Numbered from the stretch's first letter, positions 1 to 60,680 are shown. The stretch is 60,680 nucleotides of DNA from Coriobacteriia bacterium (GCA_019429145.1 JAHYJI010000004.1:1-60680), one strand, 5' to 3'. Notes: generated by a model from the letters alone, not told the origin. Numbers and translations: made by a program.

Positions 1-378
1 CGTCGTCTCACGGTCAAGCCGGCCAACCGGGAAGAGCCCGGCGGGTTCGCGTGGAACGAGATCGGCAACAGTGGGACGGCCCTGCGGGTCGCTCATCGTC
101 GTAACGTATCCGGCCGGTTTGTTGAGTACGAGGTACGCCGGGGCCGAGCCCGGAGTGACGACACGCCCATCCACCTCGACCACATCGACCCTCGGATCGA
201 CCCTGGAGCCGAGTTCGGAGACGACCTCGCCGTTGACACGCACGCGGCCTGCGGTCATCAGGTCCTCACTCCCCCTTCGCGACGCGACCCCGGCGCGTGC
301 GAGGAAGCGCTGCAAGCGCATCGGGACGATGCGTTCGTCTGAGGCGTGAGGCCCGCTGGTCGGGTCGGAGACGGTCAT
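1..378 (-). CDS. rluB: rRNA pseudouridine synthase (RluB/RsuA family, S4 domain), runs off the left edge
   Basis: Manual translation, not in ORF track: MRLQRFLARAGVASRR...LVLNKPAGYVTTMSD...LFPVGRLDRETT (GRLD catalytic motif). ATG at 378 (alternative 321). Follows scpAB. Confidence 0.9.
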   Translation of the reverse strand, partial: MTVSDPTSGPHASDERIVPMRLQRFLARAGVASRRGSEDLMTAGRVRVNGEVVSELGSRVDPRVDVVEVDGRVVTPGSAPAYLVLNKPAGYVTTMSDPQGRPTVADLVPREPAGLFPVGRLDRETT

Positions 379-380
379 CG

Positions 381-1016
381 CTAGTCGATCCCGGTGACGT
401 CGTCCTCGTCGGGTCCGGCGGCGTCATCCACTCCGAATCCGATGTCCACAGACGGACCACCCAGACGGTCGCGGATCGCAGCCTCGGTCCGCTCGTCCGG
501 CGCGAACTCTTCCAGCGGCGGCAGCTCGTCGAGGCTCTTCAACCCGAACTTCTCGAGGAACGCTTTTGTCGTCGTGTAGATGATGGCGTTTCCCGCCTCG
601 CGGTCACGCCCGGCCTCGCGCACCAAGCCCTTCTCGATGAGCGAGGAGATCACCGCTTCGCTGTTCACGCCGCGCACGGCATTCACGCCGGCCCTGGTCA
701 CCGGCTGGTGGTACGCGATCACCGCCAGCGCTTCCAGCGCCGCCTGGGAGAGGCGGCGCGTGTCCCAGGAGAGGACGAACTGCTCGATCGCGTCGTGATG
801 GGCCGGATGCGTGTAGAGGCGCCATCCTCCCGCTGCCTCCCGGAGCTGAAATCCCCGCTCGTCGCTGCGGTACTCTTCGGCCAGATCGGAGAGAACCCGG
901 GTGATGGTCGACACGTCGGCCTCGAGTATCTTGCCGATGCGCGAGGCCGAGACCGGCTCGTCCGACACGAAGAGCAGTGCCTCGATCGCACCGCGGAGCG
1001 TCACGTCCGCCTGCAT
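381..1016 (-). CDS. scpB: SMC-Scp complex subunit ScpB
   Basis: IEALLFVSDEPVS, LSQAALEALAVIAYHQPVTR, TTKAFLEKFGL motifs; adjacent to scpA. Confidence 0.95.
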   Translation of the reverse strand: MQADVTLRGAIEALLFVSDEPVSASRIGKILEADVSTITRVLSDLAEEYRSDERGFQLREAAGGWRLYTHPAHHDAIEQFVLSWDTRRLSQAALEALAVIAYHQPVTRAGVNAVRGVNSEAVISSLIEKGLVREAGRDREAGNAIIYTTTKAFLEKFGLKSLDELPPLEEFAPDERTEAAIRDRLGGPSVDIGFGVDDAAGPDEDDVTGID

Positions 1017-1017
1017 G

Positions 1018-1767
1018 TCACGAATCCTCCTGAACGTCGGTGGCTGTCACCACGATGTCGTCGAACAGTTCGTCCTGTCGCAGCTGAACCCGTCCCCGCT
1101 TGTAGAGCTCGAGAATGGCGAGGAACGTTACGACGAGGACCTCGGGCGTGGGATCGGCGCCGAGCAGTTCGCTGAAGCGTACCGTACCCGCACGCGCCAG
1201 GGTTCGCGACACGCTCTCGGTGTGTAGCTCCAGGCTGATCGGTGCCGCGGCCACGTGCTCGGCCTGCAGGAGAAAGACCTCGCGCTTGTGAAGAAGGTCG
1301 GCACAGATCACCGCAAGACCGCGCAGAGTGAGGCCCTCGAGATAGTCGGGCATGAGCCCCACGAAGGGCTCTTCCAGGCCTGCCTGACGCGGGTGCATGT
1401 GCGAGACCGACTCCATCCGGGCCGCGAGCTCTGCAGCGACGTTCTTGAACTGCTTGTACGCGAGCAGACGGGTCACGAGGAGTTCGCGTGCCTCCTCGGG
1501 GGAGAGATCGTCGATGTCCTCGCCGATGTACTGCTCTTCTTTGGGAAGCAGGCTCGCCGCCTTGATCTCGAGCAGCGTGGCCGCGACGAGCAGGAAGTCG
1601 CTTGCCACGTCCAGGTCGAGCTCGTGCATGCTCTCGATGTATGCGAGGTACTGGTCCGTGACCTCCGTGATGGAGATCGCGCTCACGTCGACCTTCTGCC
1701 GAGCCACGAGGTGCAGCAGGAGGTCGAACGGTCCCTCGAAGGCATCGATCTTGACCCGGTAGCCCAG
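1018..1767 (-). CDS. scpA: Segregation/condensation protein ScpA (probable CTG start at 1767)
   Basis: Frame extends upstream of the ORF-track start through YRVKIDAFEGPFDLLLHL; C-terminal VVTFLAILEL motif. Confidence 0.92.
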   Translation of the reverse strand: MGYRVKIDAFEGPFDLLLHLVARQKVDVSAISITEVTDQYLAYIESMHELDLDVASDFLLVAATLLEIKAASLLPKEEQYIGEDIDDLSPEEARELLVTRLLAYKQFKNVAAELAARMESVSHMHPRQAGLEEPFVGLMPDYLEGLTLRGLAVICADLLHKREVFLLQAEHVAAAPISLELHTESVSRTLARAGTVRFSELLGADPTPEVLVVTFLAILELYKRGRVQLRQDELFDDIVVTATDVQEDS

Positions 1768-1779
1768 CGGGGACGCCCC

Positions 1780-2781
1780 CTACCCGTTGCTGTCGATGCG
1801 CACGAGGCGCCGACAGGTCTCGAGGACCTCCGAGGTCACCGGGCGTGCTTTGGCGGCCCCGGCCTCGAGGATCTCCCACGCGAAGCCCGGCCGTGCGGCC
1901 AGCTCTTCCCGCCGTGCACGAAACTCAGCAAGGTAACCGACGAGGTCTTCGGCCATCCGCTTCTTGTGCGCCACACACCCGCACTCCGCACTGCGGCAGC
2001 ACCGCTCCCACTCGGCGATGTCGTTCGCGTCAGGGCTCACGAGCTTGTGGATCTGGTGGAGCGGACAGATGTCGGGGTCGCCCGGATCGGTCTTGAGCTT
2101 GCGTGCCGGGTCGGTGATCATCGAGCGCACCTTCGCGGTGATCTCGTCGGGAGAGTCCGAGATGAAGATGGCGTTGCCGTAGGACTTACTCATCTTGCGG
2201 CCGTCGGTGCCGGGAACGCGAGCGCCCTGCCTGGCGATGAGCGCGGCGGGCTCGACGAGAAACTCGCCGTACGCGTTGTTGAAGCGGCGCACGATCTCGC
2301 GCGTCAGCTCGAGGTGCGGGAGCTGGTCCTCGCCAACCGGAACGACGTCGGCGAGCACGATGGTGATGTCGGCCGCCTGCAGCAGCGGGTACATGAAGAA
2401 GCCGAGGTTGCCGAGGTCTTTGTCGGTCACCTGCTCGCGTTGCTCCTTGTAGGAGGGCACGCGCTCGAGCCACGACATCGGGGTGACCATCGAGAAGTAG
2501 AGCGCGAGCTCGGCGACCTCGGGCACGTCGGACTGGCGATAGATGGTGCAGCGCCCGGGATCGAGACCGGCGGCGCACCAGTCGAGCACCATCTCCTCGG
2601 TGAACTCCCGCACGCGCGATGTGTCTGCCCAATCGCTGGTCAGCGCGTGCCAATCGGCGATGAAGTAGAACGCGTCGTACTCGTCCTGCATGGCCAGCAT
2701 GTTCTGGAGGTTGCCGAACCAGTGTCCTAGGTGCAGTTTGCCGGTCGGACGGTAGCCGGTCAGCGCGCGCTTACGTGTCAT
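1780..2781 (-). CDS. trpS: Tryptophan--tRNA ligase
   Basis: TGYRPTGKLHLGHW (HIGH), VPVGEDQLPHLELTR, KMSKS; start trimmed to ATG 2781. Confidence 0.97.
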   Translation of the reverse strand: MTRKRALTGYRPTGKLHLGHWFGNLQNMLAMQDEYDAFYFIADWHALTSDWADTSRVREFTEEMVLDWCAAGLDPGRCTIYRQSDVPEVAELALYFSMVTPMSWLERVPSYKEQREQVTDKDLGNLGFFMYPLLQAADITIVLADVVPVGEDQLPHLELTREIVRRFNNAYGEFLVEPAALIARQGARVPGTDGRKMSKSYGNAIFISDSPDEITAKVRSMITDPARKLKTDPGDPDICPLHQIHKLVSPDANDIAEWERCCRSAECGCVAHKKRMAEDLVGYLAEFRARREELAARPGFAWEILEAGAAKARPVTSEVLETCRRLVRIDSNG

Positions 2782-2852
2782 ACGGCGGGGACTCCTCGAG
2801 AACGTGGGGACGGACGCTGGAAGCGGTTCGTATGATACCGCACCCGGCTCGG

Positions 2853-3482
2853 CTACAACCCCGTGAACAGCTCGAGCAACGGGTAGACCGTGGCGCCGAT
2901 GTACCAGCCGAGAGGATCGATGTTGAGGAACGACGGGAGCAGCCACAGTACCGCAACGATGATGAGAAAGCCGTACCGCTCCACCCCGTGATAGGCCTCC
3001 ATGGCCCGGTCGGACAGGAAGAGTGGCAGCACACGCGATCCGTCCAGTGGCGGGAGCGGTATCAGGTTGAAGAACATCAGCACGAGGTTCATCAGCGCGA
3101 AGAAGAAGAGAAGCTGTCCGAGGAGACCCGCGCCACCCACCACCCGGAAGAGCAGCCCTGACACCGCGGCGAGCACCAGGTTAGACGCGGGACCCGCGAT
3201 ACCGGTGAGGAACATGCCCTTGCGGTAGTCCTTGAAGCGGTACGGATTGATGGGTACGGGCTTCGCGTATCCGAAGCCGAAGCCGAGTACGGCAACCATC
3301 AGGAGCGGCAGAAGGACGGTACCCCACGGGTCGATGTGGCGAATGGGGTTGAGGCTCAGGCGACCCTTGTCCTTGGCCGTTGTGTCGCCGAGCGCGTACG
3401 CGGCCCAGCCGTGCGACACCTCATGTATCACGATCGCGGGTACGAGCAGGCCGAATCGCCATACGATCTGAGTAAGATCCAC
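2853..3482 (-). CDS. Site-2 protease family (M50) membrane metalloprotease
   Basis: HEVSH zinc motif, AGPASN, FNLIPLPPLDG. Confidence 0.93.
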   Translation of the reverse strand: MDLTQIVWRFGLLVPAIVIHEVSHGWAAYALGDTTAKDKGRLSLNPIRHIDPWGTVLLPLLMVAVLGFGFGYAKPVPINPYRFKDYRKGMFLTGIAGPASNLVLAAVSGLLFRVVGGAGLLGQLLFFFALMNLVLMFFNLIPLPPLDGSRVLPLFLSDRAMEAYHGVERYGFLIIVAVLWLLPSFLNIDPLGWYIGATVYPLLELFTGL

Positions 3483-3494
3483 GTGTGCGTTCTC

Positions 3495-6134
3495 CTAGCG
3501 ACCCTGTCGCGGGCTGTGGGCGTCAAGTCCTGCGCGCGAAACGAGTCGGCTGAGATTCGCCATCTCGGCCTCCCGCCCGACCGACTTGCCGTCGAGACGA
3601 GCGTCGAGCGCTTGCGCGAGTATACCGGAGAAAGCAGGCGACGGCGTCAAGCCCATCGCGATGAGGTCCTCCCCGGTGACCGCAGGCTTGATGCGCGAGA
3701 GCACGCTCACGAAACGCCGGACCCGTTCACGTGCCAACGCGTCACCCGCCGCCCAGAGATGCACCAGCGCCTCCTCGGGCACCGGTTCGAGGAGGCGATA
3801 GAGGCGCGAATCCCGCATCTTCCGCCGGTCCTTCAGCCGCTTGCCGAGAAACGCCGACCGCTCCGCGAGCAGGAGTGCGGACTCTGCGTACTCGCGTCCG
3901 AAGCGCATCCTACGCAACCAGCGCTCCCCTGCGTGCCGTCCGCTGTCAGCCGCGAGCGCTGCCACGAGGGATGCGCTCCGGCCCGGCGGGCGCTCGAACG
4001 CGTCTACGAGCGCGCGGTAGGCGCGCTCCGCCCCGAACAGCGCCTCGACCGCACGATGCGCCGGGACACCCTCCGGCAGCAGCACCGAGAGCGCACCGAG
4101 ATCGTCGAGCCGCTCGAAGACCGACGACGGAACGTCCTCGTCGATGATGTCTAGCATCTCCTCGCGTATCCGTGCGCCGCTCACCTCTTCCAGTACGCCC
4201 ATCTCGACTGCCTGGCGTGCAAGTTCCTCGCTCGCGCCGTCCATGCTGAAGTCGAAACGACGCTCGAATCGAGCCGCGCGCAACACGCGGGTGGGATCCT
4301 CGACGAAGGAGAGCGAGTGCAGCACGCGCAGCGTCGCGCGCTCGAGGTCACGGAGGCCGCCGAAGGGATCGGCGATCGCCCCGAAGCACTCGGGGTTCAC
4401 GCATGCGGCCATCGCATTGACGGTGAAGTCCCTGCGAAACAGATCCTGGCGAAGCGACGAACGCTCCACAGTCGGCAGGGCACCGGGGCGCGTGTAATAC
4501 TCGGTTCTGGCGCTCGTGATGTCGAGATGAAGTGTCCTCGAAAGCACGAGGACGGCCGTGCCAAAGCGACGATGGACCTTGACCCGCGCACCGAGCTCGG
4601 ACGCGACGGCCTCGGCAAAGGCGACGCCATCCCCCTCGACGACGACATCTATGTCGAGGTTGCGGCGACCGAGCAGCATGTCGCGTACGAACCCCCCGAC
4701 CGCATGAGCCCGCAGTCCGTGCTCCTCGGCCAGGCGACCTATCTCGTGAAGCGCCTCGTATGCCTCGGCCGGCAGGAGCGAGGTCACCGATGCGAGGAAC
4801 CGTTCCGTCGACTTGGCGCGTGCACGAGGCAGACGACGGTCGAGGTACTCGTCACCGTGCTCGGCAGCGAGGAGGTCTTTGCGCGTGACGATACCGACGA
4901 GCTCGCCGTCCTCGACCACGGGAAGACGTCCGATACCCTTCGTGGCCAGCAGGCTCTCTACCGCGTAGAGATCGGCATCAGGCGGGATACTGACGATCTC
5001 GCGGGCCATGAACCCCTTCACGGGAGCGTGGGAGAGGTTGTGCCGTATCGCCTTGTCCACGTCCTTGCGCGTGACGAGCCCGACGATGTCGTCGCCGTCC
5101 ATGACGGGCAGTCCGCCATGGCCCCACGTCGACATAAGCGTCCCGGCCTGGGCCATGGTGGCATCCGGTCCGATAGTGTGAACCGGTGCAGAGAGGATGT
5201 CCTTTGCTTTGAGAGGTGGTCTCACGACCCCCTCGAGCGCGTCGCGGACACGCTCGAGCGCCGTTTCGATCTCCATCTCGCGAAACGCAGCCGACGCGGC
5301 CTGGGCATGTCCACCCCCACCGAGGCGCTTCATGACCTCGCCGACGTCGACCTCGTGCAGGCGGCTGCGCGCGACGATCTGCAGGCGACCCGGCATCGCG
5401 ACAAGTGCGATCGCGACCCGGTAGCCCATGTCCTCGACGACGTAGTGCGTCAGCACGCTCGCAGAATCCACGTACTCATCGGCGCGGGCTACCCCGACGG
5501 CGATCTGCTGGCCCTGGACGTCCCACACCTCGAGCGAACCGACGAGATCTTCGAGAAGGCGTCGTTGCTCCGGGTCGAGCGCCCGGGTGAGGAACTGGTT
5601 CAAGACCTCCATGTCCGCGCCGGAGCCCATCAGGTAGGCGACCGCTTCGGCGTCGTATGCGGTCGTGCCCGGGTAGGTAAGCGATCCGGTGTCCTCGTGG
5701 ACACCGAGAAGCAGGAGTGAGGCCTCCAACGGTGTCAGAGCGATGCCCTGACGGTGAATCTCGTGCACGAGGATGGAGGTCGTGGCACCTACCTCAAGAG
5801 AACGGTCGTCGACGTCGGTGAGATCACCTTCAGCGGGAGGGTGATGGTCGTACACGATGATCTCGACAGCGGGGCGCAGGGCGACCTCACCGAGCTCCCC
5901 GATGCGCCCGGCGTCGCGGGTGTCCACCATGATCAGACGGGTCACTGCGTCCAGATCGATGCCGCGCAGATCACTGAAGTCCAGGAAGTCCTCGTGCAGG
6001 TTGTGAAACGCACGCACGTTGGCGTTCTGGGTCCCGAGGAAGACGCCGCGAGCGCCAGGGAACAGCTTAGTGGCAGCGGCGGTGGCCGCGTATGCGTCGA
6101 AGTCGGGATTGGCGTGTCCTACGATGAGCTCCAC
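3495..6134 (-). CDS. cca: tRNA nucleotidyltransferase (CCA- or A-adding) with N-terminal DHH/DHHA1 and tandem CBS domains
   Basis: DHH motifs (DFD, YDHH, EDTG, GGGH), CBS pair, then VGGFVRD-LLGR-DIDV, RRDFTVNAMA and EDPTRVLRAARF class II NTase motifs. Confidence 0.9.
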   Translation of the reverse strand: MELIVGHANPDFDAYAATAAATKLFPGARGVFLGTQNANVRAFHNLHEDFLDFSDLRGIDLDAVTRLIMVDTRDAGRIGELGEVALRPAVEIIVYDHHPPAEGDLTDVDDRSLEVGATTSILVHEIHRQGIALTPLEASLLLLGVHEDTGSLTYPGTTAYDAEAVAYLMGSGADMEVLNQFLTRALDPEQRRLLEDLVGSLEVWDVQGQQIAVGVARADEYVDSASVLTHYVVEDMGYRVAIALVAMPGRLQIVARSRLHEVDVGEVMKRLGGGGHAQAASAAFREMEIETALERVRDALEGVVRPPLKAKDILSAPVHTIGPDATMAQAGTLMSTWGHGGLPVMDGDDIVGLVTRKDVDKAIRHNLSHAPVKGFMAREIVSIPPDADLYAVESLLATKGIGRLPVVEDGELVGIVTRKDLLAAEHGDEYLDRRLPRARAKSTERFLASVTSLLPAEAYEALHEIGRLAEEHGLRAHAVGGFVRDMLLGRRNLDIDVVVEGDGVAFAEAVASELGARVKVHRRFGTAVLVLSRTLHLDITSARTEYYTRPGALPTVERSSLRQDLFRRDFTVNAMAACVNPECFGAIADPFGGLRDLERATLRVLHSLSFVEDPTRVLRAARFERRFDFSMDGASEELARQAVEMGVLEEVSGARIREEMLDIIDEDVPSSVFERLDDLGALSVLLPEGVPAHRAVEALFGAERAYRALVDAFERPPGRSASLVAALAADSGRHAGERWLRRMRFGREYAESALLLAERSAFLGKRLKDRRKMRDSRLYRLLEPVPEEALVHLWAAGDALARERVRRFVSVLSRIKPAVTGEDLIAMGLTPSPAFSGILAQALDARLDGKSVGREAEMANLSRLVSRAGLDAHSPRQGR

Positions 6135-6139
6135 GCCCG

Positions 6140-7441
6140 CTACACCTCGTGGAAGAGCGGGGGCGGCTCCACCCGATCCGCACCCGTCCTGATCGAGGCC
6201 CTCAGACGTGCTTCCGCCGCATCCAGCTGGGCTTCGCTCGCAGCGTGGAGAGTCGCAAGGGTGTCGTCCGAGGCGACTGCCGTGCCCACGCGTACGTGCA
6301 GCTGCAGTCCCGCTCCCGGGTCGATGACGTCGTCTGTGGTGGCACGGCCGGCGCCCAACATCATCGCCGCCCTGCCGATCCCTTCAGCATCCATACCCGT
6401 GACGAACCCATCGTCGTTCACGTGACGCACCTCGCGCGTACGCGCGGAGCGGGGCAGCCGTGAGAGATCCGAGGCAACACGGGGATCGCCCCCTTGCGCC
6501 TCTACCCAACGCTCGAACATCCCGATCGCCGCACCGGACGCCAGCACCTCCTCGGCCTGTCGTCGAGCGTGAGCGTAGTCGGTGGCCACACCGCCGAGTA
6601 CGAGCATCTTCCCCGCGAGATCCAGGCACAGCTCGGTTAGTTCGGGCGGCCCCTCACCGCGTAGCGTCTCGATCGCCTCGGCGACCTCCAGCGCATTCCC
6701 GACAGCCATGCCGAGGGGCTGGTCCATGTCGCTCATGACACAGTGGACGTCCCTGCCGAGCGCGACGCCCACGCGCGTCAACTCGGCCGCAAGATGGCGC
6801 GCCTCGGCCTCGGTCTTCATGAACGCTCCGGAACCGACCTTGACGTCGAGCAGGATGGCGTCTGCGCCGCCCGCGACCTTCTTGCTGATGATCGATCCCA
6901 CGATGAGCGGAACGCTGGGTACGGTTGCCGTCACGTCCCGTAGCGCATACATCTTCTTGTCGGCCGGGTCGATGTCCGGCGACTGGGCGATGACCGCAAC
7001 GCCCACACGCGCCACCTGCTCGAGGAACTCCTCCGGGGCAAGCTCGATCCGCATCCCCGGGATCGACTCGAGCTTGTCCAGCGTCCCCCCCGTGTGGCCG
7101 AGTCCCCGCCCGCTCATCTTCGCTATCGGCACTCCGCATGCCGCCACAAGCGGCGCGAGGACGAGCGTAGTGGTGTCTGCGACGCCACCGGTGGAGTGTT
7201 TGTCCACCTTGATGCCCGGGATCGAAGAAAGATCGACGACCCGTCCCGAGCGCACCATCGCATCGGTGAGCCACACGGTCTCATCCGGGGACAGCCCGTT
7301 GAGGTAGACGGCCATGAGCCACGCAGACATCTGGTACTCCGGGACCTCGCCGGACGCATATCCCAGCACGATCCGATCGATCTGGGAGCGCGTGTGTTCC
7401 GAGCCGTCCCGCTTGATCTCTATGAGCTCCTCGAAGGTCAT
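6140..7441 (-). CDS. pdp: Pyrimidine-nucleoside/thymidine phosphorylase
   Basis: DKHSTGGV, KMSGRGLGHTGGTLDKLESIPG, SIISKK; start trimmed to ATG 7441. Confidence 0.96.
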   Translation of the reverse strand: MTFEELIEIKRDGSEHTRSQIDRIVLGYASGEVPEYQMSAWLMAVYLNGLSPDETVWLTDAMVRSGRVVDLSSIPGIKVDKHSTGGVADTTTLVLAPLVAACGVPIAKMSGRGLGHTGGTLDKLESIPGMRIELAPEEFLEQVARVGVAVIAQSPDIDPADKKMYALRDVTATVPSVPLIVGSIISKKVAGGADAILLDVKVGSGAFMKTEAEARHLAAELTRVGVALGRDVHCVMSDMDQPLGMAVGNALEVAEAIETLRGEGPPELTELCLDLAGKMLVLGGVATDYAHARRQAEEVLASGAAIGMFERWVEAQGGDPRVASDLSRLPRSARTREVRHVNDDGFVTGMDAEGIGRAAMMLGAGRATTDDVIDPGAGLQLHVRVGTAVASDDTLATLHAASEAQLDAAEARLRASIRTGADRVEPPPLFHEV

Positions 7442-8628
7442 GGGTGTTGCACCTCCGCCAGGAAGGACGTACCGCGCCCGCATCGACCCGGGATACCGTA
7501 GAAGTCCAACACGGTCTCCCCGATGTCGGAGAAGGTGGCTCTCGTACCGAGGGACACCCCGGCATCGACACCCTTGATCTTGGCGATGAGCGGCGTGTAC
7601 TCCCTGCTGTGGTCCGTCGACGGCATGGTCGGGTCGCACCCGTGATCCGCGGTGATGACGAGAAGGTCACCCTCGATCATGGCGTCCAGCAGCTCGGGCA
7701 TTCGCGCATCGACCTCCTCGAGACCGCGTGCATATCCCTCCGGGTCGTTGCGATGGCCCCAGATCATGTCGAAGTCGACCAGATTCGCGAAGACGAAGCC
7801 TGGGATGTCGCTGCGAACGCGGCTAAGCAGATTGTCGAAACCGTGCATGTTGTTCTCCGAGTGCGGCGACTCGCACACGCCCTTCCAGGCGAAGATCTCA
7901 CCGATCTTGCCGATGCCGTAGGTGGTCACGCCCACCTCGGCCAGCCGGTCGAGCACGGTAGGCTCGGATGGCGCGAGGGCGAAGTCGCGCCGGCGGTGTG
8001 TCCGCGTGTACACGCCCTCGGCATCCGGACCGATGAACGGTCGGGCGATGATCCGGCCAACGGCGTGCTCGCCGACGCAGACCCTGTCCCTGGCTATCGA
8101 ACACAGCTCGTACAACCGCTCGATCGGGATGACTTCCTCGTGCGCAGCGATCTGAAAGACGCTGTCCGCGCTGGTGTAGACGATCGGTTTGCCGGTACGG
8201 ACGTGCTCGTCCCCGAGCTCCTGGATGATGACCGTTCCGCTCGCGGGATAGTTGCCGAGCCAGCCCACCTGCGCCTCGCGCTCGAACGTGTCCATGACCT
8301 CCGCCGGAAACCCGTCCGGATAGGTGGGAAACGCGCTCGTCAGGTGGAGGCCCATCATCTCCCAGTGACCGGTCGTCGTGTCCTTGCCCGCGCTGGCCTC
8401 GGCATTGCGTCCCCAGGAAGCCACGGGGGTCTCGGTTGATGGCACGCCCAGAATATCGGTGATGTTGCCGAGGCCCATGGCACCGAGGTTGGGCATGGAG
8501 AGCCCCCCTACAACGCGAGCGGTGTTGCCGAGGGTATTGCTGCCTTCGTCACCGTAGTCGCCAGCATCCGGAAGCTCACCTGCGCCCACGCTGTCGAGCA
8601 CGAGCACGATCGCACGTGATTCTCTCAT
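7438..8628 (-). CDS. deoB: Phosphopentomutase
   Basis: LVLDSVGAG, GKDTTTGHWE, FANLVDFD-GHRND, TADHGCDPT, TDHSREY. Confidence 0.97.
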   Translation of the reverse strand: MRESRAIVLVLDSVGAGELPDAGDYGDEGSNTLGNTARVVGGLSMPNLGAMGLGNITDILGVPSTETPVASWGRNAEASAGKDTTTGHWEMMGLHLTSAFPTYPDGFPAEVMDTFEREAQVGWLGNYPASGTVIIQELGDEHVRTGKPIVYTSADSVFQIAAHEEVIPIERLYELCSIARDRVCVGEHAVGRIIARPFIGPDAEGVYTRTHRRRDFALAPSEPTVLDRLAEVGVTTYGIGKIGEIFAWKGVCESPHSENNMHGFDNLLSRVRSDIPGFVFANLVDFDMIWGHRNDPEGYARGLEEVDARMPELLDAMIEGDLLVITADHGCDPTMPSTDHSREYTPLIAKIKGVDAGVSLGTRATFSDIGETVLDFYGIPGRCGRGTSFLAEVQHP

Positions 8629-8722
8629 CGTACCGTCACCATCGCAGCAGCCCCCTTCGCAGGCTTGTCCTCAGTAGGCGGGCATGCCCGCCCCGACGAA
8701 TCATCTCCGGCACTCAGTCAGT

Positions 8723-9010
8723 CTATCCCCGTGCGCGTGCGATACTGAGCGCCCATTCCAGCACGAGCACGACCCCGACGGTGATCGCTGCCTCCACGTC
8801 GAACACTCCTCCGTACGGAGTACGCACGCCCGCCACGCCGGTCGGGATGATGAGGCTGTCTGTGACGGAGACGATCGCACCCCCGGCCGTGGTCATGGCA
8901 AGTGCACCGAAGAACTCGATGACAACGCGAGCCGTGATGAGAACGGCGACGAAGAACAGTACGTTCATGAAGAGTGTGAGGATCGTGTGAGAGCGGCTCG
9001 AGCCTGACAT
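8723..9010 (-). CDS. Small membrane protein, YggT-like
   Basis: Hydrophobic helices with a VTDSLIIP...GGVFD pattern resembling YggT; family call from pattern only. Confidence 0.5.
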   Translation of the reverse strand: MSGSSRSHTILTLFMNVLFFVAVLITARVVIEFFGALAMTTAGGAIVSVTDSLIIPTGVAGVRTPYGGVFDVEAAITVGVVLVLEWALSIARARG

Positions 9011-9102
9011 CGCATCCTCCCGGATCGAACGCAAAACGCTACTCCGAGTATGGAGGCTACGAACGTACGACGCCAGCGCCGCTGCGCGAGGAAATCTAGT
9101 GT

Positions 9103-9357
9103 CTAGCGCAGGGAGTCCGAGATGGCGCGTCCGATGATCTTGGCTGCGACCTCGTGAGCCGACGGCGGATGAGCCTTCAGCCGTGCTCTCGCCTCGATGA
9201 CCCGCTCGTCCCGCGTCTCCGGAAGCGCGCGCAGCGTCTCGCTGACGCGCTTGAGAAGCTGCTCGGGGATCTCGCAGGGCGGAGTCTCGTCGTTATCCGT
9301 GTCGTGTGTCAGCAGGTAATCGACAGCGAGTCGGACCTGCTCATCAGAGATAATCAT
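9103..9357 (-). CDS. Small protein resembling an FlgM-type anti-sigma factor
   Basis: 84 aa. C-terminus LPETRDERVIEARARL...SAHEVAAKII resembles the FlgM sigma-binding pattern. SD-like AGAAGG before ATG 9357. Confidence 0.45.
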   Translation of the reverse strand: MIISDEQVRLAVDYLLTHDTDNDETPPCEIPEQLLKRVSETLRALPETRDERVIEARARLKAHPPSAHEVAAKIIGRAISDSLR

Positions 9358-9494
9358 CGTACCTTCTGTATCGGCCAAGACCGTCGACCCCTTGACCACT
9401 TCGGTCGACCCGGAAACGGCTGCACAAAAGGGAGAGCCCCAAGGCCGGCACCTTGAGGCTCAGGGGTAAGGGGTTGCACTTGCATGCAACTCAT
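9354..9494 (-). CDS. Candidate leaderless 46-aa leader peptide (uORF)
   Basis: ATG 5 nt below a TACAAT -10 box; its TGA overlaps the next start codon (ATGA). Confidence 0.3.
   Translation of the reverse strand: MSCMQVQPLTPEPQGAGLGALPFVQPFPGRPKWSRGRRSWPIQKVR
9424..9461 (-). terminator. Intrinsic terminator or attenuator hairpin
   Basis: GAGCCTCAAGG-TGCCGG-CCTTGGGGCTC, 11 bp with one G:U on the minus strand, followed by TCCCTTTTGT. Confidence 0.7.
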
Positions 9495-9499
9495 TACGG

Positions 9500-9528
9500 A
9501 TTGTAACCACCACTCTTCTGGCGTGCAA
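9500..9528 (-). promoter_or_regulatory. Housekeeping-sigma promoter
   Basis: TTGCAC (9528-9523) - N17 - TACAAT (9505-9500). Confidence 0.7.
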
Positions 9529-9556
9529 GACCCTTGTGAATATCTTCCTCTGCCCC

Positions 9557-10996
9557 CTACGCGAAGGTCAGCACCCTCAGGATCTGCTGCAGACCGAAGA
9601 GTAGAGGGGCGCAGCCGATAGCAAGGACGAGCAGCGCGGTGACGACGACAGCCACCTCCGAGACGCGGTCGGGGCGCGCCTCCGCCGCCGCGTGATCGCG
9701 CGGTGGCGCTGACTCGAAGTACAGGTTCTTCAGGACCGCCCCGTAGTACCCGAAGGAGATCACTGACGCGATGACACCGACCAACGCCAGCCACCAGTAT
9801 CCTCCGGACACGGCAACACCGAAGACAAGGAACTTGCCCCAGAACCCTGCGGTCAACGGCATCCCGATAAGCGAGAACATCGCCACCGCAACGGCTGCTC
9901 CGAGCCACGGGCGCTCTCTTCCCAGGCCGGCCAGCCCCGCGATGGTTCCGTCCCACCCGGGCCGTGCGGCCGCAAATGAGCCGGCGGCAAGGAATGCGCC
10001 TGCTGCCGCAAGCGCATAAGCGGTCATAAGGAGCGCGACCGACGTCATTGACACAGCACCAAGCGCGACGCCCACCAGTGCATAGCCGATCTGGGCAACT
10101 CCGGAGTATGCGAGCATCCGCGTGTAGGAACGCTGTAGCAGGCCCCCCGTTGCGCCGAACGCCATCGAGAGGACGGCAAGGATTGCGAAGACCCACAGCG
10201 TGTAAGCGGCATCCAGGCCGGCGAAGACCGAGCGGGAGAACAGGATGATCATCGCCACGACGACGGCGAGCTTGGGAACGCCCGCCAGGAGCGCGGCGAA
10301 GTGAGGGGGCGCTGACTCGAAAGCGTCGAGCGCCCACGAGTGGAACGGGAAGGCACCGATCTTGTACGCGAGCGCGACGCCGATCAGAACAAACGCTGTA
10401 GTCACCGGAGGTCCGGACTCGGCGCCCATTACACCGCGGATCCACACGTAGGACGTGGAACCCCCGTACAAACCGAACAGGATGGCAAGACCGAGCACAA
10501 ACAGGCCCGTGGCGATCGCGCCCTGAACGAAGTACTTCACTGCAGCCTCGGTAGCGGCCGCAGTGCGCGCCGACCACACCAGGGCATACGCGCAGAGTGC
10601 CATCGCCTCCAGCGCGATGAGGAGCACGAGGACATCGGCGGCTACCGCAGCCGAAGCCGCAGCAGCAACAGAGACCGCCGCCAGCGCGGCGAGGCCCCCA
10701 CCGTGTTCCGCTTCGGTGAGCGGGCGCCACGAACCGAGAAGCACGAGCGCTGCGATGGTGCAGATGATTCCGACTGTGGCCGAGAAGCCCGTACCCGAGA
10801 GGACAACGTCACCGGTCAGCTCTGGCGCGCGAGCGCTGCTCGCAAACGCGAGGGCCGCTCCTCCGATGAGGCCGAGAACCGCAAGGGTGATCGCTAGCCC
10901 CCGCCGCTCGAACGCATCCGCGGCCACTGCCGCAGCAGCCCCGATCACGCACGCGATGTGGGGCGCGAATGCGACCAGCATGCTGACCTCGGTCAC
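9557..10996 (-). CDS. nuoN: Complex I subunit N
   Basis: EAAVKYFVQG, YKIGAFPFHSW, RMLAYSGVAQIGY, PLTAGFWGKF. Confidence 0.93.
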   Translation of the reverse strand: MTEVSMLVAFAPHIACVIGAAAAVAADAFERRGLAITLAVLGLIGGAALAFASSARAPELTGDVVLSGTGFSATVGIICTIAALVLLGSWRPLTEAEHGGGLAALAAVSVAAAASAAVAADVLVLLIALEAMALCAYALVWSARTAAATEAAVKYFVQGAIATGLFVLGLAILFGLYGGSTSYVWIRGVMGAESGPPVTTAFVLIGVALAYKIGAFPFHSWALDAFESAPPHFAALLAGVPKLAVVVAMIILFSRSVFAGLDAAYTLWVFAILAVLSMAFGATGGLLQRSYTRMLAYSGVAQIGYALVGVALGAVSMTSVALLMTAYALAAAGAFLAAGSFAAARPGWDGTIAGLAGLGRERPWLGAAVAVAMFSLIGMPLTAGFWGKFLVFGVAVSGGYWWLALVGVIASVISFGYYGAVLKNLYFESAPPRDHAAAEARPDRVSEVAVVVTALLVLAIGCAPLLFGLQQILRVLTFA

Positions 10997-10997
10997 G

Positions 10998-12446
10998 TCA
11001 GGCCCCCGTTCCGATGACCAACGCGAGTGAAGCGAAAACGTCACCGGTCATCGCGAGCACGATCCTCGGCCACACGCCGAGAGCTACGATGGCGGCAGCA
11101 AGCACCACGATCGGGATGAGATCAGCGATCGACAGATCCGGGGTGCCAACCCACTCGCCTGCCACCTCACCGTGCACGACCTCACGCACGGCTCGCAGGT
11201 TGTAGGCAGCAGCAAGCACTACTCCCGGCAGCGCAAGGGCGACCGGCCACGACCAGGCACCGAAGCCCTCAACCACCGCAAGGAACTCCCCCGGGAAACC
11301 CGACAGGCCCGGCAGACCGAGACTTGCCAGAGCCCCGAAGGTCAGTGCGGTCCCCCACCGGGGCACCAGAGAGCCGAGCCCCCCGAAACGCGCGATCTCG
11401 CGCGTATGAGTCCGGTCGTACAACTGCCCGACGAGGAGGAAGAGCAGGGGTGCGATAACCCCGTGACTGACCATGACGAGCATGGCTGCCGAGAAGCCGC
11501 GCTGCCCTCCCGCCGAGAGCGCAAGCATGACGAACCCCATGTGGGCCACGCTCGAATACGCGACGAGCCGCTTGAGGTCCGACTGTACCAGCGCGACCAT
11601 CGCACCGTACACGATCCCGATACCACCGAGCACCGCGAAGATCCAGGCGACATCGGCAAAGGCTCCGGGTGCGATCGGTATGGCGAGACGAAGCAGCCCG
11701 TAGCCACCCATCTTCAGCAGTACCCCCGCGAGCAGAATGGAGCCCGCCGTCGGCGCCTCGACGTGAGCATCGGGCAGCCAGGTGTGGAGCGGGAATGCAG
11801 GCAACTTGACGAGCATGCCCGCCGCGAGCAGCCAGAAGACCAGCATCGGGTCGGCAAGTGCGACCCGGCCGGCGAGAAGCGATTCGATGTTCGTCGTCCC
11901 GATCGTGAACACCGATACCAGTATGCCCACGAGCATCAATGCGCTGCCTGCGAAGGTGTACACGAAGAACTTCATCGCGGCGTGGCGTCGGTCCTCGTGG
12001 CCCCACACACCGATGAGGAAGTACATCGGTATCAGGACCGCCTCCCAGAAGACGTAGAGGAGCACGACATCTGCGGCAAGGAAGACACCGGCCACCGCAG
12101 CCTGCAGCGCGAGGAGCAGGGCGTGGTGTACGGCAGCCCTCTCCTTGACCTTCCACGATGCCAACACCGCAACGGGACCGAGCAGGGCGGTCAGTGCGAG
12201 CAACGGCGCGGACAGGCCATCGATTCGCAGGTCCCAGAAGGGCACCGAGTCCGCCGCCAGAGAGAGACCGGAAACGGCCGCACCGACGAATATCCCCTCG
12301 GCGGCGAGCGAGAGGAGGGCGGCCACGAATCCGAGAGATGTGATGAGGGCGGCAACCCGTGCGTACGACTGGTCGAGCCTACCGACCAGCAAGCACGTCA
12401 CGACGCCGAGGAGGGGGATGAGGATGAGCAGCTCTAGTGCGATCAT
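10998..12446 (-). CDS. nuoM: Complex I subunit M
   Basis: FWEAVLIPMY, KLPAFPLHTWLPDAHVEAPT, LLKMGGYG, KRLVAYSSVAHMG, GFPGEF. Confidence 0.95.
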   Translation of the reverse strand: MIALELLILIPLLGVVTCLLVGRLDQSYARVAALITSLGFVAALLSLAAEGIFVGAAVSGLSLAADSVPFWDLRIDGLSAPLLALTALLGPVAVLASWKVKERAAVHHALLLALQAAVAGVFLAADVVLLYVFWEAVLIPMYFLIGVWGHEDRRHAAMKFFVYTFAGSALMLVGILVSVFTIGTTNIESLLAGRVALADPMLVFWLLAAGMLVKLPAFPLHTWLPDAHVEAPTAGSILLAGVLLKMGGYGLLRLAIPIAPGAFADVAWIFAVLGGIGIVYGAMVALVQSDLKRLVAYSSVAHMGFVMLALSAGGQRGFSAAMLVMVSHGVIAPLLFLLVGQLYDRTHTREIARFGGLGSLVPRWGTALTFGALASLGLPGLSGFPGEFLAVVEGFGAWSWPVALALPGVVLAAAYNLRAVREVVHGEVAGEWVGTPDLSIADLIPIVVLAAAIVALGVWPRIVLAMTGDVFASLALVIGTGA

Positions 12447-14272
12447 CACAACCCCCGCCCGATGTAGGAGACCACAGCAAGCAGCGCGACGGCCCCTGCA
12501 CCCAGCATCGTCGCGTACCACTGCGCATCACCCGACTGCAACGAGCTGAACGCGCGACCCACTCTGCGGGCAAACGGAGCGGTGCCCTCGGCTATGCCAT
12601 CGACGGCCTGCCGGTCGACGAATCTGTAGAGGAACTGCGACGCGCTCGCGACCGGTGCGAGCAGCACGCGCTCGACGAGCCTGTCGGCCCCCCACCCCTG
12701 CCTCATCAGGTCGGCGAGTGCCGCCAGACGCGGCTGCTTGAGACCGGGGTGGCCCGCACCGGCAACCTTCCAGCCTGCAAGCAGACCGAGAACCGCCAAG
12801 AGTGTCGATGCCGCCGCGACGCGAAGATCGAGCGATCCGTGATGGGCACCGATCGTCTCGGCGAGCCAGGCGCCCGCGAAGCCGACCGCAGCCGCGAGCG
12901 TCGCCAGCGCTATGAGCGGCAGCCGCATACTCCAACCGCCCTCATGAGGGTGCCCGTCTCCGCGGTAGGCGTCGAAGAACGCGAGGCGGGTCGTGCGTGC
13001 GACGTAGAACGCGGTCATCAGACTCGCACCGAAGAGCAGGATCGCCCAGACCGGCTCGGCGAGAGCGACATCGTGGAGGATCTCGTCCTTGCTGAAGAAA
13101 CCGGCCAGTGGAGGCAGTCCCGCAAGGGCTCCGGCCCCTATCAGCCAGGTGACACCCGTGACCGGCATCTTCCGGAACAGGCCACCCATCTCCTCGAGCT
13201 CCTGGGTGCCCGAGCCATGGATAACGCTACCGGACCCCAAGAAGAGCAGCGCCTTGAACGCGGCGTGCGTGACGAGGTGGAAGACCGCCGCGCCCCACGC
13301 CCCTACGCCGAGAGCAGCGAACATGAAGCCGAGTTGGCTGATCGTGGAGTATGCGAGCACCTTCTTGATGTCCGTCTGCACGAGGGCCGCCGCAGCGGCT
13401 CCGATGGCCGTGAGCCCACCGACCGCAAGTGTCATCGCCAGCGCGTCAGGAGAGAGCGAGAAGAGCGGCCAGGTGCGAGCGATGAGGAAGACGCCGGCCG
13501 CGACCATGGTTGCAGCGTGGATCAGCGCGGAGACCGGGGTCGGACCCTCCATGGCGTCAGGGAGCCAGATCTGCAGCGGGAACTGTGCCGACTTCCCGAT
13601 CGCACCCACCAGCAGGAGCAGACTCGCTCCGGTGACGGTCGCGGGAGCCAACGAAGGGGCCGCAGCGAACAAGCCCGCGTACGAGAGATCGCCGACCTCG
13701 CGCCAGAGCAGTGCGAGCGCGAGCAGGAGCCCGACATCGCCCACCCGGGTGGTGAGGAACGCCTTGACGGCAGCCTTCGCTGCCGCTGGACGGGTGAACC
13801 AGAAGCCGATCAACAGGTACGAACACGCACCGACAAGCTCCCACCCGATGAAGAGCCCGACCAGCCCGTCAGCAACGACGAGCATGCTCATCGCAGCCGT
13901 GAACAGACAGAGAGAGGCGAAGTAGCGCGGCAGGCCGTTCTCCCCGTGCATGTAGCCGACGGAGAAGAGAACGACGAGGGCAGCCACGAGACCCACGACC
14001 ACGAGCATCACGGCAGTCAGCCCGTCGACCGCCCAGCCGACGGTCAGCGAGTCCGCGGCGCCGACGGTGAGCCACTCGACCGAGCCGGACCGGGGTGCGT
14101 CGTGCAACCCTTCTACCAGCGAGAGGACGCCGTACGCGAGGACCCACAGCGGGGCCAGAATCGCCACGGCGGGGGTGAAGCGTCCGAGTACGCGTCCGAA
14201 CAGGGCGACGACCACCGCGAGCAGCATCGGAAGCAGGACGACCAACCAGCCGAGGTCGAGGAAGGCAGCCAT
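12446..14272 (-). CDS. nuoL: Complex I subunit L
   Basis: WELVGACSYLLIGFW, GKSAQFPLQIWLPDAMEGPTPVSALIHAATMV, DIKKVLAYSTISQLG; C-terminal lateral helix. Confidence 0.96.
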   Translation of the reverse strand: MAAFLDLGWLVVLLPMLLAVVVALFGRVLGRFTPAVAILAPLWVLAYGVLSLVEGLHDAPRSGSVEWLTVGAADSLTVGWAVDGLTAVMLVVVGLVAALVVLFSVGYMHGENGLPRYFASLCLFTAAMSMLVVADGLVGLFIGWELVGACSYLLIGFWFTRPAAAKAAVKAFLTTRVGDVGLLLALALLWREVGDLSYAGLFAAAPSLAPATVTGASLLLLVGAIGKSAQFPLQIWLPDAMEGPTPVSALIHAATMVAAGVFLIARTWPLFSLSPDALAMTLAVGGLTAIGAAAAALVQTDIKKVLAYSTISQLGFMFAALGVGAWGAAVFHLVTHAAFKALLFLGSGSVIHGSGTQELEEMGGLFRKMPVTGVTWLIGAGALAGLPPLAGFFSKDEILHDVALAEPVWAILLFGASLMTAFYVARTTRLAFFDAYRGDGHPHEGGWSMRLPLIALATLAAAVGFAGAWLAETIGAHHGSLDLRVAAASTLLAVLGLLAGWKVAGAGHPGLKQPRLAALADLMRQGWGADRLVERVLLAPVASASQFLYRFVDRQAVDGIAEGTAPFARRVGRAFSSLQSGDAQWYATMLGAGAVALLAVVSYIGRGL

Positions 14273-14273
14273 C

Positions 14274-14579
14274 TCAGCCCTTCACCTCCGCCAACTCGTC
14301 GACACGGGTGGTCTTGAAACGGCGGGCAACCGAGATGACCAAGGCAAGACCGATGGCCGCCTCGGCAGCGGCCAGGACGATCACCATCACACCGGTCGCC
14401 TCCACCGCTCCCTCATGAGTTCCCATCGGCGTGCCCGCAGCCGCCAGCCCGACAAGCAACAGCGTCGCGGCACCGAGCATCACCTCGATGCTCGCGAGTA
14501 TCGCCACCAGGTCCCTGCGGGTAAGCACACCGTAGAGCCCTAGCGAGAACAGTCCGACCGTGATGACCAGCAGGCTCAT
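14274..14579 (-). CDS. nuoK: Complex I subunit K
   Basis: SIEVML and LAAAEAAIGLAL conserved Glu motifs. Confidence 0.93.
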   Translation of the reverse strand: MSLLVITVGLFSLGLYGVLTRRDLVAILASIEVMLGAATLLLVGLAAAGTPMGTHEGAVEATGVMVIVLAAAEAAIGLALVISVARRFKTTRVDELAEVKG

Positions 14580-15070
14580 CGCTCATCGCCTCCCAGGATC
14601 ACGACTACAGCCACGAGAACCGCGAGCAACAGCACGCCGCCCATCTCGAAGTGGGTGAGCATCGGGCCAAGGAATGCCTCGTTCAGTTCAGCAGGACCAG
14701 AGGTGATCCCCTGGTCGACCGAGTCGGGAACTGCACCTCTCAGAGCCGTTACAACCAGGAAGAACAGTCCTCCGGCAACGGCTATCGCCGCCACGTCGTG
14801 GCGTGTCTCGATCGTCGGAGAGCCGTCAGGCGACCGGTGAACGAGCATGATCGCGAAGATCATGAGTACGAGCACTCCGCCGATGTAGACGAAGAGCTGC
14901 ACGATGCCGAGGAAGGTGGCTCCCCAGTAGACGAAGAAGCCGGCGACCGCGACCAGGAACGTGCCCAGGCCCATCGCCATGCGTGAAACGTCGCGGGCGA
15001 ACACGGTGACGATGCCGCCGGACACGGCGACGATACCGAGGATGGCGAAGATGACGCTCTCGAGGTTCAC
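14576..15070 (-). CDS. nuoJ: Complex I subunit J
   Basis: VQLFVYIGGVLVLMIFAIML; FEMGGVLLL; start trimmed to GTG 15070. Confidence 0.92.
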   Translation of the reverse strand: MNLESVIFAILGIVAVSGGIVTVFARDVSRMAMGLGTFLVAVAGFFVYWGATFLGIVQLFVYIGGVLVLMIFAIMLVHRSPDGSPTIETRHDVAAIAVAGGLFFLVVTALRGAVPDSVDQGITSGPAELNEAFLGPMLTHFEMGGVLLLAVLVAVVVILGGDER

Positions 15071-17100
15071 TGCGTCACCCCCGGGGAATCCTCGTGCACG
15101 CCATCCCGCCCGGTGGCACGGGTGCCCCCTCCGTCTCGGACCATCTCGTGACGGTCGAAGATGGTGAAGTCCCGGTGGAAGAAGCTCAGCTCGTACTGAC
15201 CGGTGTGCGTCAACGCGTCTGTCGGGCACTGTTCCGCGCACAGACCGCAGAAGCAGCACTTCGACAGGTCGAGGTCGTAGTGCGTCACGCGGCGCTCGCC
15301 CGGATCATCGGTGCGCTCGACCTCGATGGCGTAGTCCGGACAGGTACGGGCGCAGAAGGTGCATCCCACGCAGACCTCTGACTGGCACCTCAGGCATCGG
15401 GCGGCCTCGTTCAGTGCTTCGAGATGGGTGAGGCCAAGCTCGACCTGCCTGAAGTCGGTGGCACGCTCTTCGGGCTTGGCCATCGGCATCACAACGCGGC
15501 GCCGGTTGGCCTCCACACCCTTCACATCGGCGACCTGGTACTTCTCGTAGACCGGAACCGGGCGTGCAACCCGGCCCTCGGCAAGGTCCCGACCTTCCAG
15601 ATAGCGGTGGACGGAGGTCGCGGCCTCGTGACCGGTGGCGATCGACGCGATCGCGCTGCCCGGACCCGTCACGATCTCGCCGCAGGCGAACACACCGGGG
15701 TGGTGGGTGGTGAAGAGCGTCCCGTCGACCGGCAACAGCCCCCGCTCGGTGAGCGTCAGGTCCGAACCGGCGACCACATCGGCGAGCACGGGACCCTGAC
15801 CGACCGAGAAGACGATGACGTCGAGTTCGACATCGGTCGTCTCCTCACCGAACTGCGGAGAGAAACGGCCTGCGGCATCGAACACCGACAGGCACTCCTT
15901 CATCCGCATGCCGCGGACCTTGCCGTCCTCGTCGACGAGCACTTCCTCCGGCCCGAGGGAGCACATCGCGATGACTCCCTCGTCGAGAGCCTCCTCGATC
16001 TCCCACGGATGACACGGCATCTCGTCGTCGCCCTCGAGGCACGCGAGTCTGACCTCGGCGGCTCCGGTACGAAGCGCGCACCGTGCGACGTCGACGGCGA
16101 CGTTGCCCCCGCCGATCACCAGTAACCGCTTGCCGCTGACGCCCGCATCGCCCTTCCAGTTCGCATCGCGCAGGAACGGCAGCGCACCCATGACTCCCTC
16201 TGCCGTGTGACCGGGTACCGGGATGATGCGGCTTTCCTGGAGGCCGACGGCTATCAACACGGCGTCGTACTCGCCGATGAGGTAGTCGATGGGGACGTCC
16301 TTGCCGACCTCAACGCCGAGCTTGAGCTCCATGCCCAGGGTGACGAGGTTGTCGATCTCGTCGTGGAGCACCTCGCGGGGAAGGCGGTACGAGGGGACGC
16401 CCGAGTACAGCGCGCCGCCCGGCTTCTTCTCCTTCTCGTAGACCGAGACCGAGTAGCCGAGCTTCATGAGATCGTAGGCCGCGGTCAGTCCGGAGGGCCC
16501 CGAACCGATGATGGCGATGCGCTGCCCGCGGGTGCGCTCGAACGGCGTCAGGCGCTCGCTCGCTACCTTCGCGTACTCCTCGTACGCATGTCTGTGCAGC
16601 GGCCGGATGGCGACCGGCTCGTCGTAGTAGTTGCGCCGGCAGGCCGTCTCGCACGGGTGGTGGCAGATCCGACCGAGCACACCGGGCAAGATGTTGCGCT
16701 CCCTGACGAGCTCGTATGCCTCGGCAGGCTTGCCTTCACCGAGGTAGTATCCCTGGCCCCGGGCGTCAACATTCGCCGGGCAGTTACCCACGCACGGCGG
16801 CAGCCGATCGGCACGATGGAGCTCGTCGATACCCGCGTTGTACTCAGGCGGAGCGTCACGGATGATCGGTATGTCGTCGAGCCCGAGCACCCCCCGCAGC
16901 CGCAGAGCACCACGCCATCTTGGCGAAAGGGTGTACTTCTCGTGCGGGTAGCGCAGCGTCGACACGGGTCCGAGCGCACGTCGTCCGGTTATTCCGAGAC
17001 CCGTGAGAAGCGAGCGCCAGCGCGCGAAGAAGCCCCGGGCCCCGCCGGGAAAGTCATCGGTGACGTTGACGGTGACCGGCACCGCGTGCGGGGTGCGCAC
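15067..17100 (-). CDS. nuoI: NuoI interrupted by an in-frame GltD/NfnB-like FAD-dependent NAD(P)H oxidoreductase domain (about 670-680 aa)
   Basis: NuoI N-terminus (TLRYPHEK...RWRGAL), then PPCxxxCP, GRICxHPCExxC, GSGPSG, GGGNVAVD and EAARCLRC, then NuoI CxxCxxCxxxCP twice and YEL tail. Start uncertain (GTG 17100 or 17082). Confidence 0.9.
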   Translation of the reverse strand: MRTPHAVPVTVNVTDDFPGGARGFFARWRSLLTGLGITGRRALGPVSTLRYPHEKYTLSPRWRGALRLRGVLGLDDIPIIRDAPPEYNAGIDELHRADRLPPCVGNCPANVDARGQGYYLGEGKPAEAYELVRERNILPGVLGRICHHPCETACRRNYYDEPVAIRPLHRHAYEEYAKVASERLTPFERTRGQRIAIIGSGPSGLTAAYDLMKLGYSVSVYEKEKKPGGALYSGVPSYRLPREVLHDEIDNLVTLGMELKLGVEVGKDVPIDYLIGEYDAVLIAVGLQESRIIPVPGHTAEGVMGALPFLRDANWKGDAGVSGKRLLVIGGGNVAVDVARCALRTGAAEVRLACLEGDDEMPCHPWEIEEALDEGVIAMCSLGPEEVLVDEDGKVRGMRMKECLSVFDAAGRFSPQFGEETTDVELDVIVFSVGQGPVLADVVAGSDLTLTERGLLPVDGTLFTTHHPGVFACGEIVTGPGSAIASIATGHEAATSVHRYLEGRDLAEGRVARPVPVYEKYQVADVKGVEANRRRVVMPMAKPEERATDFRQVELGLTHLEALNEAARCLRCQSEVCVGCTFCARTCPDYAIEVERTDDPGERRVTHYDLDLSKCCFCGLCAEQCPTDALTHTGQYELSFFHRDFTIFDRHEMVRDGGGTRATGRDGVHEDSPGVTQ

Positions 17101-17147
17101 GGGTGCGCCGACCTGATCGTGGCGCGGAACGGCACCTTTGCCATGCG

Positions 17148-18098
17148 TTACAGCCACGGGATCACCACCCCGACGATCACGAGTTGTAGCAGCGCCATCG
17201 GCGTCAGGACCTTCCATGCGGTGCCCATCAACTGGTCGGGCCTCATGCGCGGGAAAGTCCACTTCACCCATATCATCGCGACGGCGAGCAGTGTCGCAAC
17301 CGCGATGAGCATGATGACGCCGAGAGCCCCGGGCAGGTGGAGGTACCCTCCGAACCAGAACACCGCTCCAAAGAGTGCGGCCGCCACCATGCCGCCGTAC
17401 TCGGCCATCATGAAGATCGCCCAGCGGATGCCCGAGTAATCGGCAAAGTATCCGGCTACAAGCTCGGATTCGGCCTCGGGCAGGTCGAACGGCCCCCGGT
17501 TGACCTCGGCGATCGACGATATGAAGTACACGATGAACGCGATGAACGTCAGCGGGATCCACCACCAGCGCCACTCATCCATGATGTCGAGCGGACGCAT
17601 CGACCCCGCGAGCAGGACGAAGGGCAGGATGGAGAGGGTCCGGGGAAGCTCGTAGGAGATCATCTGCGCAGCGGCGCGCAGGCCGCCGATGGTCGCATAG
17701 GTGTTTCGGGACGACCAGCCAGCAAGCAGGACGCCGATCACCGAGATTGCCGGTACCGCCATGAAGAAGAGTATTCCGACGCTGGTGTCCAGCGGTGCGA
17801 ACCCCGAGGCATACGGGATGATGACGAACGACATCGCGATAGGCGCGAAGACGATCAGCGGCGCGATGCGGAAGATGCGCACGTCAGCCGCTGCAGGCGT
17901 GATGTCCTCCTTGAGCACGAGCTTGAGCGTGTCGGCCAGTGTCTGCAACAGACCGAAGGGGCCGAGCTCTTGCGGTCCGATACGCATCTGGATCCGACCG
18001 GCTACCTTGCGCTCGCCCCATACGCCGATCAGAGCGGCGATCGCGATGACGAGGCCCGCTGCCAGTCCGTAGAGTGCTCCCCACGCCAGGCCGCTCAC
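17148..18098 (-). CDS. nuoH: Complex I subunit H
   Basis: ERKVAGRIQMRIGP, AAQMISYE, NRGPFDLPEAESELVAG, PRMRPDQ. Confidence 0.96.
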   Translation of the reverse strand: MSGLAWGALYGLAAGLVIAIAALIGVWGERKVAGRIQMRIGPQELGPFGLLQTLADTLKLVLKEDITPAAADVRIFRIAPLIVFAPIAMSFVIIPYASGFAPLDTSVGILFFMAVPAISVIGVLLAGWSSRNTYATIGGLRAAAQMISYELPRTLSILPFVLLAGSMRPLDIMDEWRWWWIPLTFIAFIVYFISSIAEVNRGPFDLPEAESELVAGYFADYSGIRWAIFMMAEYGGMVAAALFGAVFWFGGYLHLPGALGVIMLIAVATLLAVAMIWVKWTFPRMRPDQLMGTAWKVLTPMALLQLVIVGVVIPWL

Positions 18099-19240
18099 CG
18101 GTCCACCTCCCCGAACACCGGGTCGAGGCTTCCCAGGATGACGACGAGGTCAGACAGCATGTGGCCTTCCGCGAGAAGCGGCAGCAACGCAAGGTTGCAG
18201 AAGGCCGGCGAGCGCACCTTCATACGGTACGGACGCACCGAGCCGTCAGACACGAGGTAGACGCCGAGCGCCCCTCGAGCGGACTCGATGTGGTCGTACG
18301 CATCGCCGGGACGCGGGGCGAGAAGTCTCGGCAGTCCGGGGGTACGGATCGGGCCCGGCTGCATCTGCGAGATGGCCTGCTCGATGATCCGGCACGACTC
18401 GTAGCACTCGAAGAGCCGCACCCTCGCTCTGTCGTAGCAGTCACCGTTGCTGCCGGTAGGAACGTCGAAGTCGAACCGCGGGTAGACCGAGTAGGGATCG
18501 TGCTTCCGCAGGTCCCAGTTCACGCCGGAGCCCCGGGCCACCGGACCCGATGCGCCCCAGGCGACGGCATCTTCCGGCGAGAGCACGCCGACGTGCTTCA
18601 TCCGGTCCCTGGTTATGACGTTGCCAAAGAACAGGCGGTCCATCAGTTCGAGTCCGTCGCGGTGGTCTCGACAGAACTGCAGCACCCGCTCTGTCCACCC
18701 TTCCGGTATCTCGAAGCTCACGCCTCCCGGGCGTACGTAGTTGTACGTAAGCCGGGCACCGCACAGCTCCTCGAATGCCTCGATGACCTTCTCCCGCTGG
18801 TCGAACGCGTAGATGAACATCGTCGCCGCCCCGGTGTCGGCCGCAGCCGAGCCGAGGGACATCATGTGGCTGGCGATGCGCTGCATCTCGCAGACGATGA
18901 CGCGCAGGTACTCGGCGCGCTCGGGCACCTGAATGCCTGCGAGCCGCTCGACCGTGCGACAGTACGCCCAGTTGGCGTACATCGACCCGACGTAATCCAG
19001 ACGATCCGTGAGGGGGACGACTTGGAGGTAGGTACGGTTCTCGGCCATCTTCTCGATGCCGCGATGCAGATACCCGATGACGGGCTCTGCCTTGGTGACG
19101 ACCTCACCGTCGAGGTGGACGATGACACGGCACACGCCATGAGTAGACGGATGGGATGGGCCGACGTTGACGACCAGTTCGTCCACACCCGGCTCTATCC
19201 GGTCCGTGAAACAGGCATCGCTCCCGATCTCTCCGGTCAT
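18095..19240 (-). CDS. nuoD: Complex I subunit D
   Basis: GPSHPSTHGV, GYLHRG-EK, DRLDY, ESARGALG, LDPVFGEVDR; no NiFe CxxC pairs. Confidence 0.96.
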   Translation of the reverse strand: MTGEIGSDACFTDRIEPGVDELVVNVGPSHPSTHGVCRVIVHLDGEVVTKAEPVIGYLHRGIEKMAENRTYLQVVPLTDRLDYVGSMYANWAYCRTVERLAGIQVPERAEYLRVIVCEMQRIASHMMSLGSAAADTGAATMFIYAFDQREKVIEAFEELCGARLTYNYVRPGGVSFEIPEGWTERVLQFCRDHRDGLELMDRLFFGNVITRDRMKHVGVLSPEDAVAWGASGPVARGSGVNWDLRKHDPYSVYPRFDFDVPTGSNGDCYDRARVRLFECYESCRIIEQAISQMQPGPIRTPGLPRLLAPRPGDAYDHIESARGALGVYLVSDGSVRPYRMKVRSPAFCNLALLPLLAEGHMLSDLVVILGSLDPVFGEVDR

Positions 19241-19254
19241 ACTCCCACCCCCTC

Positions 19255-19716
19255 TCAGATGTAGTCAGGCCTGCGGATAACGGTCTCATCCTCGTAGTCC
19301 TTGCGCAGGGGATAGCCCTCCCAATCATCGGGAAGAAGGATCCTGCGCAGGTCAGGATGTCCATCGAAGACGATCCCGAACATGTCGAACGTCTCGCGTT
19401 CCTGCCATAGAGCGGCCGGCCAGAGACCGGCCAGCGAGTGGACCCGGGGACTGTCCCGGTCGACATTGCACTTGATGAAGACCGCCGCCGACATCGAGCG
19501 GGCGTACAGGCGGTAGACAAGCTCGAAGTGCGTCGGCCGATCGACCGCGGTGACGACACTGAGGCGGTCGAAACCCAGATCCCTGAGGTTGCCGGCGGCC
19601 TCCAGCAGGCGATCCGGGTCGACGGAGATCACGCCGTCCCCGAACTCTATCGAGAAGAGGGGGCACAGATCGGGATAGGTGGCGCACAGGTGCTCGCGCA
19701 GCTCGGTTATGTTCAC
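19255..19716 (-). CDS. nuoC: Complex I subunit C
   Basis: [36 protein letters not shown]. Confidence 0.96.
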   Translation of the reverse strand: [153 protein letters not shown]

Positions 19717-20315
19717 CGCGCACCACTCTCCCCGCCCGCACCGGGATCACCGGGACGAACGCCGAAGGAGATGTCTCCTGTGGCCGGCAGCGTGAGGACG
19801 GCCTCACGGCGCCGGTCAGGCGCGATCGACTCGGTTGCGATGCGCTCGCGAAGCCGGAGTACGGCATCCTGGAGCGATTCGGGCCTCGGTGGACAACCGG
19901 CGATGTAGACGTCAACGGGCAGGAACTCGTCGACGCCGCGCACCACCGAGTACGTGTCGTAGTAGAAGATGCCGCCGGAAACAGCGCAGTTGCCCATCGC
20001 GATGACCCACTTGGGGTCGGCCATCTGCTCGTAGAGCTGCTTGACCGCAGGAGCCATCTTCTTGGTGATCGTCCCGGCCACGATCATCACGTCTGTGTGG
20101 CGCGGATCAGGACGCGGAAATGTGCCGTGCCGATCGAAGTCGAACTTGTTGAAGGAGGCCGCGATGAGCTCCATGGCGCAGCACGCCGTGCCCATCGGCA
20201 TGGCCCACAGTGACTTGCCTCGCGCCCAGTCCAGCAGCGAGTCGACCGTCGACAGGATGATGCCGCCGCCTTGTCCGCTGTCGAGAGTCTCGCCGAGGCG
20301 ATCGATCAGCGCCAC
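19713..20315 (-). CDS. nuoB: Complex I subunit B
   Basis: GTACCAME, AMGNCA, DVYIAGCPPRPE (N2 ligands); start trimmed to GTG 20315. Confidence 0.96.
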   Translation of the reverse strand: MALIDRLGETLDSGQGGGIILSTVDSLLDWARGKSLWAMPMGTACCAMELIAASFNKFDFDRHGTFPRPDPRHTDVMIVAGTITKKMAPAVKQLYEQMADPKWVIAMGNCAVSGGIFYYDTYSVVRGVDEFLPVDVYIAGCPPRPESLQDAVLRLRERIATESIAPDRRREAVLTLPATGDISFGVRPGDPGAGGESGAR

Positions 20316-20671
20316 TGCAGGACCCCCTTGCGCCACGCATAGAGCAGGCCCAGGGACAGGAGGCCCACGAAGATGCCTACGGCGATCACACCCCCGGGCG
20401 ACCCGCGCAGACCGGTCGCGACGGCGAAGAGCATCGCGGCCTCTGCATCGAAAATGACGAGCAGTAGGGCGATAGCTGCGAAGCGCAAGCGCACGGGAGC
20501 CCACGGCATTCCGGCCTGAGGCATGCCGCACTCGTACGGCTCGACCTTCTGGGGAGTGGGATTGCGCGGCGAGAGAAGCACGTTGGCCAGGAAAACCACG
20601 AGTATGAAGCCGACTGCGGCAGCCGTGAGCCCGACTATGAACAGTACGCTGTCCGCGAAGGCGCCCTGCAT
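20306..20671 (-). CDS. nuoA: Complex I subunit A
   Basis: KVEPYECG, LLVIFDAEAA, YAWRKGVLQW. Confidence 0.95.
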   Translation of the reverse strand: MQGAFADSVLFIVGLTAAAVGFILVVFLANVLLSPRNPTPQKVEPYECGMPQAGMPWAPVRLRFAAIALLLVIFDAEAAMLFAVATGLRGSPGGVIAVGIFVGLLSLGLLYAWRKGVLQWR

Positions 20672-20724
20672 TCGGTCCCCCCGGTGCTGGTTGCGGTTGC
20701 GCCGATTCTCGCAGAACGAGCGGC

Positions 20725-20746
20725 GTTTGTAAACATTGTTACAAAC
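20725..20746. promoter_or_regulatory. Palindromic operator upstream of the nuo operon (Rex-like)
   Basis: GTTTGTAA-ACATTG-TTACAAAC, perfect 8-bp arms and AT-rich; core TTGT-N10-ACAA. Confidence 0.6.
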
Positions 20747-20780
20747 TACCTGAGCGGTGTCGAAGGCGCAGGTCGAAGTG

Positions 20781-22802
20781 CTACTCGGTAGCTTCCAGCT
20801 CCTCGATACGATCAGCTAACTCGACCCATTCGCGCTCCATGCTAGCCAGGGCCGACCTGAGCTCAGCATACTCCTTCATCGCTCCGGCGAAACCGTCCGC
20901 ATCGTCGTAGAAGGACGGGTCGGCCATCAGAGTCACTAGCTCTTCATGACGTTTCTGACCCGCGGCGATTCGCTCCTCGAGGTCTGCGAGGTGCGCGCGG
21001 TTCTCGCGGGTGGCACGATAGGCACGGTTCCGGGCCTCGGCCTCGGCCCGCTTCTGCTCCTTCGTCTTGCGCGCCGTACCGACAGCATCGGCATCCGGGT
21101 TCTGCGAGGTGCGTCCCGCCGTCGCCGCGTCCCTGCCGACGGTGGCCGAGCCTCCCCCTCCCGCTGCCGCCAGTGAATCGAGCTGCTCCCGTTTGTACAG
21201 GTAGTAGTCGTAGTCTCCGGGGAAGACGGTCGCCCGTCCGTCACGGACCTCGACGATCTTCGTCGCCACCGATCGGATGAGGTGACGATCGTGCGTAATG
21301 AGCACCATCGTCCCTTGGAACTGCGCCAGAGCGGCCTCGAGCACGTCGGAAGACGCGATATCTAGGTGGTTCGTCGGCTCGTCGAGACAGAGCAACGGTG
21401 CGGGCTCGACCAGCATCTTGGCGAGCGCCAGCCGGCATCGCTCTCCTCCCGAGAGCACCGACACGCGCTTGTTGACGTCGTCCCCACTGAACAGGAACGC
21501 GCCGAGGAGACGCCTGACCTCGGCTTGCGTCCAGCCGGGCGCCACACCGTCGAGCTCGTCGAAGACGCTCTTGCGCCCGTCGAGCGCCTCGAGCTGGTGC
21601 TGGGCAAAGTACGCGACATCGACGTGGACTCCGTACCGACGCTCCCCCTCGTCAGGGTCGAGCACGTCGGCGAGCATCTTGAGTAGTGTGGACTTCCCTG
21701 CACCGTTCGGGCCCACAAGGGCGACCCTGTCGCCCCGATACAGCGTCAGGTCGAGTGAATCGTAAACCACATTGTCCCCGTACGCCTTCCGTACGCCGGC
21801 AAGGTGCACGACCTCTTCGCCGGTCCGTGGCGGTTGTGGAAACGCGAAGCGAACGGTCTTGCGCTCCTCGGGAAGCTCTATCAGCTCCGCCTTGATCCTC
21901 TCGATCCGTCTGATGCGGTCCTGTGCCTGGCGGGCCTTGGTACTCTTGTACCTGAAGCGATTAACAAAGGCCTGCATGTGAGCGATCTCCTTGAGTTGCC
22001 GCTCATGCGTGGCGCGCTGTTGATCTCGAACGAGCTCTCTCTGTGCGAGGTAGCGCTCGTAGGTGCCTGTGTACGTCGTCACCTTGCGCTGATCGATCTC
22101 GGCGACGTGGTCGACCAGACCCTCCATGAAGGCCCGGTCGTGGCTCACCAGCACGATCGCACCCTCGTAGCCACGCAGGAACGACTCGAGCCACATCACC
22201 GTCTCGAGGTCGAGGTGGTTCGTGGGCTCGTCGAGAAGCAGCACGTCGGGCCTGGCCAGGAGCAGCTTTCCGAGGGCAAGCCGCATCAGCCACCCTCCGC
22301 TCAACTCCTCGGTGTCCCGCTCCAGGTCGGCCTCTTTGAAACCGAGCCCGGTAAGGACCCCGCGTGCCTCAGCCTCGATGCCGTAACCGCCGGCGTGCTC
22401 GAACCGTTCCCGCAACCGGCCGTACTCTGCGAGCAACCGATCGGCCTCTGACGGGTCCCCGTCCGATCCGGATACCTCGGCGATCTCGTGCTCAAGCAGG
22501 CGCAGCTGATGCTCGAGCGTGGTGACGTCGGCAGCGGTTGTGAGGGCCTCTGCCAGCACACTCCTCCCGCGCATCTCGATGGCCTCTTGCTTCAGGTAAC
22601 CGACCACCGCATCCTTCGCGAGCGCGACCGTCCCCTCGTCGGGAGTCTGTTCACCCGAGATGATCTCGAGCAGTGTCGTCTTGCCTGCTCCGTTCGGACC
22701 GAGAAGCGCAACCCGGTCACGCGCCCCGACGCGCAGCGAGGCGCCCTCGAAGAGCACTCGCTCGCCGAAGGTTTTCGTCACGCTGTCCACGGAGATAATC
22801 AC
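20781..22802 (-). CDS. ABC-F family ribosome-associated ATPase (YheS/Uup-like)
   Basis: Two ABC domains ([23 protein letters not shown]; repeated), no membrane segments, coiled-coil tail. Confidence 0.93.
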
Positions 22803-22808
22803 CGTGAC

Positions 22809-22814
22809 AGTCTA
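22809..22814 (-). promoter_or_regulatory. -10 box for a probable leaderless ABC-F transcript
   Basis: TAGACT 6 nt upstream of the GTG start at 22802. Confidence 0.45.
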
Positions 22815-22832
22815 GCAGGGAGGATCGGGACC

Positions 22833-24182
22833 GTGGCTTCTGACAAGCGCGTCGTCGTGATCGGTTCCGGCGCTGCCGGGACCGCGGCCGCACGGACACT
22901 CGCCGCGGCGGGTTGGAGCGTGACGGTGGTCGAACGCGATCGCGTGGGAGGCACCTGCCTGTGGACCGGTTGCATGCCCAAGAAGGCCCTCTACACCTCC
23001 GCACGTGCCCGACGCAGCGCTGCGCGCGCGGAGATGTTCGGCTTGGAGGGCATCAAGAGCTTCGACTGGCAGACGGTCCTGGCGTGGAAGTGGCACAGCC
23101 AGGAGACGTACGCCGGTGACCAGGAATCCGGCTTGGCAGAGCGTGGCATCACACTTCTCAAGGGCGATGCGCACTTCGTATCGACCGATGCACTTGAAGT
23201 CGATGGCCGGCGTCTGACCTTCGACCATGCGGTCATCGCCACCGGCTCCCGGCCGGAAATGCCGCCGGTCGAGGGGATCGAGTTGGCGGACACCAGTGCC
23301 GACGCCCTGAGCTACCGCGAGCCGCCATCGTCACTGCTGGTAGTCGGGGGCGGGTTCGTCGGCATCGAACTGGCCACTGTCTACGCGTCCTTTGGCACCG
23401 AGGTCACCATCATCACCTCGGGCCCGCGCCCCCTCGGGATGCTCGATGAGGAGGTCGCCTCGGTAGCACTACGCCGTCTCGAACGGATGGGAGTCACGCT
23501 ACGCGCATCGTGCCGCCTCCACGGCCTTGCAGGCACTCAGGGAGCGGCCACCGCGCGATTCGTCGACGGTGAGGGGCTCCCGCACGAGGGCACGTGGAAG
23601 CGCGTTCTTGTCGCCACCGGTCGCGCCCCCGCGCTCGAAGAACTCGACCTGCAGGCTGCCGGCGTCGAGGTCGACGGGCACGGGCGCATCGTGCTCGACA
23701 CGTCTCAGCGGACCACCAACCCGCGCATATGGGCGGCGGGCGATGCTGCCGGTGGGATGATGCAGACACCGATCGCCAACTACCAGGGACGTACCGTCGC
23801 GACGTCCATCCACTCCGGTACGGCGCTCGACATCGATACGTCTGCGATTCCTACCTGCCTGTTCACCACGCCTCAGGTCGCGCAGGTCGGGCTGACCGAG
23901 GCACAGGCACGGGCGGCCGGGATCGAGATCTCGGTAGGGCGTGCAACCTTCGACTTCCTCGGTGCCGCCGTGATCGAGGACGAGCGTGACGGGCTGGTCA
24001 AGCTGATCTTCTCGGCCTCGGACGGACGGCTTGTCGGCGCCCACATCGCCGGCCCCACCGCAAGCGACCTCATCTACGCGATGGCCGTCGCTATGCGATG
24101 CGGGGCGACCCGCGACACGCTCGGGGCCACCGTCGGGATCCATCCGGCTTACTGCGAATCACTCAACTGGGCAGCCGGGTAG
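22833..24182 (+). CDS. Class I pyridine nucleotide-disulfide oxidoreductase (dihydrolipoamide dehydrogenase-like)
   Basis: GSGAAG FAD motif, GGTCLWTGCMPKK redox disulfide, GGGFVGIE, C-terminal HPAYCE; SD GGGAGG before GTG 22833. Confidence 0.88.
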   Translation: MASDKRVVVIGSGAAGTAAARTLAAAGWSVTVVERDRVGGTCLWTGCMPKKALYTSARARRSAARAEMFGLEGIKSFDWQTVLAWKWHSQETYAGDQESGLAERGITLLKGDAHFVSTDALEVDGRRLTFDHAVIATGSRPEMPPVEGIELADTSADALSYREPPSSLLVVGGGFVGIELATVYASFGTEVTIITSGPRPLGMLDEEVASVALRRLERMGVTLRASCRLHGLAGTQGAATARFVDGEGLPHEGTWKRVLVATGRAPALEELDLQAAGVEVDGHGRIVLDTSQRTTNPRIWAAGDAAGGMMQTPIANYQGRTVATSIHSGTALDIDTSAIPTCLFTTPQVAQVGLTEAQARAAGIEISVGRATFDFLGAAVIEDERDGLVKLIFSASDGRLVGAHIAGPTASDLIYAMAVAMRCGATRDTLGATVGIHPAYCESLNWAAG

Positions 24183-24203
24183 CCGGACCACCACCTCTCG
24201 ACA

Positions 24204-24884
24204 TCAAAACGGCAGCCAGGGCAGTTCGATGCCGACCGCCTGCCCCACGAAGCGAGCACCCATGTAGAGGAGCGCCACTCCGAGCAGGCCCATGATCACG
24301 CGATACACGTTGCGAGTGAGCAACCCCTTGCCCTTGTGCACCACCGTGATGACGAATCCGTACCAGGAGAGGTCGGCCAACTGGTGGCCGACGAAGAAGG
24401 CCGCAATCCCGACAGCACCGATCGTGAGCCCGTCAGTGGCGAGCTTGACGCCGATCGTCGCCCACCACAGCGTCCACCACGGGTTCGAGAGCGATACGAC
24501 CGCACCCTGGGTGACCGCTCCCAGATGACTCGCCGACAGCACGCCCGTTTCGGCAACCAGCAGGTCTCGAGCGATCGAGCCGTCCCCTGCTCCCCTGACG
24601 AGCCCCGTTCCCATCCACAACAGCACCGCGCCGCCCGCCACGGCCAGCGCAAGCGTGACGCTCGGCAACCGCAGAAAGCGCTGGAGCCCGAATGCGAACC
24701 CCACCAGCAGTGCCGCTTCGAGAAGCGCATGGCCGACCAGCATCAGCGCTGCCGAGAGGGCACCCCGTTGCATCGTCCGCGAGATCGTGACCGTCAGAAA
24801 AGGCCCCGGCGACATTGCGCCCGACAGCCCGACCACGAAGGCCTGAGCGCCGAGCGCGAGTGCCGCGGCGGCTTCCGGAGACAC
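24204..24884 (-). CDS. LysE/RhtB family translocator
   Basis: SGAMSPGP, LMLVGHALLE, SLSNPWWTLWW; hydrophobic. Confidence 0.85.
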   Translation of the reverse strand: MSPEAAAALALGAQAFVVGLSGAMSPGPFLTVTISRTMQRGALSAALMLVGHALLEAALLVGFAFGLQRFLRLPSVTLALAVAGGAVLLWMGTGLVRGAGDGSIARDLLVAETGVLSASHLGAVTQGAVVSLSNPWWTLWWATIGVKLATDGLTIGAVGIAAFFVGHQLADLSWYGFVITVVHKGKGLLTRNVYRVIMGLLGVALLYMGARFVGQAVGIELPWLPF

Positions 24885-24970
24885 CGGCGCGTGCTCCCAT
24901 CTCTCTGGAGTTGCCCGGGCAGCGGCCCGGTGACGGCAGGATACCTCACACCCGAGTGTGAAGTACCGGT

Positions 24971-25387
24971 CTACTCGATCGTGTACGGCTTGTTGTCCGG
25001 CCACTCCAGCGTCCAGGGCGCGGGGTGCCCGCTGACGTCGAAGCGAAGCACGACGAAGCCGCCCTCATGTGCGGTGGGGTCCGCAACCACAGAACTCGGC
25101 GGCACTCCTTCCCCGTCAGCATCCACGAGCATGAGATCGTCGACGGCTGACACGATTCGGGCATCCTCGTCATCGATGACACCGACAGGCCGCACCCGGA
25201 CGAGCGAGATCTCGACCTCGGCCGCCGTGTATAACACCTCCTCCAGTCCGTAGACGCGCTCCTCGGTAGCGAACCTGGTCTGCCCGAGGAGGTTCAAACG
25301 ACTGACAAGCCCTTCAGGTCCGCAGGCGGCAAGAGCAAGTGTGGCGACCACGACAAGCCCGAGCACCACAGTACGAAGCACTCTCAT
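24971..25387 (-). CDS. Hypothetical lipoprotein
   Basis: Signal MRVLRTVVLGLVVVATLALAAC with LAAC lipobox; SD GGAGGT. Confidence 0.6.
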   Translation of the reverse strand: MRVLRTVVLGLVVVATLALAACGPEGLVSRLNLLGQTRFATEERVYGLEEVLYTAAEVEISLVRVRPVGVIDDEDARIVSAVDDLMLVDADGEGVPPSSVVADPTAHEGGFVVLRFDVSGHPAPWTLEWPDNKPYTIE

Positions 25388-25549
25388 CTCCCCACCTCCC
25401 CGAGGACGCAGGCCCAAGAGTGTCTCCATCAGGTATGTTCACTGTGCATATCCGCTGCCTGCGACACACTCGGGGCCACGGTCGTGATTCACACGGCTAC
25501 TGCGGGGCACTCAACTGCGCGGCGGGATAGGGGCTCCAGAACAGCTCCC

Positions 25550-28066
25550 TTACCCTTCCGGTTCTCCGCATCGCTCGATCTCGCAGGCGAGCAGGTCCAG
25601 GACGCGATCGAAGTCAGGGCCGGCCGCAGGACAGGGTACCGTCTCGCGCTCGACCACAGTCTGACAATGCCTCGCGCACGTGCTACGCCGCTCGCAGGTT
25701 ATGCGCGAACCAGCCTGTACGTGCATACCGCCGGCACGCAGCAGCCTGCCTGTCTCCTCCGCCGAACAGGGCTTCGAGAAGAGGAATCCTTGTACTTCGT
25801 CACAGCCCGAACGCTCGAGATACTCCAGGTGACACGTGGATTCTACTCCCTCGGCCACGGTTCGCAGTTTCAGCTTCGATGCCAGCACGAGGATCGTGTC
25901 GATGATCGGATGCGATCCGTTCTCCACGCACAGATCCGTGATGAACGACCGGTCGATCTTCAGGGTACTGATGGGCAAGCCCTGGAGACGTTCAAGCGAT
26001 GAATGCCCTGTCCCGAAGTCGTCCAGGGCGAGGCTGACCCCCATGGTACGGAGGCGCTCGAACACCGGCGTCACTACGTCGAGGGAGCGCATCACGGCCG
26101 TCTCCGTGATCTCCAACTCCAGGTCCCGCGGCTGCAATCCCGTGTGTACGAGCACCTCCGAGACATCGTGCACCAGGTCGCCGTCGATCAGTTGCGCGGC
26201 TGAGACGTTGACCGACACGCGGGGAACCGGCACGCCTGCGGCCCTCCACCGGGCGAGCGTCGAGCAGGCTTCGAACAGGATCCACCGTCCTATCGGCACG
26301 ATCAGGCTGCTCTCCTCGGCGATGGTCATGAAGTGCTCAGGGGACATGAATCCGCGTGTGGGATGACGCCATCGCACGAGCGCCTCGACTCCCGTGACCT
26401 CCAGTGTCCCGGTCACTGCCATTGGCTGGTAGTACACTTCGAGCTCGCCACGCTCGACCGCGTCCGCGAGCTCATTCCTCATGCGAAAACGCTCTGAGAT
26501 TGCCATATCCATGCTGGGATCGTAGATGGCGAACCGGTTCCCACCGGCCTTTTTCGCCACGTACATAGCCCGGTCTGCCCGCTTCAACGATTCGCTCGGC
26601 GACATGCCGGGTTCGCAGTAGTAGATCCCGATGCTTGCTGATGGTCTGACCAGGAGCCCCGTGATATCGAGCGTCTCCGCGGCGAACGCGAGAAGCCGGT
26701 GTGCGATGTCCTCAGCATGTTCGGTGGCGGCAAGGTCCGGAATGATGAGCACGAACTCGTCGCCGCCCACCCGACCGAGCGTGTCACCGTTGCGAGTCAC
26801 CCAGCTCAGGCGGTCGGCCATGATCTTGATCAGTTGGTCGCCACCGTCGTGGCCGACGGTGTCGTTGACGGCCTTGAGGTTGTCGACGTCGATGTAGATG
26901 ACGGCCACGCCCTCACTCGAACCCTCCCCGAGCTCGGCGAGGGCGAGCTTGAGCCGCTGGCTCACGAGGCGACGGTTCGGCAGTCCGGTGAGTGGATCAT
27001 CGAATGCCATCTGTGACATCAGTTCCTCGGCCTGCTGCCGTGCCGAGACGTCACGCGAGACGTTCATGATCGCGGGGCCGCCCTCGAACTCCACGAGCTG
27101 GCTGCGTGTCTCTACGGGCAGGAGCCGACCGTCCTTTCGAAGGTTCATCACTTCGTACAGAGTGGTCCCCGACTCCACGGCCAGGCGCTGGTTCTCCATT
27201 GCGTGCTCGACGGACTCCTCCGCAATCCACGAGAACGGCTGAAGCTCGAGGAACTCCTCACGCGTGTACCCGCGCATCGCATGGGCCGCGTGGTTGAGGT
27301 AGAGGATCTCGCCGTCGAGGCGCGTGACGATCACAGAGTCGTGGACCGAATCGAGCAGATAGGACTCGCAGCGCAGCGTGTCCTCAACGCGACGCTGCTC
27401 GGTCACGTCCTCGCCGTACGAGATCACCTGGGTGACGTCCCCAGCCTCGTTCAGAACCGCCGAGCGCGTCCACCGGATGATCCTGCGGCCCACAGGTACC
27501 TCGACCGGATACTCGACGCACGAGCCGAGCTGTCCGCCGCTGTCGCAGAAGCTCTCGAACTCCTTCTTGGCCTGGCTATCCGCGACATCGACGCCCCAGA
27601 TCGTGAACGCGTTCCTGCCGACGACCTCGTCCTCACGCCGTCCGAGAAGGTCGAGACCGAAGCGATTCATGTGGCGGACCGTGCCGTCGGTATCCAGGGT
27701 GGCAACCACCGCTCCTGCCCCGTCGGCGTACGCACTGCGGACCGCTTCCATGCCGGTGAGCAACTCGCCGGTCGTCACCGCATCCTGGATCTCGGCCCGA
27801 AACGCAAGTGCGCCCCATGCGAGGCCGACGGCCTGAACTGCCCCCAACAGGGCCGCGGCTTCCGACGAAAGGGCGACGACACCCATTCCGCCGCCGAGAG
27901 TGACCACGACGCCGGCGATGCACGCCACGCTGAATGCGGCTGCGGCAAGCCGCCACCGGACCGCGACGCCGGGCTTTGCCAGTGCGAACGTGACAGCCAG
28001 GAAGGCGATGGCGTAGACGCCCAACGTTGTCCAGTGGATCACCGAGTACTCTGCCAAGGTCTGCAC
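25550..28066 (-). CDS. Membrane-anchored PAS-PAS-GGDEF-EAL c-di-GMP cyclase/phosphodiesterase
   Basis: N-terminal membrane helices, two PAS/PAC domains, RxxD I-site (RNGD) plus GGDEF, EALVRW, DDFGTG, AEGVE, QGFLFSKP; SD AAGGA before GTG 28066. Confidence 0.93.
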   Translation of the reverse strand: MQTLAEYSVIHWTTLGVYAIAFLAVTFALAKPGVAVRWRLAAAAFSVACIAGVVVTLGGGMGVVALSSEAAALLGAVQAVGLAWGALAFRAEIQDAVTTGELLTGMEAVRSAYADGAGAVVATLDTDGTVRHMNRFGLDLLGRREDEVVGRNAFTIWGVDVADSQAKKEFESFCDSGGQLGSCVEYPVEVPVGRRIIRWTRSAVLNEAGDVTQVISYGEDVTEQRRVEDTLRCESYLLDSVHDSVIVTRLDGEILYLNHAAHAMRGYTREEFLELQPFSWIAEESVEHAMENQRLAVESGTTLYEVMNLRKDGRLLPVETRSQLVEFEGGPAIMNVSRDVSARQQAEELMSQMAFDDPLTGLPNRRLVSQRLKLALAELGEGSSEGVAVIYIDVDNLKAVNDTVGHDGGDQLIKIMADRLSWVTRNGDTLGRVGGDEFVLIIPDLAATEHAEDIAHRLLAFAAETLDITGLLVRPSASIGIYYCEPGMSPSESLKRADRAMYVAKKAGGNRFAIYDPSMDMAISERFRMRNELADAVERGELEVYYQPMAVTGTLEVTGVEALVRWRHPTRGFMSPEHFMTIAEESSLIVPIGRWILFEACSTLARWRAAGVPVPRVSVNVSAAQLIDGDLVHDVSEVLVHTGLQPRDLELEITETAVMRSLDVVTPVFERLRTMGVSLALDDFGTGHSSLERLQGLPISTLKIDRSFITDLCVENGSHPIIDTILVLASKLKLRTVAEGVESTCHLEYLERSGCDEVQGFLFSKPCSAEETGRLLRAGGMHVQAGSRITCERRSTCARHCQTVVERETVPCPAAGPDFDRVLDLLACEIERCGEPEG

Positions 28067-28158
28067 ATCCCGTTCCTTGAAGGCGGGCCAGGCACCACGG
28101 AGGCGCCACTCTGAATATCGACCTTGTGCCTGAGGCACTTGAGAGCGGGCGAACGTGA

Positions 28159-28187
28159 GCCGGGCGGGCCACTGCGGCCCGCCCGGC
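28159..28187 (-). terminator. GC-rich hairpin after the nucleotidase gene
   Basis: GCCGGGCGGGCC-ACTGC-GGCCCGCCCGGC, perfect 12-bp stem 23 nt past the stop; no U-tract. Confidence 0.55.
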
Positions 28188-28210
28188 GGCTTGTCTGACG
28201 TGGCTCTGCC

Positions 28211-29983
28211 CTAGTTCAGGCGTGTGATGCGACCCTCTCCCCCGTCGGGGTAGTCGACAGCCGTGATCTGTCCGCCCAACCCGTCTACGAGGTAGTTCTC
28301 GAGACCTTGCTGATAGGTGACTCCGATCGTTGTGAAGGGCGCATCCATGTAGGGATACTGGTCACCTCCACGCGCCAGGAAGTCGATCGTTGCGATGGTG
28401 AGGGGGTCTCCGGCAACGACCGCGCCCCCGGCCACCAGAATCGTCCCGTCGTCGAGCATCGCCTCTCTAACGCGCGAACCTGCCGGCTGCGCCGCGTCCC
28501 ACACAAAGGAGAAGCCGGCGACCTGTGCGAAGCGACCGTCGCCGAACTCCACACGGGATACGGCGTTCTCGAGGATCAGTTTGAACTGGTCTCTCGGGAT
28601 CCCGGAAACCACAGAGACGAAGTTGGAGAACGGGGCGATGGCAAAGGTGTCGAGCTCCGTGACCGGCCCGGCCGGGATCACGTTTGCGTTGCGGATACCG
28701 CCTCCGTTCTGGAGTGCGACATCCGGCGCCGGAACACCGAACATGGGTGCAAGCTGAGTCGCCTGCCACAGCATCGAATCTGCCATCAGGTTGCCGAGGT
28801 TGGTCTCGACCGTGCGAACGTCCGTCCGCAGCCCGTTGAGCGGAACCTCGCTGACAGCCAGCACGTTGTCCGCAAGCGCCGCTAGCGCCGCAACGACCGG
28901 GTCGACAACCAATGCCTGGACCATCGGATCAGGCTTCACGGCATCCGGATTGTCCCCCCCGGCGACCCTGACCGGACCGCTGTTGTGGCCCGTTGCCACG
29001 ACGTTCCCGTGCCTGTCGAACCCGACGACCAGCCTGCCGACGTACGCATAGCTGCCGGCCGTCGTGACAACTGGTACCGCTCGACCATCACTGTCGGTAG
29101 CGACCATCGGATACGGGCCGTACACGACACTCTCGTGGCCGGGTATCAGCAGATCACCGGGGTTCGCCAACACCTCGTCGCCACCGCCCGCCACTACCAC
29201 GTCGACGCCCTCGAGGTAGCTTACGAGCTCGATGTCCTCTTCTATGGTCTGCAGATGGCTGATAAGAACGATCTTGTTCACTCCTTGCCTCTCGAGCTTC
29301 GCGACCTCCGCCTGCACGACCGCGGCCACATCATCGATGATCCCGACGTTGCGAGGACTCGAGATGTATCGAAGCATCGGCGTCGTCGCCCCGATGAGAC
29401 CTATGAGCTCCCCGCGTTCCTTCACGACCGTGCTCTTCGCGATCCGCCCCATCAGCATGAGCTCCAGCAAGCGAGCCTCATCGTCGAAGATGAGGTTCGC
29501 GCTCAGGTACGTTGGTGAGGTGCGCTCGTACCCGGAGATGAAGTCTGCAAGCACGTCGGGTCCGAAGTCGAAGTCGTGATTACCGATCGCAACCGCATCG
29601 TATCCGATGAAATCCATCGCGAACGTGTCGTAGAACGGTACCCCCTTGTCGAGACTGGCGTTGAACTCCGGCCCGGGAAGGAAGTTGTCCCCGGACGAGA
29701 CTGTGATAACGCCGCGCTTTCCCTTTCGCTGATCCGGCGGCCGGGGTCCGGTGATCGCCTCGGCCCTCAGTGAGTCCACAACCGTCTTGAAGCGTGCAGC
29801 ACCGCCGAAGTCCTCCAGTCCGGCGCCCAGATCGATCAGGTCTGACTCTCCGTCGTTGTTGTGCAGTACCGTCAACCAGAACGTGACCTGCGGCTCTCGC
29901 ACGGCGCTTGCCGGACCGGCGATCATCAGTGACGAGATCACCAGCACCGTGACGAGCATCGTCAACACAACTCGTCGTTTCAC
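28211..29983 (-). CDS. Secreted 5'-nucleotidase / metallophosphatase (UshA fold)
   Basis: Signal peptide; LHNNDGES, GDNF, GNHDFD, SH motifs; 5'-nucleotidase C-terminal domain (NGGGIR, APFSN, FAQVAG). Confidence 0.88.
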   Translation of the reverse strand: MKRRVVLTMLVTVLVISSLMIAGPASAVREPQVTFWLTVLHNNDGESDLIDLGAGLEDFGGAARFKTVVDSLRAEAITGPRPPDQRKGKRGVITVSSGDNFLPGPEFNASLDKGVPFYDTFAMDFIGYDAVAIGNHDFDFGPDVLADFISGYERTSPTYLSANLIFDDEARLLELMLMGRIAKSTVVKERGELIGLIGATTPMLRYISSPRNVGIIDDVAAVVQAEVAKLERQGVNKIVLISHLQTIEEDIELVSYLEGVDVVVAGGGDEVLANPGDLLIPGHESVVYGPYPMVATDSDGRAVPVVTTAGSYAYVGRLVVGFDRHGNVVATGHNSGPVRVAGGDNPDAVKPDPMVQALVVDPVVAALAALADNVLAVSEVPLNGLRTDVRTVETNLGNLMADSMLWQATQLAPMFGVPAPDVALQNGGGIRNANVIPAGPVTELDTFAIAPFSNFVSVVSGIPRDQFKLILENAVSRVEFGDGRFAQVAGFSFVWDAAQPAGSRVREAMLDDGTILVAGGAVVAGDPLTIATIDFLARGGDQYPYMDAPFTTIGVTYQQGLENYLVDGLGGQITAVDYPDGGEGRITRLN

Positions 29984-30164
29984 GGGGACTCCTCTCACCC
30001 ACGGCTCCCATGCGAGACTCCCCCGCCTCGCATACCCCTGGAGCAGACCGCCATGCGGTCCACTCCTGTGTGTACCCAGGGGTGAGCGTAACCGTAACGA
30101 GTGACGGCACGCGGGGGCGTACCCACGTGTGAGCGCGTGCGTCCCGGTCGCGAAGACGGCGCAC

Positions 30165-30197
30165 GAAGAAGGGACCTCAGCGTGTCGCTGGGGTCCC
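30165..30197 (-). terminator. Terminator downstream of tRNA-Val
   Basis: 12-bp hairpin 30171-30197 (one mismatch on the minus strand) followed by TTCTTC. Confidence 0.6.
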
Positions 30198-30206
30198 TCT
30201 CGTTGG

Positions 30207-30281
30207 TGGTGGGCGATACTGGATTTGAACCAGTGACTTCCACCGTGTGAAGGTGGCACTCTCCCACTGAGTTAATCGCCC
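30207..30281 (-). tRNA. tRNA-Val(CAC)
   Basis: Acceptor stem GGGCGAT/ATCGCCC, anticodon stem CCACC/GGTGG with loop TTCACAC, GGTTCAAATCC T-arm, encoded CCA. Confidence 0.96.
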
Positions 30282-30312
30282 GGATGTGGGTGCCGCCGGA
30301 GCAGCGAGAGAT

Positions 30313-30321
30313 ATTCTAGCA
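30313..30321 (-). promoter_or_regulatory. Extended -10 promoter for tRNA-Val
   Basis: TGC-TAGAAT about 32 nt upstream of the tRNA. Confidence 0.55.
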
Positions 30322-30360
30322 CCTATTCCGGCGAGGTGTACCCCCTCGATAGCGACCCGT

Positions 30361-31323
30361 CTATCGGGAGTGCCATCGCCATGCGTCGGCAACGATTCCC
30401 CGCAGATCCGTGTGCTTCGGTGTCCATCCCAGCTCTCGTCTTGCCTTACCGGAACTGGCGACCAGAACAGCGGGGTCCCCGGCCCTGCGCGGTCCGCGAA
30501 CGACGTCCACGCCGGTGCCAGCGACCTCGGCGCAGACCCCGATCACCTCGAGGTTCGAGAAGCCACGCTCGTTACCCAGGTTGTATACGCCCCCCTCCCC
30601 GCCCCGCCCCATCTCTTCGAGGGAGAGCAGGTGCGCTTCGGCAAGATCGCAGACGTGGATGTAGTCCCGAACGCACGTCCCATCGGGAGTCGGATAGTCG
30701 TCGCCGAAGACCTCGAATCGCGTCGTGCCTGCCGCGAACGAAGTGAGGAGCCTCGGGATGATGTGCGTCTCGGGGTCGTGCGCCTCACCGAGCGACCCGT
30801 CCGGAAGCGCGCCGGCAACGTTGAAGTAGCGCAGCCGAATCGAACGCAGGTCGTGGGCGGCCCTGTACCAGTCGAGCAAACGCTCGAACATCAGCTTCGT
30901 CGCCCCGTAGACGTTGACCGGGTGTGTGGGCGCGTCCTCGGAAATGGGGACGCTCGATGGTTCACCGTAGACCGCGGCGGTCGAGGAGAAGACGATCGCA
31001 CGGACTCCGTGATCCACCATGGCGTCAAGCATGCGCGCAGGCTGGGCGACGTTCGCATCGAAGTAGCGCCCCGGCTCCGACTGCGACTCGGCCACCTCGA
31101 TCAGGCCTGCAAGGTGCATGACGGCATCGCAACCGGGAAGAACCCGCGCCATCACCGACGGGTCGCCGATCTCGCCCTCCACGAATGTCGCCCTCCGATC
31201 GACAGCATCGCGGTGGCCCCGGATCAGAGAGTCCACGACGACCACATCATGGCCTGCCTCCAGCAAGCGATGCGTCGTGATCGACCCGATATACCCGGCC
31301 CCTCCGGTGACGAGGATTCGCAT
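30361..31323 (-). CDS. galE: UDP-glucose 4-epimerase
   Basis: VTGGAGYIGS, FSSTAAVYG, YGATK, LRYFNVAGA, DGTCVRDYIHV. Confidence 0.95.
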   Translation of the reverse strand: MRILVTGGAGYIGSITTHRLLEAGHDVVVVDSLIRGHRDAVDRRATFVEGEIGDPSVMARVLPGCDAVMHLAGLIEVAESQSEPGRYFDANVAQPARMLDAMVDHGVRAIVFSSTAAVYGEPSSVPISEDAPTHPVNVYGATKLMFERLLDWYRAAHDLRSIRLRYFNVAGALPDGSLGEAHDPETHIIPRLLTSFAAGTTRFEVFGDDYPTPDGTCVRDYIHVCDLAEAHLLSLEEMGRGGEGGVYNLGNERGFSNLEVIGVCAEVAGTGVDVVRGPRRAGDPAVLVASSGKARRELGWTPKHTDLRGIVADAWRWHSR

Positions 31324-31382
31324 GTTCTTCCTTTCAGGTCGCCGCGATACGGACACGCCACCGCAGACGCCTCGAGCAGACA

Positions 31383-32477
31383 TCATCGTTCAGCGTTGAG
31401 AAACGCAATGATCCCGCTCGCCATACCCTCGGCAAGCTTGTCCTGGTAGTGAGGGCTGGAGAGCAGCCTGTCCTCGACGGGATTGGTCATGAATCCGCAC
31501 TCGAGCAACACAGTGGGAACCCGGGACCAGTTGAAGCCCGAAAGATCAGTGCGAGGCACCGTGCCCAGGGACTCTGCGCCGGTCGCGGCGATGACGGATT
31601 CCTGCACGAGACCAGCGGCTCGCCGGCTCGGCGCGACGATCGGCTTCGTCCAGCGATTCTCACCGGGATACAGGGTGGCGATCCCGGCCCGCCCGCTGTC
31701 GACGTTCCCGTCGGCGTGGACACGAACGAAGAGGTCAGCACCAACGTCGTTGGCAACTGCGGCGCGCTCGGAGTTCGACACGTTGACGTCGTTGGTGGTA
31801 CGGGTCATCAGCACGGTCACGCCAGCCGCCTCGAGCCGAGTCTTCAGGTTCGTCGAGATCTGCAGCACGACCTCGTACTCGGGAACGCGGGTGACCGCAC
31901 CGCTAGTGCCACCGGTGACCCGCGGCTTGCTCTCGTCCGCACCCGGACCCACCGGCTCGGGTGTGGAGTCCCCGCGAGACTGATGCCCGGGATCGATGAC
32001 CACCACAGCACCTGCTGCTATGCCCGGTGCGCTGGCATCCGGAGATGCGGCAATCCGGAGTCGAACCGCCGTCCCGGCGGGCATCACGGTGCCGGCGGGG
32101 GGATCCTGGTCCAGTACGGTGCGCGCATCGCCCACCGCGTCCGCGGCGACCGAAACGTCCTCCTCGGTCTCGACCGCGATACCGGCTGTGGACAGAAGCA
32201 CGTGCGCCTCCGCGAGTGTCTTCCCGACGACTTCGGGCACCTCGATGGAGCTCGCAGTCTCCGTCTCGTCGACAGCCGAGGCTGCTGGAGCCGGTTGAGC
32301 AGCGGTGGCCTCGGCATGGAGAGGCTCGGGGCCGTTGTCTCCCTCGTCCGGGCCGAAGAAGTCCGTCATCAACAGTACGGCCAGGACGAGGACAGCCAGC
32401 GCGACGGCAGCGAGAACCGAGGCGCGCGCCCGCGCCGTGTTGTGACGCCCTGTGCGTGCCCTGCGTGAACGTCTCAT
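31383..32477 (-). CDS. Membrane-anchored PASTA-domain N-acetylmuramoyl-L-alanine amidase (Amidase_3)
   Basis: Membrane anchor; PASTA (VPEVVGKT...QDPPAG); IDPGH, E, VHAD and LECGFMTN zinc motifs. Confidence 0.88.
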   Translation of the reverse strand: MRRSRRARTGRHNTARARASVLAAVALAVLVLAVLLMTDFFGPDEGDNGPEPLHAEATAAQPAPAASAVDETETASSIEVPEVVGKTLAEAHVLLSTAGIAVETEEDVSVAADAVGDARTVLDQDPPAGTVMPAGTAVRLRIAASPDASAPGIAAGAVVVIDPGHQSRGDSTPEPVGPGADESKPRVTGGTSGAVTRVPEYEVVLQISTNLKTRLEAAGVTVLMTRTTNDVNVSNSERAAVANDVGADLFVRVHADGNVDSGRAGIATLYPGENRWTKPIVAPSRRAAGLVQESVIAATGAESLGTVPRTDLSGFNWSRVPTVLLECGFMTNPVEDRLLSSPHYQDKLAEGMASGIIAFLNAER

Positions 32478-32484
32478 AGGCTTG

Positions 32485-32559
32485 TGGTGGGCCCGGCAGG
32501 ATTCGAACCTGCAACCAAGGGATTATGAGTCCCCTGCTCCACCATTGAGCTACGGGCCC
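32485..32559 (-). tRNA. tRNA-Ile2(CAT), lysidine type; elongator Met not fully excluded
   Basis: Acceptor stem GGGCCCG/CGGGCCC, loop CTCATAA, GGTTCGAATCC, encoded CCA. Confidence 0.88.
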
Positions 32560-32598
32560 CTATGTGTGGCGAGTGCATCGGAAGACTATAGCGTATTG

Positions 32599-32627
32599 TT
32601 GCGCGGTGCTCACCTCATGTGTATCAT
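32599..32627 (+). promoter_or_regulatory. Promoter for tRNA-Asn
   Basis: TTGCGC-N17-TATCAT. Confidence 0.65.
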
Positions 32628-32665
32628 CTCCGAGGGTGTCGCCTCGAGCGCGGGGCGACCTTCGT

Positions 32666-32740
32666 TCCTCGGTAGCTCAATGGTAGAGCATCCGGCTGTT
32701 AACCGGAGGGTTGTAGGTTCGAGTCCTACCCGAGGAGCCA
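32666..32740 (+). tRNA. tRNA-Asn(GTT)
   Basis: Acceptor stem TCCTCGG/CCGAGGA, loop CTGTTAA, GGTTCGAGTCC, encoded CCA. Confidence 0.97.
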
Positions 32741-32750
32741 GTACATGAAT

Positions 32751-32774
32751 CAGGCCGCCCACCCGGGCGGCCTG
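32751..32774. terminator. Terminator between convergent tRNA-Asn and rpoD
   Basis: CAGGCCGCCC-ACCC-GGGCGGCCTG, 10-bp stem followed by TGTGTTTCT. Confidence 0.7.
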
Positions 32775-32840
32775 TGTGTTTCTCGGAGCGGTTTGAGAAG
32801 TACGCTGCACGCCTCATCGGCGCCACCGCACGGCACGCTT

Positions 32841-34265
32841 CTACTCCAGATAGTCCTTGAGCTTGCTGCTGCGCGAGGGATGGCGCAGCTTGCACAGCGT
32901 CTTGCTCTCGATCTGCCTGATGCGCTCCCGCGTCACGCCAAACTCCCGTCCGACCTCTTCGAGCGTTCGCGGGTGGCCGTCCGTGAGCCCGAACCTGAGT
33001 TCGATGACCTTGCGCTCTCGCTCGGACAGCCCGTCGAGCACCTTGGAGAGCTGCTCCTGTAGCATCGAGAAGCTCGCGGCCTCGGGCGGGACGACCGCTG
33101 CGCCGTCCTCTATGAAGTCGCCGAGCTGGCTGTCCTCCTCTTCGCCGATGGGCGTCTCGAGGCTGACCGGCTCCTGGCTGATCTTGAGGATCTCGCGAAC
33201 GCGGTCGGCAGTCATCTCCATCTTCTCACCGATCTCCTCCGGAGTGGGCTCGCGCCCGAGCTCCTGCAGGAGGCTGCGCTGCACGCGGATAAGCTTGTTG
33301 ATGGTCTCGACCATGTGCACCGGGATACGGATCGTGCGTGCCTGGTCGGCGATGGCACGGGTGATGGCCTGGCGGATCCACCAGGTCGCGTAGGTGGAGA
33401 ACTTGAAGCCCTTGGTGTAGTCGAACTTCTCGACCGCACGGATCAAACCGAGGTTGCCCTCCTGGATCAGGTCGAGGAAGAGCATCCCGCGACCGACGTA
33501 GCGTTTCGCGATGGAGACCACGAGCCGCAGGTTGGCCTCGACGAGCTGCTGCTTGGCCTCGATGCCCACCGCTTCGATGCGCGAGAGGCGGCGACGCTCG
33601 GCACGGTCAAGTGTCACGCCCGCGTCCTCGGCCTCCTCGAGCTTCGCCGTGGCCTCCAGGCCGGCCTCGATCTTCATCGCCAGGTCGATCTCCTGAGCGG
33701 CGGTGAGCAGCGGGACCTTGCCGATCTCCTTGAGGTACATCCGGACCGGGTCGCCGGTGAGCGGCGCCAGCGCCGAGTTGTCGGTCCTGCGCTTCTTCTT
33801 CTTGGCCGTCGCCTTGGGTGGCTTGGGAAGCGGTATCTCGATGTGCTCCTTGTCCTCGCCGGGCACATCATCACCGTCGTCGCTCGCGTCGTCGTCGGCG
33901 GCGACAGCACTCGCCGTGACGGGTGCATCCGCCGGCTCATCGAGAACCGCGATACCCTCCTCGCGGAAGTGAGAGTAGATCGTCTCGTACTGCTCCTCGC
34001 TCAGTTCGATGTCGCTCAGCGCGCCCTGTATCTCCTCTTCCGTGAGGTTTCCCTTGGACGTACCCATCTTCGCGAGCGTCTTGACCTCGGCGAGTTCGAG
34101 TTCGGGCAGCTTCTTGGTGTCCTTGGCTTTCGGGGCACGCCTCTTCGGCGGCGTCTTCGCAGCCGGCGCCTGCGCGGTTTCAACCTCGGCCGCGGGCGTG
34201 GCCTTGGGACTCGTTGGCTTCTTGGGGGCGTTGTTCTCAGGCTTCTCTACCACTACTGATCCCAC
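32841..34265 (-). CDS. rpoD: Primary sigma factor SigA/RpoD
   Basis: [65 protein letters not shown]. Confidence 0.98.
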
Positions 34266-36124
34266 ACTTCCGCTTCTGACGGCACGATTCCCTGGCGCAG
34301 CCGGGCGTGCTCTGACTGCAGGGTCGCGATCTCCTTGAACAGTGTATCGGCCGCATCGGCGTCGCCTGCAGCCTCGAGCGCCTTCTGACGCGCTCTCTTC
34401 TCCTTGATTTGACGCTCGAGCGCCAGTTCCTTGACTTTGGCCAGCGTCTGGCGGGCCACCGAGTGTACATCTTCAGCCGATGGTGCGTCCACGAGCAGAC
34501 CGGTCAGAACTGTGGCCGCCTGCTGATCGACCTTTGAAACTTCCCGGAAGAGTGCGTCGTCGGTGGCACTTCCGGCATTCACCACAGCGGTGAGTAGCGT
34601 CCGGGCCACAGGGTCCGTGAACAGGTCGCCTTGCAGCAAGGACCGTGCCCCCTGGCGCAGGGTGGGATCGGCCGCGACCAATCCAACCAGCGATCGCTCG
34701 GCGCGGGAACGCTGGTCGAGCACCTCGGGCACCTCCCGCTGTGCGCCTGATTCTCGATCGGTTCCGGGCTCCTCGTCGCGCCTGACGGGTCCCGGCCGCG
34801 ACTTCTCGATGGCTGCGCGCGCAGTCTCGAAGTCGACCAGGAGCCGGTCGGCGAGGTAGTTGGCGTAGTCGTGCGCGATAATCGAGCCTTTCACCGGGGC
34901 AACCACCGCAGCCGCCTCAGCGAGCGCCTTAGATCGCCCTCCCGGGGTGGATAGGTCGTTCGCCGAGAGCCTGCGCTCGATCGCAAAGCGCAGCAAGGGC
35001 TCCGCATCGCCGATAAGGTCGTTCATGGCAGACGCACCGTGCGCCCCTACGAAGTCAGCGGGATCCAGTGCGCCCGGAATAACGGCCACGAAGAGTTCGA
35101 CCCGCGACGTGCCCGCCTCGGGGGTAGCGCTGGCATCTACGAACTCCGACGCCCTGTCCGCCGCCCTCAGCCCCGCCTCATCACCATCGAACAGGTACAC
35201 GATCTTGTGTGCGAACCGGCCCAGAAGGCGGATATGCCGCGTCGTCAACGCGGTGCCCAGAGTCGCCACGACGTTGACAACGCCTGCCTCGTGAAGCGCG
35301 ATCACGTCCGTGTAGCCCTCGACGACGACCGCGGTACCCGAGGCGACGATCGCGCCCTTCGCCTTCTCGATGCCGTACAGATGAGCGGCCTTCTGGAAGA
35401 TCGGCGTTTCGGTCGAGTTCAGGTACTTGGGCTCGCCCTGACCGACCACTCTGCCGCCGAACGCGATCACGCGACCGTTCAGGTCGCGGATCGGGAACAT
35501 CACCCGCTCGAAGAACCGGTCCTTCAAGCGGGATGCACCCCCTGTCCCGCTCTCGAACGGCGGTAGTGCAAGGTTGGCTTCAACGATCTCCTCGGCGGAG
35601 AAGCCGGCTGCGGTCAGATGCTTCACGAGAGCGCCCCGACCCGGTGCGTAGCCCAGTGTGAACCGGCGTGCGACGTCGCTGCCGAAGCCGCGTTCGGAGA
35701 GGTAGCGTCGAGCATCGACAGCATCCGCATCCTTGGAGCGGGTAAGCACCTGATGGAAGTAGTCAGCGGCGGCGTCGCACGCCTCCATGAGACGCTCACG
35801 GCGCCCGCGAGGCAGGCTACTCCCCTCCTCGCGGATCTCGATCCGCCCGCGGTCTGCAAGCAGTCGGACCGCATCGGGAAACTCGAGGTGCTCGCGTTTC
35901 ATCGTGAACCCGAAGACGTCACCACCCTCACCGCAGCCGAAGCAGTGCCAGAGCTGGGTGGCCGGATCGACCTTGAACGACGGGGTCTTCTCGCCGTGAA
36001 AGGGACAGAGCCCCCAGAAGAGCCGGCCCTTCTTCTTCAGGACCACGCTCTCGGAGATGAGCGGAACGATGTCGGTCGCATCTCGTACCCGTGCGACGTC
36101 CTCTTCAGGAATGCGACCCAACAC
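34253..36124 (-). CDS. dnaG: DNA primase
   Basis: [11 protein letters not shown]...HCFGC zinc finger, PKYLNS, VEGYTDV TOPRIM, FDGDEAG. Confidence 0.97.
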
Positions 36125-36196
36125 TGTCTCCTCTCATGCTCCTATCGAAGGTACCCCCGTTGGAGTGTCTTCCAACGCGGTGGCGCAAACGACGAG

Positions 36197-36226
36197 GCTC
36201 CCGGATGCCCTCAGGCACCCGGGAGC
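36197..36226 (-). terminator. Hairpin downstream of hppA
   Basis: 13-bp stem, fully paired on the minus strand with one G:U, 30 nt after the stop. Confidence 0.6.
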
Positions 36227-36256
36227 TCTCGATTCACGCTCGTTGCGGTTCGGAGC

Positions 36257-38368
36257 TTACCTGCCGAGGAACCCGCCACCCAGCGAGACGAAGAGCGGCA
36301 CGAACACCAGGCTCACGACGGTCATCAGCTTGATGAGGATGTTCATCGACGGTCCCGAGGTGTCCTTGAACGGATCGCCCACGGTGTCACCAACGACAGC
36401 GGCCTTGTGGGCGTCAGAACCCTTTCCGCCGTGCTTGCCGCCCTCGATGTACTTCTTGGCGTTGTCCCACGCGCCTCCGGCATTGGCCATGAAGATGGCG
36501 AGCAGGAAGCCGGTCACCAGCGCACCGGCGAGCAGTCCCGTCAGCATGTCGACGGAGACCGCACCGACGATGAGCGGCGCTGCCACGGCAATGACGCCGG
36601 GGACGACCATCTCTTTCAGGGACGCCTTGGTCGAGATGTCGACACAGGCGGCGTAGTCCGGCTTGCCGGTGCCCTCCATGATGCCGGGGATATCGCGGAA
36701 CTGGCGGCGGACTTCCTCGATCATCTTGAAGGCCGCGCGGCCGACAGCGTTCATCGTGAGCGCGCCGAAGAGGAAGGGCAGCATACCGCCGATGAAGAGA
36801 CCGACGATGACGTACGGGTTGTCGAGTCCCATGTTGAGAAGCGCAGCACCCTCTGCCTCGAGGCCGGCGTTGACCTGCGTGCGGAACGCCACGAACAGCG
36901 CGAGTGCGGTAAGACCAGCCGAACCGATGGCGAAGCCCTTCGCGATGGCGGCCGTTGTGTTGCCGACGCTGTCGAGCGAGTCGGTGATCTTTCGGATCTC
37001 GGGGCCCATGTGGGCCATCTCGGCGATACCGCCGGCGTTGTCGGCGACAGGCCCGTAGGCGTCGACGCCGACCGTGATGGCGATCGTCGAAAGCATGCCG
37101 AGCGCAGCCAGGCCGATGCCGTAGATGCCGCCGCCGGGTGCAGCAGCCTCACCAGCGGTGAAGGCGATGATGATGCCAGCGGAGACCACGAAGATCGGTG
37201 CGGCAGTCGACATCATGCCCGTACCGAGACCGGCGATGATGTTGGTAGCGGTTCCGGTCTCGGACGCCTCGGCGATCTTCTGCGTAGGACGGTAGTGGTC
37301 CGAGCAGAAGTACTCAGTGATCTTGCCGATGGAGATACCAGCGGCCAGACCTGCGAGCACTGCGGCGAAGAACCACATACGCGCGGGATCGGAGCCGTCG
37401 CGGGTCGACCAGTGCCAGAAGAGGAAGCCCATGGCGCCGACCTGCAGGATCGCAGCGACGTAGGTACCCATGTTCAGGGCGTTGTGGAGGTTTCCACCCT
37501 CCTTGGCGCGAACAGCGAACAGGCCGACGATCGACATCACGATGCCGATGGCGGCGATGAGCAGCGGAGCGGTGGCGCCGTAGATGAAGTCGATCGAGTC
37601 GAACCCGTCGCCCATGACGCCCCACAGCGAGACGGCGAGAACGACAGGCGCGAGGATCGAGCCGACGAACGACTCGAAGAGGTCGGCGCCCATTCCGGCC
37701 ACGTCACCGACGTTGTCACCGACGTTGTCGGCGATGACCGCGGGATTGCGGGGATCGTCCTCGGGAATGCCAGCCTCGACCTTACCGACAAGGTCGGCAC
37801 CGACATCGGCCGCCTTCGTGTAGATACCGCCGCCGACACGCGCGAAGAGCGCGATCGAGGAGGCGCCCATGGCAAAACCGTTGACCACTTCGGGCTGCGG
37901 GGTCTCGCCGTTGAGGATCAGGAAGATGATCCACAGGCTGATGCCACCCAGACCGAATGAGGCGACCGTCAGCCCCATGGTAAGACCGGAACGGAACGCG
38001 ACGTTGAGCGCCTTGTGCACGCCCTCGGTCGCGGCCTGTGCGGTACGCGTGTTGGCCCGGGTGGCAACGAACATACCGAAGTAGCCCGCCGCCGCGGAGA
38101 GGATCGCGCCGGTGAGGAACGCTACGGCAGTCATCGGCGGCATAGCCGGGACCACGACGATAGCCACCGCGACAACGATGGCGAACACGACAAGGACCCG
38201 GTACTCGCGCATGAGGAACGCGAGTGCCCCCTCCTGGGTCGCTTTGGAGATCTCCTGCATCTTCTCGTTGCCGGGATCCTGCTTGAGGACCCAGGACGCG
38301 AGATAGACGGCGACTGCGATGCCGAGCACCGCGGCAGCCGGTGCCACCCACGCTATCCAATCAGCCAT
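36257..38368 (-). CDS. hppA: Membrane-bound ion-translocating pyrophosphatase, K+-dependent type, probably Na+-pumping
   Basis: [71 protein letters not shown]. Confidence 0.96.
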
Positions 38369-38477
38369 GTACGTGCCTCTCCTTCCACGTTCTAAGCAAT
38401 CTGCGGGAATGCTCCGGTGATTCTATGCGAACGGGCGGGGTGCGGCAACAGAACGGTAACAATGGGCCGATGAACCG

Positions 38478-39503
38478 TCACACCCGCCACGAGACCGGCA
38501 CGAAGAGACGTTCGAACGACCGGATAGCGAACCGGTCGGTCATACCCGCGATATAGTCCGTGACCGTCTGCGGGAGATCCACCTGTGCCGCCTGCCGGTA
38601 CTCCCCGGGAAGATCGCCCGGGTTCTCGAGGAAGTGCAGGAAGAGCGAGCGCACGACCCGAAAGGCCTTGGGCTCCTCGGCCTTGGCCACCTCGCCGATG
38701 TAGACACGGTCGTGCAGGAAGCTCCTCAGTTCGAGCATCGCCTCCCAGACCGGCGCCGACATCCGTATCTCATCCGAATCGACAGACGCGTGCACCATGT
38801 CGTTGACCATCGTCGTGATACGCGCGCCATGGTTGTGGCCGAGGGCGTCTGTGGGACCCTGCGGCAGGTCGTCCTCGGTGAGTACGCCTCCCCGGATTGC
38901 GTCATCGATGTCGTGATTGATGTAGGCGATACGGTCGGCGGTGGCAACGATCTGTCCCTCGAGGGTGGACGCGCGTCCCGAACCCGTGTGATGGGAGATC
39001 CCGTCGCGTACCTCCCACGTCAGGTTCAGACCCTTGCCGCCGTACTCGAGGCGCTCGACGATGCGCAGGGACTGGAGGTTGTGGCGAAACCGGTCGGGCA
39101 CCTCGGGGAATCGATCTGCCACCTCGCGGAAGCACGCGGTCAGCGCGTCCTCGCCGATGTGGCCGAACGGGGTATGGCCGAGGTCGTGTGCGAGCGCGAT
39201 CGCCTCCGTCAGGTCCTCGTTGAGGCGCAGCGCACGGGCGATGGAACGCGCGATCTGGGCGACTTCGAGCGTGTGCGTCAGGCGCGTACGGTAGTGATCG
39301 CCTTCAGGAGCTAAGAAGACCTGCGTCTTGTGAGACAGGCGGCGAAACGCCTTGCAGTGGAGGACGCGGTCCCGGTCCCTTTGGTAGTCCGTCCGGTACT
39401 CGTCGACAGGCAGGGGCCGTTCCCGTCCGCGCGTGTCTCCGGAGAACGCAGCTCGAGGCTGCAGGCGTACGCGTTCCCCGGCCTCGTAGTCCTCCCGAGT
39501 CAT
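38478..39503 (-). CDS. dgt: Deoxyguanosinetriphosphate triphosphohydrolase (HD family)
   Basis: RDRDRVLHCKAFRRLSHKTQV, RTRLTHTLEV, AHDLGHTPFGH-GE, ADRIAYINHDIDD. Confidence 0.94.
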   Translation of the reverse strand: MTREDYEAGERVRLQPRAAFSGDTRGRERPLPVDEYRTDYQRDRDRVLHCKAFRRLSHKTQVFLAPEGDHYRTRLTHTLEVAQIARSIARALRLNEDLTEAIALAHDLGHTPFGHIGEDALTACFREVADRFPEVPDRFRHNLQSLRIVERLEYGGKGLNLTWEVRDGISHHTGSGRASTLEGQIVATADRIAYINHDIDDAIRGGVLTEDDLPQGPTDALGHNHGARITTMVNDMVHASVDSDEIRMSAPVWEAMLELRSFLHDRVYIGEVAKAEEPKAFRVVRSLFLHFLENPGDLPGEYRQAAQVDLPQTVTDYIAGMTDRFAIRSFERLFVPVSWRV

Positions 39504-39534
39504 GATGCCTGCGATGGTCACCCGGAACACGCTC

Positions 39535-39909
39535 CTACGCGAAAACGCCGATCAGGACGAGGGCAGCGTACCATGCACCGATGGCGCCGACAGTGCCCGC
39601 AGTCCACCGGTACCGCATGCCCCAGCCCCCGGCCACGGCAACTCCGATCGCCGCCCCCACGAGCACGGACGGGACGATGATCGCGACGCCATCAAACCAG
39701 AGGGCGGCCGCCGTCAGGAACAGCTCTCCGACGCCTTCGAACTCCATCGTGGCGTCGGCGTAGAGGAGCGGTACCGACGACGCGATAGGCCACAGAAGGC
39801 CGAGTGCGACGGACACGAGGTACGGCTGCCACCAGGGACGAGCAGTACGCGACCGGCCCTGGATGAGCGGCGAGCCCGGTGCCTGAAAGAGCTTGGTGCC
39901 TCTCGCCAC
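39535..39909 (-). CDS. Hypothetical membrane protein (three predicted helices)
   Basis: SD GAGGAG 6 nt before GTG 39909; hydrophobic segments; co-oriented within the gene run. Confidence 0.55.
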   Translation of the reverse strand: MARGTKLFQAPGSPLIQGRSRTARPWWQPYLVSVALGLLWPIASSVPLLYADATMEFEGVGELFLTAAALWFDGVAIIVPSVLVGAAIGVAVAGGWGMRYRWTAGTVGAIGAWYAALVLIGVFA

Positions 39910-39934
39910 GCGATCTCCTCTGGCGATCGGTGCG

Positions 39935-39962
39935 CGCCGGGCCGCAGATGCGCGGCCCGGCG
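39935..39962 (-). terminator. Hairpin downstream of ppdK
   Basis: CGCCGGGCCGC-AGATGC-GCGGCCCGGCG, perfect 11-bp stem just after the stop. Confidence 0.6.
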
Positions 39963-39970
39963 GGTGAAGC

Positions 39971-42682
39971 CTACCTGTTCTCTGACGCCGACGCCTTCTC
40001 GGCAAGCGTTGCCTGGGCCGCAGCCAATCGCGCGAGCGGCACGCGGTAGGGCGAGCACGACACGTAGTCGAGTCCGATCTTGTAGAACACCTTCACCGAC
40101 TCCGGATCTCCCCCGTGCTCACCGCAGACACCGAGCTTGATGCCCGGATTCGCCTCGCGACCGAGCGTACAACCCATCTCGACCAGCTTGGCCACCCCGT
40201 CGTCCACCGTCTCGAAGGGGTTGCGCGGGAGGATCTTGCGCTCCAGGTACCGCGGCAGGAACTTCGCCTCGATGTCGTCGCGGGAGAACCCGAACGTGGT
40301 CTGTGTCAGGTCGTTCGTGCCGAACGAGAAGAAGTCGGCCACCTTGGCGATACGGTCGGCCACCAGGGCGGCACGTGGCAACTCGATCATCGTCCCGATC
40401 GGGATGTCGAGGGTGACGCCGCACTCCTCCATGACCTCGGCAACAACCTTCTCGCTCTCCGCGCGCAACGTGCTGAGCTCGTCCTTCAGCGCCACGAGCG
40501 GGATCATGATCTCGGGCTTCGGGTCCTTGCCGCCCTGCTTGAGCTGGCACGCGGCACGGGTGATGGCCCGGACCTGCATCGCGTAGATCTCCGGGTGCAT
40601 GATGCCGAGGCGACAGCCGCGCAGTCCGAGCATCGGATTGGCCTCGGTCATGTGATCGATCTGCTCGAGCAGCTTGCGCTTCGGGCCGAGCTCGACGTCG
40701 CCGGCGCCGGCACACTCCTCTCGCGCGATCTCTATGGCGAGCTCGCGCGGGTCATCGAGGAACTCGTGCAGCGGCGGGTCGAGCAGCCGGACCGTGACCG
40801 GCAGACCGTCCATCGCCTCGAAGATACCGAGGTAGTCCTCGGTCTGCACCTCCAGAAGCTGGGCGAGAGCCGCATCGCGTGCCGCGTCGTCGCTGGCAAG
40901 TATCATGTCCTGCACGATGGCCTTCCGGTCGCCGAGGAACATGTGCTCGGTGCGGCACAGCCCGATACCCGCCGCTCCGAACTGGCGACCGAGGGCAGCG
41001 TCGTCCGGCGTGTCCGCATTGGCCCGGACACCCATCGTGCGAAACTCGTCGGCCCACCCGAGAATGGTGTCGAAGTCTCCGGACACCTCGGGATCGACCA
41101 GGTCGACGGCTCCGAGGACGACCGTGCCGGTAGTGCCATCGATGGAGATGATATCGCCCTCGGACAGCTTCACGTCGGCTCCGGACACCACCGCCTGCTT
41201 CCTGCCGGCGTCGATCTTGAGCGCCTCGGCTCCGCACACGCACGGCTTGCCCATACCGCGGGCTACTACCGCCGCGTGCGAGGTCTTTCCTCCGTGCGAG
41301 GTGAGGATGCCCTCGGCGGCGATCATGCCGTGGAGGTCATCCGGGGTCGTCTCCCAGCGGACGAGGATGACCTTGCGGCCCTCTGCAACCGCAGCGACAG
41401 CGTCGTCGGCAGTAAAGACGACCTCGCCCACTGCTGCGCCGGGCGATGCGTTGAGTCCCTTGGCCAGCGCGTCGTAGGACGCGCTGGCGTCGAACTGCGG
41501 GTGCAGCAGCTGATCGAGCTGATCCGGATCGACCCGCAGCACTGCCTCTTCGCGGCCGATGAGGTCCTCGTCGACCATGTCGACCGCGATCTTGAGCGCA
41601 GCTCGTGCGGTGCGCTTGCCCACCCGGGTCTGCAGCATCCAGAGCTTGCCCTGCTCGATGGTGAACTCGATGTCGCACATGTCGCGGTAGTGGTTCTCCA
41701 GGGTGGTGAAGACCCCGTCAAGCTCGGCGGCAACCTCGGGCATCACGTCGTGCAGCTCGGCGATGGGGGTGGTGTTGCGGATGCCGGCGACGACGTCCTC
41801 CCCCTGCGCGTTGACCAGGAAGTCCCCGTAGAACTCGTTCGTCCCATCCGCAGGATCGCGGGTGAAGGCGACACCGGTCGCACTCGTGTCTCCCTTGTTG
41901 CCGAACACCATGGTCTGAACGTTGACGGCTGTACCCAGATCGTCCGGAATGCGATAGAGACGCCGGTAATCGATGGCACGCCGGTTCATCCAGGACTTGA
42001 AGACCGCCTCGATGGAGAGGCGCAGCTGAGCGCGGACATCGAGCGGGAATCCCACGCGCCCGTCCTGTGCGAGCTCGGGGAAGTCATCGGCCGATGCGTG
42101 TTCGGCCACGATCTCCTTGAACTGCCCGACGAGTTTCTCCAGGTCGGAGGCGGACAGCTCGTTGTCCGAGGTGACCCCGCGCGCCTGACGCATGGTGGTG
42201 AGCGCGTTCTCGAAGAGCTCTCCCTCTACGTCCAGAACGACCTTCGAGAACATCTGGATGAAGCGACGGTAGGAGTCCCACGCGAAGCGATCGTTACCCG
42301 TTTGCGCGATGAGTCCCTGCACCGAGGTGTCGTTGAGACCGAGGTTGAGGATGGTATCCATCATGCCGGGCATCGAGAACGGTGCACCGGAGCGCACCGA
42401 GACGAGCAGCGGATCGTCGGCGTCCCCGAGCTTCTTGCCCATCTGCCCCTCGAGATCGGCGACGTACGCATCGATCTCGGCGTCGAGACCCTCGGGGAAG
42501 CGATTGCCACCCTGGGAGTACTCCACGCAGGCCTGGCACGTGATGGTGAAGCCGGGGGGCACGGGGAGCCCGAGCTTGGTCATCTCGGCGAGGTTTGCAC
42601 CTTTGCCGCCGAGGACGTACTTCATCGAAGCATCGCCTTCACGGAACGCATAGACACGCTTGACCTCGGACAATTTCCCCAC
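39971..42682 (-). CDS. ppdK: Pyruvate, phosphate dikinase
   Basis: LGGKGANLAEM, LLVSVRSGA, GGKTSHAAVVAR (catalytic His), NPMLGLRGCRL, FSFGTNDLTQ, CGEHGG. Confidence 0.98.
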   Translation of the reverse strand: MGKLSEVKRVYAFREGDASMKYVLGGKGANLAEMTKLGLPVPPGFTITCQACVEYSQGGNRFPEGLDAEIDAYVADLEGQMGKKLGDADDPLLVSVRSGAPFSMPGMMDTILNLGLNDTSVQGLIAQTGNDRFAWDSYRRFIQMFSKVVLDVEGELFENALTTMRQARGVTSDNELSASDLEKLVGQFKEIVAEHASADDFPELAQDGRVGFPLDVRAQLRLSIEAVFKSWMNRRAIDYRRLYRIPDDLGTAVNVQTMVFGNKGDTSATGVAFTRDPADGTNEFYGDFLVNAQGEDVVAGIRNTTPIAELHDVMPEVAAELDGVFTTLENHYRDMCDIEFTIEQGKLWMLQTRVGKRTARAALKIAVDMVDEDLIGREEAVLRVDPDQLDQLLHPQFDASASYDALAKGLNASPGAAVGEVVFTADDAVAAVAEGRKVILVRWETTPDDLHGMIAAEGILTSHGGKTSHAAVVARGMGKPCVCGAEALKIDAGRKQAVVSGADVKLSEGDIISIDGTTGTVVLGAVDLVDPEVSGDFDTILGWADEFRTMGVRANADTPDDAALGRQFGAAGIGLCRTEHMFLGDRKAIVQDMILASDDAARDAALAQLLEVQTEDYLGIFEAMDGLPVTVRLLDPPLHEFLDDPRELAIEIAREECAGAGDVELGPKRKLLEQIDHMTEANPMLGLRGCRLGIMHPEIYAMQVRAITRAACQLKQGGKDPKPEIMIPLVALKDELSTLRAESEKVVAEVMEECGVTLDIPIGTMIELPRAALVADRIAKVADFFSFGTNDLTQTTFGFSRDDIEAKFLPRYLERKILPRNPFETVDDGVAKLVEMGCTLGREANPGIKLGVCGEHGGDPESVKVFYKIGLDYVSCSPYRVPLARLAAAQATLAEKASASENR

Positions 42683-42756
42683 TCCCTAGTCGATGGACCC
42701 AACCACACCGGCATGCGATTCAAGACATCGACGCCCCGATGGCGTCCCCTCACAAC

Positions 42757-43563
42757 TCAGCCCTCAAGATACCGGATAATCTCCTGCGCTGTCTCCTCGA
42801 TGGCACGGTCATCGGTCCGCACAACGATGCATCCCAACCGTCTCATCAGTGCGCGTGCGGACTCCAGGTCCCGCTCCACCGCTTCCCGCTCTGCGTAGTG
42901 TCGTGCATAGGTCCCGAGCTCGGACAAGCGCTTGCTGCGGATCGAGGACAGGAGGTCCGGATCGCTCGTTAGACCGAACACCTTGCGCGGATTGACCCCG
43001 AAGAGCTCGGCGGGCGGATCGACCTCGGCCATGAGCGGGATATTGGCGGCCTTGTACCCCTTGAATGCGAGGTACATCGAGAGCGGCGTCTTGCTCGTCC
43101 GGGAAGCGCCGATCAGTATCACTTCGGCCTCCGCAAGACCCTGGGGATTACGGCCGTCGTCATGCTTGACCGCGAACTCCATCGCCTCTATCCGCTGAAA
43201 GTAGCCGCGATCCGTCCGCCGGATGGCGCCGACCTCGCCGGTCGGGTCGACGCCCGAGACGCGTGAGAGGGCCCCGACCGCAGTGCCGAGGATGTCGACG
43301 GCGGTGATGCCGAGTTCGGTCACGAGCGCGTGCATCCGTTCGCGAAGCACAGGGTTGGCAAGCGTGTAGAAGAAGACGCACCCCCGTGCCGACGCAGCCC
43401 GGACGAGCTCCTCCAGGGCTCCGGCAGACGACACCTTGGCGAGGCGAGTGATCTCGAAGTTACCTCGCGGGAACTGGCTGGCCGCTGCGCGCGCGACGAG
43501 GTCGGCCGTCTCGCCGAGCGAGTCCGAGAGCACGTAGATCCGTGCGGGAACCTCACAGCTCAT
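42757..43563 (-). CDS. ppsR: PPDK regulatory kinase/pyrophosphorylase (PDRP, DUF299)
   Basis: SDSLGETA, AMEFAVKHDDG, GASRTSKTPLSMYLA, AIEETA. Confidence 0.93.
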   Translation of the reverse strand: MSCEVPARIYVLSDSLGETADLVARAAASQFPRGNFEITRLAKVSSAGALEELVRAASARGCVFFYTLANPVLRERMHALVTELGITAVDILGTAVGALSRVSGVDPTGEVGAIRRTDRGYFQRIEAMEFAVKHDDGRNPQGLAEAEVILIGASRTSKTPLSMYLAFKGYKAANIPLMAEVDPPAELFGVNPRKVFGLTSDPDLLSSIRSKRLSELGTYARHYAEREAVERDLESARALMRRLGCIVVRTDDRAIEETAQEIIRYLEG

Positions 43564-43599
43564 GTACGGGTCCTCCCGTGAACGACATGGCCGAGTCGC

Positions 43600-45669
43600 T
43601 CATCCCGCCAGCCGGGAGAAGTCCGCGAAACGCTCGAACAGCGCGACGAACCTGTTGAGCTGGCGGAGCCGGTTGCGCCGGAGCTCCTCATCGGGATCCA
43701 TCACGAGCACCGAGTCGAAGAACGCATCGATCGGCACGCGGAGTCCGGCCAGGACCCCCAGCGCCGAGTCGTAGTCGCGTGCGGCAAGCGAGACCGACGC
43801 CCGCTGCTCGGCATCTGCGAGAGCATCGGCGAGAGCGGCTTCCTCGGCACCCATGAGCGATGGATCCGCCGCGGTACCGAGTTCGGGCGCGGAGAGGTTC
43901 TTGGCACGTGCGAACGCGACGGACAGATCGTCCATCACATCGCTCGAGGCGCGGACCGCGGTGAGCGCCTCGCAGCGGGCACGAGCATCCGAGAGATCGT
44001 CCGAGGCAACCGCCAGGACCGCTTCGACCGTGTCGTACGCGTGGCCCCGGTCGCGAAGCACGACCTCGAAGCGTCCCGTGAAGAACTCTCTTACCGATTC
44101 ACCGACGCTCTGGCGGTCGAACTCCAGGGCCCCCTCGTAGCCGTCCAGGGCCGCACCGATCGCCTCGTCGAGCGTGATGTCGAGCCCGCCCAGCACGATC
44201 GCGATGATGCCGAGTGCCCCGCGGCGCAGCGCATACGGGTCTGCGGACCCCGTCGGCGCCATGCCCACGGAGAAGATGCCGCAGATCGTGTCGAGCTTGT
44301 CCGCCACGGAGACCAGACGACCCGCGTGGGAGACAGGGATGTCATCGCCTGCAAAGCGCGGTTGATAGTGCTCGGGAATCGCGGCTGCTACAGAGCCGCT
44401 CTCCCCTGCGGCGAGCGCGTAGTACCTGCCCATCACACCTTGCAGCGAGGGGAACTCGATCACCACGTGGGTCGAAAGGTCTGCTTTGCACAGGTGCGCC
44501 GCCCGAATCGCCTCGGCGGTGACTCCCGCATCGACACCGGCAAGAGCAGCAAGACGGCCTGTGAGCGATTCGATTCGCGAGACCTTCTCGGCCAGGGTGC
44601 CAAGTTTCTCCTGAAAGACGATGCTCCCGAGGGCGGCAACGTAGCTTTCCAGCGGGCGGGCCAGGTCCTCCTTATAGAAGAAGGCGGCGTCTGCCAGCCG
44701 CGCCCTGATGACGCGCTCGTGACCGGAAACGATCGGTGACGTTCGCGCCGGGTCGCCGTTGTGTACCACGACGAAGGCAGGGAGCAAGGTGCCGTCCGGG
44801 CCTTCCAGCGGGAAGTAGCGCTGATGTGACTGCATCGCAGTCTCGAGGACCTCACGCGGGACCTCGAGGAACTCCTCGTCGAACCGCCCGACGCCCACGG
44901 TGGGCCACTCGACGAGGTTGACGACCTCGGCGAACACCTTCTCGGGAACCACCGCTGAGGCACCTGCCTCGGCTGCAACCGCTTCGATGCCCTCGCGCAC
45001 CAGAGCCGCGCGCTCCGTGTGGTCGTAGACGACGAAGCCGCGCCTGCATGCGAGATCGTATTCGGCAGCAGTGGGGACCTCGATCGGGCCCGGCGCAAGG
45101 AAGCGATGACCATAGGTGATCCGACCGGCCTCGACGTTGCCGAAGTTCACCGGAACCACCTGTGCTCCGAAGAGCGCGAGCATCCAGCGGACCGGCCGGG
45201 TGAACCGGGTCTCGCCCGAGCCCCAGCGCATCGACTTCGGCCACTCGAGAGCTGATACCAGTCCGCCGAGGATGCCGGGAAGCACCTCGATCGTCGGACG
45301 CCCGGGCCGGTCGATGACCGCGTACACGTACGCACCGTTCTCGTCCTCCACGCGCTCAAGGTCCGCAACGCTGACTCCCTTGCCGCGGGCGAAGCCCTCG
45401 GCGGCCTTGGTCGGATGACCGTCAGCGTCGAATGCAGCCTTGACGGAGGGGCCCTTGGCGCGCAGCGTCTGGTCCTCCTGCTGCTCGGCCAGATCGGTCA
45501 CCCGCAGGGTCAACCTCCGGGGAGAGCCGAACACGTCGACGGCGGCGAAGCCCAGGCGCTCGTCGCCGAGTACCCGCTCGGCATCGGCCTTCAGCTGGCC
45601 GATCGCGGCGTACAGCGGAGCGGAGGGAATCTCCTCGACTCCGATCTCGAACACGAGCTCGCGCATCAT
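43600..45669 (-). CDS. glyS: Glycine--tRNA ligase beta subunit
   Basis: [41 protein letters not shown]. Confidence 0.96.
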
Positions 45670-46589
45670 GACGCACCGCCTTCCGACGCCGGCGCGTCGG
45701 AGGCCGTTGCCTCTTCCGCCGGCGGCGCGATTGAAGCGACGTACGCCTCGCAGCACGCCTTGGCGATGGTGCGTACGCGACCGATGAAGCTCACGCGCTC
45801 GGCCACCGCGATGGCACCTCGCGCGTCGAGCATGTTGAACGCGTGCGAACACTTCAGGACGTAGTCGTAGGCGGGCAGCGGCGTGCCGGCTTCGAGCACC
45901 CGCTTGCACTCGGCTTCATAGGTGTCGAAGAGCCGGTAGAGCATGTCGATGTCGGCGATCTCGAAGTTGTAGCGCGAGTACTCGTACTCGTTGCGCTTGA
46001 AGACGTCGCCGTACGTGTAGGTCGAGCCATCGGGGCCCTCGACCCAGACCAGGTCGAACACGCTGTCGACCCCCTGGATGTACATCGCGAGGCGCTCGAG
46101 TCCGTAGGTGATCTCGGCCGGCACCGGGCGACAGTCGAAGCCTCCTACCTGCTGGAAGTAGGTGAATTGCGTGACCTCCATGCCGTTGAGCCAGACCTCC
46201 CAGCCCAGTCCCCACGCACCGAGTGTCGGCGACTCCCAGTCGTCCTCCACCAGGCGCACGTCGTGCTCGGCGGGCTCGATGCCGATCGCTCGCAGCGAGT
46301 CCCAGTACAGGTCGAGAACGTCGTCCGGGCTCGGCTTGAGGATCACCTGATACTGGTAGTAATGCTGCAGCCGGTTCGGGTTCTCCCCGTAGCGGCCGTC
46401 AGCAGGCCTGCGGCTCGGCTGAACGTAGGCGGTCCGCCACGGCTCCGGGCCGAGCGACTTGAGCGTCGTAGCGGGGTGGAAGGTCCCCGCACCGACCTCG
46501 GTATCGTAGGGCTGCAAGAGCACGCATCCCTTGTCGGCCCAGTACCGCGAGAGCGCCAGGATGATGTCCTGGAACGTCATTCCCTGCAT
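45666..46589 (-). CDS. glyQ: Glycine--tRNA ligase alpha subunit
   Basis: [56 protein letters not shown]. Confidence 0.98.
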
Positions 46590-46644
46590 CTGTGGAGTGT
46601 CTCCTCTCGATGGCGACCTGTGCCGCCTCGGACGTGCACGTATC

Positions 46645-47178
46645 TTACCGCAAGCGCCCGGCGCGGCGGCCGCGCGGACCAACCTTGTCTGCGAGTGCGA
46701 ACTCGATGCGGTCGAGCGTCGCGGCAGCAAGCCCGTCTATCGGCAGAAGCAGGTAGTTCGAACCGCTCACGTAGATCAGGAGGTGATCGGCCGCCTCCTT
46801 CCACCGGACGACTGAGTCCCAGGCGAGCTCCCCGTCCCCCTCGGGAGAGGCGAAGACGATACCCTCCCCGGTGAACTCGTAGTGCACGGGAGCATAGAGC
46901 GAACGGGAGCTGGGCGACCCGGAGAGCCATGCGAGATACCCCCACACCACGATGGGGATAGCGATGCCGCCGCCAAAGAGCGCGATCGCCTCCGTGCGCA
47001 TGCCTGCGGAGTACGCAAGCAGCGCAGCCATACCGAGCGCCGGCGGGACGAATCGCAGCCGGAGCGCCGCCAGGTGGAGCAGGACGCGGCGATACCCCTG
47101 CTCGGTAAGGGTCACGTCGAAGGTGAGCGGCGACCCTGCCGGGCCGGCATCCTCCGGGCGCTGCTCGCCTGCGCTCAC
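46645..47178 (-). CDS. YcxB-like membrane protein
   Basis: Two membrane helices, then YEFTGEGI...LAWDSV...YLLLP pattern. Confidence 0.6.
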
Positions 47179-47921
47179 GATCCGCCCCCGTTCGCGTAGA
47201 ACTCGAGCGCCTTGAGACGGGCGGGCAGGTGATACGTGACGAACTGCCGCATGAGAGAGAACGTCTCGCCCACCTCACGCGCAGGCAGTTCGGCAGAGGA
47301 GACTGCGTCCATGGTCGAGGCAAGCAGCCACGAAAGCATGTCGCGTGACCCACCGCTGAGCGGCGGGGCGGCTCCGCCACATGCGGGGCACAACACGCCT
47401 CCGGCTTCAAGCGAGAATCCCGCCCCACTCTCTGCGGCGCATGCGCAGGACACGCACGAATCGAGGTGGGGCCGGTAGCCATGCATGGCCATCGCCTTGA
47501 GGAGGAACGCGGTCACCGTGACCCGGAGATGCTCGATGGGAGCGTGTTCCAGCGCCGAGAGCGTTGCGCACGCCAGGCCGAAGAGCCGCTCCTCAGCCTG
47601 GCCCTCCACCGCCATCTTGTCCAAGACGTCGAGGACCACCGAGGCCGCGGTCGACCTGTCGTAGTCGGTACGAAGACCTGCGTGCAGGTCGACCGAGCGA
47701 GCGTCTGACACGATCTCGAGCGTGCGTCCGGGGGCGAGCATCAGGTCTGCAACTGAAGCGGGCTCGAGTCGGCCGGCGAAGCGCGAGGTGGGCTTGCGCA
47801 TGCCCTTGGCTACCGCGCGCACTATCCTGCCATCGTCGGAAAGCAGGGTGAGAATGATATCCGCCTCGCCGAGCTTGGTCTTGCGCAGCGTGAGGGCGCG
47901 CAGGGCGTAGGAGGTAGTCAC
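47175..47921 (-). CDS. recO: DNA repair protein RecO
   Basis: GEADIILTL, AVAKGMRKPTSR, CxxC...CxxC zinc finger. Confidence 0.93.
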   Translation of the reverse strand: MTTSYALRALTLRKTKLGEADIILTLLSDDGRIVRAVAKGMRKPTSRFAGRLEPASVADLMLAPGRTLEIVSDARSVDLHAGLRTDYDRSTAASVVLDVLDKMAVEGQAEERLFGLACATLSALEHAPIEHLRVTVTAFLLKAMAMHGYRPHLDSCVSCACAAESGAGFSLEAGGVLCPACGGAAPPLSGGSRDMLSWLLASTMDAVSSAELPAREVGETFSLMRQFVTYHLPARLKALEFYANGGGS

Positions 47922-47927
47922 GGGGCG

Positions 47928-48608
47928 CTATCCGCGGTGCTCGAGCGCCTCGAGGATCTCCAGGCCCGACGAAGAGCCCAGACGAGTCGCGCCCGCATCG
48001 AGCATCTCGAGTGCGGTGTCGAGGTCGCGGATCCCACCAGCCGCCTTCACGCCGATGTCCGGCCCGACTGCCGCGCGCATGATCCGCACGTCGGCGACGC
48101 TCGCGCCGCGCGGACCGAAGCCCGTGGATGTCTTGACGTAGTGGGCACCGGCAGCCACGGCAAGACGGCTGGCCGAGTCGACCTCGCCCTCCGCGAGGTA
48201 TCCGGTCTCGATGATGACCTTCACGATGGCGCGACCGTCCGAAGCGTGCCGGACCCCATCGACCACCGCACGGATGTCGTCCTCCACGAACGTGGTCTCC
48301 CCTTCAAGGAAGGCCGCGATGTTGAAGACCATGTCGACCTCCGCGCAGCCGAGATCGACGAGCAAACGGGCTTCCGCGGACTTGGTCTCCGTGTTGGAGT
48401 AGCCGAGAGGAAAGCCGACAACGGAGCAGACACGCGTTTCGGTACCAGCGAGTTTCTGCGCCGCGAGAGGCACAAGGAACGGCGACACACAGAGAGAGGC
48501 GAAACCGGCATCCCGGACAGCGTCCATCCACGCGGCTGCTTCGCCAAAGCCCGAGGTCGGCTTCAACAGCGTCTGGTCGATAGCGGCGGCGAGCATCGAG
48601 GTGTTCAC
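47928..48608 (-). CDS. deoC: Deoxyribose-phosphate aldolase
   Basis: IDQTLLKP, VVGFPLG, EVDMV, KVIIETG, VKTSTGF, VKAAGGIR. Confidence 0.96.
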   Translation of the reverse strand: MNTSMLAAAIDQTLLKPTSGFGEAAAWMDAVRDAGFASLCVSPFLVPLAAQKLAGTETRVCSVVGFPLGYSNTETKSAEARLLVDLGCAEVDMVFNIAAFLEGETTFVEDDIRAVVDGVRHASDGRAIVKVIIETGYLAEGEVDSASRLAVAAGAHYVKTSTGFGPRGASVADVRIMRAAVGPDIGVKAAGGIRDLDTALEMLDAGATRLGSSSGLEILEALEHRG

Positions 48609-48612
48609 GTGA

Positions 48613-49542
48613 CTACAGCCCCTCTCCATACCCGAAGCGCCGGATCTGTGCGGCATCACGACGCCAGTTGCGCTTCACCTTCACCATCAGGTCGAGGTAG
48701 ACACGCGAGCCGAGCAGCCGTTCGAGATCCGCACGGGCCTCGCTGCCGATGCGCTTGATCATCTCCCCGCCCTTGCCGACGATTATGCCCTTCTGGGAGT
48801 CCCTCTCCACGAACACCGTCGCCGCGATTCGCGTGAGCTCTCCTCCGTTCACGACCTCGAAGTCCTCGACCGCGACACCCACGGCATGAGGTACCTCATC
48901 AAAGGTCGAGCGCAGGACCTTCTCCCTGATGAACTCTGCGATCATCACCTCGAGTGGCTGGTCGGTGGCCATATCGCGCGGGAAGTACCGGGGCCCCTGC
49001 GGGAGCAGGGCGGTCACCGTGGCGACGAAGCCGTCAACGTTGAATCCTTCGACTGCGGAGACGACCACCTCGTCGTCGAAGGGAACGAGGGCGCGCGCGG
49101 CCGCGAGCTGCCGATCGATGCGTTCCTGATCGACGAGGTCCGCCTTCGTGAGAACGAGAACGGTGGCACCCTGTGACTTCGCAACGTGTTCGGCGACCCA
49201 CCGGTCGCCTGCCCCCACCGGCGCGGAGCCGTCGACCACCAGACACGCGACGTCCACGTCGGACAGCGCCATCAGCCCCGAGCGGTTCAGCTGCTCCCCG
49301 AGAGCATCGTGGGGCTTGTGAAGGCCGGGCGTGTCGACGAGCACCACCTGCGCGTCATCAGTGTCGACGATGGCGCGCAACCGGTGCCTGGTCGTTTGAG
49401 GCGTGTCCGAGGTGATGGCGACCTTCGAGCCGACGACCGCATTGACGAGCGTCGACTTGCCCGCGTTCGGACGGCCCACAAGCGCTACGAACCCGCTGCG
49501 TACGACTCCACCTTCAGGCGGGGATGTGCTCTCGGCAGTCAC
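48613..49542 (-). CDS. era: GTPase Era
   Basis: GRPNAGKST, PQTTR, DTPG, TKAD, KH domain IIVGKGG. Confidence 0.97.
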   Translation of the reverse strand: MTAESTSPPEGGVVRSGFVALVGRPNAGKSTLVNAVVGSKVAITSDTPQTTRHRLRAIVDTDDAQVVLVDTPGLHKPHDALGEQLNRSGLMALSDVDVACLVVDGSAPVGAGDRWVAEHVAKSQGATVLVLTKADLVDQERIDRQLAAARALVPFDDEVVVSAVEGFNVDGFVATVTALLPQGPRYFPRDMATDQPLEVMIAEFIREKVLRSTFDEVPHAVGVAVEDFEVVNGGELTRIAATVFVERDSQKGIIVGKGGEMIKRIGSEARADLERLLGSRVYLDLMVKVKRNWRRDAAQIRRFGYGEGL

Positions 49543-49970
49543 GCTTCGTCGCCCTGCTCCTCGTCCTGATCGAGATAGCCTCTGACGAATGCTTCGGGCA
49601 ACAGCTCATCAAGACCCATGACGAGGACCTCGTCGCTGCGCCCGCCCATGATGACCCGCATCTGGGGATTGAACTCCGCCAGCGCCTGCCGGCATGCACC
49701 ACACGGCACGGTTGGCGACTCCGAATCCCCCACGACCGCCACTGCGTCGATCTCCTTGCAGCCGGCGGCGAGCGCCGCCATGAGCGCGCCCCTCTCCGCA
49801 CAGAGCGTGGAGCCGTACGCCGCATTCTCGACGTTGACCCCCTGGAAGATCTCGCCAGATGCGTAAACAGCCGCACCGACCCGGAAGTCCGAGTACGGGG
49901 CATAGGCGTTCCGCTTCACCTCACGCGCGAACGCGAGCAGCGCCAGATCGGGCTGGGTGAGGTTACGCAT
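49539..49970 (-). CDS. cdd: Cytidine deaminase
   Basis: AYAPYSDFRVGAA, NVENAAY, CAER, PCGACRQ. Confidence 0.96.
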   Translation of the reverse strand: MRNLTQPDLALLAFAREVKRNAYAPYSDFRVGAAVYASGEIFQGVNVENAAYGSTLCAERGALMAALAAGCKEIDAVAVVGDSESPTVPCGACRQALAEFNPQMRVIMGGRSDEVLVMGLDELLPEAFVRGYLDQDEEQGDEA

Positions 49971-51246
49971 CGAGCCCCTCCTTGCGGTCTGAGGCCGTTG
50001 CGGCCGGATGTACTGTCAGCTTCATGATACGCGTACCCTGCAGCTCCTCCACGGTCAGACGCAGCCCCTCGATGTCCACGCTCTCCCCCACCTCGGGGAT
50101 GTGGCCGGCCACCTCGGTGAACAGTCCGCCGACCGTATCCGCCTCAAGCTCGATCGCCGTGTCGAAAAGTTCGTTGAGGTCGTCGATGGGCAAACGTGCG
50201 TCAACGTGCAGGCTTCCGTCTTCAGCCGTGACGACGAGGGGAACGGCGGAGTCGTACTCGTCGAAGATCTCGCCCACGATCTCTTCAAGCAGGTCCTCGA
50301 TAGTAACGAGCCCTGCGGTCCCACCGTACTCGTCGGCAACGATGGCGATGTGCGTTCTCGTGCGCATCTCCATCAGCAACTCCTCGACAAGCTTCGTCTC
50401 CGGGATGAAGTACGCCGTCCGCACGATAGACGCAGGCCGAACCTCCGGATCGCGCACGATGGCGGCAAGCAGGTCTTTCGCGTAGAGCACGCCCCGGATG
50501 TCGTCCACTGTCCCGTGATAGACGGGCAGACGGGAGTAGCCCAGCGACTCGATCAAGGTGATCGCATCGACCGCAGACGCGGTGTCTGCCAGGCAGGTCA
50601 TGTCAGTCCGGGGCACCATGACCTCGCGCACGACCTTCTCGCCGAACTCGGATACCGCCTCGAGAAGGGCTTCCTCGCTTTCCTCACGCGCCATCTCGTC
50701 CTCGTCAGACGAGCCGTTGGGGCGGGCGTCTGCGTCGCCCGCCCGGCCTGAGTGAGCTGCATCTTCGCCCACCGCAAGGTGGACGATCCACGTCCACGGC
50801 GCGTAGAGCAGCCGGGCGAGGGGATAGAAGACCGGCACCATCGGCGCGGCGAGCGGGGCGAACGCCAGTGCGACCCCCTCGGGGTTCTGGGCAGCGAGCG
50901 TACGGGGAAGCGCCTCCCCAAGTGCGAAGAAGACGACGAGCCCAATCGCTGCTCCGGTGATGGCGGCGACCCAGTCGGGCCATCCCTGGTATGCGAGCAG
51001 AACCGCGATCGCCGATAGCGCGGCGGCGACCGTATACGCCAGGGCCGACGCCATCGAGGCGGCAACGTTCAGACGTCCCTGGCGATCGAAGAGGCGCTCA
51101 AGGGCGATCGCTCCCTTGCGCTCCGATTCGACAAGACGCAGGACGCGACCTCGCGTGATGTGTGAAGCGGCTGCCTCTTCGGCAGTGATGATCGCCTTGA
51201 TCGCCAGTAGCACCACGATCGAGGCAACGACTATCGGTACGGCCAA
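49963..51246 (-). CDS. Hemolysin-family CNNM/CBS/CorC Mg2+ homeostasis protein
   Basis: DUF21 membrane region, VREVMVPR, YSRLPV, DEYGGTAGLVTIEDLLEEIVGEI, CorC tail. Confidence 0.92.
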   Translation of the reverse strand: MAVPIVVASIVVLLAIKAIITAEEAAASHITRGRVLRLVESERKGAIALERLFDRQGRLNVAASMASALAYTVAAALSAIAVLLAYQGWPDWVAAITGAAIGLVVFFALGEALPRTLAAQNPEGVALAFAPLAAPMVPVFYPLARLLYAPWTWIVHLAVGEDAAHSGRAGDADARPNGSSDEDEMAREESEEALLEAVSEFGEKVVREVMVPRTDMTCLADTASAVDAITLIESLGYSRLPVYHGTVDDIRGVLYAKDLLAAIVRDPEVRPASIVRTAYFIPETKLVEELLMEMRTRTHIAIVADEYGGTAGLVTIEDLLEEIVGEIFDEYDSAVPLVVTAEDGSLHVDARLPIDDLNELFDTAIELEADTVGGLFTEVAGHIPEVGESVDIEGLRLTVEELQGTRIMKLTVHPAATASDRKEGLDA

Positions 51247-51271
51247 CGAGTTCTCCCGTGCTGCTCAGTAG

Positions 51272-51973
51272 TCAGACAAAGAATACCTGAAAGACGACGG
51301 TGGTGATGAGTAACCCCACCAGTGCACCGGACAACACCTGAGGAATCGTGTGTGTGCCACTCTCGACACGACTTTGGGCGACGAGCGCCGCGATGAAGAG
51401 TGCCAGTACAGCCGCCGAGGAGTTGCGCGTCGCATAGCCTACTGCGGTTGCGGCCGCCGTGGCCAGCGCAGCGTGTCCCGAAGGCCACCCTCCCTTGAGG
51501 AACGTACCCTCGCGAACGAAGGCCTTCAGCACGAGAACGGTCAGCCCGGTGAGGCCGAGTGCGATCACGGTGAGGTGCACCGGCGAGCGCAGGACGAAGA
51601 CGAACCCTTCCGCAACGACGTCCCGCGCCCGGTCGAAGAAGATGACATATCCCACCGCGACCGCGATGAGCGAGGAGATCAGCACGCCGCCGGCCGCCAC
51701 GTCCTTGGCGACCTTCGCGCGCGGGTCGAAGCCGTGCACCGAGAGATCGACGGCGGACTCGATCGCGGTGTTGATGAGCTCGGTGAAGAGGACGAACCCG
51801 ATCGCGAAGAGAAGCGCGACCATCTCCAGCCGAGTGACGTCGAGCAGTATCGCAGCCGTGAGCACGAATCCGGCAGCGATGATGTGCAGCCGCATATTGC
51901 GCTGGGTGCGCAGGGCGTAGACGATCCCCTCGATCGCGTAGTTGAAGCTCCACAGCAGCGACCGGCTTCTCAC
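51272..51973 (-). CDS. dgkA: DgkA/undecaprenol kinase fused to a PAP2-like domain
   Basis: SFNYAIEG...RNMRLH, ELINTAIESAVD, AKDVAAG, then PSGH and SRVESGTH. Confidence 0.88.
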   Translation of the reverse strand: MRSRSLLWSFNYAIEGIVYALRTQRNMRLHIIAAGFVLTAAILLDVTRLEMVALLFAIGFVLFTELINTAIESAVDLSVHGFDPRAKVAKDVAAGGVLISSLIAVAVGYVIFFDRARDVVAEGFVFVLRSPVHLTVIALGLTGLTVLVLKAFVREGTFLKGGWPSGHAALATAAATAVGYATRNSSAAVLALFIAALVAQSRVESGTHTIPQVLSGALVGLLITTVVFQVFFV

Positions 51974-51983
51974 CGGCTACCCC

Positions 51984-52430
51984 TCACAGTCCTTCCGCGT
52001 ACGCGGCAAGCAGCGCCTGTTCCCGCTCCTGCATCACCGCGGCATCCTCGTCGCTGTCGTGAGCGTAGCCGAGGAGGTGCAGGATACCATGCACCAGCAG
52101 CAGGTTCAGCTCCTCTTCGACGGTGTGACCTAGTTCGGCCGCCTGTTCCTCGGCTATCTGCGGAGCGATGACCACATCCCCGAGGGTGACGGGCTGGTCG
52201 CTCTCGACCGGACACGGATCGTCGCACTCGAAGGACAGCACGTCCGTGGGACCGGCAACTCCCCGGTACCCCTCGTTGAGCTCGGTCATCTCCTCCACGT
52301 CCACGAGCGCGAGCGACAGCTCCGCATGCGCCGGCACGTCCTCGCGATCGAGAACGAACTCGGCGAGGCGTTCGAACGCCGCCAGGTCCAGCGGCTCGGG
52401 GTCCCGGTGGCTCGTGATGCTAATTGGCAT
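51984..52430 (-). CDS. ybeY: Endoribonuclease YbeY
   Basis: PTDVLSF, LGDVVI, HGILHLLGYAH. Confidence 0.95.
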   Translation of the reverse strand: MPISITSHRDPEPLDLAAFERLAEFVLDREDVPAHAELSLALVDVEEMTELNEGYRGVAGPTDVLSFECDDPCPVESDQPVTLGDVVIAPQIAEEQAAELGHTVEEELNLLLVHGILHLLGYAHDSDEDAAVMQEREQALLAAYAEGL

Positions 52431-54510
52431 ACTCCGACCTCCTCGGCGTGGCCTCCGGATACTCGATACGGGGATGGTAGATGCTCACCAGCATCGTGGA
52501 GTAGACCTGCACGATGCGGTCGATGTCGGCGAGGGTGAGATCGGAGTCGTGCAGCTGGCCGTCGGCGACCTTGCCGTCGACCACCCGTCGCACGGCCGCT
52601 TCGACCCGCGGGAGTGTGGGCTTCTTGACCGCCCGCACGGCGGCCTCAGTGCTGTCCGCGAGCATGACCAGGGCCGCCTCCCGGGACTGCGGCCGGGAGA
52701 AGGCGTACCGGTAGTCGGCCTCGGTGACGGGTCCCTCCGACTGCGTGGCCTTGTTGTAGAAGTAGCTCACGAGCGTGTCACCGTGATGCTGCTCGATGAT
52801 GTCGATTATCTCCGGAGGGAGGCGATGCTCGCGCGCCAGTTCGAGGCCCTCGCGAACGTGAGCCGTGATGATGATCGCAGACAGGCTTGGCGTGGTCTCG
52901 TCGTGTGGATTGCCCGCACCCGCCTGATTCTCGACGAAGAATCCCGGCCGCCGGATCTTTCCGACGTCGTGGTAGTAGGCCCCGACCCGGGCCAGCAACG
53001 GATTGGCACCTATCGCTTCGGCCCCTGCCTCGGCCAGGTTGCCGGTGATGACCGAGTGGCTGTACGTCCCGGGAGCCTCTACCATCAGGCGGCGCATGAG
53101 CGGGTGAGTCGGACTTGCCAGTTCTATCAGGCGGATGTCGGTCGTCACCCGGAACACCGTCTCGAAGAAGGGCAGCAGCCCGTACCCGAGCACCGCCGAG
53201 AACAGACCACCGAGGGCACCGTTAGCAGCTGCGCTCAGTGCCTCGCCTGGCGGCGCACCGGCGGCCAGCGTCGCAAACCAGGCGAGTGAAGCCCCGGAAC
53301 CGACGAGGAACATCCCCACGTAGAAGAGGCGCGACCGCTGGGTCATGAACGACATCGCCACGACCGACAGTGTGCTCCACACGAGCATGGCGACCATGCT
53401 CGAGCCGCCGGCGAAGCCGAGGAGCACTCCGCCGACGGCCGTGACCACCGCGGTCACCAGCCCGATGCGCGCGTTGATCAGCACCGTTGCCAGCATAGCC
53501 GTGAGCGGTACGGGCAGTAGGTAGACCGAGATCTCGGGGAAGAACCAGAGGATGGCCCTGGTCGTCCACAAAGCACCGACGATCAACACCGAGATCAGTG
53601 CCAGGTCTCTCGTGTCATCGAACACCGCGCGCTCGAATCGCCAGATGTACGCCACCGCGGCAGCGGCAGCAACGCCGGCGAGCAGCATCAGAGCAAGAAG
53701 TGAGGGTATCGAGCCGCCCTGATCGAGCAGCCCGAGGCGCCGGATGATCTCGAGTTGCTCGGCGGACACGATCTCGCCGCGCTGCACGATGTTCTCACCG
53801 GCGAGTTTGATGATGACCACCGGATCGATGCCGTCGGCTGCCGCGGCACGCGCCGCCTCGGTGGCTGCCTCGTCGACAGTCAGGGTCGGCCGCACGCTCT
53901 GCTCGACGATGCCCGCAACGGCTTCTCTGACCGGACGAACGAGCGGCAGAGAGTCTGCACTCTCGCGCAACTGCTCGAGCACGGCGTCCCTCTCAGACAC
54001 GGCGAATCGACGCGTCAGCACCGTGGTAGCCAACTGCTCCGCCGATCGCTCGGCACGCCCGAACTCCGGGTCGTCGGCTTCGAGCAGAGCCGCGATCCAC
54101 TCCTCTTCGTACTGGGGGAAGCGTGTGACGAGTGACTGCACCGTGACCGTCGGTTCCTCGGACATGAGCGGCCGGTTCAGACGCAAGAGATCGAACGTTG
54201 CGGCGACATCGCCGCGCGCCTCGGCAACGACGCCGGGATCGAACACGGTAACCGGCTCGACAGAGGCCGCCGCCTGCGTGCGCACGAGATCGGTCGCAGC
54301 CTCGTCCACGAACTGAACGGTGCGGTTCGCCCTGAACGTCCGCGGGGCCGGCTCGCCTTCGACCAGGCCGACGGGAGGCGCCTGCAGCACGAGCGGCAGC
54401 GTCACCAGCACCGCGGTCGACACGGCAAGGATCGCGCGACGGATGCGGCGGCTGCCGAACCATCCGGCAGACGGGCGGACCCTTCGCAGCAGGTCGGATA
54501 GCCTACCCAT
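52420..54510 (-). CDS. 7TM-HD phosphohydrolase (PgpH-like c-di-AMP phosphodiesterase candidate)
   Basis: Extracellular domain, seven membrane helices, EAPGTYSHS, AYYHDVGK, HVREG, QHHG, MLAD. Confidence 0.88.
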   Translation of the reverse strand: MGRLSDLLRRVRPSAGWFGSRRIRRAILAVSTAVLVTLPLVLQAPPVGLVEGEPAPRTFRANRTVQFVDEAATDLVRTQAAASVEPVTVFDPGVVAEARGDVAATFDLLRLNRPLMSEEPTVTVQSLVTRFPQYEEEWIAALLEADDPEFGRAERSAEQLATTVLTRRFAVSERDAVLEQLRESADSLPLVRPVREAVAGIVEQSVRPTLTVDEAATEAARAAAADGIDPVVIIKLAGENIVQRGEIVSAEQLEIIRRLGLLDQGGSIPSLLALMLLAGVAAAAAVAYIWRFERAVFDDTRDLALISVLIVGALWTTRAILWFFPEISVYLLPVPLTAMLATVLINARIGLVTAVVTAVGGVLLGFAGGSSMVAMLVWSTLSVVAMSFMTQRSRLFYVGMFLVGSGASLAWFATLAAGAPPGEALSAAANGALGGLFSAVLGYGLLPFFETVFRVTTDIRLIELASPTHPLMRRLMVEAPGTYSHSVITGNLAEAGAEAIGANPLLARVGAYYHDVGKIRRPGFFVENQAGAGNPHDETTPSLSAIIITAHVREGLELAREHRLPPEIIDIIEQHHGDTLVSYFYNKATQSEGPVTEADYRYAFSRPQSREAALVMLADSTEAAVRAVKKPTLPRVEAAVRRVVDGKVADGQLHDSDLTLADIDRIVQVYSTMLVSIYHPRIEYPEATPRRSEYAN

Positions 54511-55474
54511 GGCGGGCCTCGGCCTTCGCCTCCTCGTACTCGTGATACGCATTCACGATCCGCTGCACCAGCTTGTGGCGGACCACGTCTCGCGAGCCGA
54601 GCTCGATGAAGGACACGCCCGGAACCGCGTGGAGGATCTCACGCACCTGCTTGAGTCCGGAGGCACCCTTCGGCAGGTCGATCTGGGTAACATCACCGGT
54701 CACGACGACCTTCGATCCGAAGCCGAGCCGGGTCAGGAACATCTTCATCTGCTCGGGCGAGGTGTTCTGCGCCTCATCGAGGATGATGAAGCTGTCGTTG
54801 AGCGTGCGGCCGCGCATGAACGCCAGCGGCGCCACCTCGATGACCCCCCGGTCCATGAGCTGGGTCGACTTCTCGATGTCCATCATGTCGAACAGCGCAT
54901 CGTAGAGCGGGCGCAGGTAGGGATCGACTTTCTCGTAGAGCGTGCCGGGCAGGTAGCCGAGACTCTCACCCGCTTCCACCGCCGGGCGCGTGAGGATGAT
55001 GCGCCCGACCTCACGCTTCTTCAGGGCGTCGACGGCCATCGCCATCGCGAGGTAGGTCTTCCCGGTGCCTGCCGGGCCGATCCCGAACGTCACAGTGTGC
55101 TGCCTGATGGCGTCCACGTACCGCTTCTGACCGGCGGTCTTGGGCCGCAGCGCCTTGCCCTTGTGCGTGAGCAGGACGTCGGCGTAGAGCGCGCTGGGGC
55201 TGCACTCGCCCTCCCGAAGCATCTCGATCGAGCGTTCGAGGTTCTCCGGCGTCAGTCGCTCGCCCTTCTCGACGAGCGCGATCATCTCGGTGAAGAGCGA
55301 GGACACCGCCTGGCCCTCGGCGGCCGCACCGGAGATCGTGATCTGGTTGCCACGGACAGAGATGTCGGACTCGAACTGGTCCTCGATGAGCCTGAGCAGC
55401 CCGTCGCCCTGGCCGAGCAGCGCAGTCATGTCGAGCTCCGGAGGCACGACGAGGCGAATCTGGGTGGGTTCCAC
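54503..55474 (-). CDS. phoH: PhoH family protein
   Basis: [44 protein letters not shown]. Confidence 0.96.
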
Positions 55475-55554
55475 CGGGGGTGCACCTTCTGTTCTACACA
55501 TGCCGGACGTCCGGCGTCGTTGTCGTATGGGGATTCACTACCCTCTACCTTGCG

Positions 55555-55563
55555 ATTCTATCA
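55555..55563 (-). promoter_or_regulatory. Extended -10 promoter for the phoH operon
   Basis: TGA-TAGAAT in the mtaB-phoH gap. Confidence 0.6.
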
Positions 55564-55584
55564 TGGTAGGCAGGCCGGCCCGCC

Positions 55585-56886
55585 TCAGAGACGCTCGGCG
55601 ACGAGTACGCCACAGACCTCGTCACCCAGCCGCACCCGCAGGAGATCGCCGGGGGCGACATCATCGGCCCCGATGCTCGCACGCAGATAGTCGCCCGTCG
55701 TCCCCACGGCGACGCGACCGGCCACGCCGTTCGAGACCTCCTCGACCAGAAGCTCGGCCTCCTGCCCTCGGCGCAAGGCGGCATAGGTCGCCCGGAGGTG
55801 ACGGTCCCGGCCTCGAAGCACCCGTGCGCGACGCACGCTCTCCTCCGGGGCGACCTGGAAGGGCATCGCCGCAGCCGCCGTCCCCTCCCTCTTCGAGTAG
55901 CGGAAGACGTGGAGGCGAGTGAAACCGACCTCCTCCACGAGCTCGAGCGTGTCCTCGAAGTCCCGGGGTGACTCGCCGGGAAAGCCCACCATCACGTCGG
56001 TGGTGATCGCCACGCCAGCGATCCGTTGGCGGACCATGGCGATGCGTTCCCGATACTCCTCCGCCGTATAGCCGCGCCTCATCGACGCAAGGACTGCGTC
56101 CGAGCCGGACTGCAGCGGCACGTGCAGGTGCGGGCAGAGCTGCGGCGTCGCAGCGAACACGTCGAGCAGTCCCTCGGTCAGATCGAGCGGCTCGATGCTG
56201 GAGATCCTGATGCGGCGGACGCCGGTGTCCGCCACCGCCTCGACGAGTCCCGCGAGACCGAGGCCCTCCGAGGAGTACCTGCCGATGTTGATGCCGGTGA
56301 GCACCACCTCGCGCGTGCCGGACGCAACGAGGTCCTCTACCTCTCTCAGCACGCCCTGAGCACTCACCGACCGCGGAACCCCTCGAGCGAACGGGACGAT
56401 ACAGTAGGCGCAGAAGGCGTCGCACCCGTCCTCCACCTTCACCCCGGCGCGGACCCGAAACCCCTCTCCGTGACGCACGGCAGCTACCACCGACAGCGGA
56501 TTCCACACGCCGAGGAGCGCCGATACCCGCGCGGCCACCTGCTCCTTGTCGGGTTCGACGACGACCCGGTCCCCGAGTGACTCGAGTCCTTTGGCGTCCA
56601 GTGCGGCCAAGCAGCCCGTCACCACGACGACGGGAGAAGCCGCCGCGCCGAGAGCGTGCCTCACCGCCTTGCGGGCCTTCCGGTCGGCTTCGCCGGTGAC
56701 GGTACACGTGTTGATGACGACCACGTCGGCCTCTTCCTCCGGACCGAGCACCGCGCCCTCCCCGATCAGGGCCGCGGCGATCTGCTCGCTCTCAGTCCGG
56801 TTCACCTTGCAGCCGAGGGTACGTACGAAGACCGTAGGTGCCGGACGCTCGCAGTGCCGGGCCCTTTCAGCCACGGGGCCGTCCAC
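55585..56886 (-). CDS. mtaB: tRNA t6A37 methylthiotransferase
   Basis: TLGCKVN, NTCTVT, TGC; radical SAM CxxxCxxC (CDAFCAYC); HVFRYSKREGT. Confidence 0.92.
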   Translation of the reverse strand: MDGPVAERARHCERPAPTVFVRTLGCKVNRTESEQIAAALIGEGAVLGPEEEADVVVINTCTVTGEADRKARKAVRHALGAAASPVVVVTGCLAALDAKGLESLGDRVVVEPDKEQVAARVSALLGVWNPLSVVAAVRHGEGFRVRAGVKVEDGCDAFCAYCIVPFARGVPRSVSAQGVLREVEDLVASGTREVVLTGINIGRYSSEGLGLAGLVEAVADTGVRRIRISSIEPLDLTEGLLDVFAATPQLCPHLHVPLQSGSDAVLASMRRGYTAEEYRERIAMVRQRIAGVAITTDVMVGFPGESPRDFEDTLELVEEVGFTRLHVFRYSKREGTAAAAMPFQVAPEESVRRARVLRGRDRHLRATYAALRRGQEAELLVEEVSNGVAGRVAVGTTGDYLRASIGADDVAPGDLLRVRLGDEVCGVLVAERL

Positions 56887-57643
56887 CGAGTCCGCCGAGC
56901 TCGTACGTGCAGATCGCTGCAGCGACGATCCCGGCGGTCTCGCTGCGCAACACGGTATCGCCGAGCGTGACGGCCCGGGCGCCGGCGGCCTTCAGAGCGT
57001 AGACCTCCTCGGCGCTCAGCCCGCCCTCCGGACCAACGACGATCGCCACGCGGCTGGTGGGGCTAGCAGCGGCCTCGTCGAGTGCCTGGCCGATACCGGG
57101 TCCCGTTGTCGACGCGTCCTCCCAGACCACTAAGACGACGTCGAAGGTAGACAGCAGGTGCACTACCTCGGAGAGCGGGACCGGGTCGGCTACAGCCGGC
57201 ACGGTGGTGCGCTGGGACTGCTTCGCGGCGGCGAGCGCGACACGGCGCCACCTCTCGCCACGGGAGCGCACCTTCTCGGGATCGAGGCGAACGACCGATC
57301 GCTCCGTGAGTACCGGGAGCACTGACTCGATGTTGAGCTCGGTGGCCTTCTCGACCACGAGATCGACCTTCGCGCCCTTGGCTACCGCCTGCATCAGCGT
57401 GATCCGGTACGGCGGTGCATCCGCACGCCGCTCGAGGCGCTCGGCCTCCAGCCCGTCCGGAGCGATCGCCGTAACCCTGACGCTCCAGGCCGACCCGTCG
57501 GGCTCGACCACGGTCATCTCGTCTCCAACGGACAGACGCAACGCCGCGACGGCGTGATGGAGGTCAGCGGGCGACAGGGAGAGGGCGACGGGACCCTCAC
57601 CGGATGCGAGCATGGATCGAAGGAAGAACCTATGTGAAGACAC
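56867..57643 (-). CDS. rsmE: 16S rRNA m3U1498 methyltransferase
   Basis: EKATEL, AAKQSQR, VGPEGG, LRSETA. Confidence 0.95.
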   Translation of the reverse strand: MSSHRFFLRSMLASGEGPVALSLSPADLHHAVAALRLSVGDEMTVVEPDGSAWSVRVTAIAPDGLEAERLERRADAPPYRITLMQAVAKGAKVDLVVEKATELNIESVLPVLTERSVVRLDPEKVRSRGERWRRVALAAAKQSQRTTVPAVADPVPLSEVVHLLSTFDVVLVVWEDASTTGPGIGQALDEAAASPTSRVAIVVGPEGGLSAEEVYALKAAGARAVTLGDTVLRSETAGIVAAAICTYELGGLGGRPRG

Positions 57644-57668
57644 CGCTCCTCGTTTCAGCCGTCCCCCG

Positions 57669-58790
57669 TCAGCCGGTGAGCCACTCCTTCAGCCGGTCGA
57701 GGGGGGTCGCACGCGGCTCCTCCCCGAACGTGGCGGCAAGCTGACCGAGGATCTCGCGCTGTTCCTTGGTGAGCTTCCGGGGTATCTCGACGGCCGCATG
57801 AACGATCAAGTCCCCGCGTCCCGAGCCGCGCAGGCGGGGCATCCCGGCGCCACGCACGCGCAACTGGTCTCCGAACTGAGTGCCCGCGGGGACGGCAACG
57901 GCGACATCGCCATCGATGCCCGGCACCTCCATCTCGGTCCCAAGAGCCGCCTCGGTCACCGTGAGCGGCATACGCGCGTGCAGGTCCGATCCCTCGCGGT
58001 GGAGGAACTCGTGCGGGGCCACCCGGACGGTCACGATCAGGTCGCCTGCGGCAGCACCCCTAAAGCCCGCTTCACCCATCCCTCGCATGCGGATCTGGTT
58101 GCCGTCGTCGACACCGGCCGGGACTTCTACCGTCACGTGGTCGCGGTCGGGCACCCTCCCCTGACCGGAGCACTCGACGCAGGGCGACTCGATGACGTGC
58201 CCGGTCGCCGAACAGCGCTCGCAGGGCGACACCGTCTGCATGACACCGAGGAAGGTGCGCTGCTGGGTGCGGCGCTGACCCGCTCCGCCGCAATCGGGGC
58301 ACTCAGACGTTCCGGAACCGTCGCTCGATCCGCTTGCGCCGCACTCTTCGCAGGGGACGAGACGGTTCACGGCGATCTCCCTGGCGACGCCCTCGGCCGC
58401 TTCTTCGAGGGTGATGGTGATCTGGACCGCCATGTCGCGGCCCTGGGTGCGCGCACGCCGCGATGCACCGCCCGCCATGCCTCCGAAGAAGACGCTGAAC
58501 AGATCGTCCATCCCGAAACCGCCGCCGAAGATGTCCCCGATGTCCTGAGCGCCACCAGCCATGCGGGGGTCGACCGTGCCAAAGCGGTCGTACATCTCCC
58601 GCTTGGAATGGTCGGACAGAACGTCGTAGGCCTCGTTCACGGACTTGAATCGTTCCTCGGCGTCGTGATCGTTGCACACGTCCGGGTGGCACTCCCGCGC
58701 CTTGCGCCGGAACGCCTTCTTTATCTCGGCCTCTGAGGCCGTTCGCTCGACGCCGAGCACGGCGTAGTAGTCCTTGGTACCTGCTGACAC
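57669..58790 (-). CDS. dnaJ: Chaperone DnaJ
   Basis: DYYAVLG, HPD motif, G/F region, four CxxCxGxG-like repeats; SD GAAGGAG before GTG 58790. Confidence 0.97.
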   Translation of the reverse strand: MSAGTKDYYAVLGVERTASEAEIKKAFRRKARECHPDVCNDHDAEERFKSVNEAYDVLSDHSKREMYDRFGTVDPRMAGGAQDIGDIFGGGFGMDDLFSVFFGGMAGGASRRARTQGRDMAVQITITLEEAAEGVAREIAVNRLVPCEECGASGSSDGSGTSECPDCGGAGQRRTQQRTFLGVMQTVSPCERCSATGHVIESPCVECSGQGRVPDRDHVTVEVPAGVDDGNQIRMRGMGEAGFRGAAAGDLIVTVRVAPHEFLHREGSDLHARMPLTVTEAALGTEMEVPGIDGDVAVAVPAGTQFGDQLRVRGAGMPRLRGSGRGDLIVHAAVEIPRKLTKEQREILGQLAATFGEEPRATPLDRLKEWLTG

Positions 58791-58842
58791 CTTCACTCCT
58801 TCGTACGTGCGGTCGCTTGATTCTGCGGTGTGCCGTCGCGCC

Positions 58843-59874
58843 TCAGGCGTTCTCGGCTGATCCCCCGAGGGCCTCCGAGAGCCCCTCGGCAGCACTGTGT
58901 ACGGCCGCGATCGAACGCGAGTAATCCATCCGTGTCGGGCCGATCACACCGACGATACCGTCGGCGTTCTCAGATCCGTACTTCGTCGCGACGAGGCTCA
59001 TGTGACCGAGTTCCCGTGCACGGTTCTCGCTCCCGATCCGGACGGTCAACCCGCCATCGCGCATCACCTCGGAGAGCGTCTCCAGCATGACGAGTCCGTC
59101 CTCGAGTACGGTGAGGAACGGGCGGATGACCGACGTGTCGGCGAACTCCGGAAGCGCGAGCAACTCGGGCACGCCCACGTGATACAACCTATCGCGGTCC
59201 GCCTCCTCCAGACAATCCAGCACCTGGCCCATGATCTCGGCGAGGAGCGCATGTCCGGCCCGGCCCGTGTCCAACGCCCGGAGCAACGGACGCACCTCGA
59301 CCGCCCGCTTGTCGGCAAGCGAGGCGTTCAGGGCGCGCTCCGCCTCGGCCAGTTGCTCGGGAGTCGTATCGTCCGAGAGCGCGACATGGCGGCTCACGAC
59401 CTGCCCGCTCTCGGTGATCACGACGAGCAGTGCGCGGCGCGGACCCATCGAGACGAGATCGACCCTCTTGATGCGCGAGAGGTTCAGCGTGGGAGCCATC
59501 ACTACCGCCACGTAGTGGGTGAGATGCGAGAGCGCGACCGAGGTCTGGCGAATGAGCTCGTCGATCTCGCCGGCGATCTCGAGATAGCTGCGCCGGACCT
59601 GAAGCGCCTCGCTATCGACCGCTGGCTCGCCGGTTTCGAGGAGCTCGTCCACGAACGCCCGGTAGCCGGTGTCGGTCGGCACACGACCCGATGAGACGTG
59701 TGGCTGGTAGACGTACCCCGTCTCCTCGAGTGCGGCAAGCTCGCTACGAACCGTCGCCGGGCTGCAGCCGAGATGGTAGCAGTCGACCAGGAGCTTCGAG
59801 CCCACTGGCTGACCGCTGGCTATGTACTCCTCGACCAGCGCCTTGAGAACGCGCCGCCGACGCTCGCTGAGCAT
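58843..59874 (-). CDS. hrcA: Heat-inducible transcription repressor HrcA
   Basis: PVGSK, SPATVRSE, PHVSSGRVPTDTGYR, GVIGPTRMDY. Confidence 0.96.
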   Translation of the reverse strand: MLSERRRRVLKALVEEYIASGQPVGSKLLVDCYHLGCSPATVRSELAALEETGYVYQPHVSSGRVPTDTGYRAFVDELLETGEPAVDSEALQVRRSYLEIAGEIDELIRQTSVALSHLTHYVAVVMAPTLNLSRIKRVDLVSMGPRRALLVVITESGQVVSRHVALSDDTTPEQLAEAERALNASLADKRAVEVRPLLRALDTGRAGHALLAEIMGQVLDCLEEADRDRLYHVGVPELLALPEFADTSVIRPFLTVLEDGLVMLETLSEVMRDGGLTVRIGSENRARELGHMSLVATKYGSENADGIVGVIGPTRMDYSRSIAAVHSAAEGLSEALGGSAENA

Positions 59875-59926
59875 CGATACTCACCCCTGCATCCGTTTCG
59901 CACGACCTGGCGCACCGCCATCGGTG

Positions 59927-59953
59927 CTGGCAGTCGATTATAGCGAGTGCTAG
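59927..59953 (-). promoter_or_regulatory. CIRCE operator with a TATAAT -10 box in its spacer
   Basis: CTAGCACTC-GCTATAATC-GACTGCCAG versus consensus TTAGCACTC-N9-GAGTGCTAA; about 53 nt upstream of hrcA. Confidence 0.88.
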
Positions 59954-60680
59954 GCCAGTTCGCGACGGTTCCCCGCGTGCCACACGGCTTCGAAGACCTC
60001 GTTGCCCAGCAGCCACCCGGTCTCCGTCACGCGCCATCGACCTGAGACGTGTTCGACGAGACCGCGAGATCGCAGTGTGGCCAGAGCCCCGGTGCCGCCT
60101 GCCCGCTCTGCCAACTCGTCGGCGATCCCCTCGGCCAGTCTGAGGCCGAGCATCGCGTCTTCGGCAGCGGCCTGTGCGGGCGTCAGGAACTCGACCTCCT
60201 CGGGCGGGCCCACGGGTTTCCTCAGGAAGGCGGTCGTGTCCGCAGACCGCAGGAAGCGGACCCGGCTGGTCCCCGGGGGCACACTGTCCAGCGTCTTGCC
60301 GACGCCGGCAACGCCGGGATCGCTCCACGCTTCGCACGCGATCGCAGTCTCGAACAACGCCGCGGGCACCATGCTTGCCGCCGAGGGTCCGATGCCGACG
60401 TACGGACGCCCGGTCCAGTAGCCGGAGTTGTGGGCACTCTCCTCACCGGGCCGTGCGTAGCTTGCGACCTCGTAGCGTTGCAGCCCGCCGGCTCTCAGCA
60501 GCTCGCACGCAGCCTGCATCATGTCGGCCGCGAGGTCGTCATCCGGAGCATCGAACTCGCCGGCGCGTGCCGCGGTGGCCAGCGGCGTTCCTTCCTCGAG
60601 CGTGAGCGGGTAGACGCTGACGTGCCCGACGCCGGATGCCAGCGCTGCCTCGACCGACGCAGCCCATGACTCGAGGGTTT
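59950..60680 (-). CDS. hemW: Radical SAM heme chaperone HemW (HemN-like), 5' part outside the window
   Basis: HVSVYPLTLEEGT, YEVASYA, HNSGYW, YVGIGPSA, LGLRL; canonical position before hrcA. Confidence 0.9.
   Translation of the reverse strand, partial: TLESWAASVEAALASGVGHVSVYPLTLEEGTPLATAARAGEFDAPDDDLAADMMQAACELLRAGGLQRYEVASYARPGEESAHNSGYWTGRPYVGIGPSAASMVPAALFETAIACEAWSDPGVAGVGKTLDSVPPGTSRVRFLRSADTTAFLRKPVGPPEEVEFLTPAQAAAEDAMLGLRLAEGIADELAERAGGTGALATLRSRGLVEHVSGRWRVTETGWLLGNEVFEAVWHAGNRRELA

Follow-up and report, generated by a model that had tools for sequence, protein, structure and literature searches.

The nuoI gene of an 11-gene nuo operon was found to be split in frame by a flavoprotein module of about 500 residues, which combines a Fer4_20 domain with a GltD/NfnB-type FAD/NAD(P)H flavoprotein. 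The electron donor to the 'headless' 11-subunit complex I is a long-standing open question. We consider it likely that the insert is a built-in, non-homologous N-module of a quinone-reducing 11-subunit complex I, carrying electrons from NAD(P)H to menaquinone. The window analysed is the whole 60,680-nucleotide stretch, and residues are numbered throughout by the 677-aa version of the protein that begins at GTG 17100.

A flavoprotein module within the NuoI reading frame

On the minus strand, 15067..17574 forms a single open frame. Translation from the GTG at 17100 gives a 677-aa product; the public gene call gives 696 aa from a GTG at 17157. Because a conserved RHDQxGAP motif lies upstream of 17100, the latter start is favoured and is probably the true one. 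Of the gene span first proposed, 15067-17100, the frame and the stop were thus retained, and the start probably moves to 17157. The parts of the gene are as follows.

15067..17157, minus strand: nuoI fusion gene, 696 aa by the public call
16885..17043, minus strand: NuoI N-terminal part, residues 20-72, with amphipathic helix, YPHEK and PRWRGALRL; TIGR01971 match
15385..16806, minus strand: flavoprotein insert, residues 99-572, a circular permutation of the GltD/NfnB type
16573..16800, minus strand: Fer4_20 part, residues 101-176; Pfam Fer4_20 profile positions 30-108, 1e-16
15631..16521, minus strand: two Rossmann domains, for FAD and for NAD(P)H, residues 194-490; Pfam Pyr_redox_2, 1.3e-23
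15385..15498, minus strand: closing segment of the insert with RC569LRC572, residues 535-572; Fer4_20 positions 1-29
15136..15384, minus strand: NuoI ferredoxin core, residues 573-655, with CVGCTFCARTCP, C(C)FCGLCAEQCP and the YEL tail

The NuoI profile TIGR01971 matched the protein in two blocks, with positions 1-41 at 16879-17001 (residues 34-74) and positions 40-120 at 15145-15384. Since adjacent profile positions are matched at both blocks, 498 codons separate them in one frame. This agrees with the sequence-only reading, which had described a NuoI N-terminus at residues ~20-62 and a NuoI ferredoxin end on either side of an in-frame insert of about 500 aa. When residues 72-573 were removed in silico, the remaining 176 aa matched TIGR01971 positions 1-120 of 121 at 111.8 bits; the two flanks together are a full NuoI, end to end. 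The family cut-off of 113.05 bits was reached neither by this version nor by the whole fusion protein (92.6 bits), a threshold that is strict for the lineage because the genome's own plain NuoI2 also falls short of it with 103 bits. At 677-696 aa, the fusion is also larger than a small single ferredoxin fold (~160-200 aa). In the fusion alignment, the YP and RG of the NuoI N-terminus were invariant, as were all eight NuoI cysteines (C577/580/583/587 and C615/618/621/625). The match to NuoI identifies CVGCTFCARTCP and C(C)FCGLCAEQCP as the N6a/N6b ligands, and PDB matches to NuoI/TYKY covered residues 572-661. The AF2 model placed a helix at residues 21-42.

Canonical NuoI is a protein of 160-180 aa that receives its electrons from NuoG. 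The fusion resembles NuoI/Nqo9/NDUFS8 (TYKY) in its N-terminal helix, YPxEK...RxRG, two CxxCxxCxxxCP motifs, YEL tail and position between nuoH and nuoJ, and differs from it by the flavoprotein of ~500 aa in the loop ahead of the first cluster motif. A ferredoxin of the type that ends PRK12771 proteins, with a NuoI N-terminus added, was considered and ruled out by the end-to-end NuoI match and by the core fragment itself, which scored 76.6 bits with TIGR01971 (positions 40-121) vs 33.7 bits with PRK12771.

Profile searches of the kind suggested at the outset placed Fer4_20 at residues 101-176, Pyr_redox_2 at 194-490 and a Pfam 4Fe-4S dicluster at 577-629, with TIGR01971 on the flanks. All the motifs that had been quoted were found, namely PPCVGNCP, GRICHHPCETAC, GSGPSG, GVPSYRLP, GGGNVAVD, EAARCLRC, CVGCTFCARTCP, CCFCGLCAEQCP and YEL. 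In GltD the complete Fe-S domain precedes the flavin domains, which is not the order seen in the insert. The insert is circularly permuted, in that Fer4_20 positions 1-29 come after the flavin domains; re-joining residues 535-573 to 99-185 restored Fer4_20 positions 1-108 at 78.8 bits, compared with 50.7 bits for positions 30-109 alone. The assignment to the GltD/NfnB type was therefore upheld by Fer4_20 and Pyr_redox_2, with the correction that the module is not a plain member and has the permuted form of StnC, NfnA and PRK12771. It scored below the GltD/GltA cut-offs of TIGR01316 (275 vs 472), TIGR01318 (214 vs 483) and TIGR01317 (184 vs 448). NF009410 (PRK12771) aligned its positions 44-561, out of 566, with residues 97-631 at 452.2 bits, below its cut-off of 516. 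The PDB chains 9bov_A and 8oh5_C were co-linear with the fusion over residues 78-645. A [2Fe-2S] domain and an FdhF/molybdopterin-like domain had no Pfam match in the fusion protein.

The source genome is a MAG of 143 contigs, 98.5% complete, from an anaerobic actinobacterium of the order Anaerosomatales. Such fragmentation, together with scores under curated family cut-offs, could be expected of an assembly or annotation artefact, or of a decaying relic without a role in the complex. Against this, an independently assembled Logan contig from a public volcano-metagenome run spans 14500-17615 in the same frame, with 23 substitutions and no indels, and more than 120 full-length homologues with 69-94% identity occur in independent assemblies; homologues in all number in the hundreds, the fusion being present in about 89 of the 99 good genomes of the order. 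Misassembly, which had been named as a refuting condition, and frameshift were thereby ruled out. The insert is under purifying selection: its dN/dS was 0.046-0.07 in the closest comparisons (about 0.05), the same as that of the NuoI flanks, and all ligands are invariant. An artefact or relic is accordingly very hard to credit. AF2 modelled the fusion protein as a confident single body (pLDDT 87.6, pTM 0.84). A run search for transcript evidence matched one DNA run only.

An 11-gene nuo operon in a genome with MenA

The operon reads nuoABCDH-I*-JKLMN, with the fusion between nuoH and nuoJ. The genes around it are as follows.

20306..20671, minus strand: nuoA, 121 aa, ORF and translation
19713..20315, minus strand: nuoB, Pfam Oxidored_q6; likely start GTG 20315, longest ORF to 20531
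19255..19716, minus strand: nuoC, Pfam Complex1_30kDa, 6.3e-41
18095..19240, minus strand: nuoD, Pfam Complex1_49kDa, 1.6e-92
17148..18098, minus strand: nuoH, Pfam NADHdh, 1.5e-99
14576..15070, minus strand: nuoJ, Pfam Oxidored_q3; likely start GTG 15070
14274..14579, minus strand: nuoK, Pfam Oxidored_q2
12446..14272, minus strand: nuoL, Pfam Proton_antipo_N and Proton_antipo_M
10998..12521, minus strand: nuoM, Pfam Proton_antipo_M
9557..11044, minus strand: nuoN, ORF; paralogy and orthology by tblastn

The GTG start of nuoJ overlaps the TGA stop of the fusion (GTGA). Oxidored_q4 was found at the orthologous nuoA position in two further loci (L035 and L036). The complex is an 11-subunit complex I without an N-module, as had been proposed, with nuoE, nuoF and nuoG lacking from the contiguous operon and from the genome. 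In this 98.5%-complete genome NuoF is absent, the sole match to Complex1_51K (PF01512) being RnfC in an rnf cluster, and PF10589, the marker domain for NuoF/HydB, had no match; NuoEFG encoded elsewhere in the genome was ruled out on these grounds. MenA was present (218 bits vs a cut-off of 102), and MqnA/D of the futalosine pathway were not found in the genome. The genome also holds a second nuo operon, whose NuoI is an ordinary one of 178 aa. Because Rnf and this second operon are present, NADH could conceivably be oxidised by routes other than the fused complex.

Operons of the mbx type offer a different model. In mbx-like operons of Thermotoga and some proteobacteria, Degli Esposti (2015) described a NuoI 'substituted by a flavoprotein related to gltD', and interpreted the flavoprotein as a site of NAD(P)+ reduction (PMC4758237). 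The likeness lies in a GltD-related flavoprotein at the NuoI position of a complex-I-like cluster (PMC4758237), and the published guess for the donor to complex I of Anaerosomatales is ferredoxin (PMC9686372). In such a reading, reduced ferredoxin might donate at the clusters of NuoI, with the flavoprotein as the exit to NAD(P)+, giving an ion-pumping ferredoxin:NAD(P)+ oxidoreductase without quinone. The mbx-like systems, whose Thermotoga protein was compared by description, are of Mrp/Mbx type and are read as ferredoxin:NAD(P)+ enzymes lacking a quinone site, whereas the fusion sits in a true nuoA-N operon with NuoA, NuoH, NuoJ, NuoK and three antiporter subunits and a conserved quinone site. 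In NuoD the His (HPSTHG) and the Tyr (DRLDY) of the quinone site are retained and NiFe cysteine motifs are lacking, which rules out a hydrogenase- or Mbx-like complex, and NuoB keeps the N2 ligands CC...C...CP (MGTACCAME, MGNCAVSGG and IAGCPPRPE). MenA likewise speaks against an Mbx-like enzyme, and the ferredoxin:NAD+ reaction is already carried out by Rnf. We regard this reading as improbable.

Cofactor ligands, nucleotide motif and the proposed electron path

Seven cysteines of the insert, the FAD motif GxGPxG, PxYRLP and GGGNxAxD were invariant among sequences of 36% to 100% identity, and the fusion alignment showed the same for G199/G201/P202/G204 and G330-N333/A335/D337. Judged from the alignments, C103, C107, C146, C150, C154 and His169 are proposed ligands of two [4Fe-4S] clusters. 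C103 and C107 appear to build one [4Fe-4S] site with C569 and C572 of the closing segment; because the four share one Fe-S domain, the insert's two ends come together at this exit cluster, whose cysteines end four residues upstream of the first NuoI cluster motif. K170 of StnC is a cluster ligand and aligns with His169 (PMC10482914), so Glu151 of 'PCE' was dropped as the non-cysteine ligand. This position was His in 48 of 48 clade sequences and Lys in all 16 of a distant clade.

NADPH-dependent members of the GltD/NfnB group typically carry an Arg-Arg pair (YRR) following the second Rossmann strand. The fusion instead reads C-L-E, with L355-E356 in place of the two arginines. The Glu was shared by all 48 clade members examined, and 120/120 close homologues read xLE or CVE. 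In the distant fusions (20/20), as in StnC/NfnA, the motif was YRR. Because Leu-Glu replaces Arg-Arg, the general Rossmann-fold rule points to NADH, which is probably the nucleotide in this clade; no characterised enzyme carrying the L-E motif was found. The fusion family seems to fall into two types, Leu-Glu/His and Arg-Arg/Lys, whose nucleotide preference may differ.

The best sequence matches were StnC (8oh5_C) and NfnA of the Bfu-type NfnABC (9bov_A, 9n5u_A), with E values of 9e-96 and 7e-91, and the two were also the top Foldseek matches (E 1e-47). In both, the same permuted, GltD-like module of FAD and two [4Fe-4S] clusters is embedded in an Fe-S protein related to complex I. StnC sets a precedent: its module lies within a NuoG-like Fe-S domain, and the FAD is non-bifurcating and passes electrons from NADPH into a linear cluster chain (PMC10482914). 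The host of StnC is NuoG/FdhF-like, soluble and ~1170 aa long, whereas that of the fusion is the NuoI of a membrane nuo operon, 677 aa in all. StnC is partnered with the HydBC-like StnAB and has Arg-Arg, of the NADPH type, and Lys170 as a cluster ligand, in contrast to the fusion with its Leu-Glu and His169 in a genome without a HydB/NuoF homologue. In the PRK12771/NF009410 'NAD(P)-binding proteins' a 2x[4Fe-4S] ferredoxin, often with an MvhD-like tail, comes after the permuted GltD module; the fusion is set apart by its NuoI-type ferredoxin core, NuoI N-terminus and nuo operon context.

The module, a complete flavoprotein, lies in the NuoI loop that links the RWRGALRL strand to the first cluster motif. 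It includes a Rossmann domain for the nicotinamide nucleotide, and would bind FAD and two [4Fe-4S] clusters. Electrons would pass from NAD(P)H to the FAD, the proximal [4Fe-4S] cluster, the exit [4Fe-4S] cluster and N6a/N6b of NuoI, and then through N2 of NuoB to menaquinone at the NuoD/NuoH site, with NuoL, NuoM and NuoN pumping protons. We infer the cluster-to-cluster transfer, the direction of flow and menaquinone as the acceptor. The insert would thereby replace NuoE, NuoF and NuoG in a single polypeptide. The role proposed is that of the NuoEFG N-module, in which NADH at a flavin feeds Fe-S clusters leading to N6a. The two are non-homologous: NuoEFG uses FMN in NuoF, six or seven clusters and three polypeptides, whereas the fusion module would use FAD in a two-Rossmann GltD fold, two clusters and one polypeptide.

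A simple two-electron input to the fused complex is not guaranteed, because the homologous FAD of the NfnB type is the bifurcating flavin in NfnAB (PMC10482914). An arginine, R239, that aligns with R201 of NfnB and R239 of StnC is invariant in the fusions, which would suit an FAD that bifurcates or confurcates and links NAD(P)H, ferredoxin as the low-potential carrier and quinone within a single proton-pumping enzyme. Only a single Fe-S chain leaves the flavin, though, neither the fusion protein nor the operons contain an NfnA-like or second acceptor domain, and the closest relatives, of the StnC type, have a non-bifurcating FAD. Such coupling seems improbable, and we give equally little credence to a 'bifurcating complex I' that would combine NADH, ferredoxin, menaquinone and proton pumping and leave the simple reaction to the plain-NuoI paralogue.

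Distribution in Anaerosomatales and direction of electron flow

A search for the split architecture in other genomes, which the initial reading had called for, recovered it at the same operon position: the order nuoB-C-D-H-fusion-J-K-L-M-N was kept in 24 genome loci and in two distant loci with 38-40% identity, and the fusion lay between nuoH and nuoJ throughout, even at 37-40% identity. In most Anaerosomatales a plain nuo operon accompanies the fused one, and the fused operon is the only one in sixteen good genomes of the order. PF10589 was absent from 72 of the 99 good Anaerosomatales genomes, among them 12 whose sole nuo operon is of the fused type. The nearest neighbours of the flavin module were non-fused PRK12771 members (e.g. 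P0129), which share the CLE motif with it. A single origin of all fusions was unsupported, as the flavin-module tree gave at least two well-supported clades of fusions with non-fused proteins between them; in this quick tree the minimum was four label changes, three of them forced by well-supported branches.

Complex I is a reversible enzyme. The fused complex might therefore run backwards, with quinol formed from H2, formate or another donor and the proton-motive force driving NAD(P)+ reduction at the flavoprotein module, a reverse electron transport that would supply reduced nucleotide. Relatives within the Anaerosomatales are anaerobic and some grow on H2 (PMC9686372), StnC and NfnB are reversible with NADP(H) (PMC10482914), and the second, plain nuo operon of most genomes could do the forward job. 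The sixteen genomes with the fused operon only speak against such a division of labour, Rnf already connects ferredoxin and NAD+, and the sequence gives no indication of direction. Reverse operation thus seems unlikely, if worth keeping in mind, and oxidation of NAD(P)H with menaquinone as the acceptor remains the reading we prefer.

No paper describing a NuoI-flavoprotein fusion was found in full-text searches, in keeping with the initial suggestion that the architecture may be undescribed, and the supplement of PMC9686372 contained nothing on NuoI. The fusion offers a concrete and testable alternative to ferredoxin as the donor. With two cultured members of the Anaerosomatales, a bench test of the hypothesis may be possible, and the co-occurrence of fused and plain operons in most of the order provides a built-in physiological comparison. 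If the proposal is true, the fused complex would be the smallest known architecture of a proton pump from NADH (or NADPH) to quinone and an independent evolutionary answer to the job of NuoEFG, and would illustrate in nature how one StnC-type nucleotide port can serve different complex-I-related Fe-S scaffolds.

The NuoI ends and their flavoprotein insert

The sequence-only reading had described a NuoI interrupted in frame by about 500 residues, and profile searches bore this out. The NuoI model TIGR01971 matched the window in two pieces, positions 1-41 at 16879-17001 and positions 40-120 at 15145-15384, which places 498 in-frame codons between neighbouring model positions. Pfam assigned Fer4_20 to residues 101-176, Pyr_redox_2 to residues 194-490 and a 4Fe-4S dicluster domain to residues 577-629 of the fusion (numbering of the 677-aa form). 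Among NCBIfam models, NF009410/PRK12771 ranked first, with 452 bits over residues 97-631 against a cut-off of 516 bits; GltD-like models came next and NuoI models after them. When residues 72-573 were deleted in silico, the remaining 176 aa matched positions 1-120 of the 121-position NuoI model with 111.8 bits. The C-terminal fragment alone scored 76.6 bits with NuoI versus 33.7 bits with PRK12771; the ferredoxin core therefore belongs to NuoI itself and did not arrive with the flavoprotein.

ORF listing, Pfam and translations placed the fused gene in a contiguous operon with the following members:

20306-20671, minus strand, nuoA
19713-20315, minus strand, nuoB
19255-19716, minus strand, nuoC
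18095-19240, minus strand, nuoD
17148-18098, minus strand, nuoH
15067-17157, minus strand, long ORF (fused nuoI)
14576-15070, minus strand, nuoJ
14274-14579, minus strand, nuoK
12446-14272, minus strand, nuoL
10998-12521, minus strand, nuoM
9557-11044, minus strand, nuoN

No nuoE, F or G was found between nuoD and nuoH, in agreement with the 11-subunit complex I proposed earlier. The fused nuoI encodes 677 aa from GTG 17100, and 696 aa from GTG 17157 in public gene calls; the motif RHDQxGAP upstream of 17100 is conserved in homologues, which favours the 696-aa form. For nuoJ, GTG 15070 is the probable start; it shares the bases GTGA (15067-15070) with the TGA stop of the fused nuoI, an overlap that suggests translational coupling. 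The longer nuoJ reading frame reaching 15259 is probably an artefact of high GC content.

Misassembly had been named as a point to check. A contig assembled independently from a public volcano-metagenome run spanned 14500-17615 in the same frame, with 23 substitutions and no indel. The gene was located in one DNA run, and no RNA or protein support came to light. The dN/dS of the insert against its closest orthologues was 0.046-0.07, with similar values in the NuoI flanks. The probability that the fusion is an artefact is negligible.

Relatives, geometry and predicted nucleotide preference of the insert

The best sequence matches among solved structures were 9bov_A (NfnA of a Bfu-type NfnABC, E 8.9e-96) and 8oh5_C (StnC, E 7.2e-91), co-linear over residues 78-645, followed by 9n5u_A (also NfnA), NfnB (4ylf_B, 5jca_L), GltD and DPD; NuoI/TYKY chains matched residues 572-661. 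A confident AlphaFold2 model built from 64 fusion sequences (mean pLDDT 87.6, pTM 0.84) gave NfnA of Caldicellulosiruptor NfnABC, StnC of Sporomusa StnABC and Thermococcus NfnA as its top Foldseek matches, with NfnB, GltD and DPD ranking after these chains. The earlier assignment to the GltD/NfnB type thus stood as regards Fer4_20, Pyr_redox_2 and the NfnB and GltD matches, but the closest relatives proved to be StnC and NfnA, in a permuted form.

The start of the insert (residues 99-572) matched only positions 30-108 of the Fer4_20 profile. Moving residues 535-573, which end in RC569LRC572, ahead of residues 99-185 extended the match to positions 1-108 and raised it from 50.7 to 78.8 bits, so that C103, C107, C569 and C572 fall in one Fe-S domain. 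The insert is thus a circularly permuted flavoprotein module whose two ends meet, and this convergence would explain how a 500-residue domain can be housed in one loop. C572 lies four residues ahead of C577, the first cysteine of the NuoI motif CVGCTFCARTCP. We take the exit cluster, farther from the flavin, to be ligated by the CxxC...C part of the Fer4_20-type domain, as in the dihydropyrimidine dehydrogenase structure. Insert ends converging on this predicted cluster, beside the cluster motif of the host, would supply the geometry needed by an electron wire.

In StnC, a GltD domain (aa 102-565) that binds FAD, NADPH and two [4Fe-4S] clusters is set inside a NuoG-like domain; its FAD is non-bifurcating, and it hands electrons down a linear cluster chain (PMC10482914). 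StnC is a characterised precedent for such a module serving a complex-I-related Fe-S scaffold as its nucleotide port. That the inserted FAD of the fusion is instead a bifurcating flavin appears highly improbable.

An alignment of fusions spanning 36% to 100% identity showed the NuoI motifs YP and RxRG, all eight NuoI cysteines, C103, C107, C146, C150, C154, C569 and C572, and the motifs GxGPxG (FAD), PxYRLP and GGGNxAxD to be invariant. K170 of StnC is the non-cysteine ligand of the flavin-proximal cluster, and its counterpart in NfnB is Glu (PMC10482914). At the aligned position all 48 sequences from the window's clade have His, and all 16 from a distant clade of fusions have Lys.

In StnC, NfnA and 20/20 distant fusions, Y-R-R closes the second Rossmann strand; in the window and 118 of 120 close homologues this end is (C/S/A)-L-E (C-V-E in the other two). 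The Glu was present in all 48 aligned members of the window's clade. An acidic residue at this position of a Rossmann fold binds the ribose hydroxyls and shuts out the 2'-phosphate. By this rule NADH is predicted for the window's clade and NADPH for the distant one, an assignment that we favour slightly and regard as the weakest step inferred. No enzyme bearing L-E at this site was found among those characterised.

Distribution and origin of the fusions

The search for the split architecture elsewhere, as suggested by the sequence-only reading, returned the fusion at 63-95% identity in 24 loci from species-representative genomes. Their labels were Coriobacteriia, Anaerosomatales or unclassified Actinomycetota, except for one 'Aeromicrobium' bin and one 'Coriobacteriaceae' MAG, and every sufficiently long locus had nuoB-C-D-H ahead of the fusion and nuoJ-K-L-M-N after it. 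In a 301-genome sample of the class, most members of the window's order, from over 20 families, had the full-length fusion; the other orders lacked it and had GltD paralogues only (E 1e-50 to 1e-100). When 1.8 billion representatives were searched exhaustively without a profile, the complete architecture appeared in about eleven 50%-identity clusters, down to 37% identity, one of them from Candidatus Subteraquimicrobiales (class Ca. Aquicultoria). The two distant clusters whose contigs were examined had the fusion in nuoA-B-C-D-H-fusion-J-K-L-M-N operons. The membrane arm of one distant fused-type operon on a metagenome contig (L036:11196-17962) exceeds the usual L/M/N set, with four antiporter-like genes (513, 498, 684 and >488 aa) and a 107-aa ORF.

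A quick tree of the flavin module placed the fusions in at least two well-supported clades with non-fused proteins between them. P0129, a non-fused protein of the PRK12771 type, was sister to the window's clade; the distant clade lay near StnC-like proteins, and well-supported branches forced at least three changes between fused and non-fused labels. The NuoI loop would therefore have been colonised more than once, or its module later replaced.

Electron input and a second nuo operon

The window's genome (completeness 98.5%) had a single Complex1_51K match, RnfC inside an rnf cluster, and PF10589 (NuoF/HydB) was not found in it; 72/99 good genomes of the order likewise lacked PF10589. In several genomes bearing PF10589, the same contig carried a non-fused GltD-like gene within 5-7 kb of the match, and these may be soluble Stn/Nfn-type or Hyd-type complexes. 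MenA was detected well above cut-off, whereas the futalosine marker was not found in this genome.

The fused NuoI probably carries a built-in N-module. Electrons would pass from NAD(P)H to the FAD of the inserted module, through its two [4Fe-4S] clusters to N6a/N6b of NuoI, and on to N2 and menaquinone, coupled to proton pumping. The same complex working mainly in reverse is unlikely. Degli Esposti read mbx-like operons with a GltD-like protein at the NuoI position as a ferredoxin:NAD(P)+ enzyme without quinone (PMC4758237). NuoD of the window retains the His (HPSTHG) and Tyr (DRLDY) of the quinone site and has no hydrogenase cysteines, and NuoB retains the N2 ligands; an Mbx-like enzyme is considered very unlikely here.

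The paper on the first cultured Anaerosomatales listed nuoNMLKJIHDCBA lacking NuoEFG and suggested ferredoxin as donor, leaving the size and domain content of NuoI unmentioned (PMC9686372). Public annotation names the fusion 'FAD-dependent oxidoreductase' or 'NADPH-dependent glutamate synthase beta subunit-like oxidoreductase'. As the earlier reading had supposed, no description of a NuoI-flavoprotein fusion was found in the literature on NuoI and GltD/NfnB-type proteins or on Coriobacteriia/Anaerosomatales complex I.

Other energy-related genes were noted in the genome. The rnf cluster (C104:33813-38935, L037) comprises RnfC followed by FMN_bind, Rnf-Nqr and Fe-S/RnfB-like ORFs, with a heptaprenyl diphosphate synthase component I gene directly downstream. 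Contig C126 carries four consecutive NuoL/M-like antiporter genes (15575-24634, Mrp-like or of another complex) and, within a few kb, a MenA homologue (23804-24634); further NuoL/M-like pairs lie on C57 and C122. A GltD-like paralogue (C114:13828-15138) is 35% identical to fusion residues 92-507 and lacks the NuoI parts. Within the window, 36257-38368 and 39971-42682 (both minus strand) hold a membrane H+-pyrophosphatase (Pfam H_PPase, 898 bits) near pyruvate phosphate dikinase, which hints that this anaerobe has a pyrophosphate-based energy economy. A dihydrolipoamide-dehydrogenase-like flavoprotein (22488-24182, plus strand; Pyr_redox_2 and Pyr_redox_dim) has a longest ORF starting ~120 residues ahead of its first domain, which may be a genuine extension of the N-terminus or an ORF drawn too long because of high GC. 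An 862-aa PAS-GGDEF-EAL c-di-GMP signalling protein lies at 25550-28138 (minus strand).

The genome also has a second nuo operon of 11 genes, which a contig end interrupts:

C51:10200-12536 and C98:1-6399 (L038, L039), nuoA2-B2-C2-D2 / D2'-H2-I2-J2-K2-L2-M2-N2

Identity between its subunits and the window's is 35-50%, and its NuoI2 is an ordinary one of 178 aa. Combining the surveys of fused NuoI, plain NuoI and PF10589 over the 99 good genomes of the order, plain NuoI was present in 83 and fused NuoI in about 89. Both forms occurred together in about 73, fused NuoI only in 16 (12 of these with no NuoF/HydB marker) and plain NuoI only in 10. This long-term coexistence argues that the fused and plain forms are not redundant, and a difference in electron donor would be the obvious candidate.
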